Assembly: GCA_963668425.1 (NCBI GenBank)
Contig: OY764332.1
Coordinates: forward strand, 595,896 to 659,895
Origin: Minisyncoccota bacterium
Lineage (GTDB): Bacteria > Patescibacteriota > Minisyncoccia > Phycocordibacterales > JABAAK01
Direction: 5' to 3'
DNA: 64,000 bases
Shown: in pieces, positions 1 through 64,000 of the stretch
How the letters are laid out: every line of letters starts with the position of its first letter
Position numbering within the stretch: the stretch's first letter is position 1
The notes under the pieces: generated by a model
Database searches by the model: none
Told to the model about the DNA's origin: nothing
The model's input: the letters and a program-made list of their open reading frames with translations, nothing else
Program-made: the position numbers and the translations under genes

Positions 1-136
1 TGCTCCCACTGCGCCACGAGATGCATGTGAAGTTCACTTTGCACACATAGATCTTGTCTTTAGCTTTTTTGCACCACGAGAGCTACGAGATACCGATCCA
101 ACCAGAGCACATAGTGACTATGAAGCAAAAAGAATC

Positions 137-2323
137 ATGATAGACTCAAACACTATTCCTTGTGCAGATTTTAAAGCAAACGCCGCCTTCTGGGAACAAG
201 TAAAAGCCGACCTCATAGCGGAAGGGATAGACGCTAACAACATCATCCTCCCCTACTCAGAGACCTGTGTATCAACCATCTCCACCGCAAATGGGTTTAT
301 CCGGCAAGCGTTTGTTAACAGAACACAAAAGTTGCGAGAAGAAGCAGCAGCAGTACACCCGGACTATCTTGATGCGACTCTCTTCCGATTTATTCCAATA
401 AGTGATATTCCACAGGTCTACGTACTAGGAGTAGGAGCAACCTCAGCAGAAAGACCTCCCATAGAGGTGCTAGGAGAGGGAAAGAGTGTCACGCATCCCT
501 TCTCTGTCACCATCACTGACAAAGCAGGAAACACTGTTAGCATACAAGCAGCAAAGCCACTCACCACAGATGCAGCTCCTCCCGTTGCAACGCTCTACAG
601 AGATGAGGAGGATTACTGGGTAGAGGCACGAGACCCTTCCTACACAAGGACCTTTGGAGAAGCAGGAGTAACATCTCCAACAAAGGTATTTATAGTAAAA
701 GGAGCAGAAGCAACCTACACCCAGCGATCAAAGAACTGTGGTGAACTCGCACAACAAAAAGATGACTTTATAGCACTAGGCGTACCTGCAGAAAATATCT
801 TTGCACCATTTACTTTCCCTTGTACTGATTCAGAAGCAGTTGCCACACGCGAAGAGATACTACAAAGTGGTGTTGCCTATGTGGCTCGTCAAACCGTACT
901 CATCCAAGAAAAGGTAGACGAAGATCCAAACGATGCAATCACACAAACCTCACACGTCACTTTTGCAATGCTTCCCACTCTCTACCAGTTAGGAGTAGGA
1001 GCATCCTCAAAGATGCAAGAGATCTCAGGAACACAACCTCTGGAGAACACCTGCTCTTCCGAAGGAGTGGCGCAAGTCAAAGGTCCTTTCCTCGGTATCT
1101 CTGATGATCGTATCGTTACCAAAGGAGAGATAGGAGACAGTGACTACAAAATCTCAATACTCAAACAAGATCACTTCACCACCGACTCCTTCGGACTCAA
1201 CGTATTCAACGAAGCGCTTGCCTCTGACCGCTACAGTGTAGAAGCGTTCTGTGTTGTCGTAACTGATGCCTTCGGTAGCCAAACCTTCCTTCTAAGCACT
1301 GAAGCAACAATAAAACAAAGAAAAAAACCAGGTAAAGAAGGAGGTATAGGAGGACGCATAGGAGGGAATGTTACCGGCAGTTTGATTCCCTCACTTTCTG
1401 ATCTGTTTGATACCGGTGAACAAGCGGAACAGAAAGCACCAACGACACCTGTCTTTGATGTAGGGCAACAGAGACAACAAGAGCAAACGGCTGCGTTTGT
1501 TGAAGAGGCAACCTCCTTTACTAGAGACCTCACCATCGGCTCAATCGGAGCAGATGTCAGAGCGCTCCAGAAGATGCTCAATGACCTCGGCTTCATCGTA
1601 TCTACAACTGGAGCAGGATCTCCAGGAAAAGAGAGTGTCTACTTTGGCGAGAAGACCAGACAAGCCCTTATCCGTTATCAAATTTCCAAAGGTATTACTC
1701 CAGCATCAGGTTACTTTGGACCACGTACCAGAGCGCAGATACAAGGACAAGCACAAGGACAACTTCAGCCAACAGCACCAGTAGAAGAAGTTAGATCATT
1801 TGTTGATACAGCGACAGAAGAAGAGCACCAACCAGCACCAACAGTGTCTGTTGCCGTTGAAAAAGCAACCTCCTTTACCAGAGACCTCACCATCGGCTCA
1901 ATCGGAGCAGATGTCAGAGCGCTCCAGAAGATGCTCAATGACCTCGGCTTCATCGTATCTACAACTGGAGCAGGATCTCCAGGAGAAGAGAGTGTCTACT
2001 TTGGCGAGAAGACCAGACAAGCCCTTATCCGTTATCAAGAGGCAAACAGTATCACCCCGGCATCAGGTTACTTTGGACCACGTACCAGAGCGCAGATACA
2101 AGGACAGCCAACAGCACCAGTAGAAGAGGTCAGATCATTTATTGAAACGGCAGAACAAGAGGAAGAGGAGCGACGAGAACAACAGTCATCTCCTGAACAA
2201 CAGCAAAAAGAAGAGCGACAAGAACAGCAGGTGTCTCCTGAGCCATTGCAACAGCAAGAAGTACAGACAGAGGATATCACGGACTATGACCCAATTACTA
2301 ACCTACTATTCCCCGTACGGTAA
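137..2323 (+). CDS. Large protein with two near-identical peptidoglycan-binding (PG_binding_1-like) modules and E/Q-rich low-complexity C-terminus
   Basis: 728-aa ORF; twice-repeated module 'LTIGSIGADVRALQKMLNDLGFIVSTTGAGSPG.ESVYFGEKTRQALIRYQ' matches the LxxGxxGxxVxxLQxxL...FGxxTxxAxxxFQ pattern of PG-binding domains; DNA of the two modules (about 1497-1740 and 1857-2100) nearly identical. Confidence 0.5.
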   Translation: MIDSNTIPCADFKANAAFWEQVKADLIAEGIDANNIILPYSETCVSTISTANGFIRQAFVNRTQKLREEAAAVHPDYLDATLFRFIPISDIPQVYVLGVGATSAERPPIEVLGEGKSVTHPFSVTITDKAGNTVSIQAAKPLTTDAAPPVATLYRDEEDYWVEARDPSYTRTFGEAGVTSPTKVFIVKGAEATYTQRSKNCGELAQQKDDFIALGVPAENIFAPFTFPCTDSEAVATREEILQSGVAYVARQTVLIQEKVDEDPNDAITQTSHVTFAMLPTLYQLGVGASSKMQEISGTQPLENTCSSEGVAQVKGPFLGISDDRIVTKGEIGDSDYKISILKQDHFTTDSFGLNVFNEALASDRYSVEAFCVVVTDAFGSQTFLLSTEATIKQRKKPGKEGGIGGRIGGNVTGSLIPSLSDLFDTGEQAEQKAPTTPVFDVGQQRQQEQTAAFVEEATSFTRDLTIGSIGADVRALQKMLNDLGFIVSTTGAGSPGKESVYFGEKTRQALIRYQISKGITPASGYFGPRTRAQIQGQAQGQLQPTAPVEEVRSFVDTATEEEHQPAPTVSVAVEKATSFTRDLTIGSIGADVRALQKMLNDLGFIVSTTGAGSPGEESVYFGEKTRQALIRYQEANSITPASGYFGPRTRAQIQGQPTAPVEEVRSFIETAEQEEEERREQQSSPEQQQKEERQEQQVSPEPLQQQEVQTEDITDYDPITNLLFPVR

Positions 2324-2574
2324 AGATTTTAGTCGCTGAGCACTCTCTTTTATCGTAGGATTGCACAGTGATGGTGTAGTTGTTGCACACATCGTACTCC
2401 TGCCAACTTTATCTTCTTCTGTTTTTCTACTTTTTTGCCTCTTATTGTAGGCACTATGCTATAAAATTATCCTGTTGTGCCGGTATAAGATGGGTTGCAG
2501 TTATACACATGGTATATTTTACTGATTTTTTTATATAGGATACTGTTTATATATAAATTAACCATTACTATTAT

Positions 2575-3024
2575 ATGAATATGAAATTACTATCTTGCGG
2601 TGCTGTGTGTTTTTATACCATTGGTGCTGTATTGCTGTCGCTCTTGTCCAGTTTGACACATAGTGTTCTTTCTCAAAGTTCTTTTAATCAAGGGAGTGAT
2701 AATCTGGCTTTTGCTGTTGGGAGTGTTGGTAAGGGGGCGGAAACGTTTGGGACTTTGGTGAGTTTGGGAACTACTATTGCGGTTTCTTTGGCATTCTTTT
2801 TCTTCTTTTGGAACTTGTTTAAGTTTATCAAAGCCGCTGATCCTGAAAGCAAAGAATCGGCGCAGGGTAAGATGGTGTGGTCGCTTGTGGCGATTATTGT
2901 GATAGTTTCTCTGTGGGGTATCATTGCCTTTGTTCGGGGAGTGTTGGGTATAGATGCTGGTCTGGATGATGTAAATGATGTTCCGGTTCCGGGGACTGTG
3001 TTGAACCCGTCAAGAGTGCAATAG
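2575..3024 (+). CDS. Small membrane protein (signal peptide + two TM helices; possibly TrbC/VirB2-like pilin fold)
   Basis: 149 aa, hydrophobic N-terminal leader then two long hydrophobic helices separated by a charged loop (FKFIKAADPESKESAQGK); AT-rich promoter-like upstream. Confidence 0.3.
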   Translation: MNMKLLSCGAVCFYTIGAVLLSLLSSLTHSVLSQSSFNQGSDNLAFAVGSVGKGAETFGTLVSLGTTIAVSLAFFFFFWNLFKFIKAADPESKESAQGKMVWSLVAIIVIVSLWGIIAFVRGVLGIDAGLDDVNDVPVPGTVLNPSRVQ

Positions 3025-3196
3025 TAAATAAGAGGATTGGTATTTCCTTTGTCATTCCACATCTGTTTTTTGACTTCTTGATTTACGGTGTGTTTGGCTC
3101 TTATTCTATTGTCACTTTTTTGTCCTTCAAGCGTATCGTTGCTATCTTTTCGTTTCTGTATCTGTTTTCACAGGTAGTTCGTATTCTTTATTTTCT

Positions 3197-4066
3197 CTAG
3201 TTTCTTTGCTCTTCAATCTCGTACGTGATTACTGCTGTTTGTTGTATCTTTTGCTCACCTTGTTGTATTGGCACTGCTGTCTCCTGTTGTGCTGGCTGAT
3301 TAAATGCGGTAGATGCAGATTCTAGCCGTGCGTATGGACGTGTTTTATTTTCATAGACGTTGATGTGGATTATTTTTTTGAGGCGAAGATTGGACAGTTG
3401 TGCGATTTTGTATGCTCGAATCTTTGCGTCGTGAATTGCTTTTATCGTTGCGATATCTTTTACATATCTTTCATGCTCTTCATCTGCAGCAAAGAGCGGT
3501 CCGGTTACTGTTTCAGGGTTGAGGTCGGTGAGCATGGTGAGTATAGTGCCAACGTTTTCAATGGCTCTGATAACTACTGTGGTGGTGTGGGAAACACGAT
3601 AGCCAAGAAGTTCAGGGGTTCTTTCTGTCAGGAAAGGAGGTATCTCTGGTAAGGAATATTCATATTCAGGGTATATAGTGTAGCCGGTTGTCTGTATGTC
3701 TGTATCGGCGATATTTGCTTGTGTAAGTACTGCATAGGCATCTTGAACTCGTGCGGTTACTATATCACGCGCTGCTGAGACGTCCTGTTGTAGATCGGAA
3801 AATGAGAATGTTATTTTTGCTGTGTTGTTTGTGATGAACTGTTCTCCGATGCCGGTAAATGACATCTCTGCTGACTCTTGGATAGTGTGCATGTATTCTC
3901 GTATACCCCATGCGCCTGTTAGAAGGAATATTGCAAGTGCTATACAAACTCCTATTCGGATTGAAATCCGCATTGCGTTGCAGGCAGACATCGTAGCAGT
4001 CCCGCTGGTCTTGCTTTTTGTGGTGTGCTTCCCGACACTTTTAACACTTTTTCTTTTTGTGACCAT
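3197..4066 (-). CDS. SIMPL/DUF541-family periplasmic protein (BP26/OMP28-like)
   Basis: 289 aa, N-terminal TM anchor, then sequence pattern typical of SIMPL domain (…GYTIYPEYEY…GYRVSHTTTVVIRA…IKAIHDAKIRAYKIAQLSNL…). Confidence 0.45.
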   Translation of the reverse strand: MVTKRKSVKSVGKHTTKSKTSGTATMSACNAMRISIRIGVCIALAIFLLTGAWGIREYMHTIQESAEMSFTGIGEQFITNNTAKITFSFSDLQQDVSAARDIVTARVQDAYAVLTQANIADTDIQTTGYTIYPEYEYSLPEIPPFLTERTPELLGYRVSHTTTVVIRAIENVGTILTMLTDLNPETVTGPLFAADEEHERYVKDIATIKAIHDAKIRAYKIAQLSNLRLKKIIHINVYENKTRPYARLESASTAFNQPAQQETAVPIQQGEQKIQQTAVITYEIEEQRN

Positions 4067-4083
4067 ACAATGGTACTATAGCA

Positions 4084-4554
4084 TTATTTTCTGCCGTAGA
4101 GTCCCATATAAGATGCTTCTTTCAACGTGTGCTTCTTCATTGTCTGTCTTATCTGTTCAGAATTCGGCAATGGCTTTTTGAAAGTAAGTTCAGAATCAAG
4201 TGCGTATAGTGTAAAGTAGTACCGATGAGGATTGTCTCCTCGTGGGGGACAGGGTCCGCCGTATCCTGCTTTGCCCCAACTGTTCGCACCACTTTGAAAA
4301 GAATCTATGTTTTTTGTGTGTATCTCTTTTGTCTCCGGGGGAATGTTAAATAGCAGACAATGATCCCATGTATCACCATCGGTTGCATCGGGATCGTTTA
4401 TGATAAGTACCAGTGAAGCAGTTTTTGTTGGAATATTTTTTATGGTTATGGTTGGGATGCTGTCCTTTCCGTCACACGAGTGTCTGCTTGGTATGTCTCC
4501 TCTGTCTTTGAACTCTTGTATTTTTATTTCCATACTTATTTTGTAGTGTAGCAC
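4084..4554 (-). CDS. PEBP/YbhB/YbcL-family (phosphatidylethanolamine-binding protein-like)
   Basis: 156 aa with hallmark motif 'GGPCPPRGDNPHRYYFTLYALD' (GPxPPxGxHRYxFxLYALD). Confidence 0.7.
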   Translation of the reverse strand: MLHYKISMEIKIQEFKDRGDIPSRHSCDGKDSIPTITIKNIPTKTASLVLIINDPDATDGDTWDHCLLFNIPPETKEIHTKNIDSFQSGANSWGKAGYGGPCPPRGDNPHRYYFTLYALDSELTFKKPLPNSEQIRQTMKKHTLKEASYMGLYGRK

Positions 4555-4666
4555 GTTTTATTTTGTGTACATTATATGTATCTTAATGGGCAGGATGTGT
4601 ATTATTTCTTTGTTTAGTGCTAATTCTATGGTACAATTGCTTTTGTTTCATTTTAATGAATACAGC

Positions 4667-6067
4667 ATGAAGACAAATATACCAAAAACAGTACACTTTG
4701 GCAAAGTTGTGGCAACAGTTGGTCCTGCATCTGAGTCAGAAGAGGGCATTGCGGCACTTGTTGAGGCAGGGGTGGATGTGTTTCGCCTTAACTTTTCTCA
4801 TGGTTCGCATGAGGAACAGGGGCAGCGAGTTGTGCATATACGTGACAAAGAGGAGAAATATAACAGACCAATCAGTATCATTGCTGACTTGCAGGGTCCC
4901 AAGTTGCGCATAGGGACATTTGCCGACGATGAAGGCGTTGAAGTCAAATCCGGGGCATCATTTGCGTTTCATTTGAAAGAGCGTGTTGGAGATGAGCAGG
5001 GGGTTTCGCTTATGCATCCTGAAATATTTGAGGCGGCGAAAGTCGGTATGGATATTTTGGTTGATGACGGACGATTGCAATTTCAAGTTACTGCTGTTAC
5101 TGACGAGGTGTTGGAGACATCTGTGATTACTGGTGGCAGGATAAAACAAAAGAAAGGGGTGAATATACCGACGGTGCAGTTACCGATTGGCGCGCTTACC
5201 GCGAAAGATGAGAGAGATATGGAGTTTGCACTTTCGCGAGGGGTTGATTGGGTGGCGCTTTCATTTGTGCAACGGCCAGAGGACGTGCAACAGGCACGAA
5301 AGATGGTAAATGAGGTAGATGACACAATTGGTATTATTGCAAAGATTGAAAAACCATCTGCGGTTGAGCATATTGAAGAGATTATTGCAGTAGTTGACGC
5401 GATTATGGTGGCGCGTGGTGACTTGGGTGTTGAGATACCGCCAGAAGATGTGCCGAGTATACAGAAAAAGATTATCAAGCTGTGCCGGCAGGCAGGGAAG
5501 CCCGTGATTGTTGCAACACATATGTTGGATTCAATGATTGATGCTCCTCGTCCTACTCGTGCAGAGGTGTCAGACGTTGCAAATGCTATCTATGATGGGA
5601 CTGATGCGGTAATGCTTTCCGCAGAGACAGCGGCAGGTAACTATCCGACTGAATCTGTTGAGATGATGCGGAGTATTGTGCGGCGCTCAGTTACTGATTC
5701 TGAGTTTTTTACTGCAGAAAAAGAAATAGATTTTGCCGCGCTTCGTTGTGACACTGACTCTGTTATTGTTGCTGCGCAAGACGTCATCACAAATGAAAGT
5801 CCGACTGTGATTATTGTTAACGACTCTATTGACGGACTTTCATTTGATAGCGTTATGTGCTATGCGCGGGAGCGGTGTCGACATCCTTTGGTTGTGCTAA
5901 CAGAGGATCAGCGACTTGCGCGTCGTCTTACCTTGGCGTGGGGTGTTTCTCCAGTGTATATTCCTGGTGCTGTTATGCAGGGAGATGATGGCATAGAACC
6001 TGCTATTAGGAAACGTCTTGGTATACCTGATGCTGTGAAGGTTGCCATGCTATGGGCAAAGATATAG
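4667..6067 (+). CDS. pyk: Pyruvate kinase
   Basis: Start moved to internal ATG (MKTNIPKTVHFGKVVATVGP…); motifs VFRLNFSHG, IIAKIEKP, MVARGDLGVEIP, ATHMLDSM; about 466 aa. Confidence 0.9.
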   Translation: MKTNIPKTVHFGKVVATVGPASESEEGIAALVEAGVDVFRLNFSHGSHEEQGQRVVHIRDKEEKYNRPISIIADLQGPKLRIGTFADDEGVEVKSGASFAFHLKERVGDEQGVSLMHPEIFEAAKVGMDILVDDGRLQFQVTAVTDEVLETSVITGGRIKQKKGVNIPTVQLPIGALTAKDERDMEFALSRGVDWVALSFVQRPEDVQQARKMVNEVDDTIGIIAKIEKPSAVEHIEEIIAVVDAIMVARGDLGVEIPPEDVPSIQKKIIKLCRQAGKPVIVATHMLDSMIDAPRPTRAEVSDVANAIYDGTDAVMLSAETAAGNYPTESVEMMRSIVRRSVTDSEFFTAEKEIDFAALRCDTDSVIVAAQDVITNESPTVIIVNDSIDGLSFDSVMCYARERCRHPLVVLTEDQRLARRLTLAWGVSPVYIPGAVMQGDDGIEPAIRKRLGIPDAVKVAMLWAKI

Positions 6068-6220
6068 TGGCTGTTGTCATGTGTGTTTGATACGAGTAGG
6101 GGAGTTGTTATGATTTAGATATGTGGCGTGTAGCACGAAGGGAGAAGATGCTATTGTTTACGCACAGGGCACGTCGTAGAGCTATTTTCAGTTGTATACT
6201 GTAGTCGGTGGGTACTATGT

Positions 6221-6889
6221 ATGATGCTTCCTGATTTTTCAAAAAATTTTGCAAATCAACCATCGCCCACACCGTCTAATGTCCCTGGGTCTACTATGTC
6301 TGCTGATGTTAAAGGTGCTGTGCAACGGGAGAAGATGATGCCACAGGAGGATCGACCTGTTAAACAGATAGATATTAGATACATACTGGCGGTGTTATTG
6401 CTTACATTTGCCATTATTAGCGTCGGTGGCATGTTTGGTTTTAATGCGTATCTGGATAGAGAGATCGTTGCTATTGAGAGTGGTATTGATGCATTGGAGG
6501 AAACTATAAAAATAAATGATATCCTTGATCTTGCCACATTTAATAAACAGATAGGAACGTTACAAGACCTTACTATTTCTCGTGGAGGGTACTCATTGTT
6601 ACTCACTGAAGCATCAAAGCTGGTCATACCTGGTGTGCATTACAGCTCTGTCTCCATAGCAACAAGTGACGACGGGTACACCGTCGTTGTAAAAGGGGTT
6701 GCCGGTTCACTTGCCCGGTATCATCAACAAATACAGCAAGTTGAGGCGGCTGAAGGACTGTTGGCAGATGGTAATTTTGATGGGTACTCATTGCAGCATA
6801 GTGAAAGTGGCGGTACTACAGTACTATTCACTGTAAGCTTCCTTGTTGAAGCAGCAGAAGTTGGTGAAACTCTTAATAATGTATCGTAG
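6221..6889 (+). CDS. Type IV pilus assembly protein, PilN-like (bitopic)
   Basis: 222 aa, cytoplasmic N-term, single TM (ILAVLLLTFAIISVGG), periplasmic domain; first of three small bitopic ORFs directly upstream of pilB. Confidence 0.35.
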   Translation: MMLPDFSKNFANQPSPTPSNVPGSTMSADVKGAVQREKMMPQEDRPVKQIDIRYILAVLLLTFAIISVGGMFGFNAYLDREIVAIESGIDALEETIKINDILDLATFNKQIGTLQDLTISRGGYSLLLTEASKLVIPGVHYSSVSIATSDDGYTVVVKGVAGSLARYHQQIQQVEAAEGLLADGNFDGYSLQHSESGGTTVLFTVSFLVEAAEVGETLNNVS

Positions 6890-6895
6890 CATCAT

Positions 6896-7462
6896 ATGAA
6901 AAACGGTTTTTTATTTTCAGTGGTTTTTATTGCTATTGCTGTCGGGCTTTATTCACAGATCATAAAACCATGGCTTGGTGATGCTCTTACAAAATATAAT
7001 CAGATTGAAGATTTGCGATCGGTGTTTGCGGAGGGGCAAAATTTGCAGGTACGTCGTGATGCATTGCGATCTGAATTGAATACTGTTTCAGTACCCCGAC
7101 AAAATTTGATAAAAAATGCAGTCCCTGAGTATTCACCCGGCAATGTTATTTTGTTTCTTCTTGCTTTGGATTCGTTGGTAAAAGAGAGGAGTGGGTTGCC
7201 GCTTGACACGAAGTATACTGTTGGATCGGAGCGAGAAGGTGCTGAAGGGGTTGTGCTGTTGCCGATTCTATTTAATTTTGGAGAGATTTCATATGATGTT
7301 CTGCGCCAGTTTATACAAAACTTGCAACGATGGGAGCGTGGAGTGCGCATTCAGTCAATGCAGATAGGAGTGCCCGCGGATGAGGATTTGGCGGAGCGAG
7401 GTTTTGTTCAGGCATCTATTTCTATTGAAGCTCTGTTTTCTTCAGTATCTGACACCTTATAA
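6896..7462 (+). CDS. Type IV pilus assembly protein, PilO-like (bitopic, coiled coil)
   Basis: 188 aa, N-terminal TM then coiled-coil segment; operonic with 6221 and pilB. Confidence 0.35.
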   Translation: MKNGFLFSVVFIAIAVGLYSQIIKPWLGDALTKYNQIEDLRSVFAEGQNLQVRRDALRSELNTVSVPRQNLIKNAVPEYSPGNVILFLLALDSLVKERSGLPLDTKYTVGSEREGAEGVVLLPILFNFGEISYDVLRQFIQNLQRWERGVRIQSMQIGVPADEDLAERGFVQASISIEALFSSVSDTL

Positions 7463-7476
7463 TACCTATTAATATC

Positions 7477-8049
7477 ATGAACTCGGGAAAAGTAAAATCT
7501 GTATTCATTTTTATTATTCTGACAGGCATTTTGTTTTATTTTGGTGATTTGGTTGCGCGAGAATCAGCATTTAGCATTGAGGACACTGAACAGTCGGCAC
7601 GATTTCTTGATATCGTTGCTGTTTTGAATGATATTCAATTTGATCTTGACTTTGTTAACTCACTTGGTGATACAGCTATAAAAACTAACGTATACATTCA
7701 GCCACTGTCGTCTTCTGATGCTGGAAGAGATAACCCATTTAGGAAGTCAAGTCCGTCTGCACTCTTTGAGAGTCCGCAGGATGTATTCCCCAGTCAAGAA
7801 GAGGTTCGTGCGATATTTGAGGGTGAGGTGCCGCCTCCTATTCCGCCTGATCTCCGCTCGTTGTTAGAGGGACAGGATATCGTTGTGCCATCGGAAGGAG
7901 GGCAAGATGTCGGTCCGCCGGAAGAGTTGGTAAATCAGCTACAAGATGTCGGTCCGCCGGAAGAGTTGGTAAATCAGCTGCAAGATGTCGCCCCGCCGGA
8001 TGGGCAGGAGGAGTTATCTGATCCGTCATCAGCAACGTTAACACGCTAA
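7477..8049 (+). CDS. Bitopic pilus-operon protein with acidic proline-rich tail containing a perfect 13-aa tandem repeat
   Basis: 190 aa; N-terminal TM; 'DVGPPEELVNQLQ' twice, encoded by a perfect 39-bp tandem duplication at 7906-7983. Confidence 0.3.
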   Translation: MNSGKVKSVFIFIILTGILFYFGDLVARESAFSIEDTEQSARFLDIVAVLNDIQFDLDFVNSLGDTAIKTNVYIQPLSSSDAGRDNPFRKSSPSALFESPQDVFPSQEEVRAIFEGEVPPPIPPDLRSLLEGQDIVVPSEGGQDVGPPEELVNQLQDVGPPEELVNQLQDVAPPDGQEELSDPSSATLTR

Positions 8050-9779
8050 TGCTGTTTAGTTATCATGGTATGCCTCTAAACAACAATACACAATCTCAAC
8101 AAAAAAAAGACACGGAGGTTGTCGCCCCAAATGAGGCGCGTGCTGTGCAGAAAGATGATGACGGTGCAGATGTGGTACCTGGGGTTAACGCAAACTATCA
8201 GATCTCAAATAAATTATTTAGGTTTGTTCCGCAAGAATCTGCTGAGTTATATAAAATTATTCCCCTAAAGCAAGAAGATACCACCTTGTATGTCGGAGCG
8301 GTTAATCCGAATGACTTGGATGCACGAGATGCATTGAACTTTATCACTACCGGTCAAGGTTTGCAGTATAAAGTCCAAAAAATTGAGGAAAAACTTTTCC
8401 AGATACTATTGAAGCAATATGATAGTGCTGATTTTACTATGGATGAGACGTTAGAGCAGTTGGTGGAGGAAGGGGAAGAAAGTGTGCTGCTTGATATAGG
8501 TGATGGGGATGATACTGAGCAGGGTGATGATGTTATTCGTGAAGAAGCACCGGTTATTAAATTGGTTAGTACCATCTTAGCGCAGGCGGTTGCTAAAGGG
8601 GTGTCTGATATACACATTGAGCCGAATGAGAAGTCAGCGGTAGTTCGGTATCGGCTGGATGGTATTTTGCAGAATCAGATGCAATTCTCAAGAAAAATAC
8701 TTGATTCTTTTGTTGCTCGTATTAAGATTTTGGCAAATTTGCGCATAGATGAACGACGAAGACCGCAGGACGGACGGTTTTCCAGTCGTATAAAAGATAA
8801 TCGTGTTGATTTTCGTGTTGCCATCTTCCCGACAGTAAATGGTGAGAAAGTGATTCTCCGTGTTCTTGATAAAGGTAAAGGGCTGCGTGATTTAGCATCT
8901 GTTGGTTTGGAGGAGCGTGCGTATGAGGGTATTCTTCGGGCGATTAAGCGACCATATGGACTTGTGCTTGCGACTGGTCCGACTGGCGCCGGTAAGACAA
9001 CGACTTTGTATGCTATTTTAAGTATGACAAATCGTGTTAATCAGAGCATTGTTTCATTAGAAGATCCGGTTGAGTACCGTCTTGAAGGGGTAAATCAATC
9101 AAATATTCGTCCTGAGATTGGGTATACGTTTGCAACAGGATTGCGCTCGGTGTTGCGTACTGACCCGGATCAGATATTTGTAGGTGAGATTCGTGATAAA
9201 GAGACAGCAAATTTGGCGGTGCAGGCAGCGCTGACAGGACATCTTGTGTATTCAACATTGCATACAAATAGTGCTATTGGTGCTGTGTCACGGTTGCTTA
9301 ACTTTGGTATTGATCCGTTCCTCCTTGCACCGACGTTGTCATTGGTTATTGGTCAGAGAATGGTACGTCGGCTTGATGGAGAGGGGACAGAAGTGCCGGT
9401 CAATGAGGGAATGAAGACGCACTTAGAAAAAAAGTTTGCTGATTTACCTCAGCGATATAAAAGTAAAATTCCTGATTTTACTTCTTTCCGTGATCCAGTG
9501 CCGACTGAACGTAGTCCTTCTGGTATGCGTGGACGAGTCGGAGTATTTGAGGTGTTTGAAATTGACGAAGAGATTCGTTCAATTATTTTTAATACTCCTT
9601 CGGAAACAAAAATGTATGAGGCGGCACGAAAAAATGGCTTTATGACTATGGGGGAGGATGCCATTCTGAAAGGTTTGAGGGGGATTATTCCGCTTTCTGA
9701 AGCAGTTAAGGTTGGCAATGAAGGAGTGCTGGGTGTTGAAGAAGGGGGAGAAGAACAACAGCAACAAGTTTCGCAATAG
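8049..9779 (+). CDS. pilB: Type IV pilus assembly ATPase PilB (GspE family)
   Basis: 576 aa; GSPII_E N-domain, Walker A 'GPTGAGKTTTLYA', Asp box, His box; ATGA overlap with upstream ORF. Confidence 0.85.
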   Translation: MLFSYHGMPLNNNTQSQQKKDTEVVAPNEARAVQKDDDGADVVPGVNANYQISNKLFRFVPQESAELYKIIPLKQEDTTLYVGAVNPNDLDARDALNFITTGQGLQYKVQKIEEKLFQILLKQYDSADFTMDETLEQLVEEGEESVLLDIGDGDDTEQGDDVIREEAPVIKLVSTILAQAVAKGVSDIHIEPNEKSAVVRYRLDGILQNQMQFSRKILDSFVARIKILANLRIDERRRPQDGRFSSRIKDNRVDFRVAIFPTVNGEKVILRVLDKGKGLRDLASVGLEERAYEGILRAIKRPYGLVLATGPTGAGKTTTLYAILSMTNRVNQSIVSLEDPVEYRLEGVNQSNIRPEIGYTFATGLRSVLRTDPDQIFVGEIRDKETANLAVQAALTGHLVYSTLHTNSAIGAVSRLLNFGIDPFLLAPTLSLVIGQRMVRRLDGEGTEVPVNEGMKTHLEKKFADLPQRYKSKIPDFTSFRDPVPTERSPSGMRGRVGVFEVFEIDEEIRSIIFNTPSETKMYEAARKNGFMTMGEDAILKGLRGIIPLSEAVKVGNEGVLGVEEGGEEQQQQVSQ

Positions 9780-9802
9780 CTGACTATTTTATATACTATA
9801 CA

Positions 9803-10468
9803 ATGAATACTCAAAAGCGGACAAGTCGCAAAGCTCAGGTGCGAACATTGATTCGTGCACTTAAAGTACTGTTTCCTGGCGCGAAGCTTGCGTTGCGGTA
9901 TCGCAGTCATTGGCAGTTGATGGTGGCGGTGCAATTGTCGGCGCAGTCCACTGATAAAAAGGTGAATGAAATTGTGCCCGGGTTATTTAAAAAGTATAAA
10001 ACAGTGAAGGATTTTGCAGAGGCAGATTTGAAAGAGTTGCAGGAGGCGATTAGTTCAGTGCTGTATTACAAGAATAAAGGAAAGAATATACAGGCGGCGG
10101 CGCAGAAAGTAGTTGCTAATTTTAATGGACGGTTGCCGCGTACTATGGAGGAAATGTTAACTTTGCCGGGGGTTGCGCGAAAAACGGCAAACGTAGTGCT
10201 TGGCACGCTGTTTCACGTGTACGAAGGTATTGTGGTTGATACCCATATGATACGGTTTGCGCGACGTTTTGATTTATCTGATTTCAAAGATGCAGTACGA
10301 ATAGAGCGGGACCTTATGGAAATTGTGCCGAAGAAAGAATGGTATCAATTTTCATATTTGGTCGTTGATTATGGACGATTGTACGGTAATCCACGAGGCA
10401 AGAGAGATTTGCACGAACAGGATCCGTTGACAGAGATATACCCAAAGGCAAAAGGGTACTGGCCATAG
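9803..10468 (+). CDS. nth: Endonuclease III-like HhH-GPD DNA glycosylase (no C-terminal Fe-S cysteine cluster)
   Basis: 221 aa; 'LPGVARKTANVVLG' helix-hairpin-helix, catalytic region conserved; lacks the Cx6Cx2Cx5C cluster. Confidence 0.75.
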   Translation: MNTQKRTSRKAQVRTLIRALKVLFPGAKLALRYRSHWQLMVAVQLSAQSTDKKVNEIVPGLFKKYKTVKDFAEADLKELQEAISSVLYYKNKGKNIQAAAQKVVANFNGRLPRTMEEMLTLPGVARKTANVVLGTLFHVYEGIVVDTHMIRFARRFDLSDFKDAVRIERDLMEIVPKKEWYQFSYLVVDYGRLYGNPRGKRDLHEQDPLTEIYPKAKGYWP

Positions 10469-10543
10469 AAACATGTTGCCTGAGTGTTTGTGGTGCCAAC
10501 CCCTTTATAACGCTTACTGACACTGAAATCATACGCAACAACT

Positions 10544-11275
10544 TTACAGCATGTAGGTACCTGGTTTTGTCCATTTGCCAATTTTGGTTCGTTTGATATG
10601 CGTGGTAACGGTTGGGCAGTCAATGTGATTGCCGATTTTGTGGACGATGGCGCGGATATATGTTCCACCACTTGCGGTTATGGTTGCTGAGTACTGCTGT
10701 AGTGTTCGGTTGGGTAGTGCTTGCCATTGCTGTACTACTTCTTCTTGTCGGAAATCGCCGATTACGTTTTGTATAGTGTTTATGATTTCTTTCGTGAGGA
10801 TGTCTGTGGTTGTGGCGTGTGTGTTGGTGATCTCGTGTTCTGTTATTCGTATTGTGCTGGTTGGCACAGATATGGTGTGCAATGTGTTTTCACGCGCGTA
10901 CTGAAAAAGTGGTACGCCGCGCACTGTTTTTGAAGAGTAGGGTGGGTAAGGGAGGGTCTGAGTATTTATAAGTGCTTTGATGACCTGTTGTATTTTCTTG
11001 TTAAGAGGTTTTTTAGGGTGGCGTGTATCTGTTATTTTTCCTAGGCAGTCATACGTGTCGGTGCTTATCCCGGTGATGAATGAGTATGTGTATGACTTGG
11101 TAAGATTGTAATACTGTTTTGCTTGTTTGCACTCTTCATTTTTAAGAACAAGCATCAATCCCTCTGCCATTGGGTCTAGGCGCCCTGCGTATGTGTATGT
11201 GTTAGTCGTAGTGTCAAACAGTCGTTGTATGCATTGTAGCGGTGTTTCACCGACTTGTTTGTAAACGATATGCAT
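10544..11275 (-). CDS. truB: tRNA pseudouridine(55) synthase TruB
   Basis: 243 aa; catalytic motif 'AGRLDPMAEGLMLVL' and C-terminal 'SGGTYIRAIV'. Confidence 0.75.
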   Translation of the reverse strand: MHIVYKQVGETPLQCIQRLFDTTTNTYTYAGRLDPMAEGLMLVLKNEECKQAKQYYNLTKSYTYSFITGISTDTYDCLGKITDTRHPKKPLNKKIQQVIKALINTQTLPYPPYSSKTVRGVPLFQYARENTLHTISVPTSTIRITEHEITNTHATTTDILTKEIINTIQNVIGDFRQEEVVQQWQALPNRTLQQYSATITASGGTYIRAIVHKIGNHIDCPTVTTHIKRTKIGKWTKPGTYML

Positions 11276-11477
11276 TGTTGTAGTTATACACTATATTGTG
11301 TTTGTGCACACATATACACAGGGTGCTTTATGAGTATTTTTTTATGGTATTCTAATGGTAATAGGGTAAAAACTTATAGGACGTCACCCTAGGAGCAAGA
11401 GCCGCTGGTCATTCAATCAGCGGTTTTTGTATTTTTAAGATAGCAAGTAATTTATTGTATAGTAAGGGTGGAGGAAT

Positions 11478-11548
11478 TGCCGGGTCGTCTAATGGTAGGA
11501 CGCTTGGTTCTGGCCCAAGTAATCTAGGTTCGAGTCCTAGCCCGGCAG
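11478..11548 (+). tRNA. tRNA-Gln (anticodon CUG)
   Basis: Cloverleaf by eye: U1:A72 acceptor pair typical of bacterial tRNA-Gln, anticodon stem CTTGG/CCAAG with loop TTCTGGC, T-arm GGTTCGAGTCC; CCA not encoded. Confidence 0.8.
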
Positions 11549-11637
11549 CTTACCTCAAACATTTGCAAAATAGTGCTAACAAGGACACAAAATGAGAAAA
11601 AGGTCAACGGTGTTGTTTTTTGCAGGAAAGTTGTATA

Positions 11638-11829
11638 ATGGGTGTAAAGAAGGAGGTGAGACACGCTAGTGATACATGCGATGGTAATTTTGATTGGTTC
11701 AGTATCTATCCCTTTTGTAATAAGGTTGTTGGTGGTGCAGATGCAAAGAGTGAAGAAGAGGAGGCAGTTGAAAAAGAGGTTGGAAAGGATACGGATAATC
11801 AGTTCAGTGTAATTTGGTTGTTCCAGTAG
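11638..11829 (+). CDS. Small acidic hypothetical protein (or non-coding transcript) with its own terminator
   Basis: about 63-aa ORF preceded by TATAAT at 11625-11630 and GGAGG-like SD; followed by hairpin terminator 11827-11864. Confidence 0.2.
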   Translation: MGVKKEVRHASDTCDGNFDWFSIYPFCNKVVGGADAKSEEEEAVEKEVGKDTDNQFSVIWLFQ

Positions 11830-11864
11830 CCCGGTACTAATAAGAAGTCCGGGCTACTCTTTTT
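11827..11864 (+). terminator. Rho-independent terminator (TAGCCCGG…CCGGGCTA + T-run)
   Basis: 8-bp GC-rich stem, 14-nt loop, TCTTTTT tail. Confidence 0.55.
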
Positions 11865-11869
11865 ATAAT

Positions 11870-11978
11870 GAGTGCTCAGGAGAGGAATCTCACTTGACGG
11901 TGCCAGAACCATTGAAAAAATGTCTGCGGGGCGCAGTATACATTTTTTCAATGGTTCTCGGCGCTCCGCTATCGCTCC
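11870..11978. repeat. 109-bp 'X' repeat copy A (starts with tRNA-Leu 3'-end core GAGTGCTCAGGAGAGGA; contains 19-bp-stem hairpin)
   Basis: Near-identical copies at 14126-14234 and 14476-14584; internal inverted repeat AGAACCATTGAAAAAATGT…ACATTTTTTCAATGGTTCT around CTGCGGGGCGCAG. Confidence 0.8.
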
Positions 11979-12106
11979 ACAGACAACACCTCGCCCGTTC
12001 AAAAATAAGATGGGCGTGCATACGCACCACCGTTTTATTTTTTCACTCTCTGGCTCGGTATGTCTGTTTCGCTTCGTTTTCCCACCTTTGTGTATACTAT
12101 ACGTAC

Positions 12107-12979
12107 ATGACAGTTAGCACCATAGAAAAAATTGATTTGTTCAATCAGGAGACCAAATCTAAGGTAAAAGCTGATGTTATTCTCGGAGATTGTCTTGATG
12201 TCTTAAAAAAGATGCCAGATGATTCTATTGACTTTGTTGTTACTTCACCCCCCTATGCAGATCAAAGAAAAAGTACCTATGGCGGAATTCATCCTAATGA
12301 ATATGTTGAATGGTTTTTACCGATCACGGCGGAACTCTTGCGGGTTTTGAATCCGAAAGGAACATTTGTCTTAAATATCAAAGAAAAAGTAGCAAATGGA
12401 GAGCGCCACACCTATGTTATGGAAATGATTATTGCAATGAGAGAACAGGGGTGGTTGTGGACAGAAGAATTTATTTGGCACAAAAAGAACTGTTTCCCGG
12501 GAAAATGGCCGAACCGTTTCCGTGATTCATGGGAACGACTCCTGCAGTTTAATAAATCAAAAAGTTTTAATATGTATCAGGATGAAGTGCGGGTACCTAT
12601 GGGTGACTGGGCAAAGACACGTTTAAAAAATCTTAGTGAAACAGACAAGAAAAGAGACAATTCAAAGGTCGGCAGCGGTTTTGGAAAAAATGTTTCTCAA
12701 TGGGTTGGTCGCGAGTTAGCGTATCCGACTAACGTATTAACGATAGCAACAGAAACTTCAAACAAAAAGCATAGTGCCGTTTTTCCTAAAGAATTACCGA
12801 GTTGGTTCATAAAATTATTTACTCAACCCGAAGATGTTGTATTAGATCCATTTTTGGGTTCTGGCACCACGTCAGTCGCCGCATTTCAGATTGATCGTAA
12901 CTCAATAGGAATTGAAATTCAAGAGGAGTATTGTCAGTTAGCGATTGATAATATAAATAAACAGAGGGAGCAGGCATGA
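12107..12979 (+). CDS. DNA methyltransferase, beta-class N6A/N4C (type II R-M)
   Basis: 290 aa from internal ATG (the listed ORF start at 11894 is an artefact of the upstream repeat); motif IV 'VVTSPPYAD' N-terminal, motif I 'DPFLGSGTT' C-terminal (beta-class order). Confidence 0.85.
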   Translation: MTVSTIEKIDLFNQETKSKVKADVILGDCLDVLKKMPDDSIDFVVTSPPYADQRKSTYGGIHPNEYVEWFLPITAELLRVLNPKGTFVLNIKEKVANGERHTYVMEMIIAMREQGWLWTEEFIWHKKNCFPGKWPNRFRDSWERLLQFNKSKSFNMYQDEVRVPMGDWAKTRLKNLSETDKKRDNSKVGSGFGKNVSQWVGRELAYPTNVLTIATETSNKKHSAVFPKELPSWFIKLFTQPEDVVLDPFLGSGTTSVAAFQIDRNSIGIEIQEEYCQLAIDNINKQREQA

Positions 12980-13737
12980 AAAAACTAAACTACAGAAAAC
13001 TAAACACCTTTATTGCATCAGATGTAATAAAACCCTTTTATGAAATGCGACTTGAACGACTTGAATCTGCAAAGTTGTCTGATATTTCAAAACAAAAAAA
13101 TCCATACCTCTTCAAAGCGAAGAATATTGAAACTGCCGGAGATCTAGCGAAAGGTATCCTTAACGCTTTTTTGTCATCACAGGAAGAAACAATGTTCGGT
13201 GACCTTATGGAGCGCCTTGCTGTCCATGTTTGTCACGAAGTTTTTGGCGGCAAAAAAGCAAAGGAAGGAAAATATAGGAGTGTCGATTTAATATTTGAAC
13301 GTGATAAAAAGATATATGTTGTTGGAATCAAATCCGGACCAAATTGGGGAAACTCTGATCAAGTGAGTATCCTCAGACGAAATTTAAAAACTGCCAAAAG
13401 CATGCTTCGCGCAAAAGTGGGAAAAAAGGAAATAGTATCTGTAAACGGATGTATGTATGGGCGTGACAATAAACCGCACAAAGTAAGCAAGAAAGATTCA
13501 GGCCTTAGTTATTATAAAATCTGCGGGCAGCCGTTCTGGGAACTCATTTCTGGAGATGATCAATTATACAAAAAGATTATTCAGCCACTCAGTAAAGAGG
13601 CAAAGAAAAAAGATGAGATCTTTAAAGATTTGTATTCCAAAAAAGTAAACGAAATGACGAAAGATACCGTTAATTGTTTTTATACTAACAATGATCTTGA
13701 TTGGGATAAAATTATTGAGTATGTTTCAAAAAAATAA
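12976..13737 (+). CDS. Putative cognate type II restriction endonuclease (uncharacterised family)
   Basis: 253 aa, start overlaps methyltransferase stop (ATGA coupling); size and position typical of a REase; no unambiguous PD-(D/E)XK motif assignable by eye. Confidence 0.45.
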   Translation: MKKLNYRKLNTFIASDVIKPFYEMRLERLESAKLSDISKQKNPYLFKAKNIETAGDLAKGILNAFLSSQEETMFGDLMERLAVHVCHEVFGGKKAKEGKYRSVDLIFERDKKIYVVGIKSGPNWGNSDQVSILRRNLKTAKSMLRAKVGKKEIVSVNGCMYGRDNKPHKVSKKDSGLSYYKICGQPFWELISGDDQLYKKIIQPLSKEAKKKDEIFKDLYSKKVNEMTKDTVNCFYTNNDLDWDKIIEYVSKK

Positions 13738-13740
13738 AGA

Positions 13741-14125
13741 CACCTTTGTTTTTTGATAAGTTGGTATATTATTCTCAGGCGATATTATCCGCGAGGAATA
13801 CACCCACAAGAAACAGAAACTCCTTGCTGAAAAAGCGGACACCAGAGAAAACCTGCGGAAGGACTTGGACGGTGCTGTTGCGTGGTTTGAACCCGCACTT
13901 TCCATACTTAACCAAGCAACTGCAATACCAAACGCTCTGAAAGATGCCGAACCTGCCGTTTTGGCGGATTGTTTCAGAGAGGTCGGTTTTGAACCCCACG
14001 CTTCGCGCCGAAACGATTGTATTCCAGCCACAGTGTGGTTGGAAAGCCCTGTATGACGGGCTGCGAAACAGCCCGTCTAAAAAGCCACATACGAGCGATA
14101 GCGAGTGTGTATCATTTGTTTCCTT
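13741..14125. other. GC-richer structured non-coding stretch (candidate ncRNA, unidentified)
   Basis: No convincing ORF; local GC visibly higher than surroundings; several strong hairpins, e.g. GACGGGCTG-CGAAA-CAGCCCGTC at about 14056-14078. Confidence 0.25.
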
Positions 14126-14475
14126 GAGTGCTCAGGAGAGGAATCTCACTTGACGGTGCCAGAACCGTTGAAAAAATGTCTGCGGGGCGCAGTATACATT
14201 TTTCCAACGGTTCTCGGCGCTCCGCTATCGCTCCGCTGACTCCATCCGTCAAGTTTTTGCTTCGCAAAAACCAATCGGCTATCGCCGACAGTTCTTGTTG
14301 TTTGTAAAGAGTATACTTGTTGTGTTTTGTGGTGGTGCTTGGTGTTTGGTGCTCAGGAGAGGACTTGAACCTCCATGGGATTGCTCCCACACGCCCCTCA
14401 AGCGTGCGCGTCTGCCCGTGCCGACAATCTTTGATTGTCGCTGATTATTAGTCGCCACCTTGGTGGCGGAGTCAT
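14126..14475. repeat. 350-bp tandem unit 1 (X repeat + spacer + pseudo-tRNA-Leu 3' half + two hairpins)
   Basis: Unit repeated head-to-tail at 14476-14825 with only a few substitutions; contains copy of tRNA-Leu positions about 22-3' end (14349-14412). Confidence 0.85.
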
Positions 14476-14825
14476 GAGTGCTCAGGAGAGGAATCTCACT
14501 TGACGGTGCCAGAACCGTTGAAAAAATGTCTGCGGGGCGCAGTATACATTTTTCCAACGGTTCTCGGCGCTCCGCTATCGCTCCGCTGACTCCATCCGTC
14601 AAGTTTTTGCTTCGCAAAAACCAATCGGCTATCGCCGACAGTTCTTGTTGTTTGTAAAGAGTATGCTTGTTGTGTTTTGTGGTGGTACTTGGTGTTTGGT
14701 GCTCAGGAGAGGACTTGAACCTCCATGGGATTGCTCCCACACGCCCCTCAAGCGTGCGCGTCTACCCGTGCCGACAATCTCTGATTGTCGCTGATTATTA
14801 GTCGCCACCTTGGTGGCGGAGTCAT
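14476..14825. repeat. 350-bp tandem unit 2
   Basis: Same as unit 1; pseudo-tRNA fragment at about 14699-14762; followed immediately by intact tRNA-Leu. Confidence 0.85.
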
Positions 14826-14828
14826 GAG

Positions 14829-14912
14829 TGCTCAGGAGAGGACTTGAACCTCCATGGGATTGCTCCCACACGCCCCTCAAGCGTGCGCGTCTACCAGTTC
14901 CGCCACCTGAGC
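14829..14912 (-). tRNA. tRNA-Leu (anticodon GAG), type II with long variable arm
   Basis: Reverse complement folds: acceptor GCTCAGG/CCTGAGC, anticodon stem CACGC/GCGTG with loop TTGAGGG, variable arm about 15 nt, T-arm GGTTCAAGTCC; CCA not encoded. Confidence 0.8.
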
Positions 14913-15154
14913 TGTATAGGTAGAGTATACCGCATTTGTCACTTCTGTATGGTATAGTATCAATAATGAGTTCGTTTTCTCGTGGCATCTTATTTTTGCG
15001 ATACCGATTTGTGTACTGTTTTGCGCGATTGTGTGGCAAGAATGTTGCTGATGCGACTGTTTCTGCGCGATGTGTATTGGCACATACAATCACCAAAGTA
15101 ATCAATACACGAACACAATCGTTGGCTAAACATATATGCACCAACTACTAATGA

Positions 15155-16357
15155 GTGAGTATGCAGGCAAGCCGTGAACAAGTACAAGCGTTATTTGAGC
15201 GAAACACCATTGCTGATGTCATTCCATCAAAGGAGGAATTTGAAAAACGATTAGTATCTGATAAGCCGTTTCATATCTATCTCGGCATAGATCCGACAGC
15301 AAAGCAAGTGCATTTGGGACACATTCAGAATATTCTGTTGCTTGAGGATTTGCGTAGGATGGGAGCAAAAATCACACTTCTTTTCGGATCATTCACTGGG
15401 TTGATTGGTGATCCGACCGGTAAAGAAAAAGCACGATCACAGTTAACGCGAGAACAAGTGCGGGAGCATATGCGCTCGTGGAAACGGCAGGTGTCTCCGG
15501 TGCTTGACTTGTCACTCTTGAGTAGTGCGCGAATTAACTATAATCATCGGTGGTTTGATACGGTTTCTTTGGAGCAATTTTTAACATTATTGCGAGAGAC
15601 AACTGTGCAACAGTTACTGGAACGAGACATGTTTCAAAAACGACTTGATTCCGGCAAACCATTGTATGCACATGAGATGATGTACCCGGTTTTGCAGGGG
15701 TATGATTCAGTTGCAATGCAGGTTGACGCGGAGCTGTGCGGAACAGATCAGACCTTTAATGCGTTGATGGGGCGAACAATGACGCAGCGGCACCTCAACA
15801 AAGAGAAATTTGTGGTAACCATGGAGTTGATACAAGCCGATGGGGTGCTGATGTCCAAAAGTGCCGGTACTGGTGTGTTTGTTGATATTGAACAGGGTGG
15901 TAATCACCGCATGTTTGGTGCGGTGATGGCGTTGCCTGATGGATTTATTGATCCGTTGTTTCGCGGATGTACCCGAATACCGATGGATGAGATCGCAAAG
16001 ATGGATGTGGGCGGAGGTGTGGCAACGAGAGATGCGAAACTGCGGTTGGCGCGGGAAATTGTCGGTATGTTTTGGGGGGTTGAGCAAGCAAAGGTAGCCG
16101 AGGAGAGTTATATCACACAATTTCGTGAAAAATCAGCACCGGACTCTGCATTGACCATTACTGTTAGTGAGGAGGTGTTGCTACTTGACCTTGTGGTTGA
16201 GCATACCGGCATTTCTCGGTCAGAGGCAAAGCGAAGGTTTGCACAAGGAGCAGTTTCCATTGATACTAAAAAAATAACAGACATCACTCATGCACTTACA
16301 AAGAGTAGTGCCGAGCGGGTGTTACGTGTTGGTCGGAAGGTGTTCCGAGTGCAGTAG
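15155..16357 (+). CDS. tyrS: Tyrosyl-tRNA synthetase
   Basis: 400 aa; HIGH-type motif 'AKQVHLGH', KMSKS-type 'LMSKSAGT', C-terminal S4 RNA-binding domain; GTG or nearby ATG start. Confidence 0.85.
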   Translation: MSMQASREQVQALFERNTIADVIPSKEEFEKRLVSDKPFHIYLGIDPTAKQVHLGHIQNILLLEDLRRMGAKITLLFGSFTGLIGDPTGKEKARSQLTREQVREHMRSWKRQVSPVLDLSLLSSARINYNHRWFDTVSLEQFLTLLRETTVQQLLERDMFQKRLDSGKPLYAHEMMYPVLQGYDSVAMQVDAELCGTDQTFNALMGRTMTQRHLNKEKFVVTMELIQADGVLMSKSAGTGVFVDIEQGGNHRMFGAVMALPDGFIDPLFRGCTRIPMDEIAKMDVGGGVATRDAKLRLAREIVGMFWGVEQAKVAEESYITQFREKSAPDSALTITVSEEVLLLDLVVEHTGISRSEAKRRFAQGAVSIDTKKITDITHALTKSSAERVLRVGRKVFRVQ

Positions 16358-16373
16358 GGTATACTACTGGTAA

Positions 16374-17213
16374 ATGCATACTAAAAAAGTAGTAAAAAGA
16401 AATGGAGTTGTGGTAGATTTTGATAAGAAAATCCTTGAGCGCTCATTGCTTCGCTCCGGTGCGGAGCGAGACCTTGCACGTGATATTACGATTGACATAG
16501 AGCAATTGATTCGGGATGGTGACTCAACAGATATGGTGTATAAAAAGGCGTTTGAAATGCTATATGAGCGGGCACGATCAGTGGCAATGCGGTACTCATT
16601 GAAAAAAGCGTTATTTGGTTTGGGTCCGACAGGGTTTCCGTTTGAAAAATTTGTTGCTGAACTATTTCAGCGGAAAGGGTATGCTACGCAAACTAATGTG
16701 CATTTACGTGGTGGCTGTATTGCTCATGAAGTTGATGTATTAGCAATCAGATCAGAGCGGGTTGCGATGGAAATCAAATTTCATAATGATATGCATATTC
16801 GGTCAGATGTAAAATCAGTGCTGTATGTGAAAGCGCGGTTTGATGATCTGCTGGGGCGGACTGTCTCAACATTTTCATTTCGAAAAAAGGGATCAGTTGA
16901 CAAGTGTATTTTAGTTACTAATACAAAGTTTACTAAAAATGCACTCGCCTACGCTAAATGTGCCGGTGTGTCCTTGCTCGGTTGGGGGTATCCGTTTCGT
17001 GATAATCTGCAATCCCTCATACAAAAAGTTGACGCACATCCAGTTACCTGTATTCCATCGCTTTCACCCTCACACATGCGTGCTTTGTTTGCTGAAGGAG
17101 TTGTAACGTGTAGAGGGTTGCTTGAACGGGATGATTTGCTACGCTCACTGCCGAATACTGATACTATTGTCTCTGAGGCAAAGATGCTGTGTCGACCAGA
17201 TGCTCGGCGATAA
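16374..17213 (+). CDS. ATP-cone domain protein fused to Mrr-like restriction-endonuclease (PD-(D/E)XK) fold
   Basis: 279 aa; N-terminal NrdR-like ATP-cone (VVKRNGVVVDFDKKIL), then 'FEKFVAELFQRKGY…HEVDVLAI…MEIKF' D…ExK signature. Confidence 0.5.
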   Translation: MHTKKVVKRNGVVVDFDKKILERSLLRSGAERDLARDITIDIEQLIRDGDSTDMVYKKAFEMLYERARSVAMRYSLKKALFGLGPTGFPFEKFVAELFQRKGYATQTNVHLRGGCIAHEVDVLAIRSERVAMEIKFHNDMHIRSDVKSVLYVKARFDDLLGRTVSTFSFRKKGSVDKCILVTNTKFTKNALAYAKCAGVSLLGWGYPFRDNLQSLIQKVDAHPVTCIPSLSPSHMRALFAEGVVTCRGLLERDDLLRSLPNTDTIVSEAKMLCRPDARR

Positions 17214-17223
17214 TTTTTATACT

Positions 17224-17994
17224 ATGAATATATACGCAACACGTAAAAGAAATATTTTTGATCCAGCAAGTGACGTGCCATTTGCGCTCTCACGTAGCAA
17301 GATAGATCTGTTTTTTCAATGTCCGCGATGCTTTTATCTGGACAGACGGCTAGGTGTCGCGCCGCCGCGTGGATTTCCATTTAATCTGAATGATGCGGTT
17401 GATTTGTTATTCAAAAAAGAGTTTGACACCTATCGGGTAAAAAAAGAACCTCACCCGCTGGTTGCTGCCGCTGGTTTATCACTAGTGCCGATGCAGCATG
17501 CACAACTGGAAGTATGGCGCAATCCGTTTGAGGGGGTGCGATATCATCATCAGCCATCAAACTTTATCGTGTTTGGTGGGGTAGATGATGTGTGGAGTGA
17601 CACGGACGGAGTGGTTACCGTTGTTGACTATAAGGCAACCAGCAAAGACAAGGAGGTAACTATAGATGCGCCGTGGCAGGATGCTTATAAGCGGCAATTG
17701 GAAGTGTACCAATGGTTGTTTCGTAACAACGGCTTTACTGTTTCTGATACAGGATATTTTGTATACACAAATGGAGATAGATCAGCTGAAGGTTTTCATG
17801 ACACCTTGCGATTCAAGACAAAGCTCATTCCATATGATGGTTCTGACAGTTGGATTGAAGATGTGTTGATGCGGGCAAAGGCAACTTTGATGAGTGATGC
17901 AATACCAGAGGCGGGAAGGTGGTGTGATTTTTGTCCCTACCGAGAAGCAGCAGGGAAGTCGTTTCGGGCGCATGCAGAAGAAACCACCTCATGA
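17224..17994 (+). CDS. Cas4-like/RecB-family PD-(D/E)XK nuclease with four-Cys cluster
   Basis: 257 aa from internal ATG; 'VVDYKATSK' (DxK), QxxxY-like 'EVYQWL'; Cys N-terminal 'QCPRC' and C-terminal 'RWCDFCPY' as in Fe-S Cas4/AddB nucleases. Confidence 0.55.
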   Translation: MNIYATRKRNIFDPASDVPFALSRSKIDLFFQCPRCFYLDRRLGVAPPRGFPFNLNDAVDLLFKKEFDTYRVKKEPHPLVAAAGLSLVPMQHAQLEVWRNPFEGVRYHHQPSNFIVFGGVDDVWSDTDGVVTVVDYKATSKDKEVTIDAPWQDAYKRQLEVYQWLFRNNGFTVSDTGYFVYTNGDRSAEGFHDTLRFKTKLIPYDGSDSWIEDVLMRAKATLMSDAIPEAGRWCDFCPYREAAGKSFRAHAEETTS

Positions 17995-18153
17995 TCTTTT
18001 GCTAGAGCGAAGATATGCATTAGAGCGTCTTGCTACAAACCCCAAACGTGAAAAACCTTCTTACCCACTACTACTACAGTGGTATACTAACAAGTGTAGA
18101 GGGCTTTTGCTCACTACACAATTATACAGATCTGTAATACATACTTAATTATT

Positions 18154-18831
18154 ATGTTTAGTGTAGCGTTATTATCATCAAGTGCTCAAAAGTTACTTGC
18201 TATTGTCTTCGGCATCTTACCACAGCTTATTGTCGCGATACTGATTGTACTCGTTGGGTGGGTAGTAGGCTGGCTCTTAGAACGGACCTTGCGAACCGTA
18301 TTTCGCAGTGTGCCGGTCTTTGATGAGACCTTACGAAACATCGGTCTTGACAAGGTACTGGAACGCGCAGGCATGCGTGTTGACCTCGGTAAGTTCTTCG
18401 GTGTCATCGTCAAGGTATTCGTCATGTTTGCCTTCCTCCTTGCCGCCTTTGATGTCCTCGGCTTCGGCGAGATCAACACCTTCTTAACTGAAACTGTCCT
18501 TGCCTACATCCCGAATGTCATCTCTGCTGCGTTAGTGATGGTACTCGGTCTGATTGTCGCTGACTTCGTCAGTAAAATCGTCTCAGGCAGTGCAAAAGTC
18601 ATCAAGGTACACGCAGGCCTTGCAACAAAAATCACCAAATGGTCAATCATCATCTTCTCTGCCCTCATCGCTTTCTCAGAACTCGGTGTCGCTCAGGAGA
18701 TCATTCAAGCAACCATCGGTGGCATCATCGCCGCAATCTCCCTTGCTCTCGGACTTGCCTTCGGTCTCGGTGGACAACAAGCCGCCTCTGACTTCTTAGA
18801 CAAAGTAAAAGGAGACATATCACATCGATAA
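18154..18831 (+). CDS. Polytopic membrane protein (conserved-TM-helix repeats, MscS-associated-like)
   Basis: 225 aa, about 5 TM helices with internally repeated pattern; followed by hairpin terminator. Confidence 0.4.
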   Translation: MFSVALLSSSAQKLLAIVFGILPQLIVAILIVLVGWVVGWLLERTLRTVFRSVPVFDETLRNIGLDKVLERAGMRVDLGKFFGVIVKVFVMFAFLLAAFDVLGFGEINTFLTETVLAYIPNVISAALVMVLGLIVADFVSKIVSGSAKVIKVHAGLATKITKWSIIIFSALIAFSELGVAQEIIQATIGGIIAAISLALGLAFGLGGQQAASDFLDKVKGDISHR

Positions 18832-18865
18832 CCGAATCAAAAAAAACAAGCACTTGTTTTACAAA

Positions 18866-18896
18866 GATCATCGCACTCGTTGCGATGATTTTTGTT
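18866..18896 (+). terminator. Rho-independent terminator
   Basis: ATCATCGCA-ctcgt-TGCGATGAT followed by TTTTTGTTTGTT. Confidence 0.55.
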
Positions 18897-18947
18897 TGTT
18901 GTGTGGATGGTGCTTTTAGTGGTGGTTGGTTATACAATGGTGGGTGC

Positions 18948-18977
18948 TTGACATATTGTCAAGCAGTGGGGTATACT
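18948..18977 (+). promoter_or_regulatory. Sigma70-like promoter; -35 TTGACA embedded in perfect palindrome TTGACATATTGTCAA, 18-nt spacer, -10 TATACT
   Basis: Consensus -35 hexamer 18948-18953; -10 at 18972-18977; palindrome 18948-18962 is a candidate operator. Confidence 0.45.
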
Positions 18978-19003
18978 GTATGCGAGTTTTAAGACACTCC
19001 TTT

Positions 19004-19040
19004 GAAGCCGACTTTTGCCAAGGTCGGCTTTTTCTTTTTT
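19004..19040 (+). terminator. Rho-independent terminator about 25 nt downstream of predicted TSS (attenuator or end of about 57-nt sRNA)
   Basis: AGCCGAC-ttttgccaag-GTCGGCT followed by TTTTTCTTTTTT. Confidence 0.5.
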
Positions 19041-19116
19041 GTTGAGAGGGACTCTGCGCGCGTCTCTCGGTTTTTGATGGGGATGGGATGGTTTTTAGCG
19101 GGTTACAATACTGGTA

Positions 19117-20190
19117 ATGTTTATCCATACAGCACGTGAGGGATTTGATCCTGCAGCATGTTTTGATGTAGTGCCACTGTATCAGGGGCTGTTTTTTCGG
19201 CGCTGGCAGGAACGGTATGGGCGGAAGGTGGTTACCTTGGTGTCTGACGATAGTGATGATGCGGTGCACGTGTCTGTGCAGTGTTTTGAATATGTATTAC
19301 CTGTTGTTGGGTCGTTGTGGGTTGCTCCGCTTGGTCCGATTGGCTCATTTAGATCAGAGAGTGCTGAGAAAGCGTTTTATAACGAATTGCGATCACTATG
19401 TACTGAGATTTCACCGAAGACCGTTGCCTTGCGGGTGCAGAAGGAGCCAGAATTTTCCTCTATTCGGATGGTGTTGGCAGAGCGGTCGGGCGGTAGTTTT
19501 GTGCAACCGCCTGTAGAGGAGATAGTTTCACTTGAGGAGAGTGTGGAGGATATGGTAGGTGGTTTTTCTAAGAATGTACGCCGAGTGGTGCGTCGGTACG
19601 AACAAGGGAAGTGTGAGGGTGTTCGCTTTCATATTGAGAGATCTGATTTTAAGCAGTATTTTGCCGTAGTGTATGACTTGCTTGAGCAGTTGGCACGTAC
19701 TAAGAAATTTGGCTTGCATTCTCGGATGTACTATGAAGCGTTGTTTGAGGAGTTGCAAGCACATCCGGAGAATGGTTTGCTCGTGCTTGGGTATGTTGCA
19801 GATGAGGAAAGCCCTGTTTCGTTTATGTTGGTGCTGTATACCGGATCAGAGGCGTATCATCTCCATTCTGCGGCTTCTGTCGCTGGGTATGAGTCCGATA
19901 TGCCAATACTCACGCATTATGTTGCTTTCAAGGAAGCGAAGGAGCGAGGAATGAGCCGATTTAATCTTGGTGGCATTACTTCTACTTCGCAGAGCAGTGC
20001 TGGTGATTTGTCTGTATTTAAAAAGAAGTTTGGCGGAGAACAGATTGAGCATCCGTTGTCTATGGATATTGTTGTCTCTGGTTGGCGATACGCCCTGTTT
20101 CGTTTTTTGCGGTTGCGCCTAATGCTGGCACTACGACGGTTGGTGTTGCGGTTTTATAAGATGGTTGAGGTTGAGTTGCAGGCAGAGTAG
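19117..20190 (+). CDS. FemAB-family peptidoglycan bridge aminoacyltransferase-like protein
   Basis: 357 aa; N-terminal '…FFRRWQERYGRKVV…APLGP' and C-terminal 'HYVAFKEAKERGMSRFNLGGI' resemble Fem/Mur peptide transferase fold. Confidence 0.5.
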   Translation: MFIHTAREGFDPAACFDVVPLYQGLFFRRWQERYGRKVVTLVSDDSDDAVHVSVQCFEYVLPVVGSLWVAPLGPIGSFRSESAEKAFYNELRSLCTEISPKTVALRVQKEPEFSSIRMVLAERSGGSFVQPPVEEIVSLEESVEDMVGGFSKNVRRVVRRYEQGKCEGVRFHIERSDFKQYFAVVYDLLEQLARTKKFGLHSRMYYEALFEELQAHPENGLLVLGYVADEESPVSFMLVLYTGSEAYHLHSAASVAGYESDMPILTHYVAFKEAKERGMSRFNLGGITSTSQSSAGDLSVFKKKFGGEQIEHPLSMDIVVSGWRYALFRFLRLRLMLALRRLVLRFYKMVEVELQAE

Positions 20191-20229
20191 TGCTGAAGTA
20201 GGCAAAAATTACATGTATATACCAAAAAC

Positions 20230-20262
20230 ACACCCCGCTGTTTTTAAACAGCGGGGTGTGTT
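20230..20262. terminator. Bidirectional rho-independent terminator between convergent genes
   Basis: ACACCCCGCTG-tttttaaa-CAGCGGGGTGT flanked by T-runs on both strands; identical copy at 62538-62572. Confidence 0.7.
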
Positions 20263-20313
20263 TATTTCTTCGGCTCTATCTCAATGATGTAATAGAAACT
20301 ATCTTTCTACGAT

Positions 20314-21120
20314 TTACATTCCTCTGTGTAGTCCGATTGTTTCCCATGCATCTGTGTTTACTGATCCACAATTCTTTCGCTCTGCAATAAGGCAGGTAAG
20401 GTAACCAGGGCGTATCGCACCAACTCCTTGACTTGCTCTCTCATCTCTCTTTACCTCAGTATCAGCGGTGTCAACAACAGGAGTATCAACAGTAGGAGTA
20501 TCAACAACAGGGGTGTCAGTATCAGCGGTGTCAACAACAGGAGTAGTAGTATCAACAACAGGAGTGTAGGTGTTAGATTTGCTTTCTGACAACGCACGCA
20601 CCAGATAAGAAGGGGCACTCACAATGGTTGGTGTGTATCTAGCAAAACCACTGACACGGGTTACAACAATAATTATATACTTATCGGTGAAACTCTGTTT
20701 CCATTCTGCGGCGTGTTCAGTGAATGTAGGAAGTTCTGCTGTTCTCCAGTCATAATAATCACTATCCCAGGTTGCTGATAACACTTTCTCTTCACCCAAA
20801 GGGGTAAATATGTCAGAATCTCGAAGGATGGTAGAGTTCACTGCACGGTAAGCGGCTACATCTGCAGGATCAGCCATTTTTATTTGGTAGTGTACATAAG
20901 CAGATGTTGGCAGATCTGAATAACCAGAACAAGTGAGTCCTGGAAGTAAGGAGATAGCACCCAAGGATTCAGAATCAAGATATGTTGAGCCAAGTTCAAT
21001 ATCAAGATTACATTCTGTACTCTGCGCATGAACATTTGCTGTGTGCATAGTTGCTACTGCAGTAACTACGGTAATTGCAACCACTAATACGGTAGTAAGT
21101 ATTTGTTTTGTATATTTCAT
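20314..21120 (-). CDS. Secreted tandem-repeat protein, paralog of 61711-62484 (T/P/V/D-rich repeats; conserved Cys-pair C-terminus)
   Basis: 268 aa; signal peptide …ANVHA-Q; 18-bp DNA tandem repeats at about 20440-20580 encoding TPVVDT units; C-terminus 'GAIRPGYLTC…RKNCGSVNTD' shared with paralog. Confidence 0.5.
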   Translation of the reverse strand: MKYTKQILTTVLVVAITVVTAVATMHTANVHAQSTECNLDIELGSTYLDSESLGAISLLPGLTCSGYSDLPTSAYVHYQIKMADPADVAAYRAVNSTILRDSDIFTPLGEEKVLSATWDSDYYDWRTAELPTFTEHAAEWKQSFTDKYIIIVVTRVSGFARYTPTIVSAPSYLVRALSESKSNTYTPVVDTTTPVVDTADTDTPVVDTPTVDTPVVDTADTEVKRDERASQGVGAIRPGYLTCLIAERKNCGSVNTDAWETIGLHRGM

Positions 21121-21377
21121 AATATGTTAATTTTAAGTATGTAAGTAATTAATGAATAGGGGGTTATAGGGTAGATACCCTATTAAATCTATATTTATTA
21201 TTACATACTTTTACTATTATGTCAAGTATGTATGGTGATATATGCTGTAGTAGTAGGGTTTTTTGGACAGATGTCCAGGTATCTAGGTGCTATGCAAAGA
21301 CCTATTTACACGTTTTTACAGGAAAATAACCAGTAATTACGGCATATATGCCCACAACGGAATAAAGAAAGACGGAT

Positions 21378-21391
21378 GGGGGGGGGGGGGG
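21378..21391. repeat. Homopolymeric G14 tract in divergent intergenic region
   Basis: Fourteen consecutive G between the starts of 20314-21120 (-) and 21625-22080 (+). Confidence 0.9.
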
Positions 21392-21624
21392 CGATGCATT
21401 AGCCCTATTATTACTAAGGAATTACCACATGGTGCGGTAGTATGAATTTTCGTCTCCGTGCCTAAATAGCTTTGAAATACTGGGTTTTTTGCCTGTTGCT
21501 GGACCTGCATTGTGCTATAGATACTGTCTATTTGGCGTGTGGCTTCTTCGCTGTATAGGTTGTAAACAGAGGATATGTGTAAAAGTGTGTTTTCGTGTAA
21601 TTGTTTTTGGTATAGTATTGGTAT

Positions 21625-22080
21625 ATGAGGTATTTATTATTATTAGTACTTTTTTTGATAGTTGTTGGTGTGCTTGTTGGTGTGGGTATGTATACGCCTG
21701 TGGGACAGGGAGTTGTTACTCGTATTTTTGATGGTGGGGCAGTTGAGGTGCTTCTTGATCCTTCGGAAGAAGCCGCTCGCGAAAAACAAGCAATCATTGA
21801 AAGTCGTGTTAATGAGATAGAGGATGTTAGTTTTGTACCTGACTCGTTTCTGTTTAGTGTTGATTTTATAGAAGATGAGGAAGACGGTTATTCTACTGTT
21901 GTAACGCGATTAGAGGATGGTCGGCAATATGAGATGTTCGTACATCCTTCCCACCTTCGGGATGTGAGTATTTCTTTGGAGGTTGGGGATATTATCCAAG
22001 TAGAGGTTGATTCTATAGTGGAAAGGGAACCTCCTACTCCTTCTATTCTTTATCCGATAACGATAACAGTAGAGGGGTAA
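21625..22080 (+). CDS. Hypothetical membrane-anchored protein containing a greA-derived segment
   Basis: 151 aa; N-terminal TM; 21772-21828 is about 94% identical at DNA level to greA 32648-32700 (…AAR.KQ.IIESRVNEIE…). Confidence 0.4.
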   Translation: MRYLLLLVLFLIVVGVLVGVGMYTPVGQGVVTRIFDGGAVEVLLDPSEEAAREKQAIIESRVNEIEDVSFVPDSFLFSVDFIEDEEDGYSTVVTRLEDGRQYEMFVHPSHLRDVSISLEVGDIIQVEVDSIVEREPPTPSILYPITITVEG

Positions 22081-22712
22081 TTCAAACAGATGTTGTGCTT
22101 CCATGCACTTCTCTGCCTGTAGCACTATGCATTTTCTGATAGCTTGTATTTTGCTGTATGTGGATGGGGCGATATTTGACTCTTGTATGGTTGAGAGAAA
22201 GTAATCGTTGCCATCTCTGAGATTGTACTTATTACATGTAATGGAGCATTGAAAAAAAACAAACGGGGCACTAAGAGTACTTCCTATGTGTGGAATACGC
22301 TTAGTGCCCCGTTTGCCAATGTAAAGTGTTACATCTATGGTGTATAATTTGTAATTCTTTTCGTCCTGCCATGGACTCTTCAGGCGACTGGCATCAAGTC
22401 GCGAAGTTGCTAAAACTTATCATTTCTTATCTAATATATATAATAACATATAGATTTCTGTGTGTCAACCCTTATACTATACCTCGCTTGCTAGATTAAA
22501 AAATATAGTTTTTATAAGGTTTTTTGACGAAAGTTGCCTATGTTTTTACCTTTTCTTCCTTTGAGTTATACACGTTAGGTGTAGTTATAGGTTTGCAGGG
22601 CTGGTATACTTTATTGGTATAATCGGCTTGTCGTAGGCGATTGATGTGATAGATAGGTGCAACAAGTGAAGCACACAGCAGGAGATATGTGGCGAGTGCG
22701 TTGTAGCATGTT

Positions 22713-23141
22713 ATGAATAGTAAAAAAGATATTTTTACTTTGTTAGCGATTCCGGAGTCGTCGGTCTCCTTGCGGTTTGTTCGTGCTGGTGGTCCAGGGG
22801 GGCAAAAGGTGAATAAAACTTCTTCAGCGGTTCGCCTTTTTTTTAATATCCGCTGTTTGGATGAGTCGGTACAAAAACGATTGTCTCGTGTCCCTAAGGC
22901 AAAATTGAGTAAGAATGGGACGTTGCTTATCGTTGCGCGAGAGTATCGTTTACAGCAGCAAAATATAGCCGCCGCATACCAGCGTCTTGCTGACATGCTT
23001 GCAATTGCTCGACGGAAACCAAAAGTGCGTATTCCCACTAAGCCCTCTCAGGCATCGCATGAGCGTCGTTTAACCAAGAAAAAGCAACATAGTCAAAAAA
23101 AGGCGGATAGGAAGTTTGGCTCTGTTTCGCTGTATACGTAG
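22713..23141 (+). CDS. arfB: Alternative ribosome-rescue factor ArfB (peptidyl-tRNA hydrolase, GGQ domain + basic tail)
   Basis: 142 aa; 'AGGPGGQKVNKTSSAVRL', then 'EYRLQQQN…' and K/R-rich C-terminal tail, closely matching E. coli YaeJ/ArfB architecture. Confidence 0.8.
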   Translation: MNSKKDIFTLLAIPESSVSLRFVRAGGPGGQKVNKTSSAVRLFFNIRCLDESVQKRLSRVPKAKLSKNGTLLIVAREYRLQQQNIAAAYQRLADMLAIARRKPKVRIPTKPSQASHERRLTKKKQHSQKKADRKFGSVSLYT

Positions 23142-23168
23142 GTATTTTAATGAGAGGAAGAGGAGAGG

Positions 23169-23540
23169 ATGTGGAATTGGAGTATACTGTGCGTAATGAA
23201 ATTGAAATATGGGTTGCGGATTCTGCTTATTTGGTTGGGATTGTATTTGAGTATTGAGTATTTTGATGGCATATCGCTGGAGCCAACTCAGTACGGCATA
23301 CTTGTTTCTTTTGTGCTCCTTTTTTTGCTTTTTGCTGCTGTTGAATTGTTGTTGTATCCGATGATGAAAATGTTGATACTTCCATTGCGTATTCTCACAC
23401 TTGGCTTTGCATCAATGGCGCTTTCGGTAAATTTAGTATATATTATTGCCTTTCTACTTCCATTTTTTATTGTGTCTTCGTTGTGGCAAGCGGCTGTGCT
23501 TGGTGTGGGTATCGGCTTTGTTCGGATACTAACAAAATGA
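23169..23540 (+). CDS. Small polytopic membrane protein
   Basis: 123 aa, three to four hydrophobic helices; 4-bp gap to obg. Confidence 0.3.
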   Translation: MWNWSILCVMKLKYGLRILLIWLGLYLSIEYFDGISLEPTQYGILVSFVLLFLLFAAVELLLYPMMKMLILPLRILTLGFASMALSVNLVYIIAFLLPFFIVSSLWQAAVLGVGIGFVRILTK

Positions 23541-23543
23541 GGT

Positions 23544-24500
23544 ATGTTTGTAGATGAACGAACAATCACAATAGCTGGTGGTAAGGGTGGTGATGGTATG
23601 GTGCATTGGCGTCGGGAGAAATTTGTTGCCAAAGGTGGTCCTGATGGTGGGAATGGTGGCAGAGGAGGTAATGCATATATAGAGGCGGTGCGGAATATCC
23701 GAGCACTTGAGCGATATACCGAGGGTGAGGTTCTGTGTGCAGGAGGTGGCGTGCAGGGAGGTGGTGTGTTGCGAGATGGCAGAGGAGGGCAAGATATCGT
23801 AGTGAAGGTTCCAGTTGGGTCGGTGGTGTTGAACACCTATACCTTAGAGCGGTTTGAAATGGTTGAGGAGGGGCAACGGGTATTGGTGGCGGCAGGCGGG
23901 AAGGGAGGATTTGGCAATGCACACTTTAAGAGTTCGGTGAATACGACACCTACTGTTGCAACTGCAGGACAGGAAGGGCAGTCGTATACCTTTGCTATAG
24001 AATTGCATATCATTGCGGATGTTGGGATTATTGGCTTTCCGAATGCAGGAAAGTCAACATTGTTGAATACCCTTACTAATGCGTCCGCGAGGGTTGCCGC
24101 GTATCCTTTCACTACGCTTGAGCCAAACCTCGGTATGTTTCATGTTTATACACTTGCTGATATTCCGGGGCTCATAGAAAATGCATCAGAGGGAAAAGGG
24201 TTGGGGCATAAGTTTTTGCGGCATATTTCACGAACCAAGATGCTGGTTCATTTAATTTCTGCGGAGGAGCATGATCCACTGAGAGCATACCAGACGATTC
24301 GTGATGAGTTGTCAGCGTATGATCAAGCACTTCTTAAGAAAAAGGAGATTGTTGTACTGTCTAAGGTGGATATGGTTAGTGCTACTGTTGCCGAGGAGCG
24401 TCTCAGGATGTTGCCCGAGAGTGCGCTTTCACTCACCGTACTTGATGATGAATCGGTTGTTGCGTTTAGTAAAACACTTTCTCAGGCATTAACATCTTGA
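23544..24500 (+). CDS. obg: GTPase Obg (short form, no TGS domain)
   Basis: 318 aa; glycine-rich Obg fold (GGKGGDG…GGNGGRGGN), G1 'GFPNAGKSTLLN', G3 'DIPGLIE'. Confidence 0.85.
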   Translation: MFVDERTITIAGGKGGDGMVHWRREKFVAKGGPDGGNGGRGGNAYIEAVRNIRALERYTEGEVLCAGGGVQGGGVLRDGRGGQDIVVKVPVGSVVLNTYTLERFEMVEEGQRVLVAAGGKGGFGNAHFKSSVNTTPTVATAGQEGQSYTFAIELHIIADVGIIGFPNAGKSTLLNTLTNASARVAAYPFTTLEPNLGMFHVYTLADIPGLIENASEGKGLGHKFLRHISRTKMLVHLISAEEHDPLRAYQTIRDELSAYDQALLKKKEIVVLSKVDMVSATVAEERLRMLPESALSLTVLDDESVVAFSKTLSQALTS

Positions 24501-24797
24501 GATGCCCTTTTGGGGGACTATGCCAGCTTAAAGAAGTAGCGTAAGCATATGTGATGTACACATTTTTAGCACGATGACTTGTAATAAACCTCTTGTGTCG
24601 CTTTGAGTATATCCTGTGTTGCTGTGAATATGTGCTTTTTGGTACGATAGGTGGGCTGTTGTTGTTATCTTGCGTGTATCTCGGCCTGCTGTGTTTGCAT
24701 TGCTCTCTCACAATATATTTCGGCGTAGAAGTCAAATTTTTTGTGTTTTTTGCGTTGGTTTTTTACTGTGGCTTATGTTTTCGTGATTTAGAATGGT

Positions 24798-25226
24798 ATG
24801 GTATATACTGTATGTATGAAGAAAGACACACATCCTGAGATGCATCCTGTGCTATTCCGTGATACAAGTGCGGGGGTTGATTTTATTGGTTTTTCAACGG
24901 CAATGTCTGAGGAAAAAGAGACGGTTGATGGTGTTGAGCGTTTTGTGATTCCTGTTGAAATTAGTTCTGCCAGCCATCCTTTTTATACCGGTGAGGAAAA
25001 TATTATTGATACTGCTGGGCGGGTTGAGAAGTTTAAGGCACGTGCAGAGAAGAAGGCGGCATCTGGGAAGCGCCAACGGGAGATGCAAGCCACGAAAGAT
25101 CGTGCTGCGAGAAATGTGTTGCTATCTGAGCAGAAACAGGATGCTTCTTTGGAAAAGAGAGCGACAAAAAAGACAACAAAAAAGGTGGCAAAGAGTGTGG
25201 CAAAGAAGACGGAAGCGCATCAGTAG
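24798..25226 (+). CDS. rpmE: 50S ribosomal protein L31 (type B, no zinc Cys) with Lys-rich C-terminal extension
   Basis: 142 aa; 'MKKDTHPE…HPFYTGEE…GRVEKF' matches L31 core. Confidence 0.75.
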   Translation: MVYTVCMKKDTHPEMHPVLFRDTSAGVDFIGFSTAMSEEKETVDGVERFVIPVEISSASHPFYTGEENIIDTAGRVEKFKARAEKKAASGKRQREMQATKDRAARNVLLSEQKQDASLEKRATKKTTKKVAKSVAKKTEAHQ

Positions 25227-25251
25227 TAATGATGCTTTTGCCGGTGTTTAT

Positions 25252-28261
<3,010 letters not shown>

Positions 28262-28264
28262 ATC

Positions 28265-29605
28265 TTGTGTTTTGGCGAGGCGGGTGATATACTGTTCAGC
28301 ACCGTGAAAAGAAAAACAGACAATTGGCCGAAAAGGGATATTTTGGCCAGTAAACTTAGATTTGATACAAAGAACCCTCGGTTTCAGCATGAGGTGGAAG
28401 GTTCGTTAAGTCAAAAGCAGATACATGACCGGTTAATGAAGGATTTTGATGCAATAGAACTATCTGAGCAAATGAGATCTGATGGCTTTCACAGCAGCGA
28501 GATATTGATTGTGCTTAAGGAAGGAGATGTTTTTGTTGTTTTAGATGGTAATAGGCGACTTGCTGCTTTTCGGCACGCTCATACATTAGGATGGATTCCT
28601 AATAGTCGCAACACTTTGCCTGTTACTGTGGCACCTTCAAGAGAAGAGGCAGATAAGGTAATAATTGTTAAGCATGTTGGCGCTCTTAAGAAAAATTGGA
28701 CCACTCCAAATCAGTTAAATAAGTTGCGAGAGATAGTTAGTCGTTCTCCTGGCAAAACAATAAAAGAAATAGTGGAGAAGTATCCTTCTCTTGGTTCAGA
28801 AAAAGCGGTTACAAGAAGCTTGCTAGATTTAGAAATATATAATTTGCTGATTAAAAGTGATTGGCTCAATTCTGACGATAAGGGTAAGGTGATGAAGAGA
28901 GGTATTAATATGATACACCGTTTTTACACTTCAAAGTTGGGGAAGAAGTATTTTAATTTGAATGATTTATCGTATCCTTTTGAAAAAAACAGATTGCATG
29001 GAATTATTAACGGTCGTGAGAGCCAACACATTGTTAGGGACTATATTGTGAGAAGAACATCAGCACAAATAAAAGCACCTGAAATTGAAGATATATTCAG
29101 GTTTTTATTTGATAAGCCGAATAAACCAAAAAAGAAGATTGCTCAAGCAGAAAAGAGGGCAACAGATAGAAAAAACCTTATTCCGGCTGGGTGTAGAATG
29201 GTGGTGAAGCATGGTAGGGTATCTGATATATACTTAGAGTTGCGGGATTGCATACAGGTTAATGAAGCGCCAAACGCGGTTGCCGCACTGTTTCGGATTT
29301 TTATGGAGTTGAGTTTGGATTACTATATAGAGAAAAATTTTTTGTTGAATAAAAAAAGTGCTTATGCGAGTATTAAGCAAAAGATATCTTTGGTGACTGG
29401 TTATATGGAGGAGAGGGGTGTTGCCAAAACGGAAGATTTGAAAAACGTCAGAAGAGTTGGGTCAGAGAAAAACAGTTATTTGGGTGTTGAAGTTTTTAAT
29501 GAATATATGCACTCATTGAAAACTAATCCTGAGCCGTCTGATTTGAAAACAAAATGGGATAACCTTGAGGGCTTTTTTGAGATACTTTGGAGTGATGTAT
29601 CATAA
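28265..29605 (+). CDS. ParB/Srx-fold (DUF262-like) nuclease-domain protein, about 446 aa
   Basis: N-terminal 'SEILIVLKEGDVFVVLDGNRRLAAF' (DGxxR ParB-like NTPase/nuclease motif); unknown C-terminal half; TTG/GTG start uncertain; 6-bp gap to Dam methyltransferase. Confidence 0.5.
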   Translation: MCFGEAGDILFSTVKRKTDNWPKRDILASKLRFDTKNPRFQHEVEGSLSQKQIHDRLMKDFDAIELSEQMRSDGFHSSEILIVLKEGDVFVVLDGNRRLAAFRHAHTLGWIPNSRNTLPVTVAPSREEADKVIIVKHVGALKKNWTTPNQLNKLREIVSRSPGKTIKEIVEKYPSLGSEKAVTRSLLDLEIYNLLIKSDWLNSDDKGKVMKRGINMIHRFYTSKLGKKYFNLNDLSYPFEKNRLHGIINGRESQHIVRDYIVRRTSAQIKAPEIEDIFRFLFDKPNKPKKKIAQAEKRATDRKNLIPAGCRMVVKHGRVSDIYLELRDCIQVNEAPNAVAALFRIFMELSLDYYIEKNFLLNKKSAYASIKQKISLVTGYMEERGVAKTEDLKNVRRVGSEKNSYLGVEVFNEYMHSLKTNPEPSDLKTKWDNLEGFFEILWSDVS

Positions 29606-29611
29606 AGGTGT

Positions 29612-30430
29612 ATGAAGACGCCGCTTAGGTATCCGGGAGGGAAGGCGAAGTTTTTTAATTATTTTGTTGCACTTTTGGAAAGTAAGAATGTGCAAAATCC
29701 AATATTTGTTGAGCCATATTGCGGTGGGGCAGGAGCTGCAATCAAACTTTTGTTGACTGGTAAGGTGAAAGCGATCTATTTAAATGATGCTGATAGGAGT
29801 ATTTATGCGTTTTGGCATGCTGTTCTTAATGATTGTGATCGATTGGTGAGGAAGATGTATAGGACACCAGTAACGCTTGATACATTTGACAAGCAAAAAG
29901 ATGTGCAAGCAAGGAAAGGCGCAGTAAGTTTATTTGATTTAGGTTTTTCAACCTTGTTTCTAAACCGAACTGCGTTTTCTGGTGTTATTTCTGGAGGTCC
30001 GATTGGTGGGAGAAAACAAACTAGTAAATATAGGTTGGATTGCAGATTTAATAAAAAAAATATTGCAGAAAGGATTAGAGATATAGCAAGGCATAAAGGG
30101 AGTATTGAAATTTTTAACAAGGATGCGGAGGATTTTTTGAGGTTGTCGAGAATAGAAAAATTGCCGAAAGAGAAAACTATCTTTTATATGGATCCGCCAT
30201 ACTTTGAAAAAGGTGTTCTCTTATATCAAAATAATTACCTTTTGGAGGATCATAAAAGGATTGAAAGATTTTTGAGGAATTATGATAAAAATGTCTATGT
30301 TTCTTATGATGATTGTAAGGAGATAAGAAAGATTTATGCTGTGTGGAACAAGAACAGGGTTAAGGTTCCACATTGTGCCGGGAGGTTTAAGATGGGTCAA
30401 GAAGTCATTTTGTGCAAGAGTGGTGTATAG
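29612..30430 (+). CDS. dam: Dam-family (D12 class) DNA N6-adenine methyltransferase
   Basis: 272 aa; 'RYPGGK', 'EPYCGGAGAA' (FxGxG-like), 'DPPY' catalytic motif. Confidence 0.8.
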   Translation: MKTPLRYPGGKAKFFNYFVALLESKNVQNPIFVEPYCGGAGAAIKLLLTGKVKAIYLNDADRSIYAFWHAVLNDCDRLVRKMYRTPVTLDTFDKQKDVQARKGAVSLFDLGFSTLFLNRTAFSGVISGGPIGGRKQTSKYRLDCRFNKKNIAERIRDIARHKGSIEIFNKDAEDFLRLSRIEKLPKEKTIFYMDPPYFEKGVLLYQNNYLLEDHKRIERFLRNYDKNVYVSYDDCKEIRKIYAVWNKNRVKVPHCAGRFKMGQEVILCKSGV

Positions 30431-30513
30431 TGAGAGGCTTTATTGTAAGTGATGCTTTGTATTTGATGCCTCTTATGTATTGATTGTGGTGATGTGATTT
30501 GTTGGTGTAGTGA

Positions 30514-31419
30514 GTGGGTATGTGTTACACTGTCTTTGAATTGCATATGCAAAAAGAAGAACGAGAAAGGAGGGTACAGGAACTTGAAGCGGCGATGGGG
30601 TTACCTGATTTTTGGGAGGATAAGGAGGAGGCGCAACGCATGGTGCGTGAATATAATGAGTTAAAAGAGGTCGGATCGGTGCGGGAATTTTTTCCGGCGG
30701 TTCTACATATCATTGCGGGAGTTGGTGGAGATGATGCGGAAGATTTTGCCCGTATGCTTGCCGCTATGTATCAGCGATATGCTGAGCATAAGGGGTTTGT
30801 TGTGTACGAGGTGGATCGGCATGAGACATCGCGGGGTGGGTATAAAAATATTAGTATTGAGATTGCAGATAAGCAGGCATATGAGCTATTGAAACATGAA
30901 ACCGGTGTACATCGGCTTGTTCGTATTTCTCCGTTTAATGCAAAGAAGCAACGACATACTTCATTTGCATTGGTGGATGTTACTCCCAAATTGCCGCCAT
31001 TACAGGAAGTAGATATTCCGGAGCGTGATATTGAAATTGACTTTACAAACTCAAGTGGCCCGGGTGGGCAGAATGTAAACAAGCGAGAAACAGCAGTGCG
31101 AGTTAAGCATATTCCGTCTGGTATTACTGTTCGGGTTGAGCGAGAGCGATCGCAGGCACAGAACAAAGAGGTTGCGCTGGAGATATTGCGTGGAAAACTT
31201 TTCGTGTTAATGAAACAGAAACGTGTGGAAACATTGCGTGATCTTTCGTTTGACAAAACCACTGATATTGAGTGGGGGAATCAAATTCGCTCGTATGTGT
31301 TGCACCCGTATAAAATGGTGAAAGATTTGCGTGTCAATTATGAAGAACGTAATCCAGAAGAGGTTTTTGATGGTAAATTGGATGGCTTTATAGAGGCATT
31401 GAAAGGGTATACGGAATAG
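30514..31419 (+). CDS. prfB: Peptide chain release factor 2 (N-terminal domain strongly reduced)
   Basis: 301 aa; 'SPF' tripeptide (RISPFNAKK), 'GGQ' (SSGPGGQNVNKRE); GTG (30514) or ATG (30520) start. Confidence 0.85.
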   Translation: MGMCYTVFELHMQKEERERRVQELEAAMGLPDFWEDKEEAQRMVREYNELKEVGSVREFFPAVLHIIAGVGGDDAEDFARMLAAMYQRYAEHKGFVVYEVDRHETSRGGYKNISIEIADKQAYELLKHETGVHRLVRISPFNAKKQRHTSFALVDVTPKLPPLQEVDIPERDIEIDFTNSSGPGGQNVNKRETAVRVKHIPSGITVRVERERSQAQNKEVALEILRGKLFVLMKQKRVETLRDLSFDKTTDIEWGNQIRSYVLHPYKMVKDLRVNYEERNPEEVFDGKLDGFIEALKGYTE

Positions 31420-31452
31420 TGCACGTTACGGTTGTGTTAGTATGATAAATGT

Positions 31453-32259
31453 ATGGATTCGGTTATGTCCCTATTTATTTTGGCTGTTGTGCAGGGGTTG
31501 ACTGAGTTTCTACCGATTTCATCATCGGCACATTTGGTATTATTTTCTGATGTATTGGGGGGTGGTGAGCATGATGTAGGTATTGTTATTGTATTACATG
31601 CTGCCACACTACTGGCGTCTGTGGTGTACTTTCGGAAGGATATCTATCGCCTTGCGCTTGCATTGTTCTCTCGTGTGGCATCTGCGGATCGTTCAGAGGC
31701 ATATGCAGTGCTGTTAGGAACGCTACCAATTGCATTTGTAGGATTTTTTATATATCCAATATTTTCATCGGTGCAGACGGTATCAGTCGTGGCAATTGCG
31801 TTAGCTGTGTCGGGCTCACTCTTGATTCTCGCTGATTATAGCATGCAAAAAGGGTGGGTAGGTGGTGTTGGTGTATCGCTATGGCGAAAAGGTCTTGGTA
31901 TTGGGATGATGCAAATATTTGCCCTATTACCCGGTGTGTCTCGGTCTGGTGTTACTATTGCTGGTGGACGACTATTTGGCTTTTCACGACGGCAGGCAAC
32001 CCGATTTTCTTTTTTGCTTGCTATTCCAACCATTGTTGGCGCTTTACTGTTACTCCTTGTTCAGTCGCCTCTGACTGCTACGTCATTTGGTGGTGTTAGC
32101 ATTGAAGTACTCTTGCTTGCCGCGTGTGTTTCAGGGGGCATTGCTTATACCACTATACATTTTTTCCTTAAATTTGTAGAGCGTATCGGTTTTGTGCCGT
32201 TTTTTGGGTATCAGGTGTTGCTAGGTGTTGTGTTACTCCTACTGCCGATTGTTGTTTAG
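31453..32259 (+). CDS. uppP: Undecaprenyl-diphosphatase UppP/BacA
   Basis: 268 aa; 'GLTEFLPISSSAHL', 'PGVSRSG' motifs, about 8 TM. Confidence 0.85.
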   Translation: MDSVMSLFILAVVQGLTEFLPISSSAHLVLFSDVLGGGEHDVGIVIVLHAATLLASVVYFRKDIYRLALALFSRVASADRSEAYAVLLGTLPIAFVGFFIYPIFSSVQTVSVVAIALAVSGSLLILADYSMQKGWVGGVGVSLWRKGLGIGMMQIFALLPGVSRSGVTIAGGRLFGFSRRQATRFSFLLAIPTIVGALLLLLVQSPLTATSFGGVSIEVLLLAACVSGGIAYTTIHFFLKFVERIGFVPFFGYQVLLGVVLLLLPIVV

Positions 32260-32491
32260 TCCCGGATATTGGTCACGAACTCTTTGTAATGTGATTTCAT
32301 CGTGTGTTTCTGGTGTTCTGTTTAGTCCGTATGGTGGCTCGGTGACAACGATGTAATACAGCCAGAGAAACCCAATGACTAGTACGAATATATACGGCAT
32401 TTTCATATGGGCAGTGTACCATTATTGTGATTTTTTTTGGGGTAATCCACAATCTGCCTATTGACTGAAAAAAGCGTGTTATATTTAAGGG

Positions 32492-32950
32492 ATGGTAAAT
32501 CAAAGTGAAAATTTTATAACTGCTGACGAGAAGAAGGAGATTGAGGCGGAATTACAGAAACTTATCACGGTAAAGCGTCCAGAGGTTATTGAGGACCTTC
32601 GTGTTGCGCGGGCATATGGTGATTTAAGTGAAAATGCCGAGTACGATGCCGCTCGCAAAAAACAAGGTATCATTGAAAGTCGTGTTAATGAGATAGAGTC
32701 CATTTTGAGAACAGCGGAGGTCGTTGAGGAAGATCACACTAAAGAGGTTGTTACTATTGGTAATTCAGTTGAGGTGAACGTGCAGGGTGAAGGAAAGAAG
32801 ATGTATACTATAGGTGCTGAAGGAAAGGGTACGGAGGTATCTTCGCATTCGCCTATAGCGGAAGCGTTGCTTGGCAAGCAGCAGGGGGATGTTGTTGTTG
32901 CTGTTTTACCAAAAGGCAAGGTGGAAATGACTATTCAAAAGATACGATAA
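32492..32950 (+). CDS. greA: Transcription elongation factor GreA
   Basis: 152 aa; coiled-coil N-domain, 'ARAYGDLSENAEYDAAR', FKBP-like C-domain. Confidence 0.85.
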   Translation: MVNQSENFITADEKKEIEAELQKLITVKRPEVIEDLRVARAYGDLSENAEYDAARKKQGIIESRVNEIESILRTAEVVEEDHTKEVVTIGNSVEVNVQGEGKKMYTIGAEGKGTEVSSHSPIAEALLGKQQGDVVVAVLPKGKVEMTIQKIR

Positions 32951-33031
32951 GTTTTGTGCCTCTGTTTCATAGTATTTGTTTTACTGGGAGGACATATTAC
33001 AGGTGGGATTATATATACAAATATACAAATC

Positions 33032-33766
33032 ATGAAAGAAGGAGTGCCTATAACAAAAAGGAAGCGTATTCTGCGAGATGTTGCTCGGCAAAGGGGGCTG
33101 TTTAAAAAACCAGGATTTTTTCGATCACTTGTTTATTCATCTGCTATTTTTTGGGAGTCCTTCGCTGGGTTTAGGTTTATTTCTCATTTTGGCAAGTCGG
33201 TGTCCTTTTTTGGTTCTGCGCGACAATCATTGCCTGAGCGATTTTATACAGATTGTGAGGAATTAGCAGCTCGCCTGAGTACTCATGGTTTTGCAATTAT
33301 TAGCGGAGGGAGTGGTGGTATTATGGAAGCGGCAAATAAGGGGGCAAATCGAGTTGATGGGGAATCAGTTGGTGTGAATATTGCTCTTTCAAGCCAAGAG
33401 CGAAGTAATAGGTTTTTGAAGCATTTTCGGGTATTTAAGTACCTTTTTTTACGAAAAACTATCCTTTCTTGTGCATCTGAGGTGTATATCTTTTTCCCCG
33501 GTGGATTTGGTACTTTGGATGAGGTGTTTGAGATGTTAACCCTGGTACAACTCGGTTTTGTGGATAGATTGCCGATTATCTTTTATGGTAAGGATTATTG
33601 GGATCCGATTATTTCTTTTTTGAAACGTGATTTGGCTGAGACATATAAAACGATATCAAAGGAAGATGCTGATTTGTTTGTTGTTATGGACTCTGTTGAC
33701 GAAGCGGAGTATTATATTACATCATTGCAATTATCAGAAACTCATTCCTGTCGGTTGCGTTTATAG
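33032..33766 (+). CDS. LOG-family nucleotide-binding protein (TIGR00730; cytokinin riboside 5'-monophosphate phosphoribohydrolase-like)
   Basis: 'GGSGGIMEAANKGA', 'PGGFGTLDEVFE' (PGGxGTxxE) motifs; start moved to internal ATG. Confidence 0.7.
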   Translation: MKEGVPITKRKRILRDVARQRGLFKKPGFFRSLVYSSAIFWESFAGFRFISHFGKSVSFFGSARQSLPERFYTDCEELAARLSTHGFAIISGGSGGIMEAANKGANRVDGESVGVNIALSSQERSNRFLKHFRVFKYLFLRKTILSCASEVYIFFPGGFGTLDEVFEMLTLVQLGFVDRLPIIFYGKDYWDPIISFLKRDLAETYKTISKEDADLFVVMDSVDEAEYYITSLQLSETHSCRLRL

Positions 33767-33941
33767 AGTGCTTTATATAGGAGTTGATGGTACTGTAGCT
33801 CTGGCTATAAATATGTCACAATGTCGCAAAAGGTATATTGTGCGACATGATGATTTCTCGTTTCCTAATACTCGTGCATCAGGTTGTAGGTAATAGAAAA
33901 ACACCCCGCTGTATACGGGGTGTTTGTGGTGTAGTGTAAGT

Positions 33942-34451
33942 TTAAGGTGTCGTTATGCTTCCATCGTCCCAGAATATTTCTCGCTGGATTCTGGACTCTT
34001 CTCCTCCGTTAAAATAAACGAATAGAACTGCTGCGTCACCAGCGTGCCCCTTTATAAGGACAATTCTTCCAAACTTCAGTGCCTCGGGATCATTAGGAAG
34101 TATCTCTGCTATCTGCTGAGCGCCATTTTGGCTAACGTCAAAAATATGGACAGTGCCTCTGCCCTCGTCGGCGTTTGGCATGCCGACAGCTAGTAGGTAG
34201 GCATTATTCCCCAGAGGATGGCTTGCTACTGCTCTCTCCTCGTCTTGGAATTGGGGGTGCTGAAGCAGTGTTTGAATTTGCTCAAGGACTTCAATCTCAA
34301 TCTTGGCCTCATCAGGTGCTATGACAATGTCTTGAGCTTCAGGTGCCATGACAATGTCTTGAGCTGGGCCAGAAACTCTTTCACACCCAGTAATAAACGC
34401 CATAAAAAATACAATACCTAACACAAAAAAATTTTTCATTTTCTCCTCCAA
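33942..34451 (-). CDS. Hypothetical lipoprotein
   Basis: Signal peptide with lipobox 'FITGC'; internal 24-bp tandem repeat (APEAQDIV×2). Confidence 0.35.
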   Translation of the reverse strand: MEEKMKNFFVLGIVFFMAFITGCERVSGPAQDIVMAPEAQDIVIAPDEAKIEIEVLEQIQTLLQHPQFQDEERAVASHPLGNNAYLLAVGMPNADEGRGTVHIFDVSQNGAQQIAEILPNDPEALKFGRIVLIKGHAGDAAVLFVYFNGGEESRIQREIFWDDGSITTP

Positions 34452-34677
34452 AAATTCTACTACAGTTTAAATTTTCTTTACCTAATAACGAACAATACTA
34501 ACATCATACAAGAAAAATATAATATGTCAAATACCCCCCCCCAAGAAAACCCTTATTCTACAAGATATTTTGACTATTCGTACCTATTTCTAAAGGACAC
34601 TCTTGCCGCAAAAATGATGAACTAATATGCATCAGGTTGTAGGTAATAGAAAAACACCCGGAGTAATTAGAAAGATT

Positions 34678-36069
34678 TCAACTACTATTTATTGTATCTT
34701 GTAAATATTTTATGAGGTCTTTTATAAGTACTCGCTCTTGTTGCATTGAGTCACGGTGGCGTACTGTTACGGTTTCATCTTTGTCTGTGTCGTAATCAAT
34801 AGTAACTGCAAATGGTGTGCCTATCTCATCTGCTCTGCGATAGCGCTTGCCAATGGCACCTGTCTCATCATAGTATGTGCTGTACTGCTGTGCCAGGTTG
34901 CTGTATACCTCTTTTGCTTTTTCTGGATGGCCATCTTTTCGCATCAGTGGTAGAATCGCAACCGTCATCGGTGCGATAGACGGCTGTAGTCGTAGTACCA
35001 CCCGCTTGCTACCGTCTTTGAGTGTTTCTTCAGTGTATGCGTCAGAGAGTACTGCTAAGAACAGTCGTCCAGCACCAATGGATGTCTCAATGATGTTTGG
35101 AGTGATGTGTTTATTTGTTTCTTGGTCAAAGTAGGTAAGTTTCTCTCCTGAGTGTTTTGTGTGTTGTGTTAAGTCGTAGTTGCCTCGGTCATGGATACCT
35201 TCCAGCTCTTTCCAGCCGAACGGATATTGGTATTCAATGTCAACTGCAGCTTTTGCATAGAAAACCAATCGCTCGTGTGGTGTTGTGCGAATGTGTTCTT
35301 TTTTGATGCCTATGTTTTGTAATGCTTGCAATCGTAGTGCTAAAAATTCTTCAAAGTACCGTTTGCTATCCTGTTCGTGTATAAAGTACTGCATTTCCAT
35401 TTGTTCAAATTCTCTGGTTCGGAATAAAAATTGCCTCGGTGATATTTCATTGCGAAATGCCTTTCCAATTTGTGCGATACCGAATGGTAGCTTCATATGC
35501 ATGGAGTCCAACACCTGCTTGAAGTTAACATAGATGCCTTGGCATGTTTCTCCGCGTAGATATGTGACTTCGTCTTTTCCGATGGTGCCTAGGTTTGATG
35601 TTACTAGTAGATTTTGAAACTCTGGCTCAGATAAATCGTTTGGATTGCATCCGTCAATTTTTAATGATTGCTTGTTTTGTGTGAATACTTCACGGAATTC
35701 CTCAATACTCATTCGTTCATCAGCAGAGACGCCAATTTCTTCAAGAAGATGATCTGCTCGGAACCGCTTCCCTGTTTTTTGGCAGGTGGTTACTGGATCA
35801 GCAAATCCTTCTGTATGCCCTGATGCTTTCCATATGTTCGGATGCATGGCGATGCCAGAGTCAAGTCCCACAATGTCAGGACGTGTGCGTACCATCGTAT
35901 GCCACCAGTTGTTCTTCAGATTATTCAACATCTCCACTCCGAGTGGTCCGTAGTCATATACTCCTGCAAAACCGTCGTATATTTCAGAGGAAAGAAACAC
36001 AAACCCTCGTCGTTTTGCTAATTGCATCATCGCTTCAAGTGTGGCCATAGTGCCTTTAGTATGCCACAT
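34678..36069 (-). CDS. glyQS: Glycyl-tRNA synthetase, alpha2 (archaeal/eukaryal-like) type
   Basis: 463 aa; 'LAKRRGFVFLSSEIYDGFAGVYDYGPLG' N-terminal signature, class II motifs, C-terminal anticodon-binding domain. Confidence 0.85.
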   Translation of the reverse strand: MWHTKGTMATLEAMMQLAKRRGFVFLSSEIYDGFAGVYDYGPLGVEMLNNLKNNWWHTMVRTRPDIVGLDSGIAMHPNIWKASGHTEGFADPVTTCQKTGKRFRADHLLEEIGVSADERMSIEEFREVFTQNKQSLKIDGCNPNDLSEPEFQNLLVTSNLGTIGKDEVTYLRGETCQGIYVNFKQVLDSMHMKLPFGIAQIGKAFRNEISPRQFLFRTREFEQMEMQYFIHEQDSKRYFEEFLALRLQALQNIGIKKEHIRTTPHERLVFYAKAAVDIEYQYPFGWKELEGIHDRGNYDLTQHTKHSGEKLTYFDQETNKHITPNIIETSIGAGRLFLAVLSDAYTEETLKDGSKRVVLRLQPSIAPMTVAILPLMRKDGHPEKAKEVYSNLAQQYSTYYDETGAIGKRYRRADEIGTPFAVTIDYDTDKDETVTVRHRDSMQQERVLIKDLIKYLQDTINSS

Positions 36070-36403
36070 TGGGTGTTATGTCAGTAAGTGTAAGAAGTTT
36101 TTTTGGTATACTGTATGCAGGAGGTGATACTTATATGCAGAGAGTGTGTGTATGTCCACATTGTACGGCAGATGTAGAGGAAGCAGTGTGGTATTTTGGA
36201 CTCTTTTGTGAGTATGACGTAGAAGAATTTCGTCCGATTGCTGCTGCCCCAACGTTACATCTTGGTCTTGGTATTGTTGCGAGACAAGAAGAATTGGACT
36301 GCTTGTGGCATGACGGAGATGAAGATATATCTTAAAGGCAATACAAAAACCCAAAAAATTCACATAGAATTTTTTGGGTTTTTTAGAAAGTTATTGGTCG
36401 TGG

Positions 36404-37018
36404 TTAATAATATACTTTAAACCGTCGCACTAGATCTCTGCTTGATTCTGTTTCCCCAGATGAACAGATGCTGTACCCTTTCACTTCTGTTGAAGATTCT
36501 ATCAGCCCTTCAGTGCAGATGTTGCTGTTCGTTACCCCTTTGCTACATACCTTTTTGACGGTTATATGTGCACATGGTACTTTTGAGATGCCGTTGAGAT
36601 TTTTTGCTGGGGAATCTATCACAACAAATTGATACGTTCCGGTTCCAATTGGCGTGCTGTCATCTTCATCTGATGAGGGCTTGTACAAGATAGACCAGTC
36701 AGATCCTTTTCGTACCTGGTATAGTTCCCCACAATCCAAAGCATCGTACTTTCTGCTAAGCAATTTCTCAAATGTTTGCCGTCTAAAATCATTAAACAAA
36801 ACGCATTCTAGTGCGGAATTTGCTATGTTCATAGCGATTTGCGATCGTTTGCCGTATACTTGTCGCGTGACATCTTTTTCAAGAATAGAAGTGAGTGTTA
36901 TTCCGATTGCTAGCAATACTGCGGTGACAGCAATGGTGGTAACTAAGACCGATCCTTTATTTTTGTTTTGTTTGTATGTGTGCTTCATAGTACTATCTTC
37001 TTTTTTGTATCCATTCAA
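36404..37018 (-). CDS. Pilin-like/pseudopilin protein
   Basis: 204 aa; basic N-terminus then hydrophobic helix (KGSVLVTTIAVTAVLLAIGITL); overlaps upstream pilin gene by 26 nt. Confidence 0.35.
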   Translation of the reverse strand: MNGYKKEDSTMKHTYKQNKNKGSVLVTTIAVTAVLLAIGITLTSILEKDVTRQVYGKRSQIAMNIANSALECVLFNDFRRQTFEKLLSRKYDALDCGELYQVRKGSDWSILYKPSSDEDDSTPIGTGTYQFVVIDSPAKNLNGISKVPCAHITVKKVCSKGVTNSNICTEGLIESSTEVKGYSICSSGETESSRDLVRRFKVYY

Positions 37019-37721
37019 ATACTGATTCTTGTGTTTTCACTTGTTTACTTGTATTGGTTTTATCAGACCATGAGATGCACGGTACTGCCGTTGCATACTG
37101 CACTTCGGTGTCTTCCTGCGGAATAATGATATGTAATGTGGTAGTGAATTCATTATTTCTTTTTGGTGCATTGCCGTCACATGTGTTTGTATTTTTTCCA
37201 CGAATATTGTTTGTTGTCGCTATGCCGGCAATGGCTCCGTTATATATTTTGTTGCCCTGGCCAGTTGTGCCACACTCCCCTTGTGCAGTTTTGTCATCTC
37301 CATTGAAGCACTCAACGGTGCAGTAGTTTTTATGATTTCCTAGTATCCAATCATCGGCGTATAGTATGCAGTTGTTATATTCATTTTTAGATTGTGGATC
37401 ATAGAGTGTGTCAAACCAGTCGCCTCCGTTTGGATCAAGTATGTCCGAGTCCCGTGTGTATCGCACATATTCTGTAATTTCTTGTGCTAATAATCCCGCT
37501 GTAACTCTATTTTCTGTCAAAGCATTTCTTATAAGGTAATCTGAGACAATAGAAATCGGCAGAAACCCGATGATCGTAATGACCGCTATTGCCACTAACA
37601 CCTCAACCAGTGTAAAACCTGCGTGTTTGTTATTCTTATGTACGTGCCACGTCAGAGAGTTCTTGTCGTGTAAGGAGATCATACCCGTGTGATGCCAGTA
37701 TAGCAAGAAAATAGAGGGCAT
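36993..37721 (-). CDS. Type IV pilin/pseudopilin with prepilin-type N-terminal cleavage/methylation domain
   Basis: Class III signal 'KHAG|FTLVEVLVAIAVITII'; start codon uncertain (several in-frame ATG). Confidence 0.6.
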   Translation of the reverse strand: MPSIFLLYWHHTGMISLHDKNSLTWHVHKNNKHAGFTLVEVLVAIAVITIIGFLPISIVSDYLIRNALTENRVTAGLLAQEITEYVRYTRDSDILDPNGGDWFDTLYDPQSKNEYNNCILYADDWILGNHKNYCTVECFNGDDKTAQGECGTTGQGNKIYNGAIAGIATTNNIRGKNTNTCDGNAPKRNNEFTTTLHIIIPQEDTEVQYATAVPCISWSDKTNTSKQVKTQESVFEWIQKRR

Positions 37722-37762
37722 GAAGTTTGTTCTTTTGGTGAAGCGTCTGCGAGAGGAATGTT

Positions 37763-39115
37763 TTATGCATGCTCAATCTGTAACTCTTCTCGTATGATTG
37801 CTCGTTCATCCCATGGTACTGATTCTCCACAAACCTCCATGGTCACCTCTGCTCCTTTGCCGGCTACAATCACTATATCCCCTGTTTGTGCTATTTTAAG
37901 TGCTTTCCGTATTGCTTTTCGTCTGTCTATCTCCACATACCACTCGGCTTCTGGATGTTTTTGAATGCCAGAGACAACCGCACACGCTATTTCTTCTGGA
38001 TCGTCAAAAAACGGATCAACCTCTGTTATTACGGTGATGTCGGCGTATTGTCCAGCAACTTCACCAATCTCAACAGCATTATATTTCCATCGTGATGCTC
38101 CGACTGCACCAACTACCAGAATTATCCGCCCTTGGTTTGGAGATGCTTGCTGTTTCAATGCAACGCAAACACTTTCAATGCTCAGTGGTTCGTGCGCATA
38201 GTCACAAAACACCCGAAATGGTTGTCCTGCATGTATCTCTTCTAATCGTCCGGGTATTGTTGTGGATGCAAGTGCTTGATTAATATGCGCCGGGGAAACA
38301 GCACCATATCGCTTTGCTAGCAGTATTGCCGGTGTCGCATTTCGCACTGTTATCATGCCTGGCAGTGGTACCGCATAGCGATCGCCTTCTAATGTGAATG
38401 TATTTGCCTCACTTGTCTCTTCAGCAGTAATTGGTACTGTTGCTTTTGTGCTGAAGCCAACCAGCATGTGTTTGTTGTTGGACACGGCAGAGAGTTTTTG
38501 AAAGTAGTCAACATTGCCATCATCAACGTTCAAAATGATATATCGTTTCACCGGTACATTATTCAGTTTCTTTTGAGGTGATCGTGACTGCTGTTTAAAA
38601 AGTAGTCCTTTGGCATGTCGGTAGCGTTCAAATGTTTTATGGGTTACTAAATGTTCTGGTGATAGGTTTGTAAATACTAGTGAGTCATACCACACGCCCA
38701 ATACTCGGAATTGCCGAATCCCTTCAGATGGTGTTTCAATGATGGCATACCGACACCCTGCGTCCACCATTTTTTTCAGTTGTTTTTGTACATATCCCCG
38801 ACCGGGCAGTGTCATATGCTTTTTGTTGATGGACACTTCACTTCCGATTCGTACTTCGGCTGTTGAGAGCAGTCCAACTGTTTCTCCACTAGCGGAAAGA
38901 GTAGCGTGAATGAATGAGGCGGTTGAGGTCTTCCCTTTTGTGCCGGTTATACCGATAACAATTATCTTTTTTGATGGATGCTGATACCACAGCAGCGCAG
39001 CGATGGCGAATATATAGTGATATCCGAGTAATAAAAACTCTGGCAACAAACGTGCTATGAAGCGTTTTGCTCGTGCCAACACTTTCTTGATATCACTTTC
39101 TCTCATATAGCACAA
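37763..39115 (-). CDS. murE: Mur ligase family, MurE-like (UDP-MurNAc-tripeptide synthetase)
   Basis: 450 aa; P-loop 'GITGTKGKTST', 'DYAHEP' motif characteristic of MurE (DYAHTP), N-terminal hydrophobic segment. Confidence 0.6.
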   Translation of the reverse strand: MCYMRESDIKKVLARAKRFIARLLPEFLLLGYHYIFAIAALLWYQHPSKKIIVIGITGTKGKTSTASFIHATLSASGETVGLLSTAEVRIGSEVSINKKHMTLPGRGYVQKQLKKMVDAGCRYAIIETPSEGIRQFRVLGVWYDSLVFTNLSPEHLVTHKTFERYRHAKGLLFKQQSRSPQKKLNNVPVKRYIILNVDDGNVDYFQKLSAVSNNKHMLVGFSTKATVPITAEETSEANTFTLEGDRYAVPLPGMITVRNATPAILLAKRYGAVSPAHINQALASTTIPGRLEEIHAGQPFRVFCDYAHEPLSIESVCVALKQQASPNQGRIILVVGAVGASRWKYNAVEIGEVAGQYADITVITEVDPFFDDPEEIACAVVSGIQKHPEAEWYVEIDRRKAIRKALKIAQTGDIVIVAGKGAEVTMEVCGESVPWDERAIIREELQIEHA

Positions 39116-39142
39116 GTATACACCTGTTGCGCGTCAGTTGTC

Positions 39143-39460
39143 TTACTGAACAGTGTCAATTCGCACCTTTAAAAATGGCTGTCTATGTCCGTAATGGCGA
39201 CGATAATTTGATTTTGCTCGAAATCGAACAACTGATATTTTCTTGTATTTGCCTACTTCTTCAACGGTACCTGTTACTTTTTTCCCTTCCACATACGGTG
39301 CGCCTATTTCTGTTTTTGTGCCGTCATCAAATAGTACCACTTTATCAAAGGAAACCGTGTCTCCTTCTTTATGCTCTTTTAGCAACTCAATCGTAATACG
39401 ATCACCGTCGTTTATTGCATACTGCTTCCCCCCTGTTTCTATCACTGCGAAATTACTCAT
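39143..39460 (-). CDS. rplU: 50S ribosomal protein L21
   Basis: 105 aa; 'MSNFAVIETGGKQY…' canonical L21 N-terminus. Confidence 0.9.
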   Translation of the reverse strand: MSNFAVIETGGKQYAINDGDRITIELLKEHKEGDTVSFDKVVLFDDGTKTEIGAPYVEGKKVTGTVEEVGKYKKISVVRFRAKSNYRRHYGHRQPFLKVRIDTVQ

Positions 39461-39708
39461 ATATTGTATGTGTAGTAATATAGTAGCAGTATATACCTAT
39501 TTTTCACTATTTTGCAACATATATGTATAGATTTGGTACCTTGTCGTGTCGTTATAGGGCACGGGTGGTGTTTGTGGAGATATGGGTCTATTTTGCATAT
39601 ATAACTTGACTTTTTGCGATTTTAAGGTATAATTTATATGATTATGGTGTCGCTATGGTTGTGGGGAAATGGTGTGTAATTTGTAAGAGAAATCTAACAA
39701 AATACACA

Positions 39709-40560
39709 ATGAAATTAACTACTAAAATCTATACTGTAGTATTGCTGTTGAGCATCATTGCCGGTATTCTATTTGCTTTGAAGACGGATGCTGATATTGC
39801 CGTACGCACTACACTACAGACCGAAATACACGCAATACAGCGGTCTGTTGCTGATTTGGAACGGTTTATTTCAGTATCTGCAGAGATGCACGACATAGAA
39901 TCGTTTAAGCACATGATGCGTTCTGTGGCGCTGTTGCTGTCATTTGAGCCGACAGAAGCTGAAACTGAAGATGCTTCAGCAGAGGAGGTTGTACAGAATC
40001 CGCCCATCACCACAGAAACTGCAGCGTCAGTACAAAATCTGACTACGCAGGAGTCACAGGTTGATTTAGTAGAAACTGAAAAGTCAATGGCGTGGGAAAT
40101 CGCACAAGCTGTACACCGAGAGGTAAATGCGGTCCGAGATGCTCATGGGGCTCCTCTGGTTGTTGATCATGTCGCAATAACATCTGTGACGCTGCGGCAC
40201 AGTATTGACATGCAAAACAACGCTTATTTTGCACACATAAACCCTCGTGGGCAAAAACCGTTGGCTAGATTTGGTGGTATGGAGCAGTTAACCAATCGTA
40301 CTGGGTGTCGTGCACTGTATTCAGAAAACCTTGCTATGTTGACAACCGGAGATAACTACAGAGCTTTTATTGCCGGTGAATGGCGCCTTGATCCAGAGCA
40401 GATCGCGGAGAAAGTGGTTCGGATGTGGATGGCAAGCACACAAGGGCATCGAGAAAACATGCTCATGCTGACGCATCGCCTAAGCGGTATCGGGGTTGCA
40501 GTTGGTGTAGATCAAGGGCCTGGCTATACCATATACGTTACGCAGAACTTTTGTTCATAG
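39709..40560 (+). CDS. CAP/SCP/YkwD-domain secreted protein
   Basis: Signal/TM 'MKLTTKIYTVVLLLSIIAGILFAL'; C-terminal CAP region with 'HREVNAVRDAHG', 'HINPRG', 'GHRENML' motifs. Confidence 0.6.
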   Translation: MKLTTKIYTVVLLLSIIAGILFALKTDADIAVRTTLQTEIHAIQRSVADLERFISVSAEMHDIESFKHMMRSVALLLSFEPTEAETEDASAEEVVQNPPITTETAASVQNLTTQESQVDLVETEKSMAWEIAQAVHREVNAVRDAHGAPLVVDHVAITSVTLRHSIDMQNNAYFAHINPRGQKPLARFGGMEQLTNRTGCRALYSENLAMLTTGDNYRAFIAGEWRLDPEQIAEKVVRMWMASTQGHRENMLMLTHRLSGIGVAVGVDQGPGYTIYVTQNFCS

Positions 40561-40622
40561 CAGAACGTGTGTGGTAACTTGACAAAATAGTCAATATTCT
40601 TTATAATTGACTATAGAAACTA

Positions 40623-41411
40623 TTGAAAATAAGGAGAAAAAACATGAGAGGTTTTTTAACACTCCTCTTTATTTTTGTTACCTTTTCATCGCTGCTTGGT
40701 TGTGGTGATGACAAAAGTGGTGGTGATTTATTGCAACCACTAGAGGAAACGGAAATGCTTGAGGAGGAGGAATTAGTTGACGTTGCCGATGTTAACGTTA
40801 CCGATGAGGTTGATGCTGATCAAGACGACGTGGCGGATGTCCTTTTGTATGGGACAATCCCGTTAGGAACCACAGCGATAGACGTGTTTGAGTTCACCGA
40901 CCAGAAAGATATTATCTTTGCTGAGTTGGTACGCCACCCCAACGGCATTGGGGAGGATTGGCTCACAAAACGAGTGGAACGGCAGACCGGGTTCCCTTTG
41001 AACATCATTGAGCAAGTGCTCACTGAAGCCAAGGCGGAGCTAGAGTTGATTATCTCTTTCTTTTCTAAGAAGGAAGGGGTAGATCGGTACTCCCGGTTTG
41101 TTGAGGCGGAGCGTCAGATTGTCCTCGACAATAAGGATGATTTGGGCTCTCTTCCTGAAAAGTTGGGGACGTTGTTTGAAGCGGAATTTGGGATTTCGTT
41201 CCAACTTGCCCATGACACGCTTCTCAAGATCCACTTAGAAGAGAATCCACATGACGCTCCGAAGGTGTTGGGAACATTATATGGGTACTCCGATCTGGTC
41301 TTCATCTTTGGGCTTGGGAGGGAGTTATTCCCAGAGATGCCCGAAGAAGAGGCCTTGAAGCGATTCAGAATGCTGGCACGCGCCGGACGAACGAATCTCA
41401 TACCGCACTAG
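40623..41411 (+). CDS. Hypothetical acidic lipoprotein
   Basis: Lipobox 'SLLGCGDD'; highly acidic N-terminal region (EEEELVDVADVNVTDEVDADQDD). Confidence 0.4.
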   Translation: MKIRRKNMRGFLTLLFIFVTFSSLLGCGDDKSGGDLLQPLEETEMLEEEELVDVADVNVTDEVDADQDDVADVLLYGTIPLGTTAIDVFEFTDQKDIIFAELVRHPNGIGEDWLTKRVERQTGFPLNIIEQVLTEAKAELELIISFFSKKEGVDRYSRFVEAERQIVLDNKDDLGSLPEKLGTLFEAEFGISFQLAHDTLLKIHLEENPHDAPKVLGTLYGYSDLVFIFGLGRELFPEMPEEEALKRFRMLARAGRTNLIPH

Positions 41412-41642
41412 TTGCATACTATACATCCACGACATGGTAAAACACGTCGTGGATTTTTTATTTATATATCACTGATGTCATGGTTATGTATGGTCTATGC
41501 CATTTTTGGTTTGCTGCCATGAACTTGACAATATAGTAGATATAATATATAATATTTTTATAGGTAGTGAGGTCTGTAATGGTCTCCACGCTACATGCTC
41601 AATCCTTTAAAAACACCCATTATTACATACATACACCACATT

Positions 41643-41756
41643 ATGAAGTTATACCAAAAACTCATGGCAGCTGTTGTTGTTGCTACCCTAATGACTGTTA
41701 TTGCTGCTATTACCACTGCGTCAACTATTGTGTTTTATAGTGTTGCATACGCATAA
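41643..41756 (+). CDS. Possible 37-aa hydrophobic small peptide
   Basis: MKLYQKLMAAVVVATLMTVIAAITTASTIVFYSVAYA; no obvious SD; followed by strong terminator. Confidence 0.15.
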   Translation: MKLYQKLMAAVVVATLMTVIAAITTASTIVFYSVAYA

Positions 41757-41778
41757 AGACGTAGGTATTACAAAAAAT

Positions 41779-41815
41779 AAGACGACCGAGAAACATCTCG
41801 GTCGTCTTATTTTTA
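41779..41815. terminator. Bidirectional rho-independent terminator (13-bp perfect stem)
   Basis: AAGACGACCGAGA-aaca-TCTCGGTCGTCTT with T/A runs on both sides; lies between small ORF (+) and pilC (-). Confidence 0.7.
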
Positions 41816-41824
41816 TAGATGCCA

Positions 41825-43021
41825 TTATATTTGTGATGATATGGAATATATTGGAATAATAACTGAGCCAATTAATAGTCCGACCCCAACCCCCAAAAAC
41901 ACAATAATTGTTGGTTGAATTAAGTCAAATAGAGTGTCAATGGTATTACGAAGTTGTTTTTCATACAAATCAGCGATAGTTTCAAGCATGCGTTGCAGTT
42001 CTCCTGCCTCTTCACCTACTCGTATGATTTGTGCGATATTTTTGCCGATGTACTTTCTTCTGGATATTGTACTGGATAGTTTTATTCCTTGTTGTACTTC
42101 TATGCTCATGTCTCGTACCAACTTTTGGTACACTGTATTGACCATACCCCGACTTAGTATTTGGAGTGATGTGACAATTGGCACACCGCTTCCAAGCATG
42201 ACACTTAGGTTGCGAGTGAAGCGTACCAAGAAGAATTCCCGAAACATGTTCTTTAGCAGTGGCGTGTCCACAAGAAAATTATCAAATGCTTCTCGTCCAT
42301 CTTTAGTTTGTATATAGTAAAGCAGACCCACGATACTACCGATGAATGTGACAAGGATAATAATAATATTATTTTTTAGAAAATAACTAGTGGCAATCAC
42401 TATTTTAGTAATGAGTGGCAACTCAGCATTGGATTGCGTGAGAATTGTAGAAATTTGTGGAATAACTGTTGTCATGATTAGTCCCATTACCAAAAAAAAC
42501 ATTACTATAACAAACGTCGGATAGGTTAGTGCCTTACGCATTTTTGCAGACATGTCAGCACTACGTTCTACATGATCGGCAAGGTATGAAAATGATCGCG
42601 GAAGTGTCCCTGATTGTTCACCGATTGCAACAATGGATACAAAAAACTCACCGAATATGTTCTGGTGTTTCAATAACGCCTTCTCAACAGATAGCCCCTG
42701 CTCAATACTTTTTACAATGTCAATTAAAACACTTTGAAAGTACTTGTTTTGCATGTTTTCAGAAACCAAACTAAACGCTCGCAGAGCTGATATTTCCGCT
42801 GTGAAAAGAGTGGCAATTTGACGAGAGAAGATAACCAAATCTTTTTTGCGTACCTTTTGAAAAATATTTATATCTAATATGTCTTTTGACTCGTGTTCCA
42901 GCGAAAGTACCGTATATCCCCTGTCAAGCAATAACGTAATCGCATTGGTGCGACTTGTCGCTTCCAATTGCCCGGAAAACTCTTTTCCCTCTTTGTCTAT
43001 GACCGTGTATAAAAAAATCAT
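41825..43021 (-). CDS. pilC: Type IV pilus inner-membrane platform protein PilC (GspF family)
   Basis: 398 aa; two T2SSF domains, three TM segments. Confidence 0.85.
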   Translation of the reverse strand: MIFLYTVIDKEGKEFSGQLEATSRTNAITLLLDRGYTVLSLEHESKDILDINIFQKVRKKDLVIFSRQIATLFTAEISALRAFSLVSENMQNKYFQSVLIDIVKSIEQGLSVEKALLKHQNIFGEFFVSIVAIGEQSGTLPRSFSYLADHVERSADMSAKMRKALTYPTFVIVMFFLVMGLIMTTVIPQISTILTQSNAELPLITKIVIATSYFLKNNIIIILVTFIGSIVGLLYYIQTKDGREAFDNFLVDTPLLKNMFREFFLVRFTRNLSVMLGSGVPIVTSLQILSRGMVNTVYQKLVRDMSIEVQQGIKLSSTISRRKYIGKNIAQIIRVGEEAGELQRMLETIADLYEKQLRNTIDTLFDLIQPTIIVFLGVGVGLLIGSVIIPIYSISSQI

Positions 43022-43035
43022 ATAGTATTTCTTTC

Positions 43036-44139
43036 TTATAGATAACGAGCCAATGTCTGCTCGTTAGATGCATGCAGCGTTGCAACTTCAAGTGCCACCT
43101 CGTTTCGTTTTACTAGGTCAGCAAGATATCGTTCTAAGCTGATCATCCCTTCTTCCTTCCCCGTTTGAATGGTTGATTTAATGCTTTCTATCCTGCCCTC
43201 GCGGATGAGGTTGGCGACTGCGTCGTTGTTAATGAGTATCTCACATGCTGGTATCAATCCGCCGGATACTCGTGGTAGTAGTCGTATTGCACACACTCCT
43301 AGTAATGAGCCAGCCAACTGGTGTGCTATTTGTCTTTGCTGTTCAGGTGGAAATGAGTCAATAATACGATTTATCGCACCGTATGCAGAATTTGCATGCA
43401 CTGTTGAAAGTGCCAAATGTCCCACTTCTGCTGCTGTCATGACTGCCTTCATTGTTTCAATCTCACGCATTTCACCGATCATGAGAATGTCGGCATCTGT
43501 TCGTAGTGCGGTATCTAGTGCAGAGCGGAATGTGGGTGCGTCCCAAGGGATTTCTTGTTGTGTGATAGTTGACTTGCGTTTTTTGAAAACAAATTCAATA
43601 GGGTCTTCAATAGTGAGAATATGTTTTCGGACTGTATTGTTACAGTGGGCAAGCATTGCTGCGAGTGCGGTTGATTTTCCGTTGCCGGTTGCGCCGACAA
43701 TTAGAAATAACCCATTCGGTTCATGCATGACTTCTTTCAGCATTGATGGCAGGTTTAACTCTTCCAGTGTACGTTCATTTTCTTGTATCAGTCGCATAGC
43801 GATGGCAATATTTCCCATCTCAAGGTATGCAGTAACCCGTAAGTTCACCCGTTTTTCGGCTTTGGTCGTGTGTGTGTACCTGAACATCAGGTTTTTCTGC
43901 TTTTTTAATACTTCTTCAGCATTCTCCACATGAGATTCTGTAATAATGCGAAAGAACTCTCTTGTGTCTGCTTCAGTGATAACTTCTTTTTGAATGAACG
44001 GTGTTAATTCCCGCTGTACTCTAAATAGTGGTTTTGTGCCGGCAATGATATGAATGTCAGAGCCACCGCGTACCATTAAGGTGTCAATAAAATCTTGCAA
44101 TTCTTTAGAATACTCCATCACTCTTAGTATGGCATACAC
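43036..44139 (-). CDS. pilT: Twitching-motility/retraction ATPase PilT
   Basis: 367 aa; Walker A 'GATGNGKSTALAAM', Asp box, His box 'ALSTVHANSA', C-terminal AIRLLPRV…. Confidence 0.8.
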   Translation of the reverse strand: MYAILRVMEYSKELQDFIDTLMVRGGSDIHIIAGTKPLFRVQRELTPFIQKEVITEADTREFFRIITESHVENAEEVLKKQKNLMFRYTHTTKAEKRVNLRVTAYLEMGNIAIAMRLIQENERTLEELNLPSMLKEVMHEPNGLFLIVGATGNGKSTALAAMLAHCNNTVRKHILTIEDPIEFVFKKRKSTITQQEIPWDAPTFRSALDTALRTDADILMIGEMREIETMKAVMTAAEVGHLALSTVHANSAYGAINRIIDSFPPEQQRQIAHQLAGSLLGVCAIRLLPRVSGGLIPACEILINNDAVANLIREGRIESIKSTIQTGKEEGMISLERYLADLVKRNEVALEVATLHASNEQTLARYL

Positions 44140-44171
44140 TTCACATCTTTGAATGTGCTATTAACATAACA

Positions 44172-45392
44172 CTATGTTTTTTTTGCTATTGGTAATTGTC
44201 TTTTTATGCATCGTACCAGTGCTCTCGTTGCTTGCTTTGTTGTTGTAGGCAAGACACCAATTCGTAGAAATCCATCTGCTGGTTCGTTGCATGCGCTTCC
44301 TGTTGAGACGGCAAATCCTTTCGTGTCCAGCAGTGTGGCAAGGTACAGATGATTGGTGTTAGGGAAAGAAGTGTACAGTAAGTGCGGCGCAATTTTTTTC
44401 CAGTCGGCAGATTTTACTTCTTTTACGTTTTTTTCAATGCCGTGTATGTGTGTATCAGGTAGATATTGTTTCAATCCCATTATGACATTGTTACGCGCAT
44501 TTTGCGCATGTGTATATAACCGCTTTCTATTTTTATGGGTCTCATGAAGGGCGGTTGCAAATCCATAGAGTAGTGCAACTGAAGGGGTTCCTGGGCGTAT
44601 GTCCCATGCACTATGTTCACCTTGCAATCCTGTATAGAGATGCGCTTTTTGGAAAAGCAGTGCACCCACACCTTGCGGACCGAAACTTTTTGTACTATCT
44701 ATAGTAACCGCATTAACGCCTAATGAGACCGGTGAGCAGTTGAAGTAGGCAGTTGCTTGTGCCGCATCTGTATGGATAAAAAGAGAAGGGTTCTTTTCTC
44801 TGCATGTACGGGCAATCTCTGTAATTGGTTGCACGATACCGTGTTGACTATTTACTAGTTGCAATGAAATCGCGATAGTGTTTTTGCGAATATGTTTCGC
44901 AATGTCTGTTGGTAAAAATTGTCGACCATCTTTTGGTGTTGCAACGGTGCACTGTATGCCGAATGTTTGAAAATATTCAATATGCTTGTACATTGACGCA
45001 TGCTCTTCGTTGCCGACAATAATATGCATGTCGGCAACATCACTGCCGTGTCTTTTAGCATGTAGTACAGCTGTACGAATGGCAATCAGATTTGCTTCGG
45101 TTGCACCAGAAGTGAACACGACATTACTTGTTTTTATTTGGTATTTTCGCGCCAACATTGTCTGTGCTTGCTCAAAATATTCCTTTGCGTTTCGACCTGG
45201 TCTGTGTGTTGCAATTGGATTGCCCATTCCACATTTTGTTTGCACCTGCAGGACACACTGCATGGCATTAGCGGCTTTCCGATGTATTGGGGTGAATGAT
45301 CCAGAGTCAAAGTAGTGTCGTTTTTTAAGCACAAGAGCCATTGTGTCATTAGCATACCACAATTCCGCGTGGTAGGTTTGCCCTCTCCACAT
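44172..45392 (-). CDS. Cysteine desulfurase-like class V aminotransferase (IscS/NifS family)
   Basis: 406 aa; 'VVFTSGATEANLIAI', PLP-lysine region 'DSTKSFGPQGVGALL', active-site 'STGSACNE'. Confidence 0.65.
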   Translation of the reverse strand: MWRGQTYHAELWYANDTMALVLKKRHYFDSGSFTPIHRKAANAMQCVLQVQTKCGMGNPIATHRPGRNAKEYFEQAQTMLARKYQIKTSNVVFTSGATEANLIAIRTAVLHAKRHGSDVADMHIIVGNEEHASMYKHIEYFQTFGIQCTVATPKDGRQFLPTDIAKHIRKNTIAISLQLVNSQHGIVQPITEIARTCREKNPSLFIHTDAAQATAYFNCSPVSLGVNAVTIDSTKSFGPQGVGALLFQKAHLYTGLQGEHSAWDIRPGTPSVALLYGFATALHETHKNRKRLYTHAQNARNNVIMGLKQYLPDTHIHGIEKNVKEVKSADWKKIAPHLLYTSFPNTNHLYLATLLDTKGFAVSTGSACNEPADGFLRIGVLPTTTKQATRALVRCIKRQLPIAKKT

Positions 45393-45424
45393 GCGTTAGC
45401 ACTTGTTGCACAGATAATAATGTC

Positions 45425-45637
45425 TTACTTGCGATTTAACATGCTGATTAGCACTATAAGTGTGGCAACACCAACTATGAGGTATAGCACGCTACTCACG
45501 ATTGGTGCGTTTAATAGATTGTATCCGATGTACTCAACAAGATCAAAATGACCACCTAGTATGTTGGTAATACCGACCAATCCCCAGTTTAGGCCACCGA
45601 TGATGACTAATGCTTTTGCAATTTTATAATATATCAT
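45425..45637 (-). CDS. DUF378-family small membrane protein
   Basis: 70 aa; 'ALVIIGGLNWGLVG' signature. Confidence 0.5.
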   Translation of the reverse strand: MIYYKIAKALVIIGGLNWGLVGITNILGGHFDLVEYIGYNLLNAPIVSSVLYLIVGVATLIVLISMLNRK

Positions 45638-45757
45638 ATTGAAAAAAGAACGTATATTTGTTAATGTGTACAGAGATGTATTCTATACAGCCCCAGTGTG
45701 CCACAGTATTAGATGTTTTAATTGATATGCTTGTATTACCGTGTGTTGTCCATGGTA

Positions 45758-46723
45758 CTATAGCGTCTCTTCGTTGTGAAATGATTCTCGTAACATCTTC
45801 TCTGCCGCTTCTGTTTCGGATAACTTTTTTGCTTTTTCTTTTTTCTGAGGGAATTGTTGATGCCATAGGAGAAGCAGTGACGGCGCAAAGAAAAGTGATG
45901 AGTATGTTCCTGCGATGATGCCGGCAAATAACGCGACACTGAACCACTGTGTTGCTGCTACGAATATGAATAGGAGTATTAGTGGTGTTACTGTGGAAAC
46001 CGAGGTGTATATTGATCTGCGTAAACTACTTCGTACTCCATAGTCAACAGTATCGGCAAACGGCTCTTTTTTGTTTTTTTCTCGATTTATGCGTAGTCGG
46101 TCGCGCATACGGTCAAATATCACAATGGTGTCATTAATTGAATAACCCAGTGTTGCCAGTAGTGCAGTTACAAATAATGTGTCAATTGTCGCGGTGGTGA
46201 ATGGCGCAATGATTGCGAACAGTCCAAGTGGAATGATGGTGTCATGTAGCAGGGCAAGTGTTGCCGTGATGCCATATTTCCATGATGCGACTGGATGTGA
46301 TGATTTTTTGAATACGAGTGATATGTATATAATAATGATGATGATCGCGGCAAGTAGTGCCATCACCGCTTTATACAGTAGTTCCCTGCTGATAGATGGT
46401 GAGAACGATTGGTACTCTTTTACTTCGAATACGCCTATGTTCTCGGTAATGTGCGTTTGTAAGGAATTGTATTCTTGGGCACTTAATGATCGTGTGGTAA
46501 ACGTGTATTCTGTTGCGGATGTTTGATGTGTCATGACTTCATATCCGATGTCATTGAAACGTGTTGTGACATCTTGTTGTGCTTCGGTGAAAACCACCTG
46601 CAGTTTGGCACTGCCGCTGAATTCTGGAGCGATGTTCGGTTTGATGACGATAGTACAGATAATAGATACTATGATTAGTCCAATGCCGATTGATGCGTGT
46701 ATTTTTGCGTGTTTGCTTGCCAT
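45758..46723 (-). CDS. secF: Protein translocase subunit SecF
   Basis: 321 aa; SecF topology and conserved TM region; follows secD. Confidence 0.85.
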   Translation of the reverse strand: MASKHAKIHASIGIGLIIVSIICTIVIKPNIAPEFSGSAKLQVVFTEAQQDVTTRFNDIGYEVMTHQTSATEYTFTTRSLSAQEYNSLQTHITENIGVFEVKEYQSFSPSISRELLYKAVMALLAAIIIIIIYISLVFKKSSHPVASWKYGITATLALLHDTIIPLGLFAIIAPFTTATIDTLFVTALLATLGYSINDTIVIFDRMRDRLRINREKNKKEPFADTVDYGVRSSLRRSIYTSVSTVTPLILLFIFVAATQWFSVALFAGIIAGTYSSLFFAPSLLLLWHQQFPQKKEKAKKLSETEAAEKMLRESFHNEETL

Positions 46724-46737
46724 ATGACTATATTACT

Positions 46738-48021
46738 TTAGTTTATATACCATTTTTCCAGGTGTTTTTTGAAAACGCCGGACGTTGTCCACAGGAAGAG
46801 CCGTGTTAACACATATGCAGAGAGCATGCTTACAAGCACGCCGATAATAAATGCAAATGCAAACCCTTTGATTATAGAGGTGCCGAACCAAAAGAGCAAA
46901 AAGGCGATGATCATGCTGGTTAGATTGGCATCTCGGATTGCCACCCATGCACGTGCACAGCCATTTTTTATTGCCTTTGTGCGTGATTCTCCCCGTTTGA
47001 CTTCTTCTCGCATCCGTTCAAAAATGAGAACATTTGCGTCAACTGCAAATCCGATAGACATAATAAAGCCGGATAAACCTGCTGCTGTCAGCACAATCGG
47101 TACCCCTTTAAATATTGCCAACACAATCACGCAGTATACCGTTAGTGCTACTATTGCGACTATGCCGACAAAGCGGTACACCGCTAAGAAGAGAAACGCA
47201 ATGATGATGAGTGCAATTAGTCCAGCAAACACACTTTTTTCTGACACTTCTGCGCCCAAGGAGGGGTTTACTGTTAACGTCTCGGATAGTTCAATTGGTA
47301 CCGGTAACGCACCGAGATTTAGTCCGTTTACTAACTCTTTTGCTGATTCTAGGGTAAAGTTTCCCTGTATTTGTGTGGTGCCGCCGGTGATTGGCTCGGA
47401 AATGGTAGGAGATGAGATGACATTGCCGTCAAGGAAAATCATCAATCGTCTTCCAGTGTTCTCTCGTGTTATATCAGCAAACATTTTCCCGCCTTCGCGG
47501 TTAAAGTGGATTACTACTACTGGTTCGTTGGTCAGTGTACCACCGATACCCGGTAGAAATTGTACCTCCGCGGATGTAATGTGTGTTCCCTGCAGATTGG
47601 TATCTTGTATCTCTACTGGTTCGTCAGTCAGTATTTTGAATTCAAGATATGGTGTTTCTCCTATTGCCTTAGTTGCTTCGTTCGTGTTTGTTACTCCGGG
47701 TAATTCAACAACTAGACGGTGTGCGGCAGGATTGCCGCCAATTGCCAGTCCAGTAACAGTATAGACATTTGGCTCTGATACCCCAAGTGCATTTACCCGT
47801 TGTTCAATCACCCGCTGTAGTGCAGTCATTCGTCCTGAAATCTCTTCTGGAGGTACTTCCGATACGTCGGCAGTGTAGGTTACTTGTGTACCACCTGCGA
47901 GATCTAGTCCGAAAGAGAACGGAAATTGCTCTATGTCATACACGTATAAAACCGCCAATGCAGCGGTAAGCGCGATAATGAGAGAGCTGAGTATCCATGG
48001 TGAGACGCCTTTTTTCCTCAT
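46738..48021 (-). CDS. secD: Protein translocase subunit SecD
   Basis: 427 aa; N-terminal TM, periplasmic domain, C-terminal 6-TM SecD_SecF region. Confidence 0.85.
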   Translation of the reverse strand: MRKKGVSPWILSSLIIALTAALAVLYVYDIEQFPFSFGLDLAGGTQVTYTADVSEVPPEEISGRMTALQRVIEQRVNALGVSEPNVYTVTGLAIGGNPAAHRLVVELPGVTNTNEATKAIGETPYLEFKILTDEPVEIQDTNLQGTHITSAEVQFLPGIGGTLTNEPVVVIHFNREGGKMFADITRENTGRRLMIFLDGNVISSPTISEPITGGTTQIQGNFTLESAKELVNGLNLGALPVPIELSETLTVNPSLGAEVSEKSVFAGLIALIIIAFLFLAVYRFVGIVAIVALTVYCVIVLAIFKGVPIVLTAAGLSGFIMSIGFAVDANVLIFERMREEVKRGESRTKAIKNGCARAWVAIRDANLTSMIIAFLLFWFGTSIIKGFAFAFIIGVLVSMLSAYVLTRLFLWTTSGVFKKHLEKWYIN

Positions 48022-48059
48022 AGTACCCTTTTACTATACCATAGTAAGGTATGTGCATT

Positions 48060-49187
48060 TTATTTGTGATACGGATGTTTAGTGTTTGCTGTGTTGACGG
48101 AGGTTTGTAGTCGTGCCATGCCGAGCACCATAGCAACTGCTAATACCTCCGCAATGAGGTGCGAACCACCGTAACTCATGAATGGTAATGTTATGCCGGT
48201 AACTGGGAGTATCCCCGTGTTGACTCCAATGTGTAGCACTATGTGTGAAAAAATGAAGATGAACACGCCGATGGCAAACAAGGTTTCAAAGTTTGTTCGT
48301 CCGCGCGTTGCATGATACAGTAGACGCCAGCCGATTATTATGTACAGCATGAGGAGCACTATTGTGCCAATGAATCCCCACTCTTCGGCAAATGCAGAGT
48401 ATACGAAATCAGATTCATAGAGTGGTAGAAATCCAAGTTTAGATTGTGTTCCTGCGCCAATACCCTTTCCGAACATCCCGCCTGAACCAATTGCTATTTT
48501 TGATTGGTATGCGGTATAGCCAGATGATTGTAGATTTTCCAATGGCGCGACGAATGACAGTACTCGCTCTCGTTGATATTGTGGCATAAATTGCCATGCA
48601 ATCAACGATCCGGCAATAGCGCATACGAGTAGCGCAACGATGTGCTTTTTAGAAACACCAGATATACCTATCATGCCTGCCCAAATTGCGAGCAAGATTA
48701 CTGATGAACCGAGATCTGGCTGCTTGAATACCAGTAAAAATACTATGCCAGCTAAACTGAGCGAGATAAGTACATGGCGAATGTGGTGAATGTGGATATG
48801 TCTACTTGTGAAATAACGCGCCAATATAATGATTAAAATAATCTTTACAAATTCTACTGGCTGCAGTGCTATTGGACCGAATGTAAACCAGCTTTTTGCG
48901 CCGTTAATTTCTTGTCCAAATAGGAGTAGTGCTCCTAATATGCCCACACCGCCCAGGAAGAGAATAGAAGAAACGAAAGGTCCTTTGAGTGCCGTGTAAG
49001 TACTCATTGAAAGAAAAAGTAGTATGCTTGTACTGATACCCGTAAAGATTAGCTGTTTAAAAAAAAGGGAGTCGGTAGAGAAGCCCTCCATAGGGAAATT
49101 TGTTATTAAACCAATTCCCATTACAAGGAGGATTGGTATGATGAGTAACCAGTCAACTGTTTGAAAATGCTTCAGTAGTGTGTTCAT
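48060..49187 (-). CDS. ftsW: SEDS-family peptidoglycan glycosyltransferase FtsW/RodA
   Basis: 375 aa; about 10 TM, conserved 'PDLGS', 'SGGMFGKGIG…' regions. Confidence 0.8.
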   Translation of the reverse strand: MNTLLKHFQTVDWLLIIPILLVMGIGLITNFPMEGFSTDSLFFKQLIFTGISTSILLFLSMSTYTALKGPFVSSILFLGGVGILGALLLFGQEINGAKSWFTFGPIALQPVEFVKIILIIILARYFTSRHIHIHHIRHVLISLSLAGIVFLLVFKQPDLGSSVILLAIWAGMIGISGVSKKHIVALLVCAIAGSLIAWQFMPQYQRERVLSFVAPLENLQSSGYTAYQSKIAIGSGGMFGKGIGAGTQSKLGFLPLYESDFVYSAFAEEWGFIGTIVLLMLYIIIGWRLLYHATRGRTNFETLFAIGVFIFIFSHIVLHIGVNTGILPVTGITLPFMSYGGSHLIAEVLAVAMVLGMARLQTSVNTANTKHPYHK

Positions 49188-49193
49188 ACTGCC

Positions 49194-49991
49194 TTACCAT
49201 ATGCGGATTATTGGAATGATGTCAACTCGCTCCACTTGTTTCTCGCACTGTCCACCTGGGCATTGCCCTTTTCGTAGTGTCAACGGGTTTATCCATGAGA
49301 ATTGGATTATTCGTTCTTCTTTCGGCTGTATATCTTTTTCAAATGTTCTAGACGCGGCAACGGCGATTCCACTTTCGTCGTAGAGAATGATAATAAAGTC
49401 AACTTCTTTCGTTACTTTTTCTCCTGTGTTGACTGCCGTTGCACGCACGTATGGCGTTGTGTTTCTTTCAATGTCTTTATATATATCTTTGATTTCAAAA
49501 CCGTATGGATATGGCTGTTCTTTAAATATTGGTTCTCTCACAAAGCGAAATGAAGTAGATGCCACTTCTTGCTGATCAACCACAATATGTGGGATAAATA
49601 TCGGTGTTATGCCATTGGGCATAATGGATGTTATTTGCGATACTCGCCCTATTAACGTGCCGAATGTATCGTATAGCTCAATTTCAAATTGTACCTCAGG
49701 TACATAGAGGGTTTCATTTTGATTTTCAATATAAGCAATTGCCGCGTATACTCCATCTGCAATCGGAAATGCTCGTCGCCATAGGTCACGTAACTGTGTT
49801 GGTGGGTCAGTACAAAAAGTTGTACAAGAGCCACCGCAGTCAACTCCCTCTTCAAGCCCATTTTGAATACCATCGTCACAAGATGGTGGGTTGTAGAAGA
49901 TAGAAAACAGAATGGCGCTAATACTGAATACTCCAATAACTGCTATTGTTAGGATAATATACAGTTTTCTTTGCTGAGACCATGCTGACAT
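49194..49991 (-). CDS. Hypothetical membrane-anchored protein (Cys-rich segment)
   Basis: Start moved to internal ATG to avoid 65-nt overlap with upstream gene; one TM; 'CDDGIQNGLEEGVDCGGSCTTFC'. Confidence 0.3.
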   Translation of the reverse strand: MSAWSQQRKLYIILTIAVIGVFSISAILFSIFYNPPSCDDGIQNGLEEGVDCGGSCTTFCTDPPTQLRDLWRRAFPIADGVYAAIAYIENQNETLYVPEVQFEIELYDTFGTLIGRVSQITSIMPNGITPIFIPHIVVDQQEVASTSFRFVREPIFKEQPYPYGFEIKDIYKDIERNTTPYVRATAVNTGEKVTKEVDFIIILYDESGIAVAASRTFEKDIQPKEERIIQFSWINPLTLRKGQCPGGQCEKQVERVDIIPIIRIW

Positions 49992-50025
49992 ACAACAGTA
50001 GTATACACCGTACGTGAAAATATAC

Positions 50026-51144
50026 TTATTTGTGTTTGATGCTGTTTTGTATATCCTGAATGAATTGGTTAAGTATTTTTTTGGTAGCATGCTGCATCAC
50101 TACAATGTGAGATGTATCTTTCTGTGATGCAAGTTGCCACTTTTTTCTAATTTCTGCAGGCGGTTTATCAAAAAGCACTATGTTGGAAAAATCATTTAAG
50201 TATGCAGAATACCCAATCTCTTTCAGGCGGTTGTATAGGTATCGTGCATTTGCAATGCACGTGTTCGCCTCTTTTTTGAAACCGTTGTAACCTCGTTCTT
50301 CAATGGCATACCAGAGCATCATTGGACTAAATGCGTTTCTGGAACCAGATATGGTAGTGTCCATGGTTTCAATATACTCAATTGGGCGAGTAACTTTCTT
50401 AACGTACTCTTTTTTAGTCAATGATACACCGCATGGTATTGGTGATCCGATAAATTTGTGTCCGGAAATGGCGACACTGTCAATTGGTTTAGTAAAATCA
50501 ATAACTGGTGCGCCTTCTAAGAACGGGAGTAGCATACCGTAGAGTGCCGCATCGCAGTGGATATAGTAGTTTTGTATACCGTGTTTGCGTAGCACATCAA
50601 TCACCCCATCAACAGGATCCACAGCTCCTTTCATGGTGGTGCCTATATTCAGATTGAATATAGGCGTACGATCCTGTCTTTCGTGTAGGAGGTTTTCAAG
50701 ATGTTGCAAATCCATACTTCCCGTGGCGGTAGAGCGAATCATGGCTGACTGCATGTTTAACACTCGTATGATTTTGGTAATGGAATAGTGTGAATCAGCA
50801 GAGAAGTATAGTGTGCTGTTTGGGTGTAATTCACGTGCGAGAAAAAGTCCGTGCATATTTCCTTCAGTTCCACCGTTTGTGATATAACCCCAAAAGTTAC
50901 TTTCAGAGATCTTGTACAGTCGGGCAAAAAATGCTAACACTTCTTGTTCAAACTCTCGAGTGCCGAGCAGGTAGCTGGAATCATCATAGGGATCTCCTAG
51001 ATTGTTGATTGGGTATCGCAGGAAATCAAATAGCGGTGAGTAGTCAAATTTTGCATTAGAAGGATACCCTAAAAATGATTGCGCCAGATGTTTCATTTCC
51101 CTCTTTTTGTCTTTCAACCGTTTTGTTGTTGACTTTTTACTCAT
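50026..51144 (-). CDS. hdc: Pyridoxal-dependent histidine decarboxylase-like (group II decarboxylase)
   Basis: about 373 aa from internal ATG; 'GYITNGGTEGNMHG', 'NIGTTMKGAVD', 'SGHKFIGSPIPCGV' align closely with Gram-negative PLP-HDC. Confidence 0.7.
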   Translation of the reverse strand: MSKKSTTKRLKDKKREMKHLAQSFLGYPSNAKFDYSPLFDFLRYPINNLGDPYDDSSYLLGTREFEQEVLAFFARLYKISESNFWGYITNGGTEGNMHGLFLARELHPNSTLYFSADSHYSITKIIRVLNMQSAMIRSTATGSMDLQHLENLLHERQDRTPIFNLNIGTTMKGAVDPVDGVIDVLRKHGIQNYYIHCDAALYGMLLPFLEGAPVIDFTKPIDSVAISGHKFIGSPIPCGVSLTKKEYVKKVTRPIEYIETMDTTISGSRNAFSPMMLWYAIEERGYNGFKKEANTCIANARYLYNRLKEIGYSAYLNDFSNIVLFDKPPAEIRKKWQLASQKDTSHIVVMQHATKKILNQFIQDIQNSIKHK

Positions 51145-51297
51145 GGCGTGACAAATGTGTTGTTGGCAAAGAAACAACAAAAGAAATCATAGTAGTATAC
51201 CAGCATCCTTGTTTTTCAGCATGTTGGTTATCAACAGGTGTTTAGCGGTATTGTCTCTTGCATACGTGCATGATGTATATAGAGCTTATATATATTT

Positions 51298-53334
51298 CTA
51301 TTGATTGAGAGATTCCAAATGTCGAATTTCATCTCGTACTAGTGCCGCTGTCTCAAAATCCAATTCAGCAACTGCGTTTGCCATTTGTCGTTCTTTCTCG
51401 CGGATGGTTTTTTTCGGTGCCTTGCGATACTGCTCAATATCAAACTCAGCAAGCGTGGTAATAGTTTTTGCCCTCCTCTCCTCTAATTCTTCAGTGATAT
51501 CTTTGATATTTTTAATAACTGTTTTTGGTGTGATGTTGTGTTTTTTATTATGGGCGATTTGTAATTTTCGCCGTCGCTCGGTTTTCTCCATTGCCTTCTG
51601 TAGCGAATTTGTCAGCTTATCAGCGTATAGTATTACTCGTCCGTCAACATTTCTTGCTGCTCTGCCGATGGTTTGGATGAGTGAAGTTTCTGATCGTAAG
51701 AAACCTTCTTTATCAGCATCCAAAATTGCTACCAGTGTTACTTCTGGCAGGTCTAATCCCTCGCGTAGTAAATTTACTCCGACCAATACATCAAAGCTAC
51801 CTTTGCGAAATTTGGTGAGCAGTTCAATCCGCTCAATAGTTTTTACCTCACTGTGTAGGTACTCTGCCCGCATTCCTGCGTCAGCCAGATATTCTGCCAA
51901 TTCTTCTGCTGTTTTTTTTGTTAATGTTGTTACCAATACCCGACCACCTTTTGTAATATCTTTTTGTGCCTCACTGATAAAATCTTTCACTTGTCCGATG
52001 TACTTGTCAGTGCCGGTTACTGGATGTACTGTAGTCAGTGGATCTGTTAACCCAGTTGGACGAATAACTTGTTCCACAATATATCCATTGCTATGTTTTT
52101 GTTCGTATGCATCGGGAGTTGCGGATGTATATATGACCCAGCCAACCCGTTTTTCAAATTCTTCGAATGTTAATGGACGATTGTCTCGTGCGGATGGTAG
52201 TCGAAAGCCGTGTTCTATTAAGGTGTCTTTTCGTGACCGGTCCCCTGCGTACATTCCGCCGATTTGTGGCACTGTTACATGTGATTCGTCAATTATTGTC
52301 AGGAAGTTTGGTTTGCCATCTGCATCTTTTGGAAAATATGAAAGTAGGGTGTATGGCGGGATACCTGCCGCACGACGATCAAAATGCCGTGAGTAATTCT
52401 CAATTCCATTGCAATATCCGATTTCCTTTATCAGTGCCAAATCTTGTGCGGTGCGCCTTCGCAGACGTTCATACTCCAGCACTTTTCCTTGTCTGTCTAG
52501 TTCAGTCAGCCGTTCTTTCATCTCTTGTTCAATGGATGTGATTGCCATTTTTTGCGCTTCTTTGTTTGATACGAAATGCTTTGCTGGAAATAGGAAAAAT
52601 GTGTCAACAGATGTGTTTTCTATTGCACGCGTGAGCGCATTAATTTGTGCAATATTGCTGACAGTGGATCGGTCAAATGAAATACGATAGATGACTTCTT
52701 CGTTTACTGGCATAATCTCAACCGCATCGCTGATAACTCGCACCTTGCCGGGCTGTAACTCGTTAGTTGTCCTTTCAAAGTAGAGTGAAATCGCTTTTCG
52801 GATTAGATCTTCTCGTGTTACTACCGCACCTTTTTCAATTTTCATATGTACTTTCTCGTACTCTTCAGGACTTCCTAATCCATAGATACAAGATACAGAT
52901 GCAACTACAATTACATCATTCCGTGTCAGTAGTGCTTGTGTCGCCGCATGTCGTAGGCGATCAATCTCTCGGTTAACTAGCGCTTCTTTTGCAATATAAG
53001 TGTCAGAGCCAGGTACGTATGCTTCTGGCTGATAGTAGTCATAGTATGAAACAAAGTAATGTACCGGACTGTTTGGGAATAGTTCTTTGTACTCTTGTGC
53101 TAATTGTGCAGCAAGTGTTTTATTGTGTGCAATAACTAAGGTTGGCTTGTTCCATTGTGCGATAACATTTGCCGCGGTGAATGTTTTTCCAGAACCGGTC
53201 ACACCAAGCAGTGTTTGGTGTTGTGCGTTTTTACGCAAGCCCTCTAGTAATGTCTCTATTGCCTTCGGTTGATCTCCTGCAGGTTTTTTATCACTTGTAA
53301 GGACAAACTTATTCTTTGACCTCATACAACTCAA
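51298..53334 (-). CDS. uvrB: Excinuclease ABC subunit B
   Basis: 678 aa; Walker A 'GVTGSGKTFT', helicase motifs, beta-hairpin, C-terminal UVR domain. Confidence 0.9.
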   Translation of the reverse strand: MSCMRSKNKFVLTSDKKPAGDQPKAIETLLEGLRKNAQHQTLLGVTGSGKTFTAANVIAQWNKPTLVIAHNKTLAAQLAQEYKELFPNSPVHYFVSYYDYYQPEAYVPGSDTYIAKEALVNREIDRLRHAATQALLTRNDVIVVASVSCIYGLGSPEEYEKVHMKIEKGAVVTREDLIRKAISLYFERTTNELQPGKVRVISDAVEIMPVNEEVIYRISFDRSTVSNIAQINALTRAIENTSVDTFFLFPAKHFVSNKEAQKMAITSIEQEMKERLTELDRQGKVLEYERLRRRTAQDLALIKEIGYCNGIENYSRHFDRRAAGIPPYTLLSYFPKDADGKPNFLTIIDESHVTVPQIGGMYAGDRSRKDTLIEHGFRLPSARDNRPLTFEEFEKRVGWVIYTSATPDAYEQKHSNGYIVEQVIRPTGLTDPLTTVHPVTGTDKYIGQVKDFISEAQKDITKGGRVLVTTLTKKTAEELAEYLADAGMRAEYLHSEVKTIERIELLTKFRKGSFDVLVGVNLLREGLDLPEVTLVAILDADKEGFLRSETSLIQTIGRAARNVDGRVILYADKLTNSLQKAMEKTERRRKLQIAHNKKHNITPKTVIKNIKDITEELEERRAKTITTLAEFDIEQYRKAPKKTIREKERQMANAVAELDFETAALVRDEIRHLESLNQ

Positions 53335-53857
53335 TCATAAACTGAAGAGTTGTATTTGGTGGGATGTCTCCGGCCTGTTGATTGCCGTAGCCCATCTCAG
53401 GTTTTATGATAACAAGTCGTGTGCCTCCGACACGCATGCCGGTAACTCCTTGTTCAAATCCAGAAATTACTGCACCAGAACCAAGTTGAAATGCAAATGG
53501 TGATTCTTTGTCTAGGTTTTGATCAAAAATAATTTCTTCATTAGTGTTTGGGTCAAGGCGAGTACCAATGTAGCCGACATGTACTGTCTTTGGTGCTTCA
53601 GCGAGTTCTCCATCGCCGATCTGCAGATCAAGAATGGTTACCGGCTCAGATAGATTGTTGAGACCTATACTATTATCACTTTCATTTCTGCTGGCTGTTG
53701 AGCCAGTAGTGTTGACAATATTGCCACCAAAGAAACCTCTTTGCAATACCGTAAACGGAAAGATGTTTGGGAATATCCGACTGCCAAAAATAATAGGGGC
53801 AAATAGTAATAACACCACACCAATCGCGATGTATTTTTTTATGTGCTCTTGCTTCAT
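53309..53857 (-). CDS. FKBP-type peptidyl-prolyl cis-trans isomerase with N-terminal TM anchor
   Basis: 182 aa; 'VHVGYIGTRLDPNTNEEIIFDQ…FAFQLGSGAVISGFEQGVTGMRVGG…IPPNTTLQFMIEL'. Confidence 0.7.
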   Translation of the reverse strand: MKQEHIKKYIAIGVVLLLFAPIIFGSRIFPNIFPFTVLQRGFFGGNIVNTTGSTASRNESDNSIGLNNLSEPVTILDLQIGDGELAEAPKTVHVGYIGTRLDPNTNEEIIFDQNLDKESPFAFQLGSGAVISGFEQGVTGMRVGGTRLVIIKPEMGYGNQQAGDIPPNTTLQFMIELYEVKE

Positions 53858-53927
53858 ACGTTAGTAGTATACTACAGTATTTTTCTTGTCAAGTAAATTA
53901 TGTTATCCTGTAGATATATAGTATAAC

Positions 53928-54002
53928 GGCCCTATCGTCTAGCGGCTAGGACACAGCCCTCTCACGGCTGAGACCGGGGTTCAATTCCCCGTAGGGTCAC
54001 CA
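53928..54002 (+). tRNA. tRNA-Glu (anticodon CUC), CCA encoded
   Basis: Acceptor GGCCCTA/TAGGGTC, anticodon stem CAGCC/GGCTG loop CTCTCAC, T-arm GGGGTTCAATTCCCC, 3' ACCA. Confidence 0.8.
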
Positions 54003-54115
54003 ATCAGCCAATATACCTCACTCTGTGTTTTTGTATTCGCCTCCGGTCTCAGCCGATCACGGCTGCCAGTAGTCAGGTTTTTGTCAGAGCCAAAAACACG
54101 GGGGTTTGATTCCAC

Positions 54116-54192
54116 GGTACAGCGTTAGAACTGAAGAAACATTTTGAAAATACCTCGTCCGTTCCACCCTCCTCTTAACTTAACCCCAACCC
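54116..54192. repeat. Left terminal inverted repeat of island
   Basis: Reverse complement aligns with 61201-61278 (…GGTTAAGTTAAGAGGAGGGTGGAACGGACGAGGTATTTTCAAAATGTTTCTTCAGTTCTAACGCTGTACC). Confidence 0.8.
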
Positions 54193-54296
54193 TTATGCTC
54201 GGTGCGACTGTTTCGTTTCGTTTTCCCATCTTCGTTCTTTTGCTCTGCTCTGTAAAAGTCCGAGGGAGGGAATGCTTATGTTAAATCACCTTTTCC

Positions 54297-55082
54297 TTAA
54301 ATTCTCTTCCGTGTTCCTCCTATTCTCCTCCTTGCAATATTTACATACTCACTGTCCCTCTCTATTCCCACCCATTGACATCCACATTGTTTAGCAACAC
54401 ACGCCGTCGTCCCGCTTCCCAAAAACGGATCTAAAACAATATCTTCCTTGTTTGCACTCGCAAGAATAATCCGCCGCAGCATTTCCTCAGGTTTTTGTGT
54501 TGGATGTAGCGCCTTTCCATCGTCGCCCCGTAACCGTTCATCCCCTTGCACAAGCGGCAATTCCCACACATCACGCATTTGCTTTACTTTTCCATTTTTC
54601 TGTCTTTCAGGGTTAATTTCTTTCACTTTTTCGTAATTAAAAGTCCACCCCTTCCCTTTGACTGCCCATATAATAAATTCTGTGGAATGTGTAAAAACTC
54701 GTCTCGTCATGTTCGGCATAGCATTTGTCTTATGCCAGGTAATTACATTGTTTATCTTGAATCCAATCTGTTTTATTGCAGTCATGACCTCGCTAATATT
54801 GTGATAACTGCAGGAGATATAAAATGAACCAGTGTCTTTTAATACTCGATTACAAGCACCGATCCATTGACGGGTAAATTGCACATATTCTGGTACGGTC
54901 ATTTTATCCCAGTGTGCGTCAACCATATACCAATCCCCGCCTGTTTTGTTTCCCTCCCACTTCAAACCATTGCCAGAAAGGTTGTACGGCGGATCCGCAA
55001 AAATTAAATCAATTGTTTGTTCATTAATTTTTTTATTCAAAATCTCTACACAATCACCATTGTAAATAATATTTGTTTTCAT
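54297..55082 (-). CDS. DNA methyltransferase, beta-class (DPPY then FxGxG), M2 of M-R-M operon
   Basis: 261 aa; 'IFADPPYNLSG' N-terminal, 'LDPFLGSGTTACVA' C-terminal; 4-nt overlap with upstream REase. Confidence 0.85.
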   Translation of the reverse strand: MKTNIIYNGDCVEILNKKINEQTIDLIFADPPYNLSGNGLKWEGNKTGGDWYMVDAHWDKMTVPEYVQFTRQWIGACNRVLKDTGSFYISCSYHNISEVMTAIKQIGFKINNVITWHKTNAMPNMTRRVFTHSTEFIIWAVKGKGWTFNYEKVKEINPERQKNGKVKQMRDVWELPLVQGDERLRGDDGKALHPTQKPEEMLRRIILASANKEDIVLDPFLGSGTTACVAKQCGCQWVGIERDSEYVNIARRRIGGTRKRI

Positions 55083-56908
55083 GTTGTTTTTTCAGAAGTG
55101 AGTTTCTTGCCCCACGAAGCGATAACAGTCGGGACAGATTCCAACCATTCATTTGAACTTTTCGACTTCTTTGATAGTGCGACAACTTCATCATAAAGAG
55201 ACATAATGTCCGCATGATGCAGAAAAGCATCTTTTACTTTTATTTCAAGAAGGATGTTTAGTACAGAAATAAATTGGGTAATTGAAAGCGGGATAATTTT
55301 TTGCTTTTTTCCTTCATACTCATATTTAACCGCATTCCAAAATGTATTTACAGTATCTCTATGTAATTGCGGAGCAATAAACAGGCAGTAAGATGGCTTA
55401 TCACTATACATGTTTTCAAAATTTCGTAAGTGTCGCATGATTGGCTGTCCCTCGTTGTACCATTGGTCCCGCCCGGTCAACATGGTAACTTCACATATTG
55501 CATTAAATGTTTCATAAAAACATTCGATGTCTGGCATATTGCCTGGCGCGGTGAAAGTCGGCTCATTATCATCACCAACCGGATAATTCGGCTGTATGTT
55601 TAGTGCATCGTTAAGCGCGGTCAGTCCAAGAGCAGACAATTTTTCAAGCAGTAATGGGCGGTCTTCTTGTTCAAAAATATTTTTCAACAATTCAACATAC
55701 GATGCAACATGTTCTGCGCTCTGCGACTCTCTTTGCACCATTTCATCTTGTAATGTTTTCCTATATGCACGCAATTCTGTAACATATTCTTTCAAAACAC
55801 TATCATCCATCTTTTTATAATCCTCAATTATACGCATTTGTTGCTGCAAATCCTTTTCATGTGTCTGTATATCAGAAATAAGATTGGTAATAATTTCTGT
55901 ATGTTTTGCCCTTGTTTCCCATGGTAGTTGAGGTTGAGATATGTCGGAAATATACTCAAGGTACACTTCCTTTGATTCAAATGATTGTGATTGTGCGGTA
56001 TCGCGCTCAAGCAATGATGTAATTTCAACCATTCTTCTCGGCTCAAGATCAACATAGAAACCGCCACCACGAATATACAAATATTTAGTCAGACGAAAAT
56101 ACCGTATCGCATTATCACCATAATCCTTTAGATTGTTCAAAAGAGATTGGACATCTTTATCGTTATCAGTTCCTAAAAATTCAGCAGCAAACTCTTTTCT
56201 GTATTTCTCAAAAAATTTATTCTGTTGCTGCCGTTCTTTTCCTTGAAGATCCGCCCGCAATGTGATAATCTCATTGGTATATTTTTGTACATCACTATAA
56301 TGTACCAAGGTTGGAACAAAAAGAGCAAACTCTTTTTTGCTAATTCCTTTTGCTTTATTCCCATTATACCCCTCCTTTTCATTTATCGCATTAATCAGAT
56401 GTAACATTCCGACAAATGGTTTAATATCATACTCTGCATCCGAAGAGTAGTCATCACTATCAGGATTTGGTATTTGCCATTTCAAAAAACTTCTCAAAAA
56501 CACTTCGCCTAAGTCAAAGTCATCTTGTAAAAACAGCTTCCCTAAATCGGTGACGCATACCTTGCCATCCCGAATGGCGACAAAGCCGAGTTTTCTCAAG
56601 GGATTAATTGACTGCCTGCCGCGCATTGCTGGATCTTCATATTGTTTTCCCAGAAAAATCTTTTCTGCCTCTTTAAATGGGACATCTTTTGAAAAATTAT
56701 CCAATAACTTTACTTGGTTTTTTGAAAGGGTGTTATAAAACTGTGTATTGCCGTAACCGTACAATCTGCTTTGAATTAATAAAATTTGAAACTTTTTTTG
56801 ATTTTCAAAATCCCAGTCCATTCCTTCAAGCTGACTTAACACACCTAGGAAACCCCGTAATCTTTCCGGGCTCCGTAGTGTTGTAGTGATTGACCATGGC
56901 TTTTTCAT
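55079..56908 (-). CDS. Putative type IIS-like restriction endonuclease (uncharacterised about 610-aa protein between two methyltransferases)
   Basis: Start set to ATG 1 nt after upstream methyltransferase stop; tightly coupled on both sides with methyltransferases of different classes, the usual arrangement for asymmetric-site type IIS systems; no family recognisable by eye. Confidence 0.4.
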   Translation of the reverse strand: MKKPWSITTTLRSPERLRGFLGVLSQLEGMDWDFENQKKFQILLIQSRLYGYGNTQFYNTLSKNQVKLLDNFSKDVPFKEAEKIFLGKQYEDPAMRGRQSINPLRKLGFVAIRDGKVCVTDLGKLFLQDDFDLGEVFLRSFLKWQIPNPDSDDYSSDAEYDIKPFVGMLHLINAINEKEGYNGNKAKGISKKEFALFVPTLVHYSDVQKYTNEIITLRADLQGKERQQQNKFFEKYRKEFAAEFLGTDNDKDVQSLLNNLKDYGDNAIRYFRLTKYLYIRGGGFYVDLEPRRMVEITSLLERDTAQSQSFESKEVYLEYISDISQPQLPWETRAKHTEIITNLISDIQTHEKDLQQQMRIIEDYKKMDDSVLKEYVTELRAYRKTLQDEMVQRESQSAEHVASYVELLKNIFEQEDRPLLLEKLSALGLTALNDALNIQPNYPVGDDNEPTFTAPGNMPDIECFYETFNAICEVTMLTGRDQWYNEGQPIMRHLRNFENMYSDKPSYCLFIAPQLHRDTVNTFWNAVKYEYEGKKQKIIPLSITQFISVLNILLEIKVKDAFLHHADIMSLYDEVVALSKKSKSSNEWLESVPTVIASWGKKLTSEKTT

Positions 56909-56909
56909 G

Positions 56910-58127
56910 CTATTTCTTGACTTCGCAATAAAAAATTCTTTCCGCATTATTTTCTCCATCGCTTTTCCCAGTTGTAAATGCCTTGTACCTTTTCTCAAAA
57001 ATCTCAACTGCTCCACGCTTTTTTAAAACTTGTACGATATCCTCATCGTTCATTCGTGCATTTGATCGACCATCTTTTAAATCACCGGTATTGTTATACG
57101 AAAGTAGAATATACTTACAGTTCGCATGCTCAATCAAATCAGCAAAGGCAGATGTTGCATCCTTGAGACAGTATTTACTTTTTATGTGCGAACGATCCAT
57201 TTTTTTAGCAACGCCAAACACATCAGGCTTTTCCCATGTGACCAAATTTTCCAAAAGGTGATATGCATCGGAATACTGCCGAGAGTTATATGGCGGATCA
57301 ATATAAAGTACATCACAAGAGATCTTTCTTATAAGGTCATTTGCATCTTCTCTATATACCTCATTACCTGCATTCTTTCTGTATGACACCTCTGGATTCA
57401 AAAGTTGCACAGGATTTAACATGTCCATCTTCCTCCTAAACGCATCATAGTGACCGACAGTATTTGCCGCACGATCAACTGAGTATAGAAGTGAGCATAG
57501 TAAGATATTTTTTTCATCATCATTTTTCACAACATTCTCTATTTCTTCCCGAATGGCACCAATCTTTTGAGCATTCCTTTTTGAGAAATAGGTTCCACCA
57601 AAATGTTTTGAAAAATAATTTTCTGTTTCATCTGATAATCTATTAAGGTATTTTATTTTTTCTGAAACATTTTCATACATTCCACCATCATCAATATCCA
57701 AAAATGTTCGTAAACACACATAGTTAGCGGAAAGAAAATCATTGGAGATAATTTTTATTTCTCTGGTGTTAAAACTCTCTCCGACAACGCCAGTGCCAGC
57801 AAATATGTCGCAGAAAGAATTCACTTCTTTGCACTTACTGAAGACAATGCTTTTAATAAAATCAATTAGTCTGTACTTATTGCCTAAATACCTCCTGCTT
57901 TGTATCTGAAAATATCCGTCATTTGGCTTTTTTTGTTCAAAATACTTTTTTGTTTTTAGTGATTTAATAAGAGATGCAGTATCAATCCCAGGAACATCAA
58001 AAAGTGCTTGCTGTTCCCTATCTTTGGTGTGCCAAAAACCTTCATCACAGTATCCATCTGTGCATATAAAATTATCCTCATGATTTATACACCGCTCAAC
58101 AATTCTATCTTTTTCATTATTCTTCAT
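56910..58127 (-). CDS. DNA N6-adenine methyltransferase, alpha-class (FxGxG then DPPY), with Cys-rich N-terminal extension, M1 of M-R-M operon
   Basis: 405 aa; 'CDIFAGTGVVGESF' followed by 'VLYIDPPYNSRQY'; N-terminal 'CINHEDNFICTDGYCDEGFWH'. Confidence 0.8.
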   Translation of the reverse strand: MKNNEKDRIVERCINHEDNFICTDGYCDEGFWHTKDREQQALFDVPGIDTASLIKSLKTKKYFEQKKPNDGYFQIQSRRYLGNKYRLIDFIKSIVFSKCKEVNSFCDIFAGTGVVGESFNTREIKIISNDFLSANYVCLRTFLDIDDGGMYENVSEKIKYLNRLSDETENYFSKHFGGTYFSKRNAQKIGAIREEIENVVKNDDEKNILLCSLLYSVDRAANTVGHYDAFRRKMDMLNPVQLLNPEVSYRKNAGNEVYREDANDLIRKISCDVLYIDPPYNSRQYSDAYHLLENLVTWEKPDVFGVAKKMDRSHIKSKYCLKDATSAFADLIEHANCKYILLSYNNTGDLKDGRSNARMNDEDIVQVLKKRGAVEIFEKRYKAFTTGKSDGENNAERIFYCEVKK

Positions 58128-58166
58128 ATGTATTTAGTATATCTCACAAATGGGAAATCCTTATTT

Positions 58167-59330
58167 TCAAAGTAATTCCCTCTGTCTTCTTACCTTATTC
58201 CATTTCTCAACATCTTCAAATTCATCGTTTTCAGCATAATCATATATTATGCCTACGCTATGCCTTGCCCTTGTAATTGCAATATAAAATTTACAACGGG
58301 TAGTATCCTTTAATTGATTTTCGTGATCTTTAATCCATTTTTTAATATCGTCCGTTGGATAAATAAGAACTTTGTCAAATGTCAAACCTTTTGATTTTCC
58401 ATAATTTATTGCTGGATATTCTGACAATTTTAGTTTCAAGATTTGCGGCGAGTGTGTATTGATGTAATCACACTCATCATCACTTCTGACCAAAAAAACG
58501 CCTTCGTGATCTGTTACATGTTTTCTGCATTTTGCACAGATACAAGGGGTAGAAGATTCATATTGAGGAGGAGGAAAAAGTTTGGATGAAAAATCACAGA
58601 TAGATTGATTATTCCTGTGTGTTCTGTTCAATGTTTCTTGATCTATTACACAACCAAAAGCACAACACTCTGTTTCAATAAATTCTTTAATTTTTCCATT
58701 TTTATATTTTATATTTTTTCTCGCATGACTTGTTAAGTAGGCGACTTGTCTTGGATCACCAACCAATAAAATCCTTGATTGTGTGCCAAGGAGTATTTTT
58801 ATTACCTCTAAATCCCATCCGGCAAGATCCTGCACTTCATCAATAAAAATATGCTGATATATTCTTGAGATTCTATCAATTACTTTTCCGCCTGTTTTGT
58901 CGTTACATTTAAGAATAAACTTTGAAATCTTATCTGAGTATATTTTCCAACCCTCTGTAAAATAGTATTGAGGAAAATCATTCTCTCCCCAATATATCGG
59001 TTTTTCTTTTTTCTTTCTGTTTCTATTTTTACAAGCAGATATTTCTGATGACAAATAAAACCCTATTCTTTTTCCAAATAAACCGTCATTCATTGACCCC
59101 TGATACGGTCTCACACCATGTTGCAAGAGAAAAGAAAACCACGTTTGAACCGTTATGTTTGGCGGTATGTTTCCATTCTTTTCTGTAATTTTTCTTCTAA
59201 TCTCTTGTTCGTTTTCTTCTGTATAAGTAGTAATCAAAATATTCTCTTTCTTAACTTTCAATGCTTCTGTGATAAGATGTGTTGTCTTGCCCGATCCTGC
59301 AACCGCAATTATTAATTTATTTTGATTCAT
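58167..59330 (-). CDS. gajB: GajB-like UvrD/SF1 helicase (short, 387 aa)
   Basis: Walker A 'AVAGSGKTTHL', Walker B 'IFIDEVQDLAGWD', 'VGDPRQ', motif VI 'IAITRARHS'; 14-nt overlap with upstream gajA-like gene. Confidence 0.6.
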   Translation of the reverse strand: MNQNKLIIAVAGSGKTTHLITEALKVKKENILITTYTEENEQEIRRKITEKNGNIPPNITVQTWFSFLLQHGVRPYQGSMNDGLFGKRIGFYLSSEISACKNRNRKKKEKPIYWGENDFPQYYFTEGWKIYSDKISKFILKCNDKTGGKVIDRISRIYQHIFIDEVQDLAGWDLEVIKILLGTQSRILLVGDPRQVAYLTSHARKNIKYKNGKIKEFIETECCAFGCVIDQETLNRTHRNNQSICDFSSKLFPPPQYESSTPCICAKCRKHVTDHEGVFLVRSDDECDYINTHSPQILKLKLSEYPAINYGKSKGLTFDKVLIYPTDDIKKWIKDHENQLKDTTRCKFYIAITRARHSVGIIYDYAENDEFEDVEKWNKVRRQRELL

Positions 59331-60960
59331 GTTCCCATTTAATTGCCTCTAAAATATATTCAGGAAAATTTATGTCTTGATCTGATTCAAATAATTCCAA
59401 CGCACATTTGGTTTTGTTATTTTTCATATGTTCTTCAAGATCTTTGTTGTTCTGATTATCAAGCTTAAAAATACCTGCTAATACATCCAATTGCTTATGA
59501 TTGGCATTTATAATCTGAGGCTCCAATGTCGGCAACTTGTCATTCTTGCTTGCACAGATTTTTATATTTTTTGATTTTTCATAATCTTTGTACTTCTTTT
59601 TAACCTTATTCTCATAATCACCGTCGTTATCGGTCACAACCACCACTGTTTTATTAATCTTATCTGCAATTTCAAGAAATCTTAAAAAAGATGTTCCCAC
59701 AGAAATAACATCAACCTGATCATCAATTGGTGATTTATTTTTTTCCTTCATGTACGCCTTTTGTACTGTTAATTCATCAGACGGACCCTCCACTAAAATA
59801 GCTTTCCTGCAAAGAATCATTCTCAATGTGTCATATCCGGGAAGTTTTTCAAAAAACTTTTGAGTTTCAGGAGTCAAATCATTCATTCTCACTTGATTTA
59901 TGCTATCATCGGGTTCTTTGTTGAGAATAATTAGATTCGCTAAATTAAATTTATTCGCTACAAAATTGCTATGTGTTGAGACTATAGCCTGTTTCTTATT
60001 AGTGTCATCTGTCTTATTATCCTTCAGATGTTTAATTAATTTATTTAGATTTGCGTGTGATAAGTGGTTCTCTGGCTCTTCAAGTAATAATATATTCGCC
60101 TCTTTCGCTTTTTTGTGATTAAGTGCTAATTGAGTTTTGACTAAGGATTGCTCACCTTTCCCAATAAAATCAAAAGGTATGTTGTTCAGATAGGTTTTTA
60201 AGCTTGTTTCCCATGCAGTTTTTGTTGAAACATCGGCTGATAAGGTGATTTTCTTGTTAGATATATTATTCTGACTTAACTTTTCATTTATTTTGTTGAC
60301 GATGTCTTCTTCGGCAAATGAATCTTTAAGCTTTCTATGTGCTTGAGCTATTTTTACTTTTTCACCATCTTCAAGAAGGTCACGAATTATGTGAGATATA
60401 TAAACATCAGATCCATTTTGATAACGACCACTTGTTGAATCTATAAAGGAAGATTTAAATGGTATACTTCGTGGGGTTATGCTCTCCCTTGCAAATGATT
60501 GCCACTCACAGTCATAGTACTCAATCGGCAAAGATTTTAAATCACCATCATCTAAGAGTGCGTCGTGTTCCGATTTGTATCGTTCTTGAAATAAAATCTC
60601 AAATCGTATACCACACCCCTTCTGTCTGGTGGTATTATTATCTCCCTCAAAATTTGCTTTTATCACATCATTATCAATTTCAAAAAACAATTCAATTCTG
60701 ACATGCGGAGGATCCACATTTTCATTTTGATCGGAAATGTATTTTTCCATAACTTCCTTGTTGAAGAGTGCCTCACTATGTCCTGTTCGTATATGTCTAC
60801 CGTGAAACCAGCCAGAAAGTGCAAGATGAACCGCCTCTAAAATTGTAGATTTTCCAGATTCATTATCCCCAACTAATATATTTAAACCCTCATTAAGTTC
60901 CAAAATAAACTCACCTTTGAAACATTTAAAATTTTCAATTACTATCTTTTTCAATCTCAT
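59317..60960 (-). CDS. gajA: GajA-like OLD-family ABC ATPase with C-terminal Toprim nuclease domain
   Basis: 547 aa; Walker A 'GDNESGKSTILEA', Walker B/D-loop 'ILLLEEPENHLS', Toprim 'ILVEGPSDE' and 'VVVVTDNDGDYE'. Confidence 0.7.
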   Translation of the reverse strand: MRLKKIVIENFKCFKGEFILELNEGLNILVGDNESGKSTILEAVHLALSGWFHGRHIRTGHSEALFNKEVMEKYISDQNENVDPPHVRIELFFEIDNDVIKANFEGDNNTTRQKGCGIRFEILFQERYKSEHDALLDDGDLKSLPIEYYDCEWQSFARESITPRSIPFKSSFIDSTSGRYQNGSDVYISHIIRDLLEDGEKVKIAQAHRKLKDSFAEEDIVNKINEKLSQNNISNKKITLSADVSTKTAWETSLKTYLNNIPFDFIGKGEQSLVKTQLALNHKKAKEANILLLEEPENHLSHANLNKLIKHLKDNKTDDTNKKQAIVSTHSNFVANKFNLANLIILNKEPDDSINQVRMNDLTPETQKFFEKLPGYDTLRMILCRKAILVEGPSDELTVQKAYMKEKNKSPIDDQVDVISVGTSFLRFLEIADKINKTVVVVTDNDGDYENKVKKKYKDYEKSKNIKICASKNDKLPTLEPQIINANHKQLDVLAGIFKLDNQNNKDLEEHMKNNKTKCALELFESDQDINFPEYILEAIKWEHESK

Positions 60961-60967
60961 ACCTATT

Positions 60968-61147
60968 ACTTTAATAATGCCAAATGCCTACCTTTCTCAA
61001 TAGCCAGCCAGTTAACGGATAAGCAATAAAAACTGCTATAAGCGCTGGTTTTACTGGTTCATTGAAAATATTCCAAAGCAAGGCAAAAATAACAATGGTG
61101 ATTACTTTATTTACCACGCTTCCTAATGTTGAGTGAAAGTTTTTCAT
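60968..61147 (-). CDS. Unannotated 59-aa two-TM small membrane protein heading the Gabija-like operon
   Basis: Translation by hand of the minus strand: MKNFHSTLGSVVNKVITIVIFALLWNIFNEPVKPALIAVFIAYPLTGWLLRKVGIWHY; stop 8 nt before gajA-like start; below the ORF-track size cut-off. Confidence 0.3.
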
Positions 61148-61200
61148 AAAAACATTTTACCATTATTTGGTTAAGGTGTTTACGGTGCGGTCCGAGCGTA

Positions 61201-61278
61201 GGGGTTGGGTTTAAGTTAAGAGGAAGGTGGAACGGATGAGGTGTTTTCAAAATGTTTCTTCGGCTCTAACGCTGTACC
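61201..61278. repeat. Right terminal inverted repeat of island
   Basis: See TIR-L; abuts DR2 at 61280. Confidence 0.8.
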
Positions 61279-61380
61279 ATAAGGTCACCAATCAGCCAGC
61301 AGATACCGTATTTCATGCCTCTGTATTTATCTCTGATTTTAGAAATTTAGGCATTTCTCTGGTGGTACACTATAAACATC

Positions 61381-61454
61381 GGGCGATTAGCTCAGTTGGC
61401 TAGAGCGCTCCCTTGACGTGGGAGAGGTCACAGGTTCAAGTCCTGTATCGCCCA
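61381..61454 (+). tRNA. tRNA-Val (anticodon GAC)
   Basis: Acceptor GGGCGAT/ATCGCCC, D-arm GCTCAGTTGGCTAGAGC, anticodon stem CTCCC/GGGAG loop TTGACGT, T-arm GGTTCAAGTCC. Confidence 0.8.
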
Positions 61455-61710
61455 CCTAAAAACAGCATATTTGCTGGTGTTTGTGAGGTATCTATTTTGG
61501 CATATGTATCCTTGAGATGACTTGTCTATTGCCAAAATATCCTTATTTATAGGGCTTTTCTAAAGATATTGCCATAGGTAGCATATTATAATATATAGTT
61601 GACATTTTGACAAAAATATGTAATAATAAGTGTAGATTATACAAGGAATTACCTTGTAAACTACTCTTTTAATTACTTACTATATTACATTAATAAAAAT
61701 AACTAATATT

Positions 61711-62484
61711 ATGAATTACACAAAAAAAATAATTACTAGCGTGTTAATAGTTGTAATTGCTGTATTACTAGCAGTAGCAACCATTCACACATCAAGTGCT
61801 TACGCACAGGATGGAGAATGTACTTTCTATGTCTCTTCTATAGAGCGTGACGGTTCAAAAATTTCTCTACATCCTTCAACTTGTACTGCTGCGGATGAGC
61901 AACTTTTGCCAAATTCTGTTTCTCTGCGTTACAAAATCAATTTGTACGCTGCTGTTGATACAGTAAACTATGACTCACTAGAAATAATGGGTTCAGAAGA
62001 GAGAGTAGTACAAATGGAAAAAGTAGTAACAGATTCCGATCTTGGAATTTATCATTATGAAGCAACAACCCCTACGATTGATAACAGTTACTGGGCAACA
62101 AGTTTTGTTGAGGGAAGCGTATATGTTCTTGCTACTACTCTTGTTAATAACGTTCAAGGGTCTACAGCAATGCTTTTGGATTGTGATACGAGCGAATGTG
62201 AGCTTTATGTAAAGTATGTTGAGTCCTATACTCACACCTCTACTGGCACCACTGTTGTTGACACCCCTACTGTTGTTGTTGATACTCCTGTTGTTGATAC
62301 TCCTGTTGTTGATACTCCTGTCGCTGACACCGCTGATACTGAGGTCAAGAGAAACAAGAGAGCAAGTCAAGGATCTGGTGCGATACGCCCTGGTTACCTT
62401 ACCTGCCGTGTTGCAGGCCGAAAGAACTGTGGATCAGTAAATACAGATGTATGGCAAACAATCGGACTATACATAGGAATGTAA
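61711..62484 (+). CDS. Secreted tandem-repeat protein, paralog of 20314-21120
   Basis: 257 aa; signal peptide …SSAYA-Q; 15-bp tandem repeats at about 62250-62330 (TPVVD units); shared C-terminal 'GAIRPGYLTC…RKNCGSVNTD'. Confidence 0.5.
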   Translation: MNYTKKIITSVLIVVIAVLLAVATIHTSSAYAQDGECTFYVSSIERDGSKISLHPSTCTAADEQLLPNSVSLRYKINLYAAVDTVNYDSLEIMGSEERVVQMEKVVTDSDLGIYHYEATTPTIDNSYWATSFVEGSVYVLATTLVNNVQGSTAMLLDCDTSECELYVKYVESYTHTSTGTTVVDTPTVVVDTPVVDTPVVDTPVADTADTEVKRNKRASQGSGAIRPGYLTCRVAGRKNCGSVNTDVWQTIGLYIGM

Positions 62485-62537
62485 ATCGTAGAAAGATAGT
62501 TTCTATTACATCATTGAGATAGAGCCGAAGAAATAAA

Positions 62538-62574
62538 CACACCCCGCTGTTTTTAAACAGCGGGGTGTGTTTTG
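62538..62574. terminator. Bidirectional terminator, identical to the one at 20230-20262
   Basis: ACACCCCGCTG-ttttaaa-CAGCGGGGTGTG + TTTTG. Confidence 0.7.
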
Positions 62575-62691
62575 TATGAAAGTAAGGTACATCTCTATGC
62601 TTATCTAATTTCCAAAATAATGTCATAGTTCACTCAAATCACCCCTATATACATTTTATTACGAGAAATGTTTGTTCAATTTTGTGCTGTG

Positions 62692-62769
62692 TGGCGCAGC
62701 GGACGGGAGTTGAACCCGCGACCTCTCGCGTGACAGGCGAGCGCTCTAACCAAGCTGAGCTACCGCTGC
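62692..62769 (-). tRNA. tRNA-Asp (anticodon GUC), CCA encoded
   Basis: Reverse complement: acceptor GCAGCGG/CCGCTGC, anticodon stem CTCGC/GCGAG loop CTGTCAC, T-arm GGTTCAACTCC, 3' GCCA. Confidence 0.75.
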
Positions 62770-62798
62770 AATGTAGATAGTGTAGCATGGGCGGATGA

Positions 62799-63647
62799 TT
62801 ATACAAAAAACATGTATTGCACCGTATACATCACATCAATAAATGATATGCCCGTAAAGAGTACTAGGAAATATGCCACTGCCATACAGGGGATGAGGGG
62901 TATTTGCATACCTTTTTGTACCGTTACCTTGCCTTTTGTTGCCAGTTGATACAGTATGTAGCCAAGCAACACTACTAAGCCAACCCAAAACGAGAGCATA
63001 AATACAGAAACTGCACTTATGAGTGATGGTAACAGGAAGCCGAGTGATATGGCAACTTTTGCATCACCTAACCCTATTGCTCTCCCCGATGAAAAGAGCC
63101 AGAGTAAGAAGAATGGCAATGCTAATATTACTCCGCTTAATACCGCTCCTATCCCGCCGGTTACTATGCCAACGATGAGAGCTGCATATGCAAATACCAG
63201 TGATAAATGTTCCGGCACCTCCATTGTTTCAATGTCTTGCAGTACAATCGGAACTAAAAATATCGCAGAAAGCAGTGCGACACCGGCAATATATGCTGAA
63301 CCACCCATCAGAGCATACAAAAAAGCGATAACGAATAGCAACCCCATCACAATCTCAGATGCAAGGTGATATATCGGAATGGATTTTTTACAGGCGTAAC
63401 ATCTGCCCCACAGTATCACATATGAGACAATCGGTAGTAATTCGTACCAGCAGAGTTCTTTTTTACAGCTTTGGCATTTTGATCGTCCACGTACCACTTT
63501 TTTCCAGGATGCTCGGACTCTTGAGACATCCATGAAGCTTCCTATACATGCTCCAAATAGAAATACTAACCCTGAAAAACAAGTGAGAAATAGTATGTAG
63601 TAATGAGCAAATTGCATATTTGAAGTGTACCATTGTAAAATTAGCAT
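62799..63647 (-). CDS. pilD: Prepilin peptidase PilD (A24 family) with N-terminal Zn-ribbon
   Basis: CxxC…CxxC N-terminal (CQSCKK…CYACKK), catalytic Asp regions 'DIETMEVP' and 'GLGDAKV', polytopic. Confidence 0.75.
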   Translation of the reverse strand: MLILQWYTSNMQFAHYYILFLTCFSGLVFLFGACIGSFMDVSRVRASWKKVVRGRSKCQSCKKELCWYELLPIVSYVILWGRCYACKKSIPIYHLASEIVMGLLFVIAFLYALMGGSAYIAGVALLSAIFLVPIVLQDIETMEVPEHLSLVFAYAALIVGIVTGGIGAVLSGVILALPFFLLWLFSSGRAIGLGDAKVAISLGFLLPSLISAVSVFMLSFWVGLVVLLGYILYQLATKGKVTVQKGMQIPLIPCMAVAYFLVLFTGISFIDVMYTVQYMFFV

Positions 63648-63721
63648 ATACTTTGTGGTGTGTATTTTTTGTTTTTCTGATATACTATAGGTAGATTGTT
63701 ATCATTATTTTGGAGGTGGAA

Positions 63722-64000
63722 AATGGGAGTTGTAATTAGTGGTGCCAGAAATGAGGAGAAAATAATTTTCTCTTGTGATCATGGGCAGTGCTCCAGAAGG
63801 ACAATGAGAAAGGTGTGTTTTCATTGGTATGATAGGCGGACCGGGGAAACGTATAGAAAAGTTCGTCGCTTGAGGAGGCCACTTGCTTATTGGGCAAAGG
63901 TTTTGCGTAAACCCAGGAGAAGAAACATGACAGCGTTTTTTCTTTGTGGGCGTGAAATTGAGTGGCCGGAAAAGATTGAAGTGTTTTGTAAGGAGCATTA
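63722..64000 (+). CDS. Cys/His-rich small protein, 3'-partial (runs off window end)
   Basis: Strong SD GGAGGTG 6 nt upstream of ATG; MGVVISGARNEEKIIFSCDHGQCSRR…FLCGREIEWPEKIEVFCKEH; preferred over antisense ORF 63705-63998. Confidence 0.3.

Follow-up and report, generated by a model that had tools for sequence, protein, structure and literature searches.

The locus described here lies in a 64,000-nt stretch of a Patescibacteria genome (hereafter the window) and consists of an intact tRNA-Leu(GAG) gene, a restriction-modification (R-M) gene pair, three copies of a repeat (X) and two 350-bp tandem units, punctuated by four copies of a short sequence derived from the tRNA 3' end (Table 1). All the elements that an earlier note had described from the sequence were recovered in place, and none of them is expected by chance.

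Table 1. Features of the tRNA-Leu(GAG) locus, in coordinates of the window.
Feature	Position	Strand	Context	Evidence
Core O, copy 1	11869–11886		Junction J1: chromosomal flank – O – X; left boundary of R-M island	Exact 18-bp match
X, copy 1	11887–11978		54-nt hairpin at 11905–11958	Direct- and inverted-repeat families
Module P, conserved left-end non-coding	11975–12088	+	Between X and cargo	blastn, alignment
N4/N6 DNA methyltransferase	12107–12979	+		Pfam N6_N4_Mtase, E 1.2e-44
Type II restriction endonuclease, EcoO109I/PmeII family	12976–13737	+		Pfam RE_EcoO109I, E 1.9e-70
Large serine recombinase (LSR) pseudogene, 3' remnant	13772–14057	+	About the last 95 codons	phmmer, tblastn
Integrase-gene end region (P-type arm)	14087–14124	+	Hairpin ACATAC...GTGTGT at 14087–14110, then 14-nt T-rich stretch at 14111–14124 abutting the core	
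Unit U1	14125–14474		Core O, X copy 2, spacer, pseudo-tRNA-Leu, hairpins 1 and 2	
Core O, copy 2	14125–14142		Junction J2: integrase end – O – X, attP-like; start of U1	
X, copy 2	14143–14234		In U1	
Spacer, U1	14235–14345		Minus-strand terminator-like hairpin inside	
Pseudo-tRNA-Leu, U1	14349–14426	-		
Hairpin 1, U1	14422–14440			
Hairpin 2, U1	14453–14468			
Unit U2	14475–14824		Core O, X copy 3, spacer, pseudo-tRNA-Leu, hairpins 1 and 2	
Core O, copy 3	14475–14492		Junction J3: hairpin 2 – O – X, attL-like; start of U2	
X, copy 3	14493–14584		In U2	
Pseudo-tRNA-Leu, U2	14699–14776	-		ARAGORN
Hairpin 1, U2	14772–14790			
Hairpin 2, U2	14803–14818			
Core O, copy 4	14825–14842		Junction J4: hairpin 2 – O – tRNA, attB-like; overlaps 3' end of intact tRNA-Leu(GAG)	
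Intact tRNA-Leu(GAG)	14829–14912	-		ARAGORN; Rfam tRNA, 50 bits

The 18-bp core O (TGAGTGCTCAGGAGAGGA) is made up of the last 14 nt of tRNA-Leu(GAG) plus 4 nt and occurs in four exact copies. A 17-nt version of it (GAGTGCTCAGGAGAGGA) had previously been counted six times; four of these occurrences are exact (11870, 14126, 14476 and 14826), the remaining two (14347 and 14697) being inexact, with two mismatches, and no match was obtained in 100 shuffles of the sequence. Within the core, TGAG-TG-CTCA forms an inverted repeat around a central TG dinucleotide. Copy 1, preceded by the last base of the upstream open reading frame's terminator hairpin, places a displaced tRNA 3' end 2.96 kb from the tRNA-Leu gene. 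The junction type of each core follows from the arms that flank it on either side, and the combinations seen are attP-, attL- and attB-like, with no canonical attR among the junctions of the locus. A far-end copy of a tRNA 3' end is common to serine- and tyrosine-type elements and does not, therefore, discriminate between them.

The cargo is an adjacent methyltransferase and restriction endonuclease pair with family-level domain matches and a 4-bp gene overlap, as befits a Type II R-M system, and homologs of the endonuclease are named in their sources as PmeII family type II restriction endonucleases. A 1.66-kb block encompassing both genes (12084–13739) is 86% identical, with sharp ends, in three other loci (L001, L018 and L019). 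The open reading frame at 11894–12979 had been called artefactually extended, which is supported: methyltransferase homology in other genomes begins at 12084–12089, and the TTG start of the frame falls within X. Upstream of the cargo, module P occurs once in the window. It includes a terminator-like hairpin and its T-run, and extends to a promoter-like sequence of the methyltransferase gene (TGTGTATACT). It was aligned by blastn at 80% identity to positions 7115–7228 of locus L013 and at 73% to positions 2061–2166 of L012 and 3475–3365 of L014; module P and the integrase-gene end region together show 68–80% identity to their counterparts in related loci.

The stretch downstream of the endonuclease gene had been described as GC-rich and non-coding, in a locus where no integrase remains. 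The latter statement was mistaken: this stretch is the frameshifted end of an LSR gene. A phmmer search against 1.84 billion representatives returned 11 matches to it (best E 7e-20), and tblastn with P0007, an intact 512-aa homolog bearing Resolvase, Recombinase and Zn_ribbon_recom domains, aligned residues 375–445 to 13772–13984 (frame +2) and residues 448–469 to 13992–14057 (frame +3), with E 6e-16, placing a +1 frameshift between 13984 and 13992. Neither Resolvase, Recombinase and Zn_ribbon domains nor a Phage_integrase-family domain was detected in any open reading frame of at least 150 aa in the 64-kb window. A frameshifted C-terminal stub lacking the LSR domains denotes a dead derivative rather than a working LSR element: roughly 370 codons are missing from the start of the gene, and the island is no longer self-mobile. 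The homology of the remnant also implies that the recombinase was of the serine type, and not of the tyrosine type usually assumed for tRNA islands. As in LSR elements, the remnant lies at one end of the element and reads towards the core at 14125, with about 17 nt separating the ACATAC...GTGTGT hairpin from the tRNA-derived bases.

Repeat X (110 nt) follows three of the cores, and a direct-repeat search delimited it together with the core at 11868–11984, 14124–14240 and 14474–14590. The flanking of the methyltransferase-endonuclease pair by X repeats was thus borne out, the last of these intervals adding a third copy. Copies 2 and 3 are identical, and copy 1 differs from them at three positions in the first 110 nt; the repeat flanking the R-M block measures 110–128 nt at 97% identity. 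The dominant feature of X is a 54-nt hairpin whose outer stem has 19 bp (fold z-score about -5.5 to -6.1), and two of the three differences between copies 1 and 2 make up a compensatory A-T to G-C pair in this stem (11911/11952). By its position and by analogy with L012 and L013, copy 1 would correspond to the left-end arm (P'-type) of the island. An integron cassette array, recognizable by intI, attI and attC sites with R''/R' boxes (RYYYAAC / GTTRRRY), was rejected, there being no such integrase gene and the arms of the X hairpin (AGAACCGTTGAAAAAATGT / ACATTTTTCCAACGGTTCT) carrying no attC boxes at their ends. Nor does the locus conform to strict insertion of an R-M unit with long target duplication: the interval between the repeats also holds module P and the integrase remnant, and a lone X copy was found in none of the relatives.

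The two head-to-tail 350-bp units were recovered by TRF (14125–14842, period 350, 2.1 copies, 98% matches), and both hairpins were found in each. U1 and U2 differ by four substitutions (14315/14665, 14337/14687, 14414/14764 and 14431/14781; 98.9% identity). The pseudo-tRNA they contain is longer than the copy from about position 22 that had been reported: it spans 78 nt and reaches tRNA position 8, and its last 68 nt, from tRNA position 18 onwards, are identical to the gene. CCA follows each pseudo-tRNA copy and CTC follows the intact gene, and the copy in U2 scores 27.1 bits, under the Rfam tRNA gathering score of 29. In a terminator-like scan, hairpin 1 with its T-rich tail scores as a plus-strand terminator, and G-U changes in hairpin 2 preserve its pairing on the plus strand alone (paired cells 100%, versus 86% on the minus strand, across six sequences and with shuffle controls not significant). 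Both hairpins are probably plus-strand terminators, which would block island transcription antisense into tRNA-Leu and tyrS.

Comparison with relatives revealed that the slot between tRNA-Gln and tRNA-Leu is hypervariable, with five different contents in five relatives. In L001, L002, L020 and L021 the tRNA-Leu gene is identical and tyrS is next to it. Three of these (L001, L020 and L021) have a whole or partial pseudo-tRNA and hairpins 1 and 2 beside tRNA-Leu, the pseudo-tRNA of L001 breaking off precisely where the anticodon stem meets the loop; of these features, L002 has hairpin 2 only. While L002, L020 and L021 keep hairpin 2 and tRNA-Leu, other genes fill the slot, and none of them showed an exact empty site that shares this left flank. 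X, the extra cores and the LSR remnant are absent from all four. The pseudo-tRNA and hairpins are thus older chromosomal features, since relatives without X have them. The earlier note's reading, a locus shaped by site-specific integration and by duplication of att sites at the tRNA-Leu 3' end, is supported, but the recent events that gave rise to X and the R-M unit did not produce the pseudo-tRNA and hairpins. The 350-bp duplication alone, at 99% identity, is recent.

Homologous LSR genes, intact or decayed, were also found in other Patescibacteria. They lie downstream of R-M or other cargo and run into the 3' end of a tRNA gene (tRNA-Asn, -Ser, -Ile or -Glu). In L012, an intact LSR gene reads into an antisense tRNA-Asn gene, with two methyltransferases and a Tsp45I endonuclease upstream. 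L013, also at tRNA-Asn, has an LSR remnant and AhpC cargo, as well as a second copy of the integrase end followed by GGCTC and a left-end arm, forming an attP-like joint. R-M genes accompany an LSR remnant at tRNA-Ser in L014, and a frameshifted LSR gene lies at tRNA-Ile in L015. The same R-M cassette as here (86% nucleotide identity) is found in L019, together with an 83-nt integrase-end remnant, two tandem units and an intact tRNA-Glu gene; these units, each beginning with a 25-nt tRNA-Glu 3' core, are more diverged than the 350-bp units, and the attP-, attL- and attB-like series is present there as well. An alignable hairpin and about 17 nt precede the tRNA 3' end in L014 (Ser), L019 (Glu), L012 and L013 (Asn) and L015 (Ile), the integrase-end hairpin of L013 showing compensatory changes.

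We consider it likely that the locus is a decayed LSR-type integrative island at the 3' end of tRNA-Leu(GAG), in a genome related to Kaiserbacteria/Paceibacterota. The order of parts between 11869 and 14124 matches that of the related elements: core, X, module P, cargo, integrase gene towards the tRNA, terminator hairpin, about 17 nt and tRNA 3' end. Because the LSR remnant reads towards the core as its homologs do, this interval can be understood as an LSR island whose integrase is dead but whose two conserved ends survive. An LSR element would have integrated through a crossover inside the 18-bp core, so that core and X came to lie away from the tRNA and the integrase end next to it. The integrase-end/core/X junction at 14125, in attP form, may then stem from another insertion or recombination at a core-X site; the resulting tandem array would be of a kind known from other integrative elements, for which arrays at restored cores are well established (PMC7192596). 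Sister-chromosome exchange between this attP-like core and the attB-like core at the tRNA would have duplicated the 350 bp, the new hairpin-2/core/X joint at 14475 having the attL form expected from attP x attB. Unequal exchange between two cores is most simply what the 350-bp duplication would represent; homologous exchange on 18 bp would yield the same product. The R-M genes would have outlasted their deleted neighbors, plausibly since R-M loss kills the cell.

Some observations count against an LSR island. No intact Leu-type element combining LSR, X and core was found, and the ends of the tRNA-Asn LSR elements share only 5 nt, not 18. Simple attP x attB chemistry leaves the adjacency of X and spacer (~14235) unexplained. 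The pseudo-tRNA is identical to the live gene at 68 of 68 positions, yet its orthologs in L020 and L021 are decayed or interrupted, and such preservation would need gene conversion or selection. With classical LSRs such as phiC31 and Bxb1, attP is not known to recombine with attL or attR, and accretion in tandem would therefore need a permissive, Ccr-like enzyme or homologous recombination.

Recombination without any site-specific recombinase, which we regard as doubtful, would have brought in the R-M genes through insertion accompanied by a long target duplication, or through a Campbell-type homologous crossover at a core-X sequence already present, and the second unit through slippage or unequal homologous exchange on the 18-bp repeat. 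R-M genes that lack a working mobility gene and lie between long direct repeats (about 100 bp) have been described as a class (PMC2853133), a 110–128 nt repeat at 97% identity suffices for RecA-dependent exchange, and the 1.66-kb block stops at the same sharp boundaries in each of four contexts. Nevertheless, the block between the repeats also carries both conserved ends of LSR elements (module P and the integrase 3' end), the repeat starts precisely where related integrases act, at the tRNA 3' end, and recurrence of the attP/attL/attB-like series at tRNA-Glu in L019 is unlikely to result from random slippage. For the 350-bp duplication itself, a recombinase-free origin and the LSR island lead to identical products. 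An unlikely origin is the successive accretion of tyrosine-integrase elements with a tRNA-Leu 3' identity block, each displacing a partial tRNA, whose integrases were later deleted. Direct-orientation partial tRNAs beside an intact tRNA are the textbook signature of this process (PMC7192596); the 78-nt pseudo-tRNA exceeds what an LSR site needs and could be an old displaced fragment, and the break in L001 coincides with a common tyrosine-integrase crossover site. Accretion of this kind may thus have given rise to the pseudo-tRNA alone. For the locus as a whole, it is at odds with the absence of Phage_integrase domains from open reading frames of at least 150 aa in the window, with a sole recombinase trace that is serine-type and placed exactly where the integrase of related elements sits, and with a pseudo-tRNA lying between the live tRNA and the island rather than at the far end of the island.

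That the two units are an assembly artefact, by repeat expansion or placement of strain variants in tandem at a true single-unit locus, is very unlikely, even if assemblers can misjudge the copy number of nearly identical units between identical 18-bp cores. The inter-unit substitutions are spread over 117 bp, one of them in the hairpin 1 loop; the contig (696,550 bp) is close in size to the complete chromosome of L002 (661,662 bp), suggesting a long-read or complete assembly; and L019, an independent genome, has the same two-unit layout. It would surprise us most if the units were functional, either as non-autonomous mini-elements or landing pads that keep an attB free next to the tRNA, or as genes whose RNA would be antisense to the 3' 78 nt of tRNA-Leu, starting at a TATACT-like box and ending at hairpins 1 and 2. 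The recurrence of the architecture at tRNA-Glu in L019, the TATACT box 30 nt upstream of the antisense pseudo-tRNA in U1, the plus-strand terminator features of both hairpins and the unusually good preservation of the pseudo-tRNA speak for a function, whereas the box reads TATGCT in U2, the orthologous pseudo-tRNAs of L020 and L021 have degenerated, covariation does not exceed its controls, and no Rfam family was matched by the units. We hold it quite improbable that the locus represents an undescribed Patescibacteria family of LSR islands acting at the last bases of many tRNAs (Leu, Asn, Ser, Ile and Glu) and ferrying defense genes, with recombination building integron-like tandem arrays of small att-bearing units next to the tRNA and with the 350-bp units serving as landing pads or antisense-RNA genes.

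A decayed LSR island turns an apparently integrase-less repeat puzzle into a readable mobile-island fossil, and illustrates how seemingly non-coding filler can hide a decisive gene stub. Although decayed and ordinary in kind, the locus points to little-described tRNA-targeting islands in Patescibacteria, where LSR elements at extreme tRNA 3' ends carry R-M and other cargo. Little is known of how these ultra-small genomes acquire defense genes; genome engineering, for its part, has a practical interest in serine integrases with defined tRNA targets.

In the SCC elements of staphylococci, Ccr large serine recombinases insert at the extreme 3' end of the housekeeping gene rlmH, which is kept active. 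Direct repeats of 15–18 bp mark every SCC element boundary, and SCCmec and ccr-less pseudo-SCC elements form tandem composite arrays. SCC cargo often comprises R-M and other defense genes (PMC11470126). The locus resembles SCC in its serine recombinase at the 3' end of a conserved gene, its boundary repeats, recombinase-less cassettes and R-M cargo, the comparison with Ccr being one of shared Pfam domains in the intact relative P0007 only; it differs in having a tRNA gene as target instead of rlmH, a Patescibacteria host and a recombinase reduced to a dead stub. At one end of an Islander/TIGER-type island lies an intact tRNA, whose 3' end recurs as direct repeats at the element boundaries (PMC7192596, PMC4383910). 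Like them, the locus stacks several elements or remnants in tandem at one tRNA, in a slot that is hypervariable between relatives (PMC7192596, PMC4383910), but theirs are almost always tyrosine integrases with an identity block that starts at the anticodon or T loop and extends to the 3' end, whereas here the trace is of a serine recombinase and the shared core is confined to the last tRNA bases and 4 nt beyond. Furuta, Abe and Kobayashi (2010; PMC2853133) described R-M genes that sit, together with an integrase, in a tRNA gene between long direct repeats, and also R-M insertion with long target duplication. A Type II pair between long direct repeats overlapping tRNA sequence, with the same block in different flanks across genomes, recalls such mobile R-M units (PMC2853133); the repeats here, however, are the element's own arm and att core instead of a duplicated target, and the integrase is serine-type and truncated. 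The tycheposons of Prochlorococcus belong to another phylum, use mostly tyrosine recombinases, with a large serine recombinase in 27 of 937 elements, and often carry replication genes (10.1101/2020.12.28.424599). By description, they are nonetheless alike in being cargo elements at tRNA genes of streamlined genomes, with only partial tRNAs between neighbors and with fragmented integrases and extra partial tRNAs left as fossils (10.1101/2020.12.28.424599).

The 17-nt core at the 3′ end of tRNA-Leu(GAG), which the earlier note counted six times, is present as four exact copies and two copies with two mismatches each, and is absent from shuffled sequences. The four exact copies have one extra base in common and thus define an 18-bp core, hereafter core O (TGAGTGCTCAGGAGAGGA), corresponding on the minus strand to the final 14 nt of tRNA-Leu(GAG) followed by CTCA. 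Three of these copies are followed by repeat X (110 nt), which occurs at only these three sites within the 64-kb window and contains a hairpin of 54 nt whose outer stem spans 19 bp. Three positions separate copy 1 of X from copies 2 and 3, and two of these make up a compensatory change of an A-T to a G-C pair in the stem. The 350-bp tandem repeat was likewise recovered in the assembled sequence (14125-14842, 2.05 copies), with four substitutions between its two units, and the initial description of the repeats, pseudo-tRNAs, hairpins and restriction-modification (R-M) pair was borne out by reanalysis. Coordinates of the main features are collected in the table.

Features of the tRNA-Leu(GAG) locus and of the second defence island in the window
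Feature	Position	Strand	Description
Core O, exact copies	11869, 14125, 14475, 14825		18 bp
J1	11869		Left arm chromosomal flank, right arm X; island left boundary
J2	14125		Left arm integrase end, right arm X; attP-like
J3	14475		Left arm hairpin hp2, right arm X; attL-like
J4	14825		Left arm hairpin hp2, right arm tRNA; attB-like
N4/N6 methyltransferase and EcoO109I/PmeII-family endonuclease	Between X copies 1 and 2	+	Domain matches
tRNA-Leu(GAG), intact	14829-14912	-	ARAGORN, Rfam
tRNA-Glu(CTC)	53928-54002	+	
N6_N4 methyltransferase	54297-55082		Second defence island
AlwI-family endonuclease	55079-57016		Second defence island
D12 methyltransferase	56910-58127		Second defence island
UvrD-like helicase	58167-59330		Second defence island
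OLD-family TOPRIM ATPase	59317-60960		Second defence island
tRNA-Val	61381-61456	+	

Two identities were considered for X. An integron attC site was rejected, as neither an intI gene nor the attC boxes in the hairpin arms were found. A decayed copy of tRNA-Leu was not supported: beyond the core and an ACTTGA motif past a 6-nt insertion, local alignment of X to the tRNA gave a score equalled or exceeded by 479 of 500 shuffles. An Rfam scan of 11300-15300 at E-values up to 1 returned only tRNAs and a chance miRNA match on the X hairpin. The X hairpin pattern had no match in viral contigs, and the exact pattern of the core-X junction had none in JGI metagenomes.

The region downstream of the R-M pair had been described as a GC-rich non-coding stretch, and the locus as one without a remaining integrase, a reading that has to be revised. 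The stretch contains a protein-like open frame of 98 codons (13760-14056), for which a word-indexed homology search returned no match; the full HMMER scan, covering 1.84 billion representatives, identified 11 relatives (best E-value 7e-20). One of them, P0007 (512 aa), is intact and combines Resolvase, Recombinase and Zn_ribbon_recom domains, which identifies it as a large serine recombinase (LSR). A tblastn search with P0007 gave matches in two frames: residues 375-445 at 13772-13984 (frame +2) and residues 448-469 at 13992-14057 (frame +3). The remnant thus carries a frameshift, and roughly its first 370 codons are missing. No further match to P0007 was detected in the 64 kb, and no window ORF of 150 aa or more contains a recombinase domain. 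Viral contigs yielded no match to the integrase-end motif and no relative of the intact LSR, and there is thus no sign of the element being a phage.

Contigs encoding homologues of the LSR remnant place the same element family at other tRNA genes. In L012, an intact LSR reads into a tRNA-Asn gene of antisense orientation at its 3′ end, with two methyltransferases and a Tsp45I endonuclease upstream; L013 carries a remnant and an AhpC gene adjoining tRNA-Asn, L014 an R-M pair and a remnant adjoining tRNA-Ser, and L015 a frameshifted LSR adjoining tRNA-Ile. Alignment of the integrase ends reveals a conserved order of GGCTGGAAAGCCCTCTATGAC, a hairpin with compensatory changes in L013, approximately 17 T-rich nt and the tRNA 3′ end; in the window this series occupies 14036-14124 and is followed by core O. 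At the opposite end, between X and the methyltransferase, a non-coding stretch (module P, 11975-12088) shows 73-80% identity to counterparts in L012, L013 and L014, which lie between left arm and cargo in the first two and are inverted in the third. With both conserved ends in place, 11869-14124 retains the full family order of core, left arm, module P, cargo, integrase and core, although its integrase is, judged from sequence, dead.

The counterparts of module P, about 110 nt long, belong to elements aimed at different tRNAs (L013 7115-7228, L012 2061-2166, L014 3365-3475); the module comprises a terminator-like hairpin with a T-run, followed by TTTTTTCACTCTnTGGCTCGGTnTGTCTGTTTCGCTTCGTTTTCCC, and has no Rfam match. 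A candidate pseudo-tRNA-Asn within the left arm of the Asn elements was not supported, its alignment score lying inside the shuffle range. In L012, copies of the left arm and integrase end recur inverted just upstream of the intact integrase gene (1655-2040 and 5400-5906), suggesting either an inversion or an inverted tandem insertion.

Each 350-bp unit contains a 78-nt copy of tRNA-Leu followed by two perfect hairpins, hp1 and hp2. The copy had been said to start at about tRNA position 22; its presence in each unit holds, and it extends further, to position 8, and matches the live gene at every base between position 18 and the 3′ terminus (68/68). The copy in unit 2 is called as a tRNA by ARAGORN, yet scores 27.1 bits, below the Rfam tRNA gathering score of 29, and is a pseudo-tRNA. 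Both copies are followed by an encoded CCA (14346-14348 and 14696-14698), and the live gene by CTC; the trinucleotide after the live tRNA-Leu is CCG in L001 and CAG in L002, two contigs of relatives.

Relatives were identified via the neighbouring tyrS gene (80-90% protein identity) and show synteny on both sides of the locus as far as the contigs reach, with an identical tRNA-Leu in all. In L002, hp2 immediately follows the tRNA and the slot between tRNA-Gln and tRNA-Leu holds different genes. In L001 the pseudo-tRNA is truncated, hp1 and hp2 are both present, and the R-M cassette of the window occurs together with a cas1-cas2-CRISPR locus; a search with the tRNA pattern in JGI metagenomes returned only L011, the L001 locus on a longer contig, and the pattern had no match in viral contigs. 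In L020 the pseudo-tRNA has decayed, hp1 and hp2 accompany it, and EcoRI-like methylase, GmrSD, HNH and SNF2 genes fill the slot; in L021 the pseudo-tRNA is split by two hairpin insertions and followed by hp1 and hp2. The slot is a hotspot whose contents differ in each relative and consist mostly of defence genes.

The pseudo-tRNAs of the window, L001 and L021 have the diagnostic bases CCCGTGCCG in place of CCAGTTCCG in common, and are therefore orthologous. X, extra cores and the LSR remnant are absent from L001, L002, L020 and L021; together with this orthology, the presence of pseudo-tRNA and hairpins in relatives lacking X indicates that they predate the X, R-M and integrase parts. Gene conversion is the likely cause of the 68/68 identity of the pseudo-tRNA, given its decayed orthologues. 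hp1 shows a single compensatory change, from A-T to T-A, in L021; together with the T-rich tail, hp1 is scored as a terminator on the plus strand. G-U changes preserve hp2 pairing in 100% of cells on the plus strand versus 86% on the minus strand, among six sequences and with shuffle controls that were not significant. It may be suggested, tentatively, that hp1 and hp2 halt island transcription running antisense into tRNA-Leu and tyrS.

The two insertions in the orthologous pseudo-tRNA-Leu of L021 (8024-8150) are short perfect hairpins, GCAATGCAACACGGATGTTGCGTTGC and GCAAAGTGAAATTCAATTCACTTTGC, and the pseudo-tRNA-Glu units of a further Patescibacteria contig, L019, likewise bear a hairpin insertion; the insertion of small palindromes into pseudo-tRNAs seems to recur. 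In the relative represented by L001 (1-400) and L011 (6600-8775), with 84% TyrRS identity, the R-M cassette has cas1, cas2 and a CRISPR array (at least 16 repeats) immediately upstream. The repeats terminate in TCTACTAATGTAGAT and are probably of Cas12a type; CRISPR systems are uncommon in Patescibacteria.

The four junctions at core O point to a possible history of the array. An attP-like joint within the chromosome, present also in L013, is what tandem elements yield, and tandem arrays at restored cores are well documented (PMC7192596). J2 and J4 are in direct orientation and lay 350 bp apart prior to duplication. Were they to recombine between sister chromosomes, the 350 bp would be doubled and the new joint would be exactly J3. 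Such an exchange could proceed through the integrase attP x attB reaction or through homologous recombination on the 18 bp, with the same product. In the first part of the core, TGAG-TG-CTCA forms an inverted repeat about a central dinucleotide, an arrangement often found at serine-integrase crossover sites. The adjacency of X and the chromosomal spacer (~14235) could not be derived from attP x attB reactions alone.

Random slippage might also generate tandem units, and a second, independent example at tRNA-Glu bears on this alternative. L019 contains the R-M cassette (86% nucleotide identity), an 83-nt integrase-end remnant and two tandem units of 127-129 nt, each opening with 25 nt that repeat the tRNA-Glu 3′ end, then a hairpin and a copy of the anticodon arm; the intact tRNA-Glu comes after them (array at 6787-7224). 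The order is that of the window: integrase end, core, arm and spacer, core, arm and spacer, core, tRNA. Among eight further tRNA-adjacent loci examined, only L019 has repeated cores besides the window. The same layout at two tRNA genes favours a process linked to the att core over random slippage. The left edge of the L019 island (4665-4684) bears a third copy of the spacer motif.

The R-M block (12084-13739, 1.66 kb) is conserved at 86% identity across four different contexts, with sharp ends a few bases from the start and stop codons. To its right lies the integrase in two cases, starting at codon ~375 in the window and ~457 in L019; L001 has a broken pseudo-tRNA at this place, and L018 unrelated sequence with a small minus-strand ORF and then tRNA-Gly. 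Type II R-M systems have established post-segregational killing, and on that basis the pattern fits deletions that reached up to, and not into, an addictive R-M pair (for comparison, see PMC2853133).

Elsewhere in the window, a second tRNA-flanked defence island (53928-61456) includes a Gabija-like pair, formed by the UvrD-like helicase and the OLD-family TOPRIM ATPase; tblastn with P0007 detected no integrase remnant in it. Directly downstream of tyrS (16374-17994) lie an Mrr_cat restriction-endonuclease-like gene, with a further weak ATP-cone match in the precomputed annotation of relatives, and a PD-(D/E)XK nuclease gene; since the pair is kept in L020 and L021, it is probably core genome and not island. 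Peptide-chain-release-factor domains (PCRF and RF-1) occur on two ORFs (24955-26202 and 30514-31419), between which lies an orphan D12 adenine methyltransferase (29612-30430).

As a decayed integrative island that carries R-M cargo, sits at a tRNA gene and lies in a tandem array, the window locus is known in kind (PMC7192596; PMC2853133; 10.1101/2020.12.28.424599). What may be new is a serine-recombinase family whose targets are the extreme 3′ ends of various Patescibacteria tRNA genes, and of which a non-exhaustive literature search found no published description. The window island, its integrase being a stub, does not count as a functional member of any family. SCC-type serine-recombinase cassettes insert at a housekeeping gene's 3′ end and are bounded by repeats of 15-18 bp; their composite arrays include members without a recombinase. 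It is SCC-type cassettes, with defence genes among their cargo (PMC11470126), that the window locus most resembles in its workings.

Follow-up and report, generated by a model that had tools for sequence, protein, structure and literature searches.

Genes A and B lie as inverted copies 41.7 kb apart in the 64,000-nt stretch of DNA analyzed here (the window). Our preferred reading, to which we give a probability of about two in three, is that they are independently promoted, full-length paralogs and that non-allelic homologous recombination (short-tract gene conversion) has left its trace in the near-identity of their 3' ends. The two genes belong to an undescribed and unannotated family of secreted proteins, here called the PGYxTC family.

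Organization of the two genes and their surroundings

Both open reading frames proposed by the sequence-only reading are present and encode paralogs (BLASTP E=4e-40, 40% identity). As that reading had described, both proteins open with a Sec-type signal peptide of the same style (VHA/Q in A and AYA/Q in B, the slash giving the end of the signal peptide), and the T/P/V/D repeats are followed in both by a Cys-pair C-terminus (EVKR..GAIRPGYLTC..RKNCGSVNTD..GM and stop). Both show the modular build of the family gene: an expression/export module (sigma-70-type consensus promoter, 5'UTR hairpin, AT-rich leader lacking a Shine-Dalgarno sequence, and Sec signal peptide), a hypervariable center, a low-complexity T/P/V/D linker, a Cys-loop module and a 3'UTR with a strong palindromic terminator. 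The parts of gene A are:

21197-21225, minus strand: promoter, TTGACA, 17-nt spacer and (TGT)AATAAT, 11/12 consensus positions plus the TG extension
21166-21183, minus strand: 5'UTR hairpin (TAGGGTA/TACCCTA), directly 3' of the -10 element, seen in the fold
20314-21120, minus strand: coding sequence (P0001, 268 aa), stop codon 20314-20316
21025-21120, minus strand: signal peptide, residues 1-32, Sec-type (VHA/Q), read off the sequence
~20572-21024, minus strand: central variable domain
~20458-20571, minus strand: TPVVD-type repeats
20317-20457, minus strand: conserved C-terminal module, E222-M268
20225-20529, minus strand: whole shared 3' module (repeats, C-terminal module, 3'UTR, terminator)
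20225-20323, minus strand: near-identical block (last three codons, stop, 3'UTR, terminator), with the exact run at 20246-20323
20226-20263, no strand assigned: terminator, a perfect palindrome with 18-bp arms, common to gene A and the convergent FemAB-like gene, center AA in gene A orientation
19117-20190, plus strand: FemAB-like gene, convergent with gene A

Those of gene B are:

61599-61627, plus strand: promoter, TTGACA, 17-nt spacer and (TGT)AATAAT, 11/12 consensus
61640-61658, plus strand: 5'UTR hairpin (TACAAGG/CCTTGTA), seen in the fold
61711-62484, plus strand: coding sequence (P0002, 257 aa), stop codon 62482-62484
61711-61806, plus strand: signal peptide, Sec-type (AYA/Q), read off the sequence, with the central variable domain next
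~62239-62340, plus strand: repeats
62341-62481, plus strand: conserved C-terminal module
62269-62573, plus strand: whole shared 3' module
62475-62573, plus strand: near-identical block
62535-62572, plus strand: terminator hairpin, center TT in gene orientation, the reverse complement of the center in gene A and in the sister-strain gene B

The 5'UTR hairpin of gene A is followed by an AT-rich leader without a Shine-Dalgarno sequence. The promoter module of gene A is also found in the orthologs of L001, L004, and L006, and 5'UTR hairpins with other stem sequences occupy the same place in gene B and in L001, L004, L006, and L002. These hairpins were seen in individual folds; the consensus fold over six genes is weak, with the alignment out of register. 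Gene A resembles the family genes at the gene B position in its consensus promoter, 5'UTR hairpin and signal peptide, and their terminators are similar too. The promoter spacers (TAATAGTAAAAGTATGT and TTTTGACAAAAATATGT) contain no long homopolymer. Phase variation, which had been suggested for these genes, is not supported: neither promoter contains a homopolymer or a simple-sequence tract, no invertase-type promoter inversion was seen, and the sister strain (L008, 99.2% identical) is collinear across the 33-kb interval between the copies. An inversion polymorphism by recombination between A and B was rejected for the same collinearity.

Gene B is flanked by a tRNA-Val gene upstream and a prepilin peptidase gene downstream, and its position is ancestral, syntenic and common to four related genomes. 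It does adjoin a defence island, as had been noticed earlier; this island (54117-61281 of the window) comprises Gabija and an AlwI-type R-M system and is missing from the sister strain. The adjacency looks incidental, since gene B is at its ancestral position and the island arrived beside it. A functional link between the two was rejected, the island being a strain-specific insertion beside an ancestral gene.

The repeat arrays of A and B both have a 15-nt period, with super-units of 30 and 21 nt, and comprise ~5-7 copies of the unit; the difference of 18-bp versus 15-bp repeats reported from first inspection does not exist. The array of gene B differs between strains (TTVVDTPTVVVDTPVVDTPVVDTPVADTADTE versus TTVVVDTPTVVVDTPTVVVDTADTDTPVVDTADTE in its sister-strain counterpart P0013). 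The sequence-only reading had made its case depend on further copies or on variation in the repeats: only two copies with the motif were found in the records of this genome, and the array of gene B does vary between strains.

The central domain is hypervariable between close genomes. In these genomes of 0.65-0.70 Mb, syntenic orthologs have unrecognizably different centers, with housekeeping genes 80-83% identical in nucleotides and 86-88% in amino acids (except the less conserved FKBP gene). The central ~450 nt of A and B cannot be aligned at the DNA level, and their centers give a BLASTP match of only 18 bits. By comparison, the center of gene A matches P0010, a differently located paralog in a relative, at 34 bits (E=2e-6), a modest match of 33% over 64 aa. 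Gene A looks chimeric, since its center is nearer to P0010 than to gene B, and the promoter and signal peptide of P0010 are unrelated.

The shared 3' end and its possible origins

The identity between A and B is mosaic. An ungapped inverted repeat of 305 nt (20225-20529 on the minus strand, 62269-62573 on the plus strand) contains 29 differences (90% identity). The initial 206 nt account for 27 of these (87% identity) and the last 99 nt for two; a Fisher test of this split gives p=0.0014, for a boundary picked post hoc and with small counts. The last 99 nt (20225-20323 and 62475-62573) are identical at 97 positions, so that the stop-codon and terminator region is not 100% identical as had been claimed, and exact identity extends over at most 78 nt (permutation P=0.0035). 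The similarity of about 85% quoted for the upstream coding sequence applies to the last ~206 coding nt and not elsewhere. The 3' end of gene A is identical over 105/105 nt to that of gene B of the sister strain.

Both mismatches in the block are the central bases of the terminator loop, AA in gene A (20244-20245) and TT in gene B (62553-62554) in gene orientation. On the plus strand both hairpins read identically, so that the loop has opposite orientations with respect to the two genes. Quasi-palindrome or hairpin template-switch mutation turns the center of a hairpin into its reverse complement. The only two differences of the block (AA to TT) do just this to the hairpin center, and the same flip separates gene B of the two strains, which are 99.2% identical. 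The pattern suggests that the loop was flipped by template switching; two independent adjacent substitutions or recombination within the palindrome are the alternatives.

The 34-nt core of the hairpin has two exact occurrences in the window (none expected by chance) and the stem measures 17 bp with 9 GC. The 106-108-nt 3' regions of A and B fold at -37 to -40 kcal/mol (z ~ -7.7). A terminator scan called the hairpin on the strand opposite each gene, with the tail ATTTCTTC; a T-run also follows the stem on the gene strand, T5 in gene A and T4 in gene B. The convergent partners are the FemAB-like gene for A, and tRNA-Asp and the prepilin peptidase gene for B. The hairpin is plausibly a bidirectional intrinsic (Rho-independent) terminator, as predicted from these features. 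All family genes examined have the same 3' layout of ~55-60 nt, a small hairpin and a long GC-rich hairpin usually opening with AAACACACC, and the primary sequence of the 3'UTR is not conserved between species. An Rfam search of the 3'UTR at a permissive E-value returned only sub-threshold, terminator-like matches.

The two ends of the genes are incongruent when compared with the ortholog of another species, L001 (2x2 Fisher p=0.0018 for the 5' versus the 3' module). In the upstream region (115 nt) A and B are 77% identical, against 78-80% for either gene and L001, and in the signal peptide 81% against 75-79%; the 5' module may be under constraint (promoter, signal peptide), and this equality could then mean saturation and not age. 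At the 3' end, A and B are 91% identical in the motif, against 73-79% for either gene and L001, and 92% in the downstream region (3'UTR and terminator), against 70-74%. The earlier suggestion that the 3' ends were converted or recombined is thereby supported.

According to our preferred reading, non-allelic homologous recombination between the inverted copies would have homogenized the 3' module of ~300 nt, most recently its last ~100 nt, and the distal limit of the conversion tract would lie at or just past the palindromic terminator. Conserved modules would serve as homology anchors for conversion, and the same anchors may let central cassettes swap, which would fit a center of gene A that is nearest to P0010. 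At 21769-21822, 650 nt from gene A, a 54-nt greA-derived patch that is missing from the sister strain is another ectopic short-patch conversion.

The 3' identity could also have arisen with no recombination, if the 3'UTR and terminator were a functional RNA element (an mRNA-stabilizing or regulatory two-hairpin end, or a bidirectional terminator) under purifying selection and the coding part had diverged under relaxed or positive selection. The 3' layout kept by all family genes examined agrees with this explanation, as does the absence of any substitution between strains in this stretch of gene B, the loop aside. Most changes in the last 47 codons are non-synonymous, with 10 amino-acid replacements between A and B. 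The same codons, however, contain ~5 synonymous changes in ~33 synonymous sites (an estimate from the codon table), a rate well above the 2/99 of the 3'UTR, and much of the case for conversion depends on these few changes. The downstream module is only 70-74% identical between species, below most housekeeping coding sequence (80-83%), and its primary sequence is therefore not strongly constrained. Since the 3'UTR sequence is not conserved between species, constraint alone does not explain the identity between A and B, and no Rfam family exceeded the threshold. The adjacent coding motif is also closer between A and B than across species. We consider purifying selection alone an improbable explanation.

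Little credence is also given to gene A being a fairly recent whole-gene duplicate of gene B, in which the center and 5' end diverged very fast under diversifying selection, the 3' end has not yet done so, and conversion played no part. A and B do share derived traits that no other member has, namely TPVVD repeats before the motif and a stop directly after IGLxxGM. Gene B also changes faster between strains than its surroundings (95.9% versus 99.2% identity, with six non-synonymous and two synonymous codon changes). A recent duplication is nevertheless difficult to reconcile with a non-coding promoter and 5'UTR that are as diverged between A and B (77%) as between orthologs of different species (78-80%), and with a center of gene A that is nearer to P0010 of another genome than to that of gene B. 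Two paralogs at separate loci in one relative also suggest that the duplication is old.

Copy A was not recovered from the sister strain by exact-protein look-up of P0001 and of its FemAB-like neighbor; the sister contig stops ~660 nt short of A, and the MS-channel neighbor of A has a different context there. The surroundings of A have a different arrangement in that strain. A collapsed or chimeric assembly that copied the 3' end onto one locus is nevertheless hardly credible, as the block of ~100 nt is shorter than any modern read and at each locus lies between unique sequences, the copies differ at the loop and directly after the stem, and the 3' end of gene B recurs in an independent assembly of another sample.

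The PGYxTC family and its predicted product

The PGYxTC family comprises ~11 representatives among 1.84 billion clusters and is defined by the invariant motif PGYxTC-x2-A-x-R-x2-CG-x2-N with a Cys-x7-Cys loop. All members were found in metagenome assemblies and none is from a GTDB species representative; pattern scans for the family, two on these representatives and one on JGI metagenomes, confirmed no relatives. Pfam contains no match for A or B, PHROGs yielded no matches, and PDB sequences gave none with the full or the motif profile. A NCBIfam search with 11 members found nothing significant, the sole match to an LPXTG family being that of one member at E=0.11. Word-indexed protein searches returned only A, B and P0003 with the A and B profile, and five members, all already known, with a repeat-trimmed family profile. 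The 43-column motif profile gave no matches in such a search; this is attributed to the word index, as true members score 72-83 bits with the same motif HMM. This HMM found only A and B in six-frame translations of the window, where no third copy or donor pseudogene was found, and database searches returned only two family proteins from the 696,550-bp contig.

The central domain is predicted to be an Ig-like beta-sandwich. AlphaFold confidence is low (pLDDT 53 for the gene A model), and is low for the Cys-loop module in both models. The signal peptides end in ..NVHA/QST and ..SAYA/QDG without an L-x-x-C lipobox. The C-termini (..TIGLHRGM and ..TIGLYIGM) have neither LPXTG nor a hydrophobic segment, unlike sortase-anchored (LPXTG) surface proteins of Gram-positive bacteria. 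A type IV pilin was considered as the prepilin peptidase gene is a conserved neighbor; the N-termini (M[NK]YTK.., a hydrophobic stretch and AxA/Q) have no G/FTLIE-type motif and no Pfam N_methyl match, and this candidate was rejected.

We infer that the proteins are exported, disulfide-bonded and under diversifying pressure from a host, a phage or a competitor, and that the Cys-loop module binds a constant partner. The signal peptide, the predicted Ig-like fold and the hypervariability would be compatible with a variable surface, antigenic or host-attachment role. More tentatively, the genes may be part of an undescribed surface-diversification locus in an uncatalogued clade of ultra-small genomes (0.65-0.70 Mb). 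Constant expression/export and disulfide-loop modules would then bracket an Ig-like cassette. Recombination at these modules would exchange the entire cassette from species to species and shuffle it among paralogs, and the product would serve an episymbiont in attachment to the host cell or in evasion of phage or host recognition.

Alternatively, the product could be a pro-protein from which cleavage in the basic linker after export frees a disulfide-looped C-terminal peptide (a signal or toxin). The linker is KR or K/R-rich and located 8-20 residues upstream of the motif, and the variable domain would be a dispensable carrier. Conservation throughout the family is confined to the signal peptide and the Cys-loop module, and most members have a basic site before the motif (EVKR, EAKR, SSKR, ASKR, or NAKR). 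Against these points, most members continue after the motif with a long acidic tail, the conserved neighbors include no protease partner, immunity gene or transporter, and no homology to known peptide families was found. We regard this processing scheme as unlikely.

Comparison with known systems and biological meaning

Antigenic variation by gene conversion is represented by Anaplasma Msp2/P44, Neisseria pilE/pilS, and Borrelia vlsE. As in these systems, conserved flanks (here 77-81% identical at the 5' end and ~91-92% at the 3' end) enclose a hypervariable, here unalignable, center. They depend, however, on one expression site and many promoterless donor pseudogenes with switching within an infection, whereas A and B are the only copies found, and both have a strong predicted promoter (11/12), an ATG and a signal peptide. 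Donor cassettes of the Msp2/P44 type were found neither by the motif HMM on the six-frame window nor by database searches of the 696,550-bp contig, and the three systems have no sequence homology to A or B.

The Vlp, Vsp, and Vsa proteins of mycoplasmas are paralog families of small genomes, in which the 5'UTR and signal peptide are highly conserved, the exported part diverges and the number of tandem repeats varies between strains. They are lipobox-cysteine lipoproteins that phase-vary via promoter homopolymer tracts or site-specific invertases. The tandem-repeat region of gene B likewise varies between strains, but its AxA/Q-type signal peptide and that of gene A have no lipobox, neither promoter homopolymers nor an invertase-type inversion were seen on reading the sequence, and the conserved part of A and B also includes the 3' Cys-loop module.

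The tufA and tufB genes of Salmonella are inverted paralogs that undergo concerted evolution by RecA-dependent gene conversion and, under purifying selection, are homogenized along their entire coding sequence. Like tufA and tufB, the inverted copies A and B would exchange short tracts without inverting the interval, which is collinear in the sister strain. Unlike them, A and B are similar only at their ends and have a hypervariable center.

A Gracilibacterium (CPR) with an ultra-small genome encodes a predicted extracellular PTD-repeat protein that has an N-terminal anchor or signal and is hypervariable (PMC6851277). Its gene contains a Pro/Thr/Asp-rich tandem repeat with local hypervariation in an otherwise clonal population, the variation being confined to the nucleotides of a long array of 9-nt repeats with the peptide preserved, and the authors read the protein as an attachment factor (PMC6851277). 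The arrays of A and B are in contrast short (15-nt units), the folded domain varies, there are two paralogs with recombined ends, and no homology connects the two cases.

Recombination most likely carried the 3' tail and terminator of one gene over to the other. The process is an ordinary one, and conversion between paralogous genes for surface proteins is already well known; the main value of the present case is in the new, fast-changing family and its lineage and not in the mechanism. If our reading is true, the case is a compact and well-delimited example of a minimal-genome bacterium diversifying an exported protein: the fixed modules (promoter, signal peptide, and 3' end) would anchor recombination, and the domain between them would be replaced rapidly. 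The new family with its invariant Cys-loop motif offers a possible marker and an experimental handle (antibody, tagging, or deletion), which would be useful for the cell-surface and host-interaction biology of a lineage missing from current reference genome sets.

Genes A and B and their protein family

Genes A and B are paralogs within a family of putatively secreted proteins. Both open reading frames were found where the sequence-only reading had placed them, and their paralogy is borne out by BLASTp (E = 4e-40, 40% identity).

20314-21120, minus strand: gene A, open reading frame of 268 aa
61711-62484, plus strand: gene B, open reading frame of 257 aa

The N-termini of both proteins have a basic start and a hydrophobic stretch of ~20 residues, ending in VHA/Q or AYA/Q, which can be read directly as a predicted Sec/signal peptidase I signal peptide. 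It is followed by a domain of ~150 residues with paired cysteines, by TPVVD-type repeats and by a common C-terminal end (EVKR..RASQG.GAIRPGYLTC..A.RKNCGSVNTD.W.TIGL..GM). The repeats had been described as 18 bp versus 15 bp long, but both genes have a 15-nt period, with super-units of 30 and 21 nt.

Searches of both proteins against Pfam, NCBIfam, PHROGs and PDB sequences gave no match. When 1.84 billion cluster representatives were searched exhaustively with HMMER, only 11 relevant proteins turned up (a twelfth match, covering the repeat only, was left out). No relatives were found in 185,579 GTDB species representatives or in JGI metagenome contigs; the family members derive from ENA or Logan metagenome assemblies and from the 696,550-bp contig holding the window. 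Across their alignment the signal peptide is conserved (M-N-Y-T-x-K..), the centre carries a weak signature ([DY]W..SF), and one motif with a Cys-x7-Cys pair, PGYxTC-x2-A-x-R-x2-CG-x2-N, is invariant. A K/R/S-rich linker usually lies upstream of this motif, and most members have an acidic T/E/P-rich tail after it. Genes A and B differ from most members in having a low-complexity repeat before the motif and the protein end right after it, an order that is derived and common to both.

Both run counter to the direction in which most genes around them are transcribed. Near 34 kb (~33.8-34.6 kb) the prevailing gene orientation changes from plus to minus and the GC skew drops; this switch point may be a replication terminus. 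Two further repeats lie in the window: a 350-nt tandem duplication (14125-14912, 99% identical) that includes an additional, incomplete tRNA-Leu(GAG), adjoins two complete tRNA-Leu(GAG) genes and has a related 117-nt segment at 11868-11984, and internal direct repeats of 262 nt (1499-2163, 93% identical, 357-nt spacing) inside a 728-aa open reading frame (137-2323).

The B locus in related genomes and in a sister strain

Gene B occupies the ancestral position. Contigs of three related genomes (L001, L004 and L005/L006) and of a sister strain (L008) carry a family gene between FKBP/UvrB (or tRNA-Val) and prepilin peptidase plus SerRS, and the same gene order surrounds gene B. The housekeeping genes of the related genomes are mostly 80-83% identical to those of the window at the nucleotide level and 86-88% at the amino acid level, with the FKBP gene lower; L004 is a 647,271-bp contig whose name suggests circularity. 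Among the family genes at this syntenic position, the central domains show no significant BLASTP match to one another, and one of them measures 380 aa versus the usual ~150. The B-locus genes have in common a consensus promoter (TTGACA, a 17-nt spacer, (TGT)AATAAT, then A(A/G)T(A/G)TAGATT) and a 3'UTR of ~55-60 nt that has a small hairpin and leads into a long GC-rich terminator. Gene A and all B-type-locus genes have an AT-rich leader with no Shine-Dalgarno sequence, while neighbouring genes have GGAGG, and, equally far from the -10 element in each, a 5'UTR hairpin whose stem sequence differs per gene.

21121-21196: 5'UTR with hairpin, gene A
61628-61710: 5'UTR with hairpin, gene B
L001 4770-4849, L004 7931-8000 and L006 224-286: 5'UTRs with hairpin, related genomes

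The locus is thus a hypervariable cassette set in a conserved frame for expression and export. The syntenic gene at L006 286-1089 (also in L005) is interrupted in frame by a stop codon that follows codon 48, shortly beyond the signal peptide. Either the gene has decayed to a pseudogene, or two runs share an error of assembly or sequencing.

Contigs of the sister strain (ENA sample ERZ21861969) are collinear with window 21825-54116 at 99.2-99.6% identity, while the gene-B region is only 95.9% identical. The first 183 codons of gene B differ between the strains by six non-synonymous and two synonymous codon changes, and its repeat array is differently composed; this is repeat polymorphism of the sort that the sequence-only reading had suggested checking. 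The sister strain shows no inversion of the A-B interval. Gene A was not recovered from this strain, whose contig stops ~660 nt from it. A segment of the neighbouring MS-channel gene (18039-18910) is 99.7% identical to L010 9886-10757, another sister-strain contig, where its neighbourhood is wholly different (ribosomal L10/L12 upstream, a zeta-toxin-like gene downstream). The surroundings of gene A have therefore been rearranged between strains of one species. Directly after the gene B terminator, which forms the edge of the indel, the sister strain has ~830 nt extra (L008 10880-11706 versus window 62579-62680), including a gene for a 182-aa membrane-anchored coiled-coil protein that the window lacks.

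A 7.2-kb defence island (54117-61281) is absent from the sister strain, which is 99.2% identical. It encodes an N4/N6 methylase, an AlwI-family endonuclease and a D12 methylase (an AlwI-type restriction-modification system with two methylases), GajB and GajA of a Gabija system (PADLOC E = 2.5e-133 and 6e-198, respectively) and a 58-aa membrane ORF, and contains no integrase. Inverted repeats of 87 nt, 91% identical, mark its ends (54116-54202, 61192-61278), and at the empty site of the sister strain window 53973-54116 (3' end of tRNA-Glu and a further 114 nt) is present in additional tandem copies. Gene B does lie beside the island, as had been pointed out, but since the island is a strain-specific insertion next to an ancestral gene, this adjacency looks incidental.

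Origin of the shared 3' end

The DNA alignment of A and B is a mosaic. Identity is 77-81% over promoter, 5'UTR and signal peptide and 87% over the last ~206 coding nt, with ~450 nt in the centre that essentially cannot be aligned; the earlier figure of about 85% for the upstream coding sequence holds for its 3' quarter only. The final 99 nt (20225-20323 versus 62475-62573; three codons, stop, 3'UTR and terminator) contain two mismatches, so that the block is nearly identical (97/99) rather than 100% identical as first described. An ungapped module of 305 nt has 29 differences, of which 27 lie within its first 206 nt (Fisher p = 0.0014, the boundary having been chosen post hoc). The longest exact run is 78 nt (permutation P = 0.0035), and there are exactly two copies of the hairpin core in the window versus zero expected.

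Gene conversion is, from the sequence comparisons, the best reading of this identity. At their 5' ends, A and B are no closer to each other than either is to the other-species ortholog in L001 (upstream 115 nt: A-B 77%, A-L001 80%, B-L001 80%; signal peptide: 81% versus 75-79%), whereas the motif (91% versus 73-79%) and the downstream region (92% versus 70-74%) set the pair apart, a significant contrast between the modules (Fisher p = 0.0018). A functional 3'UTR under constraint does not account for the identity, as this stretch is less conserved between species than ordinary coding sequence.

The terminator forms a perfect palindrome (18-nt arms), and the mismatches occupy its two central positions, which in gene orientation read AA in A (20244-20245) and TT in B (62553-62554). 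Both hairpins therefore read identically on the plus strand. As the stem is perfect, identity of the 5' arm makes identity of the 3' arm automatic, and the independent evidence is therefore the 78-nt run up to the loop. Gene B of the sister strain has the AA loop (L008 10852-10853) and matches gene A of the window over 105 consecutive nt, including 10 nt past the stem, which indicates that gene B of the window flipped its loop recently. The latter has also lost two single bases immediately beyond the stem. Judging from the pattern, these changes were probably brought about by a hairpin template-switch or by recombination inside the palindrome.

The central domain of A is closest to P0010 (34 bits, E = 2e-6, versus 18 bits to B), the second paralog of the 647-kb relative, which has a different locus and an unrelated promoter and signal peptide. 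Gene A thus looks chimeric, with a different centre within B-type ends. The slot of P0010, between a LOG-family gene and a class II aminoacyl-tRNA synthetase, holds another gene in the window, flanked by 32-nt perfect direct repeats (33875-33906 and 34628-34659):

33942-34451, minus strand: lipoprotein-like gene, lipobox ITGC (region 33875-34659)

Some 650 nt from A, a 54-nt patch (21769-21822) in ORF 21625-22080 is 93% identical to greA (32645-32698), 11 kb away, and encodes AAREKQAIIESRVNEIE; at this point the sequence of the sister strain is unrelated (DAEMEDVVS). The patch looks like an independent instance, close to A, of short-patch ectopic conversion, in this case into an unrelated gene.

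The last 47 codons of A and B differ by 10 amino acid replacements and ~5 synonymous changes, so either the module's coding part predates the last ~100 nt or it is under diversifying selection outside the invariant motif. Two nested events behind the 3' module are as likely as a single one.

Function and comparison with known systems

The functional clues are a signal-peptide-like N-terminus, an even number of cysteines, a strong promoter consensus and a beta-sandwich predicted for one family member. The proteins are probably exported and disulfide-bonded. The centre is extremely variable and the Cys-loop motif invariant; the variable domain would be exposed to diversifying pressure, and the constant module may bind a partner that is itself constant, for instance the cell wall, a receptor or a processing enzyme. 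A live alternative is a pro-protein in which cleavage in the basic linker releases the conserved C-terminal peptide. Phase variation, raised in the sequence-only reading, finds no support, as there is no switch element, and an 'episymbiont' context may be read from the small genome.

Architecture and process resemble the cassette-type variable surface antigens Msp2/P44 (PMC3338850), but A and B lack the donor pseudogenes that define that class. They also resemble mycoplasma variable lipoproteins, to which they cannot be assigned as they have neither lipobox nor switch element, and the concerted evolution of inverted paralogs, e.g., tufA/tufB. A hypervariable Pro/Thr/Asp-repeat surface protein provides a precedent within the CPR (PMC6851277). 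The phenomenon is already known; what is new is the protein family and its lineage.

Follow-up and report, generated by a model that had tools for sequence, protein, structure and literature searches.

A probable PD-λ-5-type anti-phage operon in the ligA/prfB spacer of a Kaiserbacteria-like genome

In the window (the whole 64,000-nucleotide stretch of DNA analyzed in this study), two co-directional genes, here called A and B, lie between ligA and prfB, which raises the question of what this pair is and what role it might play at this site. Taken together, our results indicate, with a probability of about 0.85, that positions 28304-30430 represent a horizontally acquired two-gene PD-λ-5-type anti-phage operon in the ligA/prfB spacer of a Kaiserbacteria-like (Patescibacteria/CPR) genome.

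The insertion site between ligA and prfB

The left flank is ligA, encoding NAD-dependent DNA ligase (26267..28261, plus strand, start approximate), with Pfam matches to DNA_ligase_aden (3.6e-84), OB, HHH, and BRCT and an N-terminus aligned with ligA of genome L001. The right flank is prfB, encoding a peptide chain release factor 2-like protein of 290 aa (30547..31419, plus strand; Pfam PCRF 2e-39 and RF-1 5e-34), and its ATG at 30547 was taken from the sequence and from alignment to the prfB genes of L001 and L002. In two sister genomes (L091 and L093), ligA directly abuts prfB at a module-free junction and synteny is otherwise identical. Therefore, the earlier proposal that the pair was inserted between these genes was confirmed by the synteny check, and the A-B module is a genuine insertion at the ligA-prfB junction. 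Additionally, the junction of L092 is occupied by another gene, and in L001 an MTase-HNH gene has been added there. Three genomes share the A-B pair at this locus. Between genomes with flanking proteins 86-89% identical, identity was 66-70% for A and 76-84% for B. The GC content of the module was ~0.37, compared with 0.45-0.47 for the flanking genes. A PD-λ-5 module has been retained at one chromosomal hotspot through speciation in CPR genomes of ~0.7 Mb. The sequence-only reading had itself named the finding that would speak against it, a housekeeping protein present in all relatives independently of the methyltransferase; instead, protein A is absent from the sisters and essentially never occurs without the methyltransferase.

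The right junction, including the region upstream of prfB (30431..30546, plus strand), contains the promoter-like element TGTTACACTG (30523-30532). In local alignment with the empty-site intergenic sequence of L091, this region scored 51, against 16.9±3.2 for shuffled sequences (0/500 reached the score), and the resemblance of the two junctions to the empty site is partly due to a genome-wide promoter consensus, TGnTAyACTG. These results suggest that 30431..30546 retains ancestral ligA-prfB intergenic sequence, probably including the promoter-like element of prfB. The window has eight occurrences of this consensus, with an expectation of 1.0 (0/100 shuffles), and it precedes ligA (26240) as well as prfB (30523). 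An extended -10 element of this kind, TGATATACTG (28285..28294, plus strand), lies 10 nt upstream of the start codon of gene A and might act as a promoter with a very short leader. No target-site duplication was detected around the insert, as the similarity between the left and right junctions was not significant (286 of 500 shuffles reached the score).

Gene products and their assignment to PD-λ-5

Gene A, the PD-λ-5_A homologue, encodes 433 aa at 28304..29605 on the plus strand. A mechanical listing of open reading frames gives ORF1 at 28265-29605 (446 aa) with a TTG start at 28265, and a protein of that length had been assumed before. The reading frame and its strand stand, but alignment with homologues of 432 aa (P0002) and 433 aa (P0003), which have ATG at the homologous position, places the start at GTG 28304, and a second database gene call (P0053) is likewise 433 aa. 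An NCBI-type call of 389 aa cuts off the conserved N-terminus, and 433 aa is the correct product; an exact-protein search with the 389-aa call retrieved no record. A family profile search recovered 2,798 clusters at 50% identity (E<=1e-30), indicating that A is not a chance ORF, and its AF2 model had a pLDDT of 89.3. Scans of A against Pfam and NCBIfam gave no match at E<=1, and the assignment needed PADLOC, profiles, and structure.

Protein A begins with a ParB/Srx domain, to which a helical (HTH-like) domain resembling that of ParB and, beyond a linker, a C-terminal HEPN-fold domain are fused; all of these are encoded on the plus strand. The N-terminal domain (aa 1-126, 28304..28681) has the ParB/Srx α/β fold and contains the previously noticed motif VFVVLDGNRRLAAF at aa 76-89, with DGNRRLAAF at nt 28544-28570. 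D21..N24-P25-R26 (nt 28364-28381) and H124 are conserved, and the invariant G82-N83-R84-R85, within nt 28544-28570, forms with L86-A87 an arginine box that aligns to GERRLRA of 4umk. The ParB Box III hydrolysis motif (ENLQR) was unrecognizable in A, as no conservation was seen where ENIQRE of 4umk aligns. The all-helical middle domain (aa 134-269, 28703..29110) occupies a position equivalent to the HTH DNA-binding domain of ParB and has an invariant R206. It is followed by a lysine-rich variable linker (aa 270-300, 29111..29203) of low confidence (pLDDT <50 at aa 275-283), which differs in sequence and length across the alignment.

The C-terminal domain (aa 301-433, 29204..29602) has a helical-bundle HEPN fold with the landmarks FRIFMELS (nt 29291-29314) and YMHS (nt 29504-29515). 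The sequence-only reading had considered the C-terminal 250 aa of the protein unassignable, but they can be assigned to the ParB-like helical domain and this HEPN-fold domain. The HEPN identity was obtained from fold comparison, since the sequence profile of the C-terminal domain returned nothing meaningful against the PDB; the sole recurring HEPN-clan Pfam match was a weak one to DUF4145 (4/34 members, best E 0.025). E312, R331, and H403 are invariant in this domain, and E335 and W418 nearly so. The domain lacks the canonical Rx4-6H motif of HEPN RNases, so any RNase activity is putative; the surroundings of H403 read [N/H/D]-x3-H-[N/S/D], and R331 (FRxFxELS) lies 72 residues upstream in another helix.

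Gene B, the PD-λ-5_B homologue (29612..30430, plus strand, 272 aa), begins 6 bp after the stop codon of A. The product matches PF02086 (4.9e-21, 76.1 bits, cutoff 22) and the adenine MTase of PDB 7m6b (1.7e-12), and it carries motif I as EPYCGGAGA (nt 29711-29737) and the catalytic DPPY at aa 194-197 (nt 30191-30202). These features bear out the expectation of a Dam-family/D12 MTase directly after A, and show gene B to encode, as predicted from its sequence, an intact D12-class N6-adenine DNA methyltransferase. Its score for the Dam (GATC) NCBIfam model TIGR00571, 65.6 bits, is below the cutoff of 114.85. In the window, palindrome avoidance was strongest at TCGA, GGCC, and AGCT, which have no obvious connection with a D12 MTase. 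The depletion of GATC and CATG was mild (0.74 of expectation), and restriction-site avoidance in the window thus indicated no target for B.

Both products matched the PADLOC models for PD-λ-5. Protein A matched PDLC03998 (E=8.5e-55, 184 bits), in a match split into N- and C-terminal stretches, and 19 further PD-Lambda-5_A models, and B matched PDLC04018 (E=7.4e-96, 319 bits), its aa 2-270 covering positions 5-271 of the 291-position profile. In addition, the genes are adjacent and co-directional, as the PADLOC definition of this system requires, and they combine a ParB and HEPN protein with a D12 MTase, which is the architecture of the prototype (Vassallo 2022 Tables S1 and S3). The prototype of PD-λ-5, RCQ13837.1 and RCQ13838.1 of E. 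coli ECOR7, was labeled "ParB/HEPN, methyltransferase" and validated in E. coli after cloning in a Δmrr host (Vassallo et al. 2022, PMC9519451). HHpred gave it ParBc 96.4%, DUF4145 35.6%, and MethyltransfD12 99.9% (PMC9519451 Supplementary Tables); it protects against 9/10 phages, best against T-even phages, and was read by its authors as RM+Abi (PMC9519451). These results agree with the earlier suggestion of an R-M-like defense module, since the pair matches PD-λ-5 models and PD-λ-5 protects E. coli (PMC9519451); what had been taken for a non-canonical module is, however, a system already known and named. Our literature search on the mechanism of PD-λ-5 gave census-type mentions only.

The order A then B is conserved over many phyla and on phages. 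Gene B lies directly downstream of A on the same strand at 76 of the 77 GTDB loci with room downstream, in 8/8 metagenomic contexts, and at all seven viral loci with the HEPN domain. In Marinobacter phage AS1, A and B adjoin the integrase of the phage. At other loci, the pair lies among defense or mobile genes and adjoins a Type I R-M system (L007 and L008), a Tsp45I R-M system with a serine recombinase (L006), or PycTM/PLD/DUF3800 (L004).

Candidate mechanisms of the A-B pair

We infer that the pair works in an R-M-like manner and possibly has an arm for abortive infection, in line with the proposal of Vassallo et al. for the prototype from E. coli. The product of gene B would methylate a specific adenine motif of the host DNA and so mark it as self, and protein A would bind DNA via its ParB-like helical domain. 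With the conserved NPR/GNRR pocket of its ParB domain, predicted to bind nucleotides, A may switch or clamp in an NTP-dependent way, or it may nick DNA. On encountering unmethylated invader DNA, A would act via its HEPN fold, cleaving RNA and thereby arresting growth, and/or via the nuclease of its ParB domain. A tentative version of this scheme, which we consider clearly unlikely, is that A is a ParB-type NTP (possibly CTP)-gated clamp on DNA lacking the m6A of B and triggers a non-canonical HEPN-fold effector (R331/E335/H403). Protein A would then load onto such DNA or slide along it, and engagement of the N-terminal domains would switch on the HEPN-fold effector. If true, this would constitute a new restriction logic, with a nucleotide-switch sensor and an RNA-level or non-nucleolytic shutdown, contained in one polypeptide and one MTase and kept even in CPR genomes of ~0.7 Mb. 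The NPR/GNRR boxes, the ParB-like helical domain, and the R/E/H triad replacing Rx4-6H provide mutational targets for the mechanism of PD-λ-5.

The tight linkage of A to an MTase would also suit a plain Type II-like R-M system, in which A is an unconventional ParB-domain DNA endonuclease acting at unmethylated sites, the HEPN fold is structural or serves dimerization, and there is no Abi arm. Nicking of DNA by ParB/Srx proteins is known (Maindola 2014 and Johnson 1999, both cited in PMC12839542), and the catalytic Rx4-6H is missing from the HEPN-fold domain. However, E312, R331, E335, and H403 vary little or not at all even between phyla far apart, a sign that this domain holds an active or ligand-binding site. 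The prototype, interpreted by its authors as RM+Abi, works best against T-even phages, which carry DNA resistant to most R-M systems (PMC9519451). No classical REase fold (PD-(D/E)xK, HNH, GIY-YIG, or PLD) was found in A, which contains only ParB/Srx and HEPN folds. We regard the Type II-like explanation as unlikely, while leaving it a sizable minority share of the probability. R-M pairs can behave as addiction modules, and a compact, mobile, and AT-rich pair that sits in a hotspot and is kept through speciation in ~0.7 Mb genomes might be a selfish, toxin-antitoxin-like element, with A as a toxin blocked by the methylation of B and maintenance by post-segregational killing, not phage defense. 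Addiction is compatible with defense, and it seems improbable as the whole explanation given the protection by the prototype against 9/10 phages (PMC9519451) and the defense genes that neighbor the pair at other loci.

The near-obligate A to B linkage over ~80 loci is unexpected for a modification-dependent Type IV (GmrSD-like) enzyme with a functionally unrelated adjoining MTase, as the DNA modified by the adjoining MTase would then come under attack from this enzyme. Weak GmrSD_N (DUF262) matches occur in 8/49 family members, but A itself has no Pfam match and no DUF1524/HNH nuclease domain; the DUF262/GmrSD-based, modification-dependent idea of the sequence-only reading is therefore not favored, and we consider it very improbable. 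Hardly any credence can be given to a housekeeping role of A, as a partition or nucleoid protein of the ParB type accompanied by an orphan Dam-like regulatory methyltransferase: absence from L091 and L093, the lack of an adjacent ParA gene, the HEPN-fold fusion, an AT-rich sequence evolving faster than its flanks, the matches to PADLOC defense models, and the score of B under the Dam cutoff all stand against it, even though the fold of A resembles ParB, Noc, and KorB, HTH region included, and the pair occupies the same locus in three genomes.

Comparison with known systems

Protein A shares with the CTP-dependent clamps ParB, Noc, and KorB the N-terminal fold, a GxRR arginine box (GNRR in A, GERR in the clamps), an NPR box similar to Box I of ParB (xPR), and an adjacent helical DNA-binding region. 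It differs in having no recognizable Box III (ENLQR), ParB C-terminal dimerization domain, ParA partner, or known parS, and its fusion to a HEPN fold and pairing with an MTase also set it apart; CTP binding by A is putative. GmrSD, BrxU, and SspE, which combine a DUF262 ParB-like NTPase with DUF1524 HNH, likewise carry a ParB/Srx-superfamily N-terminal domain in a defense protein (PMC12839542), and relatives of A give weak GmrSD_N matches. However, the effector of A has a HEPN fold, not DUF1524/HNH, and its pairing with an MTase implies protection by modification, unlike the dependence on modification of those enzymes. PD-T4-2 (DUF262 and HEPN; Vassallo 2022 Table S1) also combines a ParB-superfamily component with a HEPN component, but it does not include a methyltransferase, and its ParB-type domain matches DUF262 strongly (99.7% HHpred) and is not ParBc-like.

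A variant in the defense hotspot of P2-like phages (Wphi gp98; vB_EcoM-12474III gp04-gp06) has the ParB N-terminal domain and helical module (hhalign 99.5%, A residues 11-232) near a DNA MTase, but it lacks the HEPN C-terminal domain and its MTase lies on the opposite strand. This three-gene variant was considered as a split PD-λ-5 and rejected, as its second gene has no HEPN-profile similarity and its MTase is unrelated to B. The Type Ic R-M system EcoprrI with the anticodon nuclease PrrC is an 'RM+Abi' pairing that takes four genes, the Type I enzyme being separate. The likeness is one of concept, in that self and non-self are told apart by modification and a suicide RNase of the HEPN type is coupled to this system; the A-B pair would compress all of this into one effector and one MTase, and its HEPN motif is non-canonical. 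The EcoprrI and PrrC pairing is mentioned in PMC10799925.

The closest correspondence in organization is with the PD-λ-5 prototype, in which a ParB/HEPN protein (~430-500 aa) is likewise followed by an adjacent, co-directional D12-class adenine MTase, and the domain calls made in the window agree with the HHpred table of its authors. The prototype comes from an E. coli prophage, whereas the pair described here is chromosomal, at ligA/prfB in a CPR/Patescibacteria genome of ~0.7 Mb; it is distant in sequence (184 bits with the best model), and the kinship rests on PADLOC HMMs. With ~2,800 clusters at 50% identity, the PD-λ-5_A family is large, and its architecture is uniform; the pair in the window would extend PD-λ-5, a validated and mechanistically unsolved system of E. 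coli, to the ultra-small genomes of Patescibacteria/CPR.

Gene calls and family assignment

Two co-directional ORFs on the forward strand were found between ligA, which ends at 28261, and prfB, whose ATG lies at 30547: gene A (28265-29605 as a mechanical ORF, with a TTG start at 28265) and gene B (29612-30430), with the 6-bp gap reported in the sequence-only reading. The TTG start, and with it the 446 aa given there for protein A, is too early: the A homologues P0002 and P0003 have ATG where the window has GTG 28304 in the alignment, and a second database call for the same gene (P0053) has 433 aa, the length that the homologues support. The NCBI/ENA call (P0001, 389 aa, beginning at Met58) is too short and lacks the D21..N24-P25-R26 box, which is conserved in the ParB domain.

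Scans of A against Pfam and NCBIfam gave no match. In PADLOC, a library of defence-system HMMs, A matched PDLC03998 (8.5e-55) and 19 more PD-Lambda-5_A models, and B matched PDLC04018 (7.4e-96). The B product contains both DPPY and the motif I variant EPYCGGAGA, matched PF02086 in Pfam (4.9e-21) and scored under the cutoff of TIGR00571 dam; B is a D12-class N6-adenine methyltransferase (MTase), as already proposed from DPPY. According to PADLOC, A and B are the two components of PD-λ-5, a two-gene anti-phage system from E. coli, and the locus shows all of its testable features, namely both HMM matches, adjacency and architecture. The suspected R-M-like defence module is borne out by these matches and is of an already named kind. 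Our literature search found no paper on the mechanism of PD-λ-5 or on PD-λ-5 in CPR bacteria.

Insertion at the ligA|prfB junction

The source contig measures 696,550 bp, and the closest named relatives of its ligA gene belong to Candidatus Kaiserbacteria. Two other genomes have the module at the same junction: L001, on a contig of 847 kb, and L002, on one of 647 kb. In the relatives L091 (ligA 84-85% identical) and L093 (77%), prfB-bacA-greA come straight after ligA, without the module. L092 (ligA 80%) carries a different gene of 314 aa at this junction, on the opposite strand (8045-8989, minus strand), which had no match in Pfam or PADLOC and may be uncharacterised hotspot cargo or a defence candidate. 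Module carriers clustered in a neighbour-joining ligA tree, with L091 as their sister and L092 and L093 outside, compatible with a single gain in the ancestor of the carriers' clade or with loss in L091.

Among the three carriers, flanking proteins were 86-89% identical, A 66-70% and B 76-84%, and in each of the three genomes A and B had a higher AT content than the genes around them; in the window, GC falls from ~0.47 in ligA to 0.35-0.39 over A and B and rises again in prfB. This pattern is usual for fast-evolving, horizontally derived defence genes. The module is a genuine insertion between two housekeeping genes, as had been claimed, and the junctions of L091 and L093 lack it. The refuting case named in the sequence-only reading, a housekeeping ParB that every relative would have whether or not the MTase is there, does not hold, given these empty junctions together with the fast divergence and AT-richness of A and B.

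R-M-type cargo accumulates at this junction. An additional N6_N4-MTase-HNH fusion gene lies between B and prfB in L001 (L001:10150-11451; PF01555 1.8e-50, HNH 7e-11), preceded by the same TGTTACACTG promoter element. In the window, TGATATACTG is located at 28285-28294, 10 nt ahead of the GTG start of A. The window contains 8 copies of the extended -10-like consensus TGnTAyACTG, where 1.0 would be expected, on the plus strand at 26240-26249, 28285-28294, 30523-30532, 36104-36113 and 42126-42135 and on the minus strand at 32412-32421, 37696-37705 and 47533-47542, and the consensus lies 10-17 nt ahead of the ligA, A and prfB start codons. It probably serves as the extended -10 promoter of the host, with very short leaders, and points to a promoter consensus used throughout this CPR genome, in which 5' UTRs would be very short or leaderless. 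Both junctions of the module resemble the empty site in large part because of this common consensus, and the resemblance was not taken as a target-site duplication.

Additionally, the RF2-like prfB (30547-31419, ~290 aa) is encoded in one frame and lacks a programmed +1 frameshift. In the PCRF profile, its product aligns with the C-terminal half only (positions 102-194). prfA lies at 25246-26202, and an ArfB-like RF-1-domain protein of 142 aa is encoded separately upstream (22713-23141).

Anatomy of protein A and a possible mechanism

Conservation in A, numbered from GTG 28304, was read from a 49-sequence alignment. Invariant positions were N83-R84-R85 (inside (E/D)GNRRLAA), H124, W132, R206 and H403, and near-invariant ones D21, N24-P25-R26, E312-L313, R331, E335 and W418. 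The VFVVLDGNRRLAAF motif, quoted earlier for a ParB/Srx-type N-terminus, was found in A, and profile and fold matches concur. Against the PDB, the A profile matched ParB alone (4umk, 1.4e-5), with GNRRLAA aligned to GERRLRA. A confident AlphaFold2 model from the same alignment (mean pLDDT 89.3) shows residues 275-283 as a disordered linker. With Foldseek, the N-terminal ~240-265 columns, predicted to comprise the nucleotide-binding NTD and the next helical DNA-binding region, align to CTP/CDP-bound ParB (6sdk, 7bnk), Noc (7nfu), Spo0J (1vz0) and KorB (8qa8). The ParB/Srx fold matched SbnI (9.0), KorB (9.0), PadC (8.8), sulfiredoxin (8.3) and pNOB8 ParB-N (8.8, 187 residues aligned).

The alignment, model and fold matches make assignable the C-terminal 250 residues, which the sequence-only reading had called unassignable: they are modelled as a ParB-like helical domain joined by a linker to a HEPN-fold domain. 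In the alignment, this last domain lacks the canonical HEPN Rx4-6H motif. Invariant H403 lies within [N/H/D]-x3-H-[N/S/D], and R331 and conserved E335 lie on another helix (FRxFxELS), placing a conserved R/E/H triad in the HEPN fold. A weak but recurrent DUF4145 match is the sole sequence-level HEPN support.

The PD-λ-5 prototype was obtained from E. coli ECOR7 by functional selection, entered as 'ParB/HEPN, methyltransferase' and validated, with experimental activity against 9 of 10 test phages and the strongest effect on T-even phages (PMC9519451). HHpred matched its protein A to ParBc (96.4%) and weakly to DUF4145/HEPN_RiboL-PSP, and its protein B to MethyltransfD12 (99.9%) (PMC9519451). 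Cloning needed a Δmrr host, and this conflict with Mrr implies active adenine methylation (PMC9519451).

The MTase motifs of B are intact, and the ParB nucleotide-pocket boxes are conserved in A. B would mark self DNA, and A would read DNA via its ParB-like helical domain, while its NTD would be an NTP switch or clamp, or else a nickase; NTPases and nickases are both known among ParB/Srx proteins (summarised in PMC12839542 and PMC10853773). Unmodified DNA would make A fire its effector, which would be RNA cleavage of the HEPN type, as an Abi arm, or DNA nicking by the ParB domain. A more specific version is speculative, at roughly one chance in five: A would be a ParB clamp gated by NTP, would read methylation and would drive a HEPN effector of non-canonical type.

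Palindrome statistics across the 64-kb window revealed no target for B (observed/expected: TCGA 0.22, GGCC 0.26, AGCT 0.44, GATC and CATG 0.74). The strong avoidance of TCGA, GGCC and AGCT suggests that TaqI-, HaeIII- and AluI-like restriction systems, which would have no connection with the A-B module, exert or once exerted pressure here.

Distribution and comparison with other systems

An exhaustive profile search for the A family gave 8,258 clusters at 50% identity (E<=1e-3), 5,993 at 1e-10 and 2,798 at 1e-30; the best 150 clusters span 432-514 aa, except for one of 801 aa, with end-to-end matches for nearly all. Relatives of A are encoded by at least 440 GTDB species representatives, in Bacteroidota, Patescibacteria, Proteobacteria, Acidobacteriota, Chloroflexota, Planctomycetota and one archaeon. 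In each of the metagenomic contexts retrieved (L001-L008), A is followed at once by B on the same strand, and this order holds in 76 of 77 GTDB loci from species representatives with enough sequence downstream of A (the exception being L053) and in 7/7 IMG/VR viral loci with the HEPN domain. Elsewhere the pair directly follows a Type I hsdMSR operon (L007/L008), adjoins a Tsp45I R-M system and a serine recombinase (L006), neighbours PycTM, PLD and DUF3800 genes (L004), or lies next to the integrase of Marinobacter phage AS1, all typical defence-gene or mobile-element contexts. These results show that A-B linkage is near-obligate and that the module is horizontally mobile. On a 1.1 Mb CPR-like contig (L003), the pair is flanked by two giant genes (L003:1-7890 and 12062-17335; called products of 7,861 and 9,096 aa) with no Pfam match in either.

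A chromosomal ParB was ruled out, A having no Box III and no ParA partner, ending in a HEPN domain and being missing from sister genomes; so were a GmrSD-type Type IV enzyme, A having no DUF1524/HNH domain, and a classical Type II pair, the module containing no REase fold. A related hotspot variant occurs 3' of portal gene Q in P2-like phages, as in Escherichia phage vB_EcoM-12474III (L009, 5009-8045), Wphi (gp98) and L-413C. Its 372-aa protein has only the ParB-NTD and helical module in common with PD-λ-5_A (hhalign 99.5%), with another C-terminus and an unrelated 330-aa partner gene, and the MTase there is unrelated to B and on the opposite strand. The phage variant is a separate system that uses the N-terminal module of PD-λ-5_A, and this sharing suggests that the module is a sensor that can be reused.
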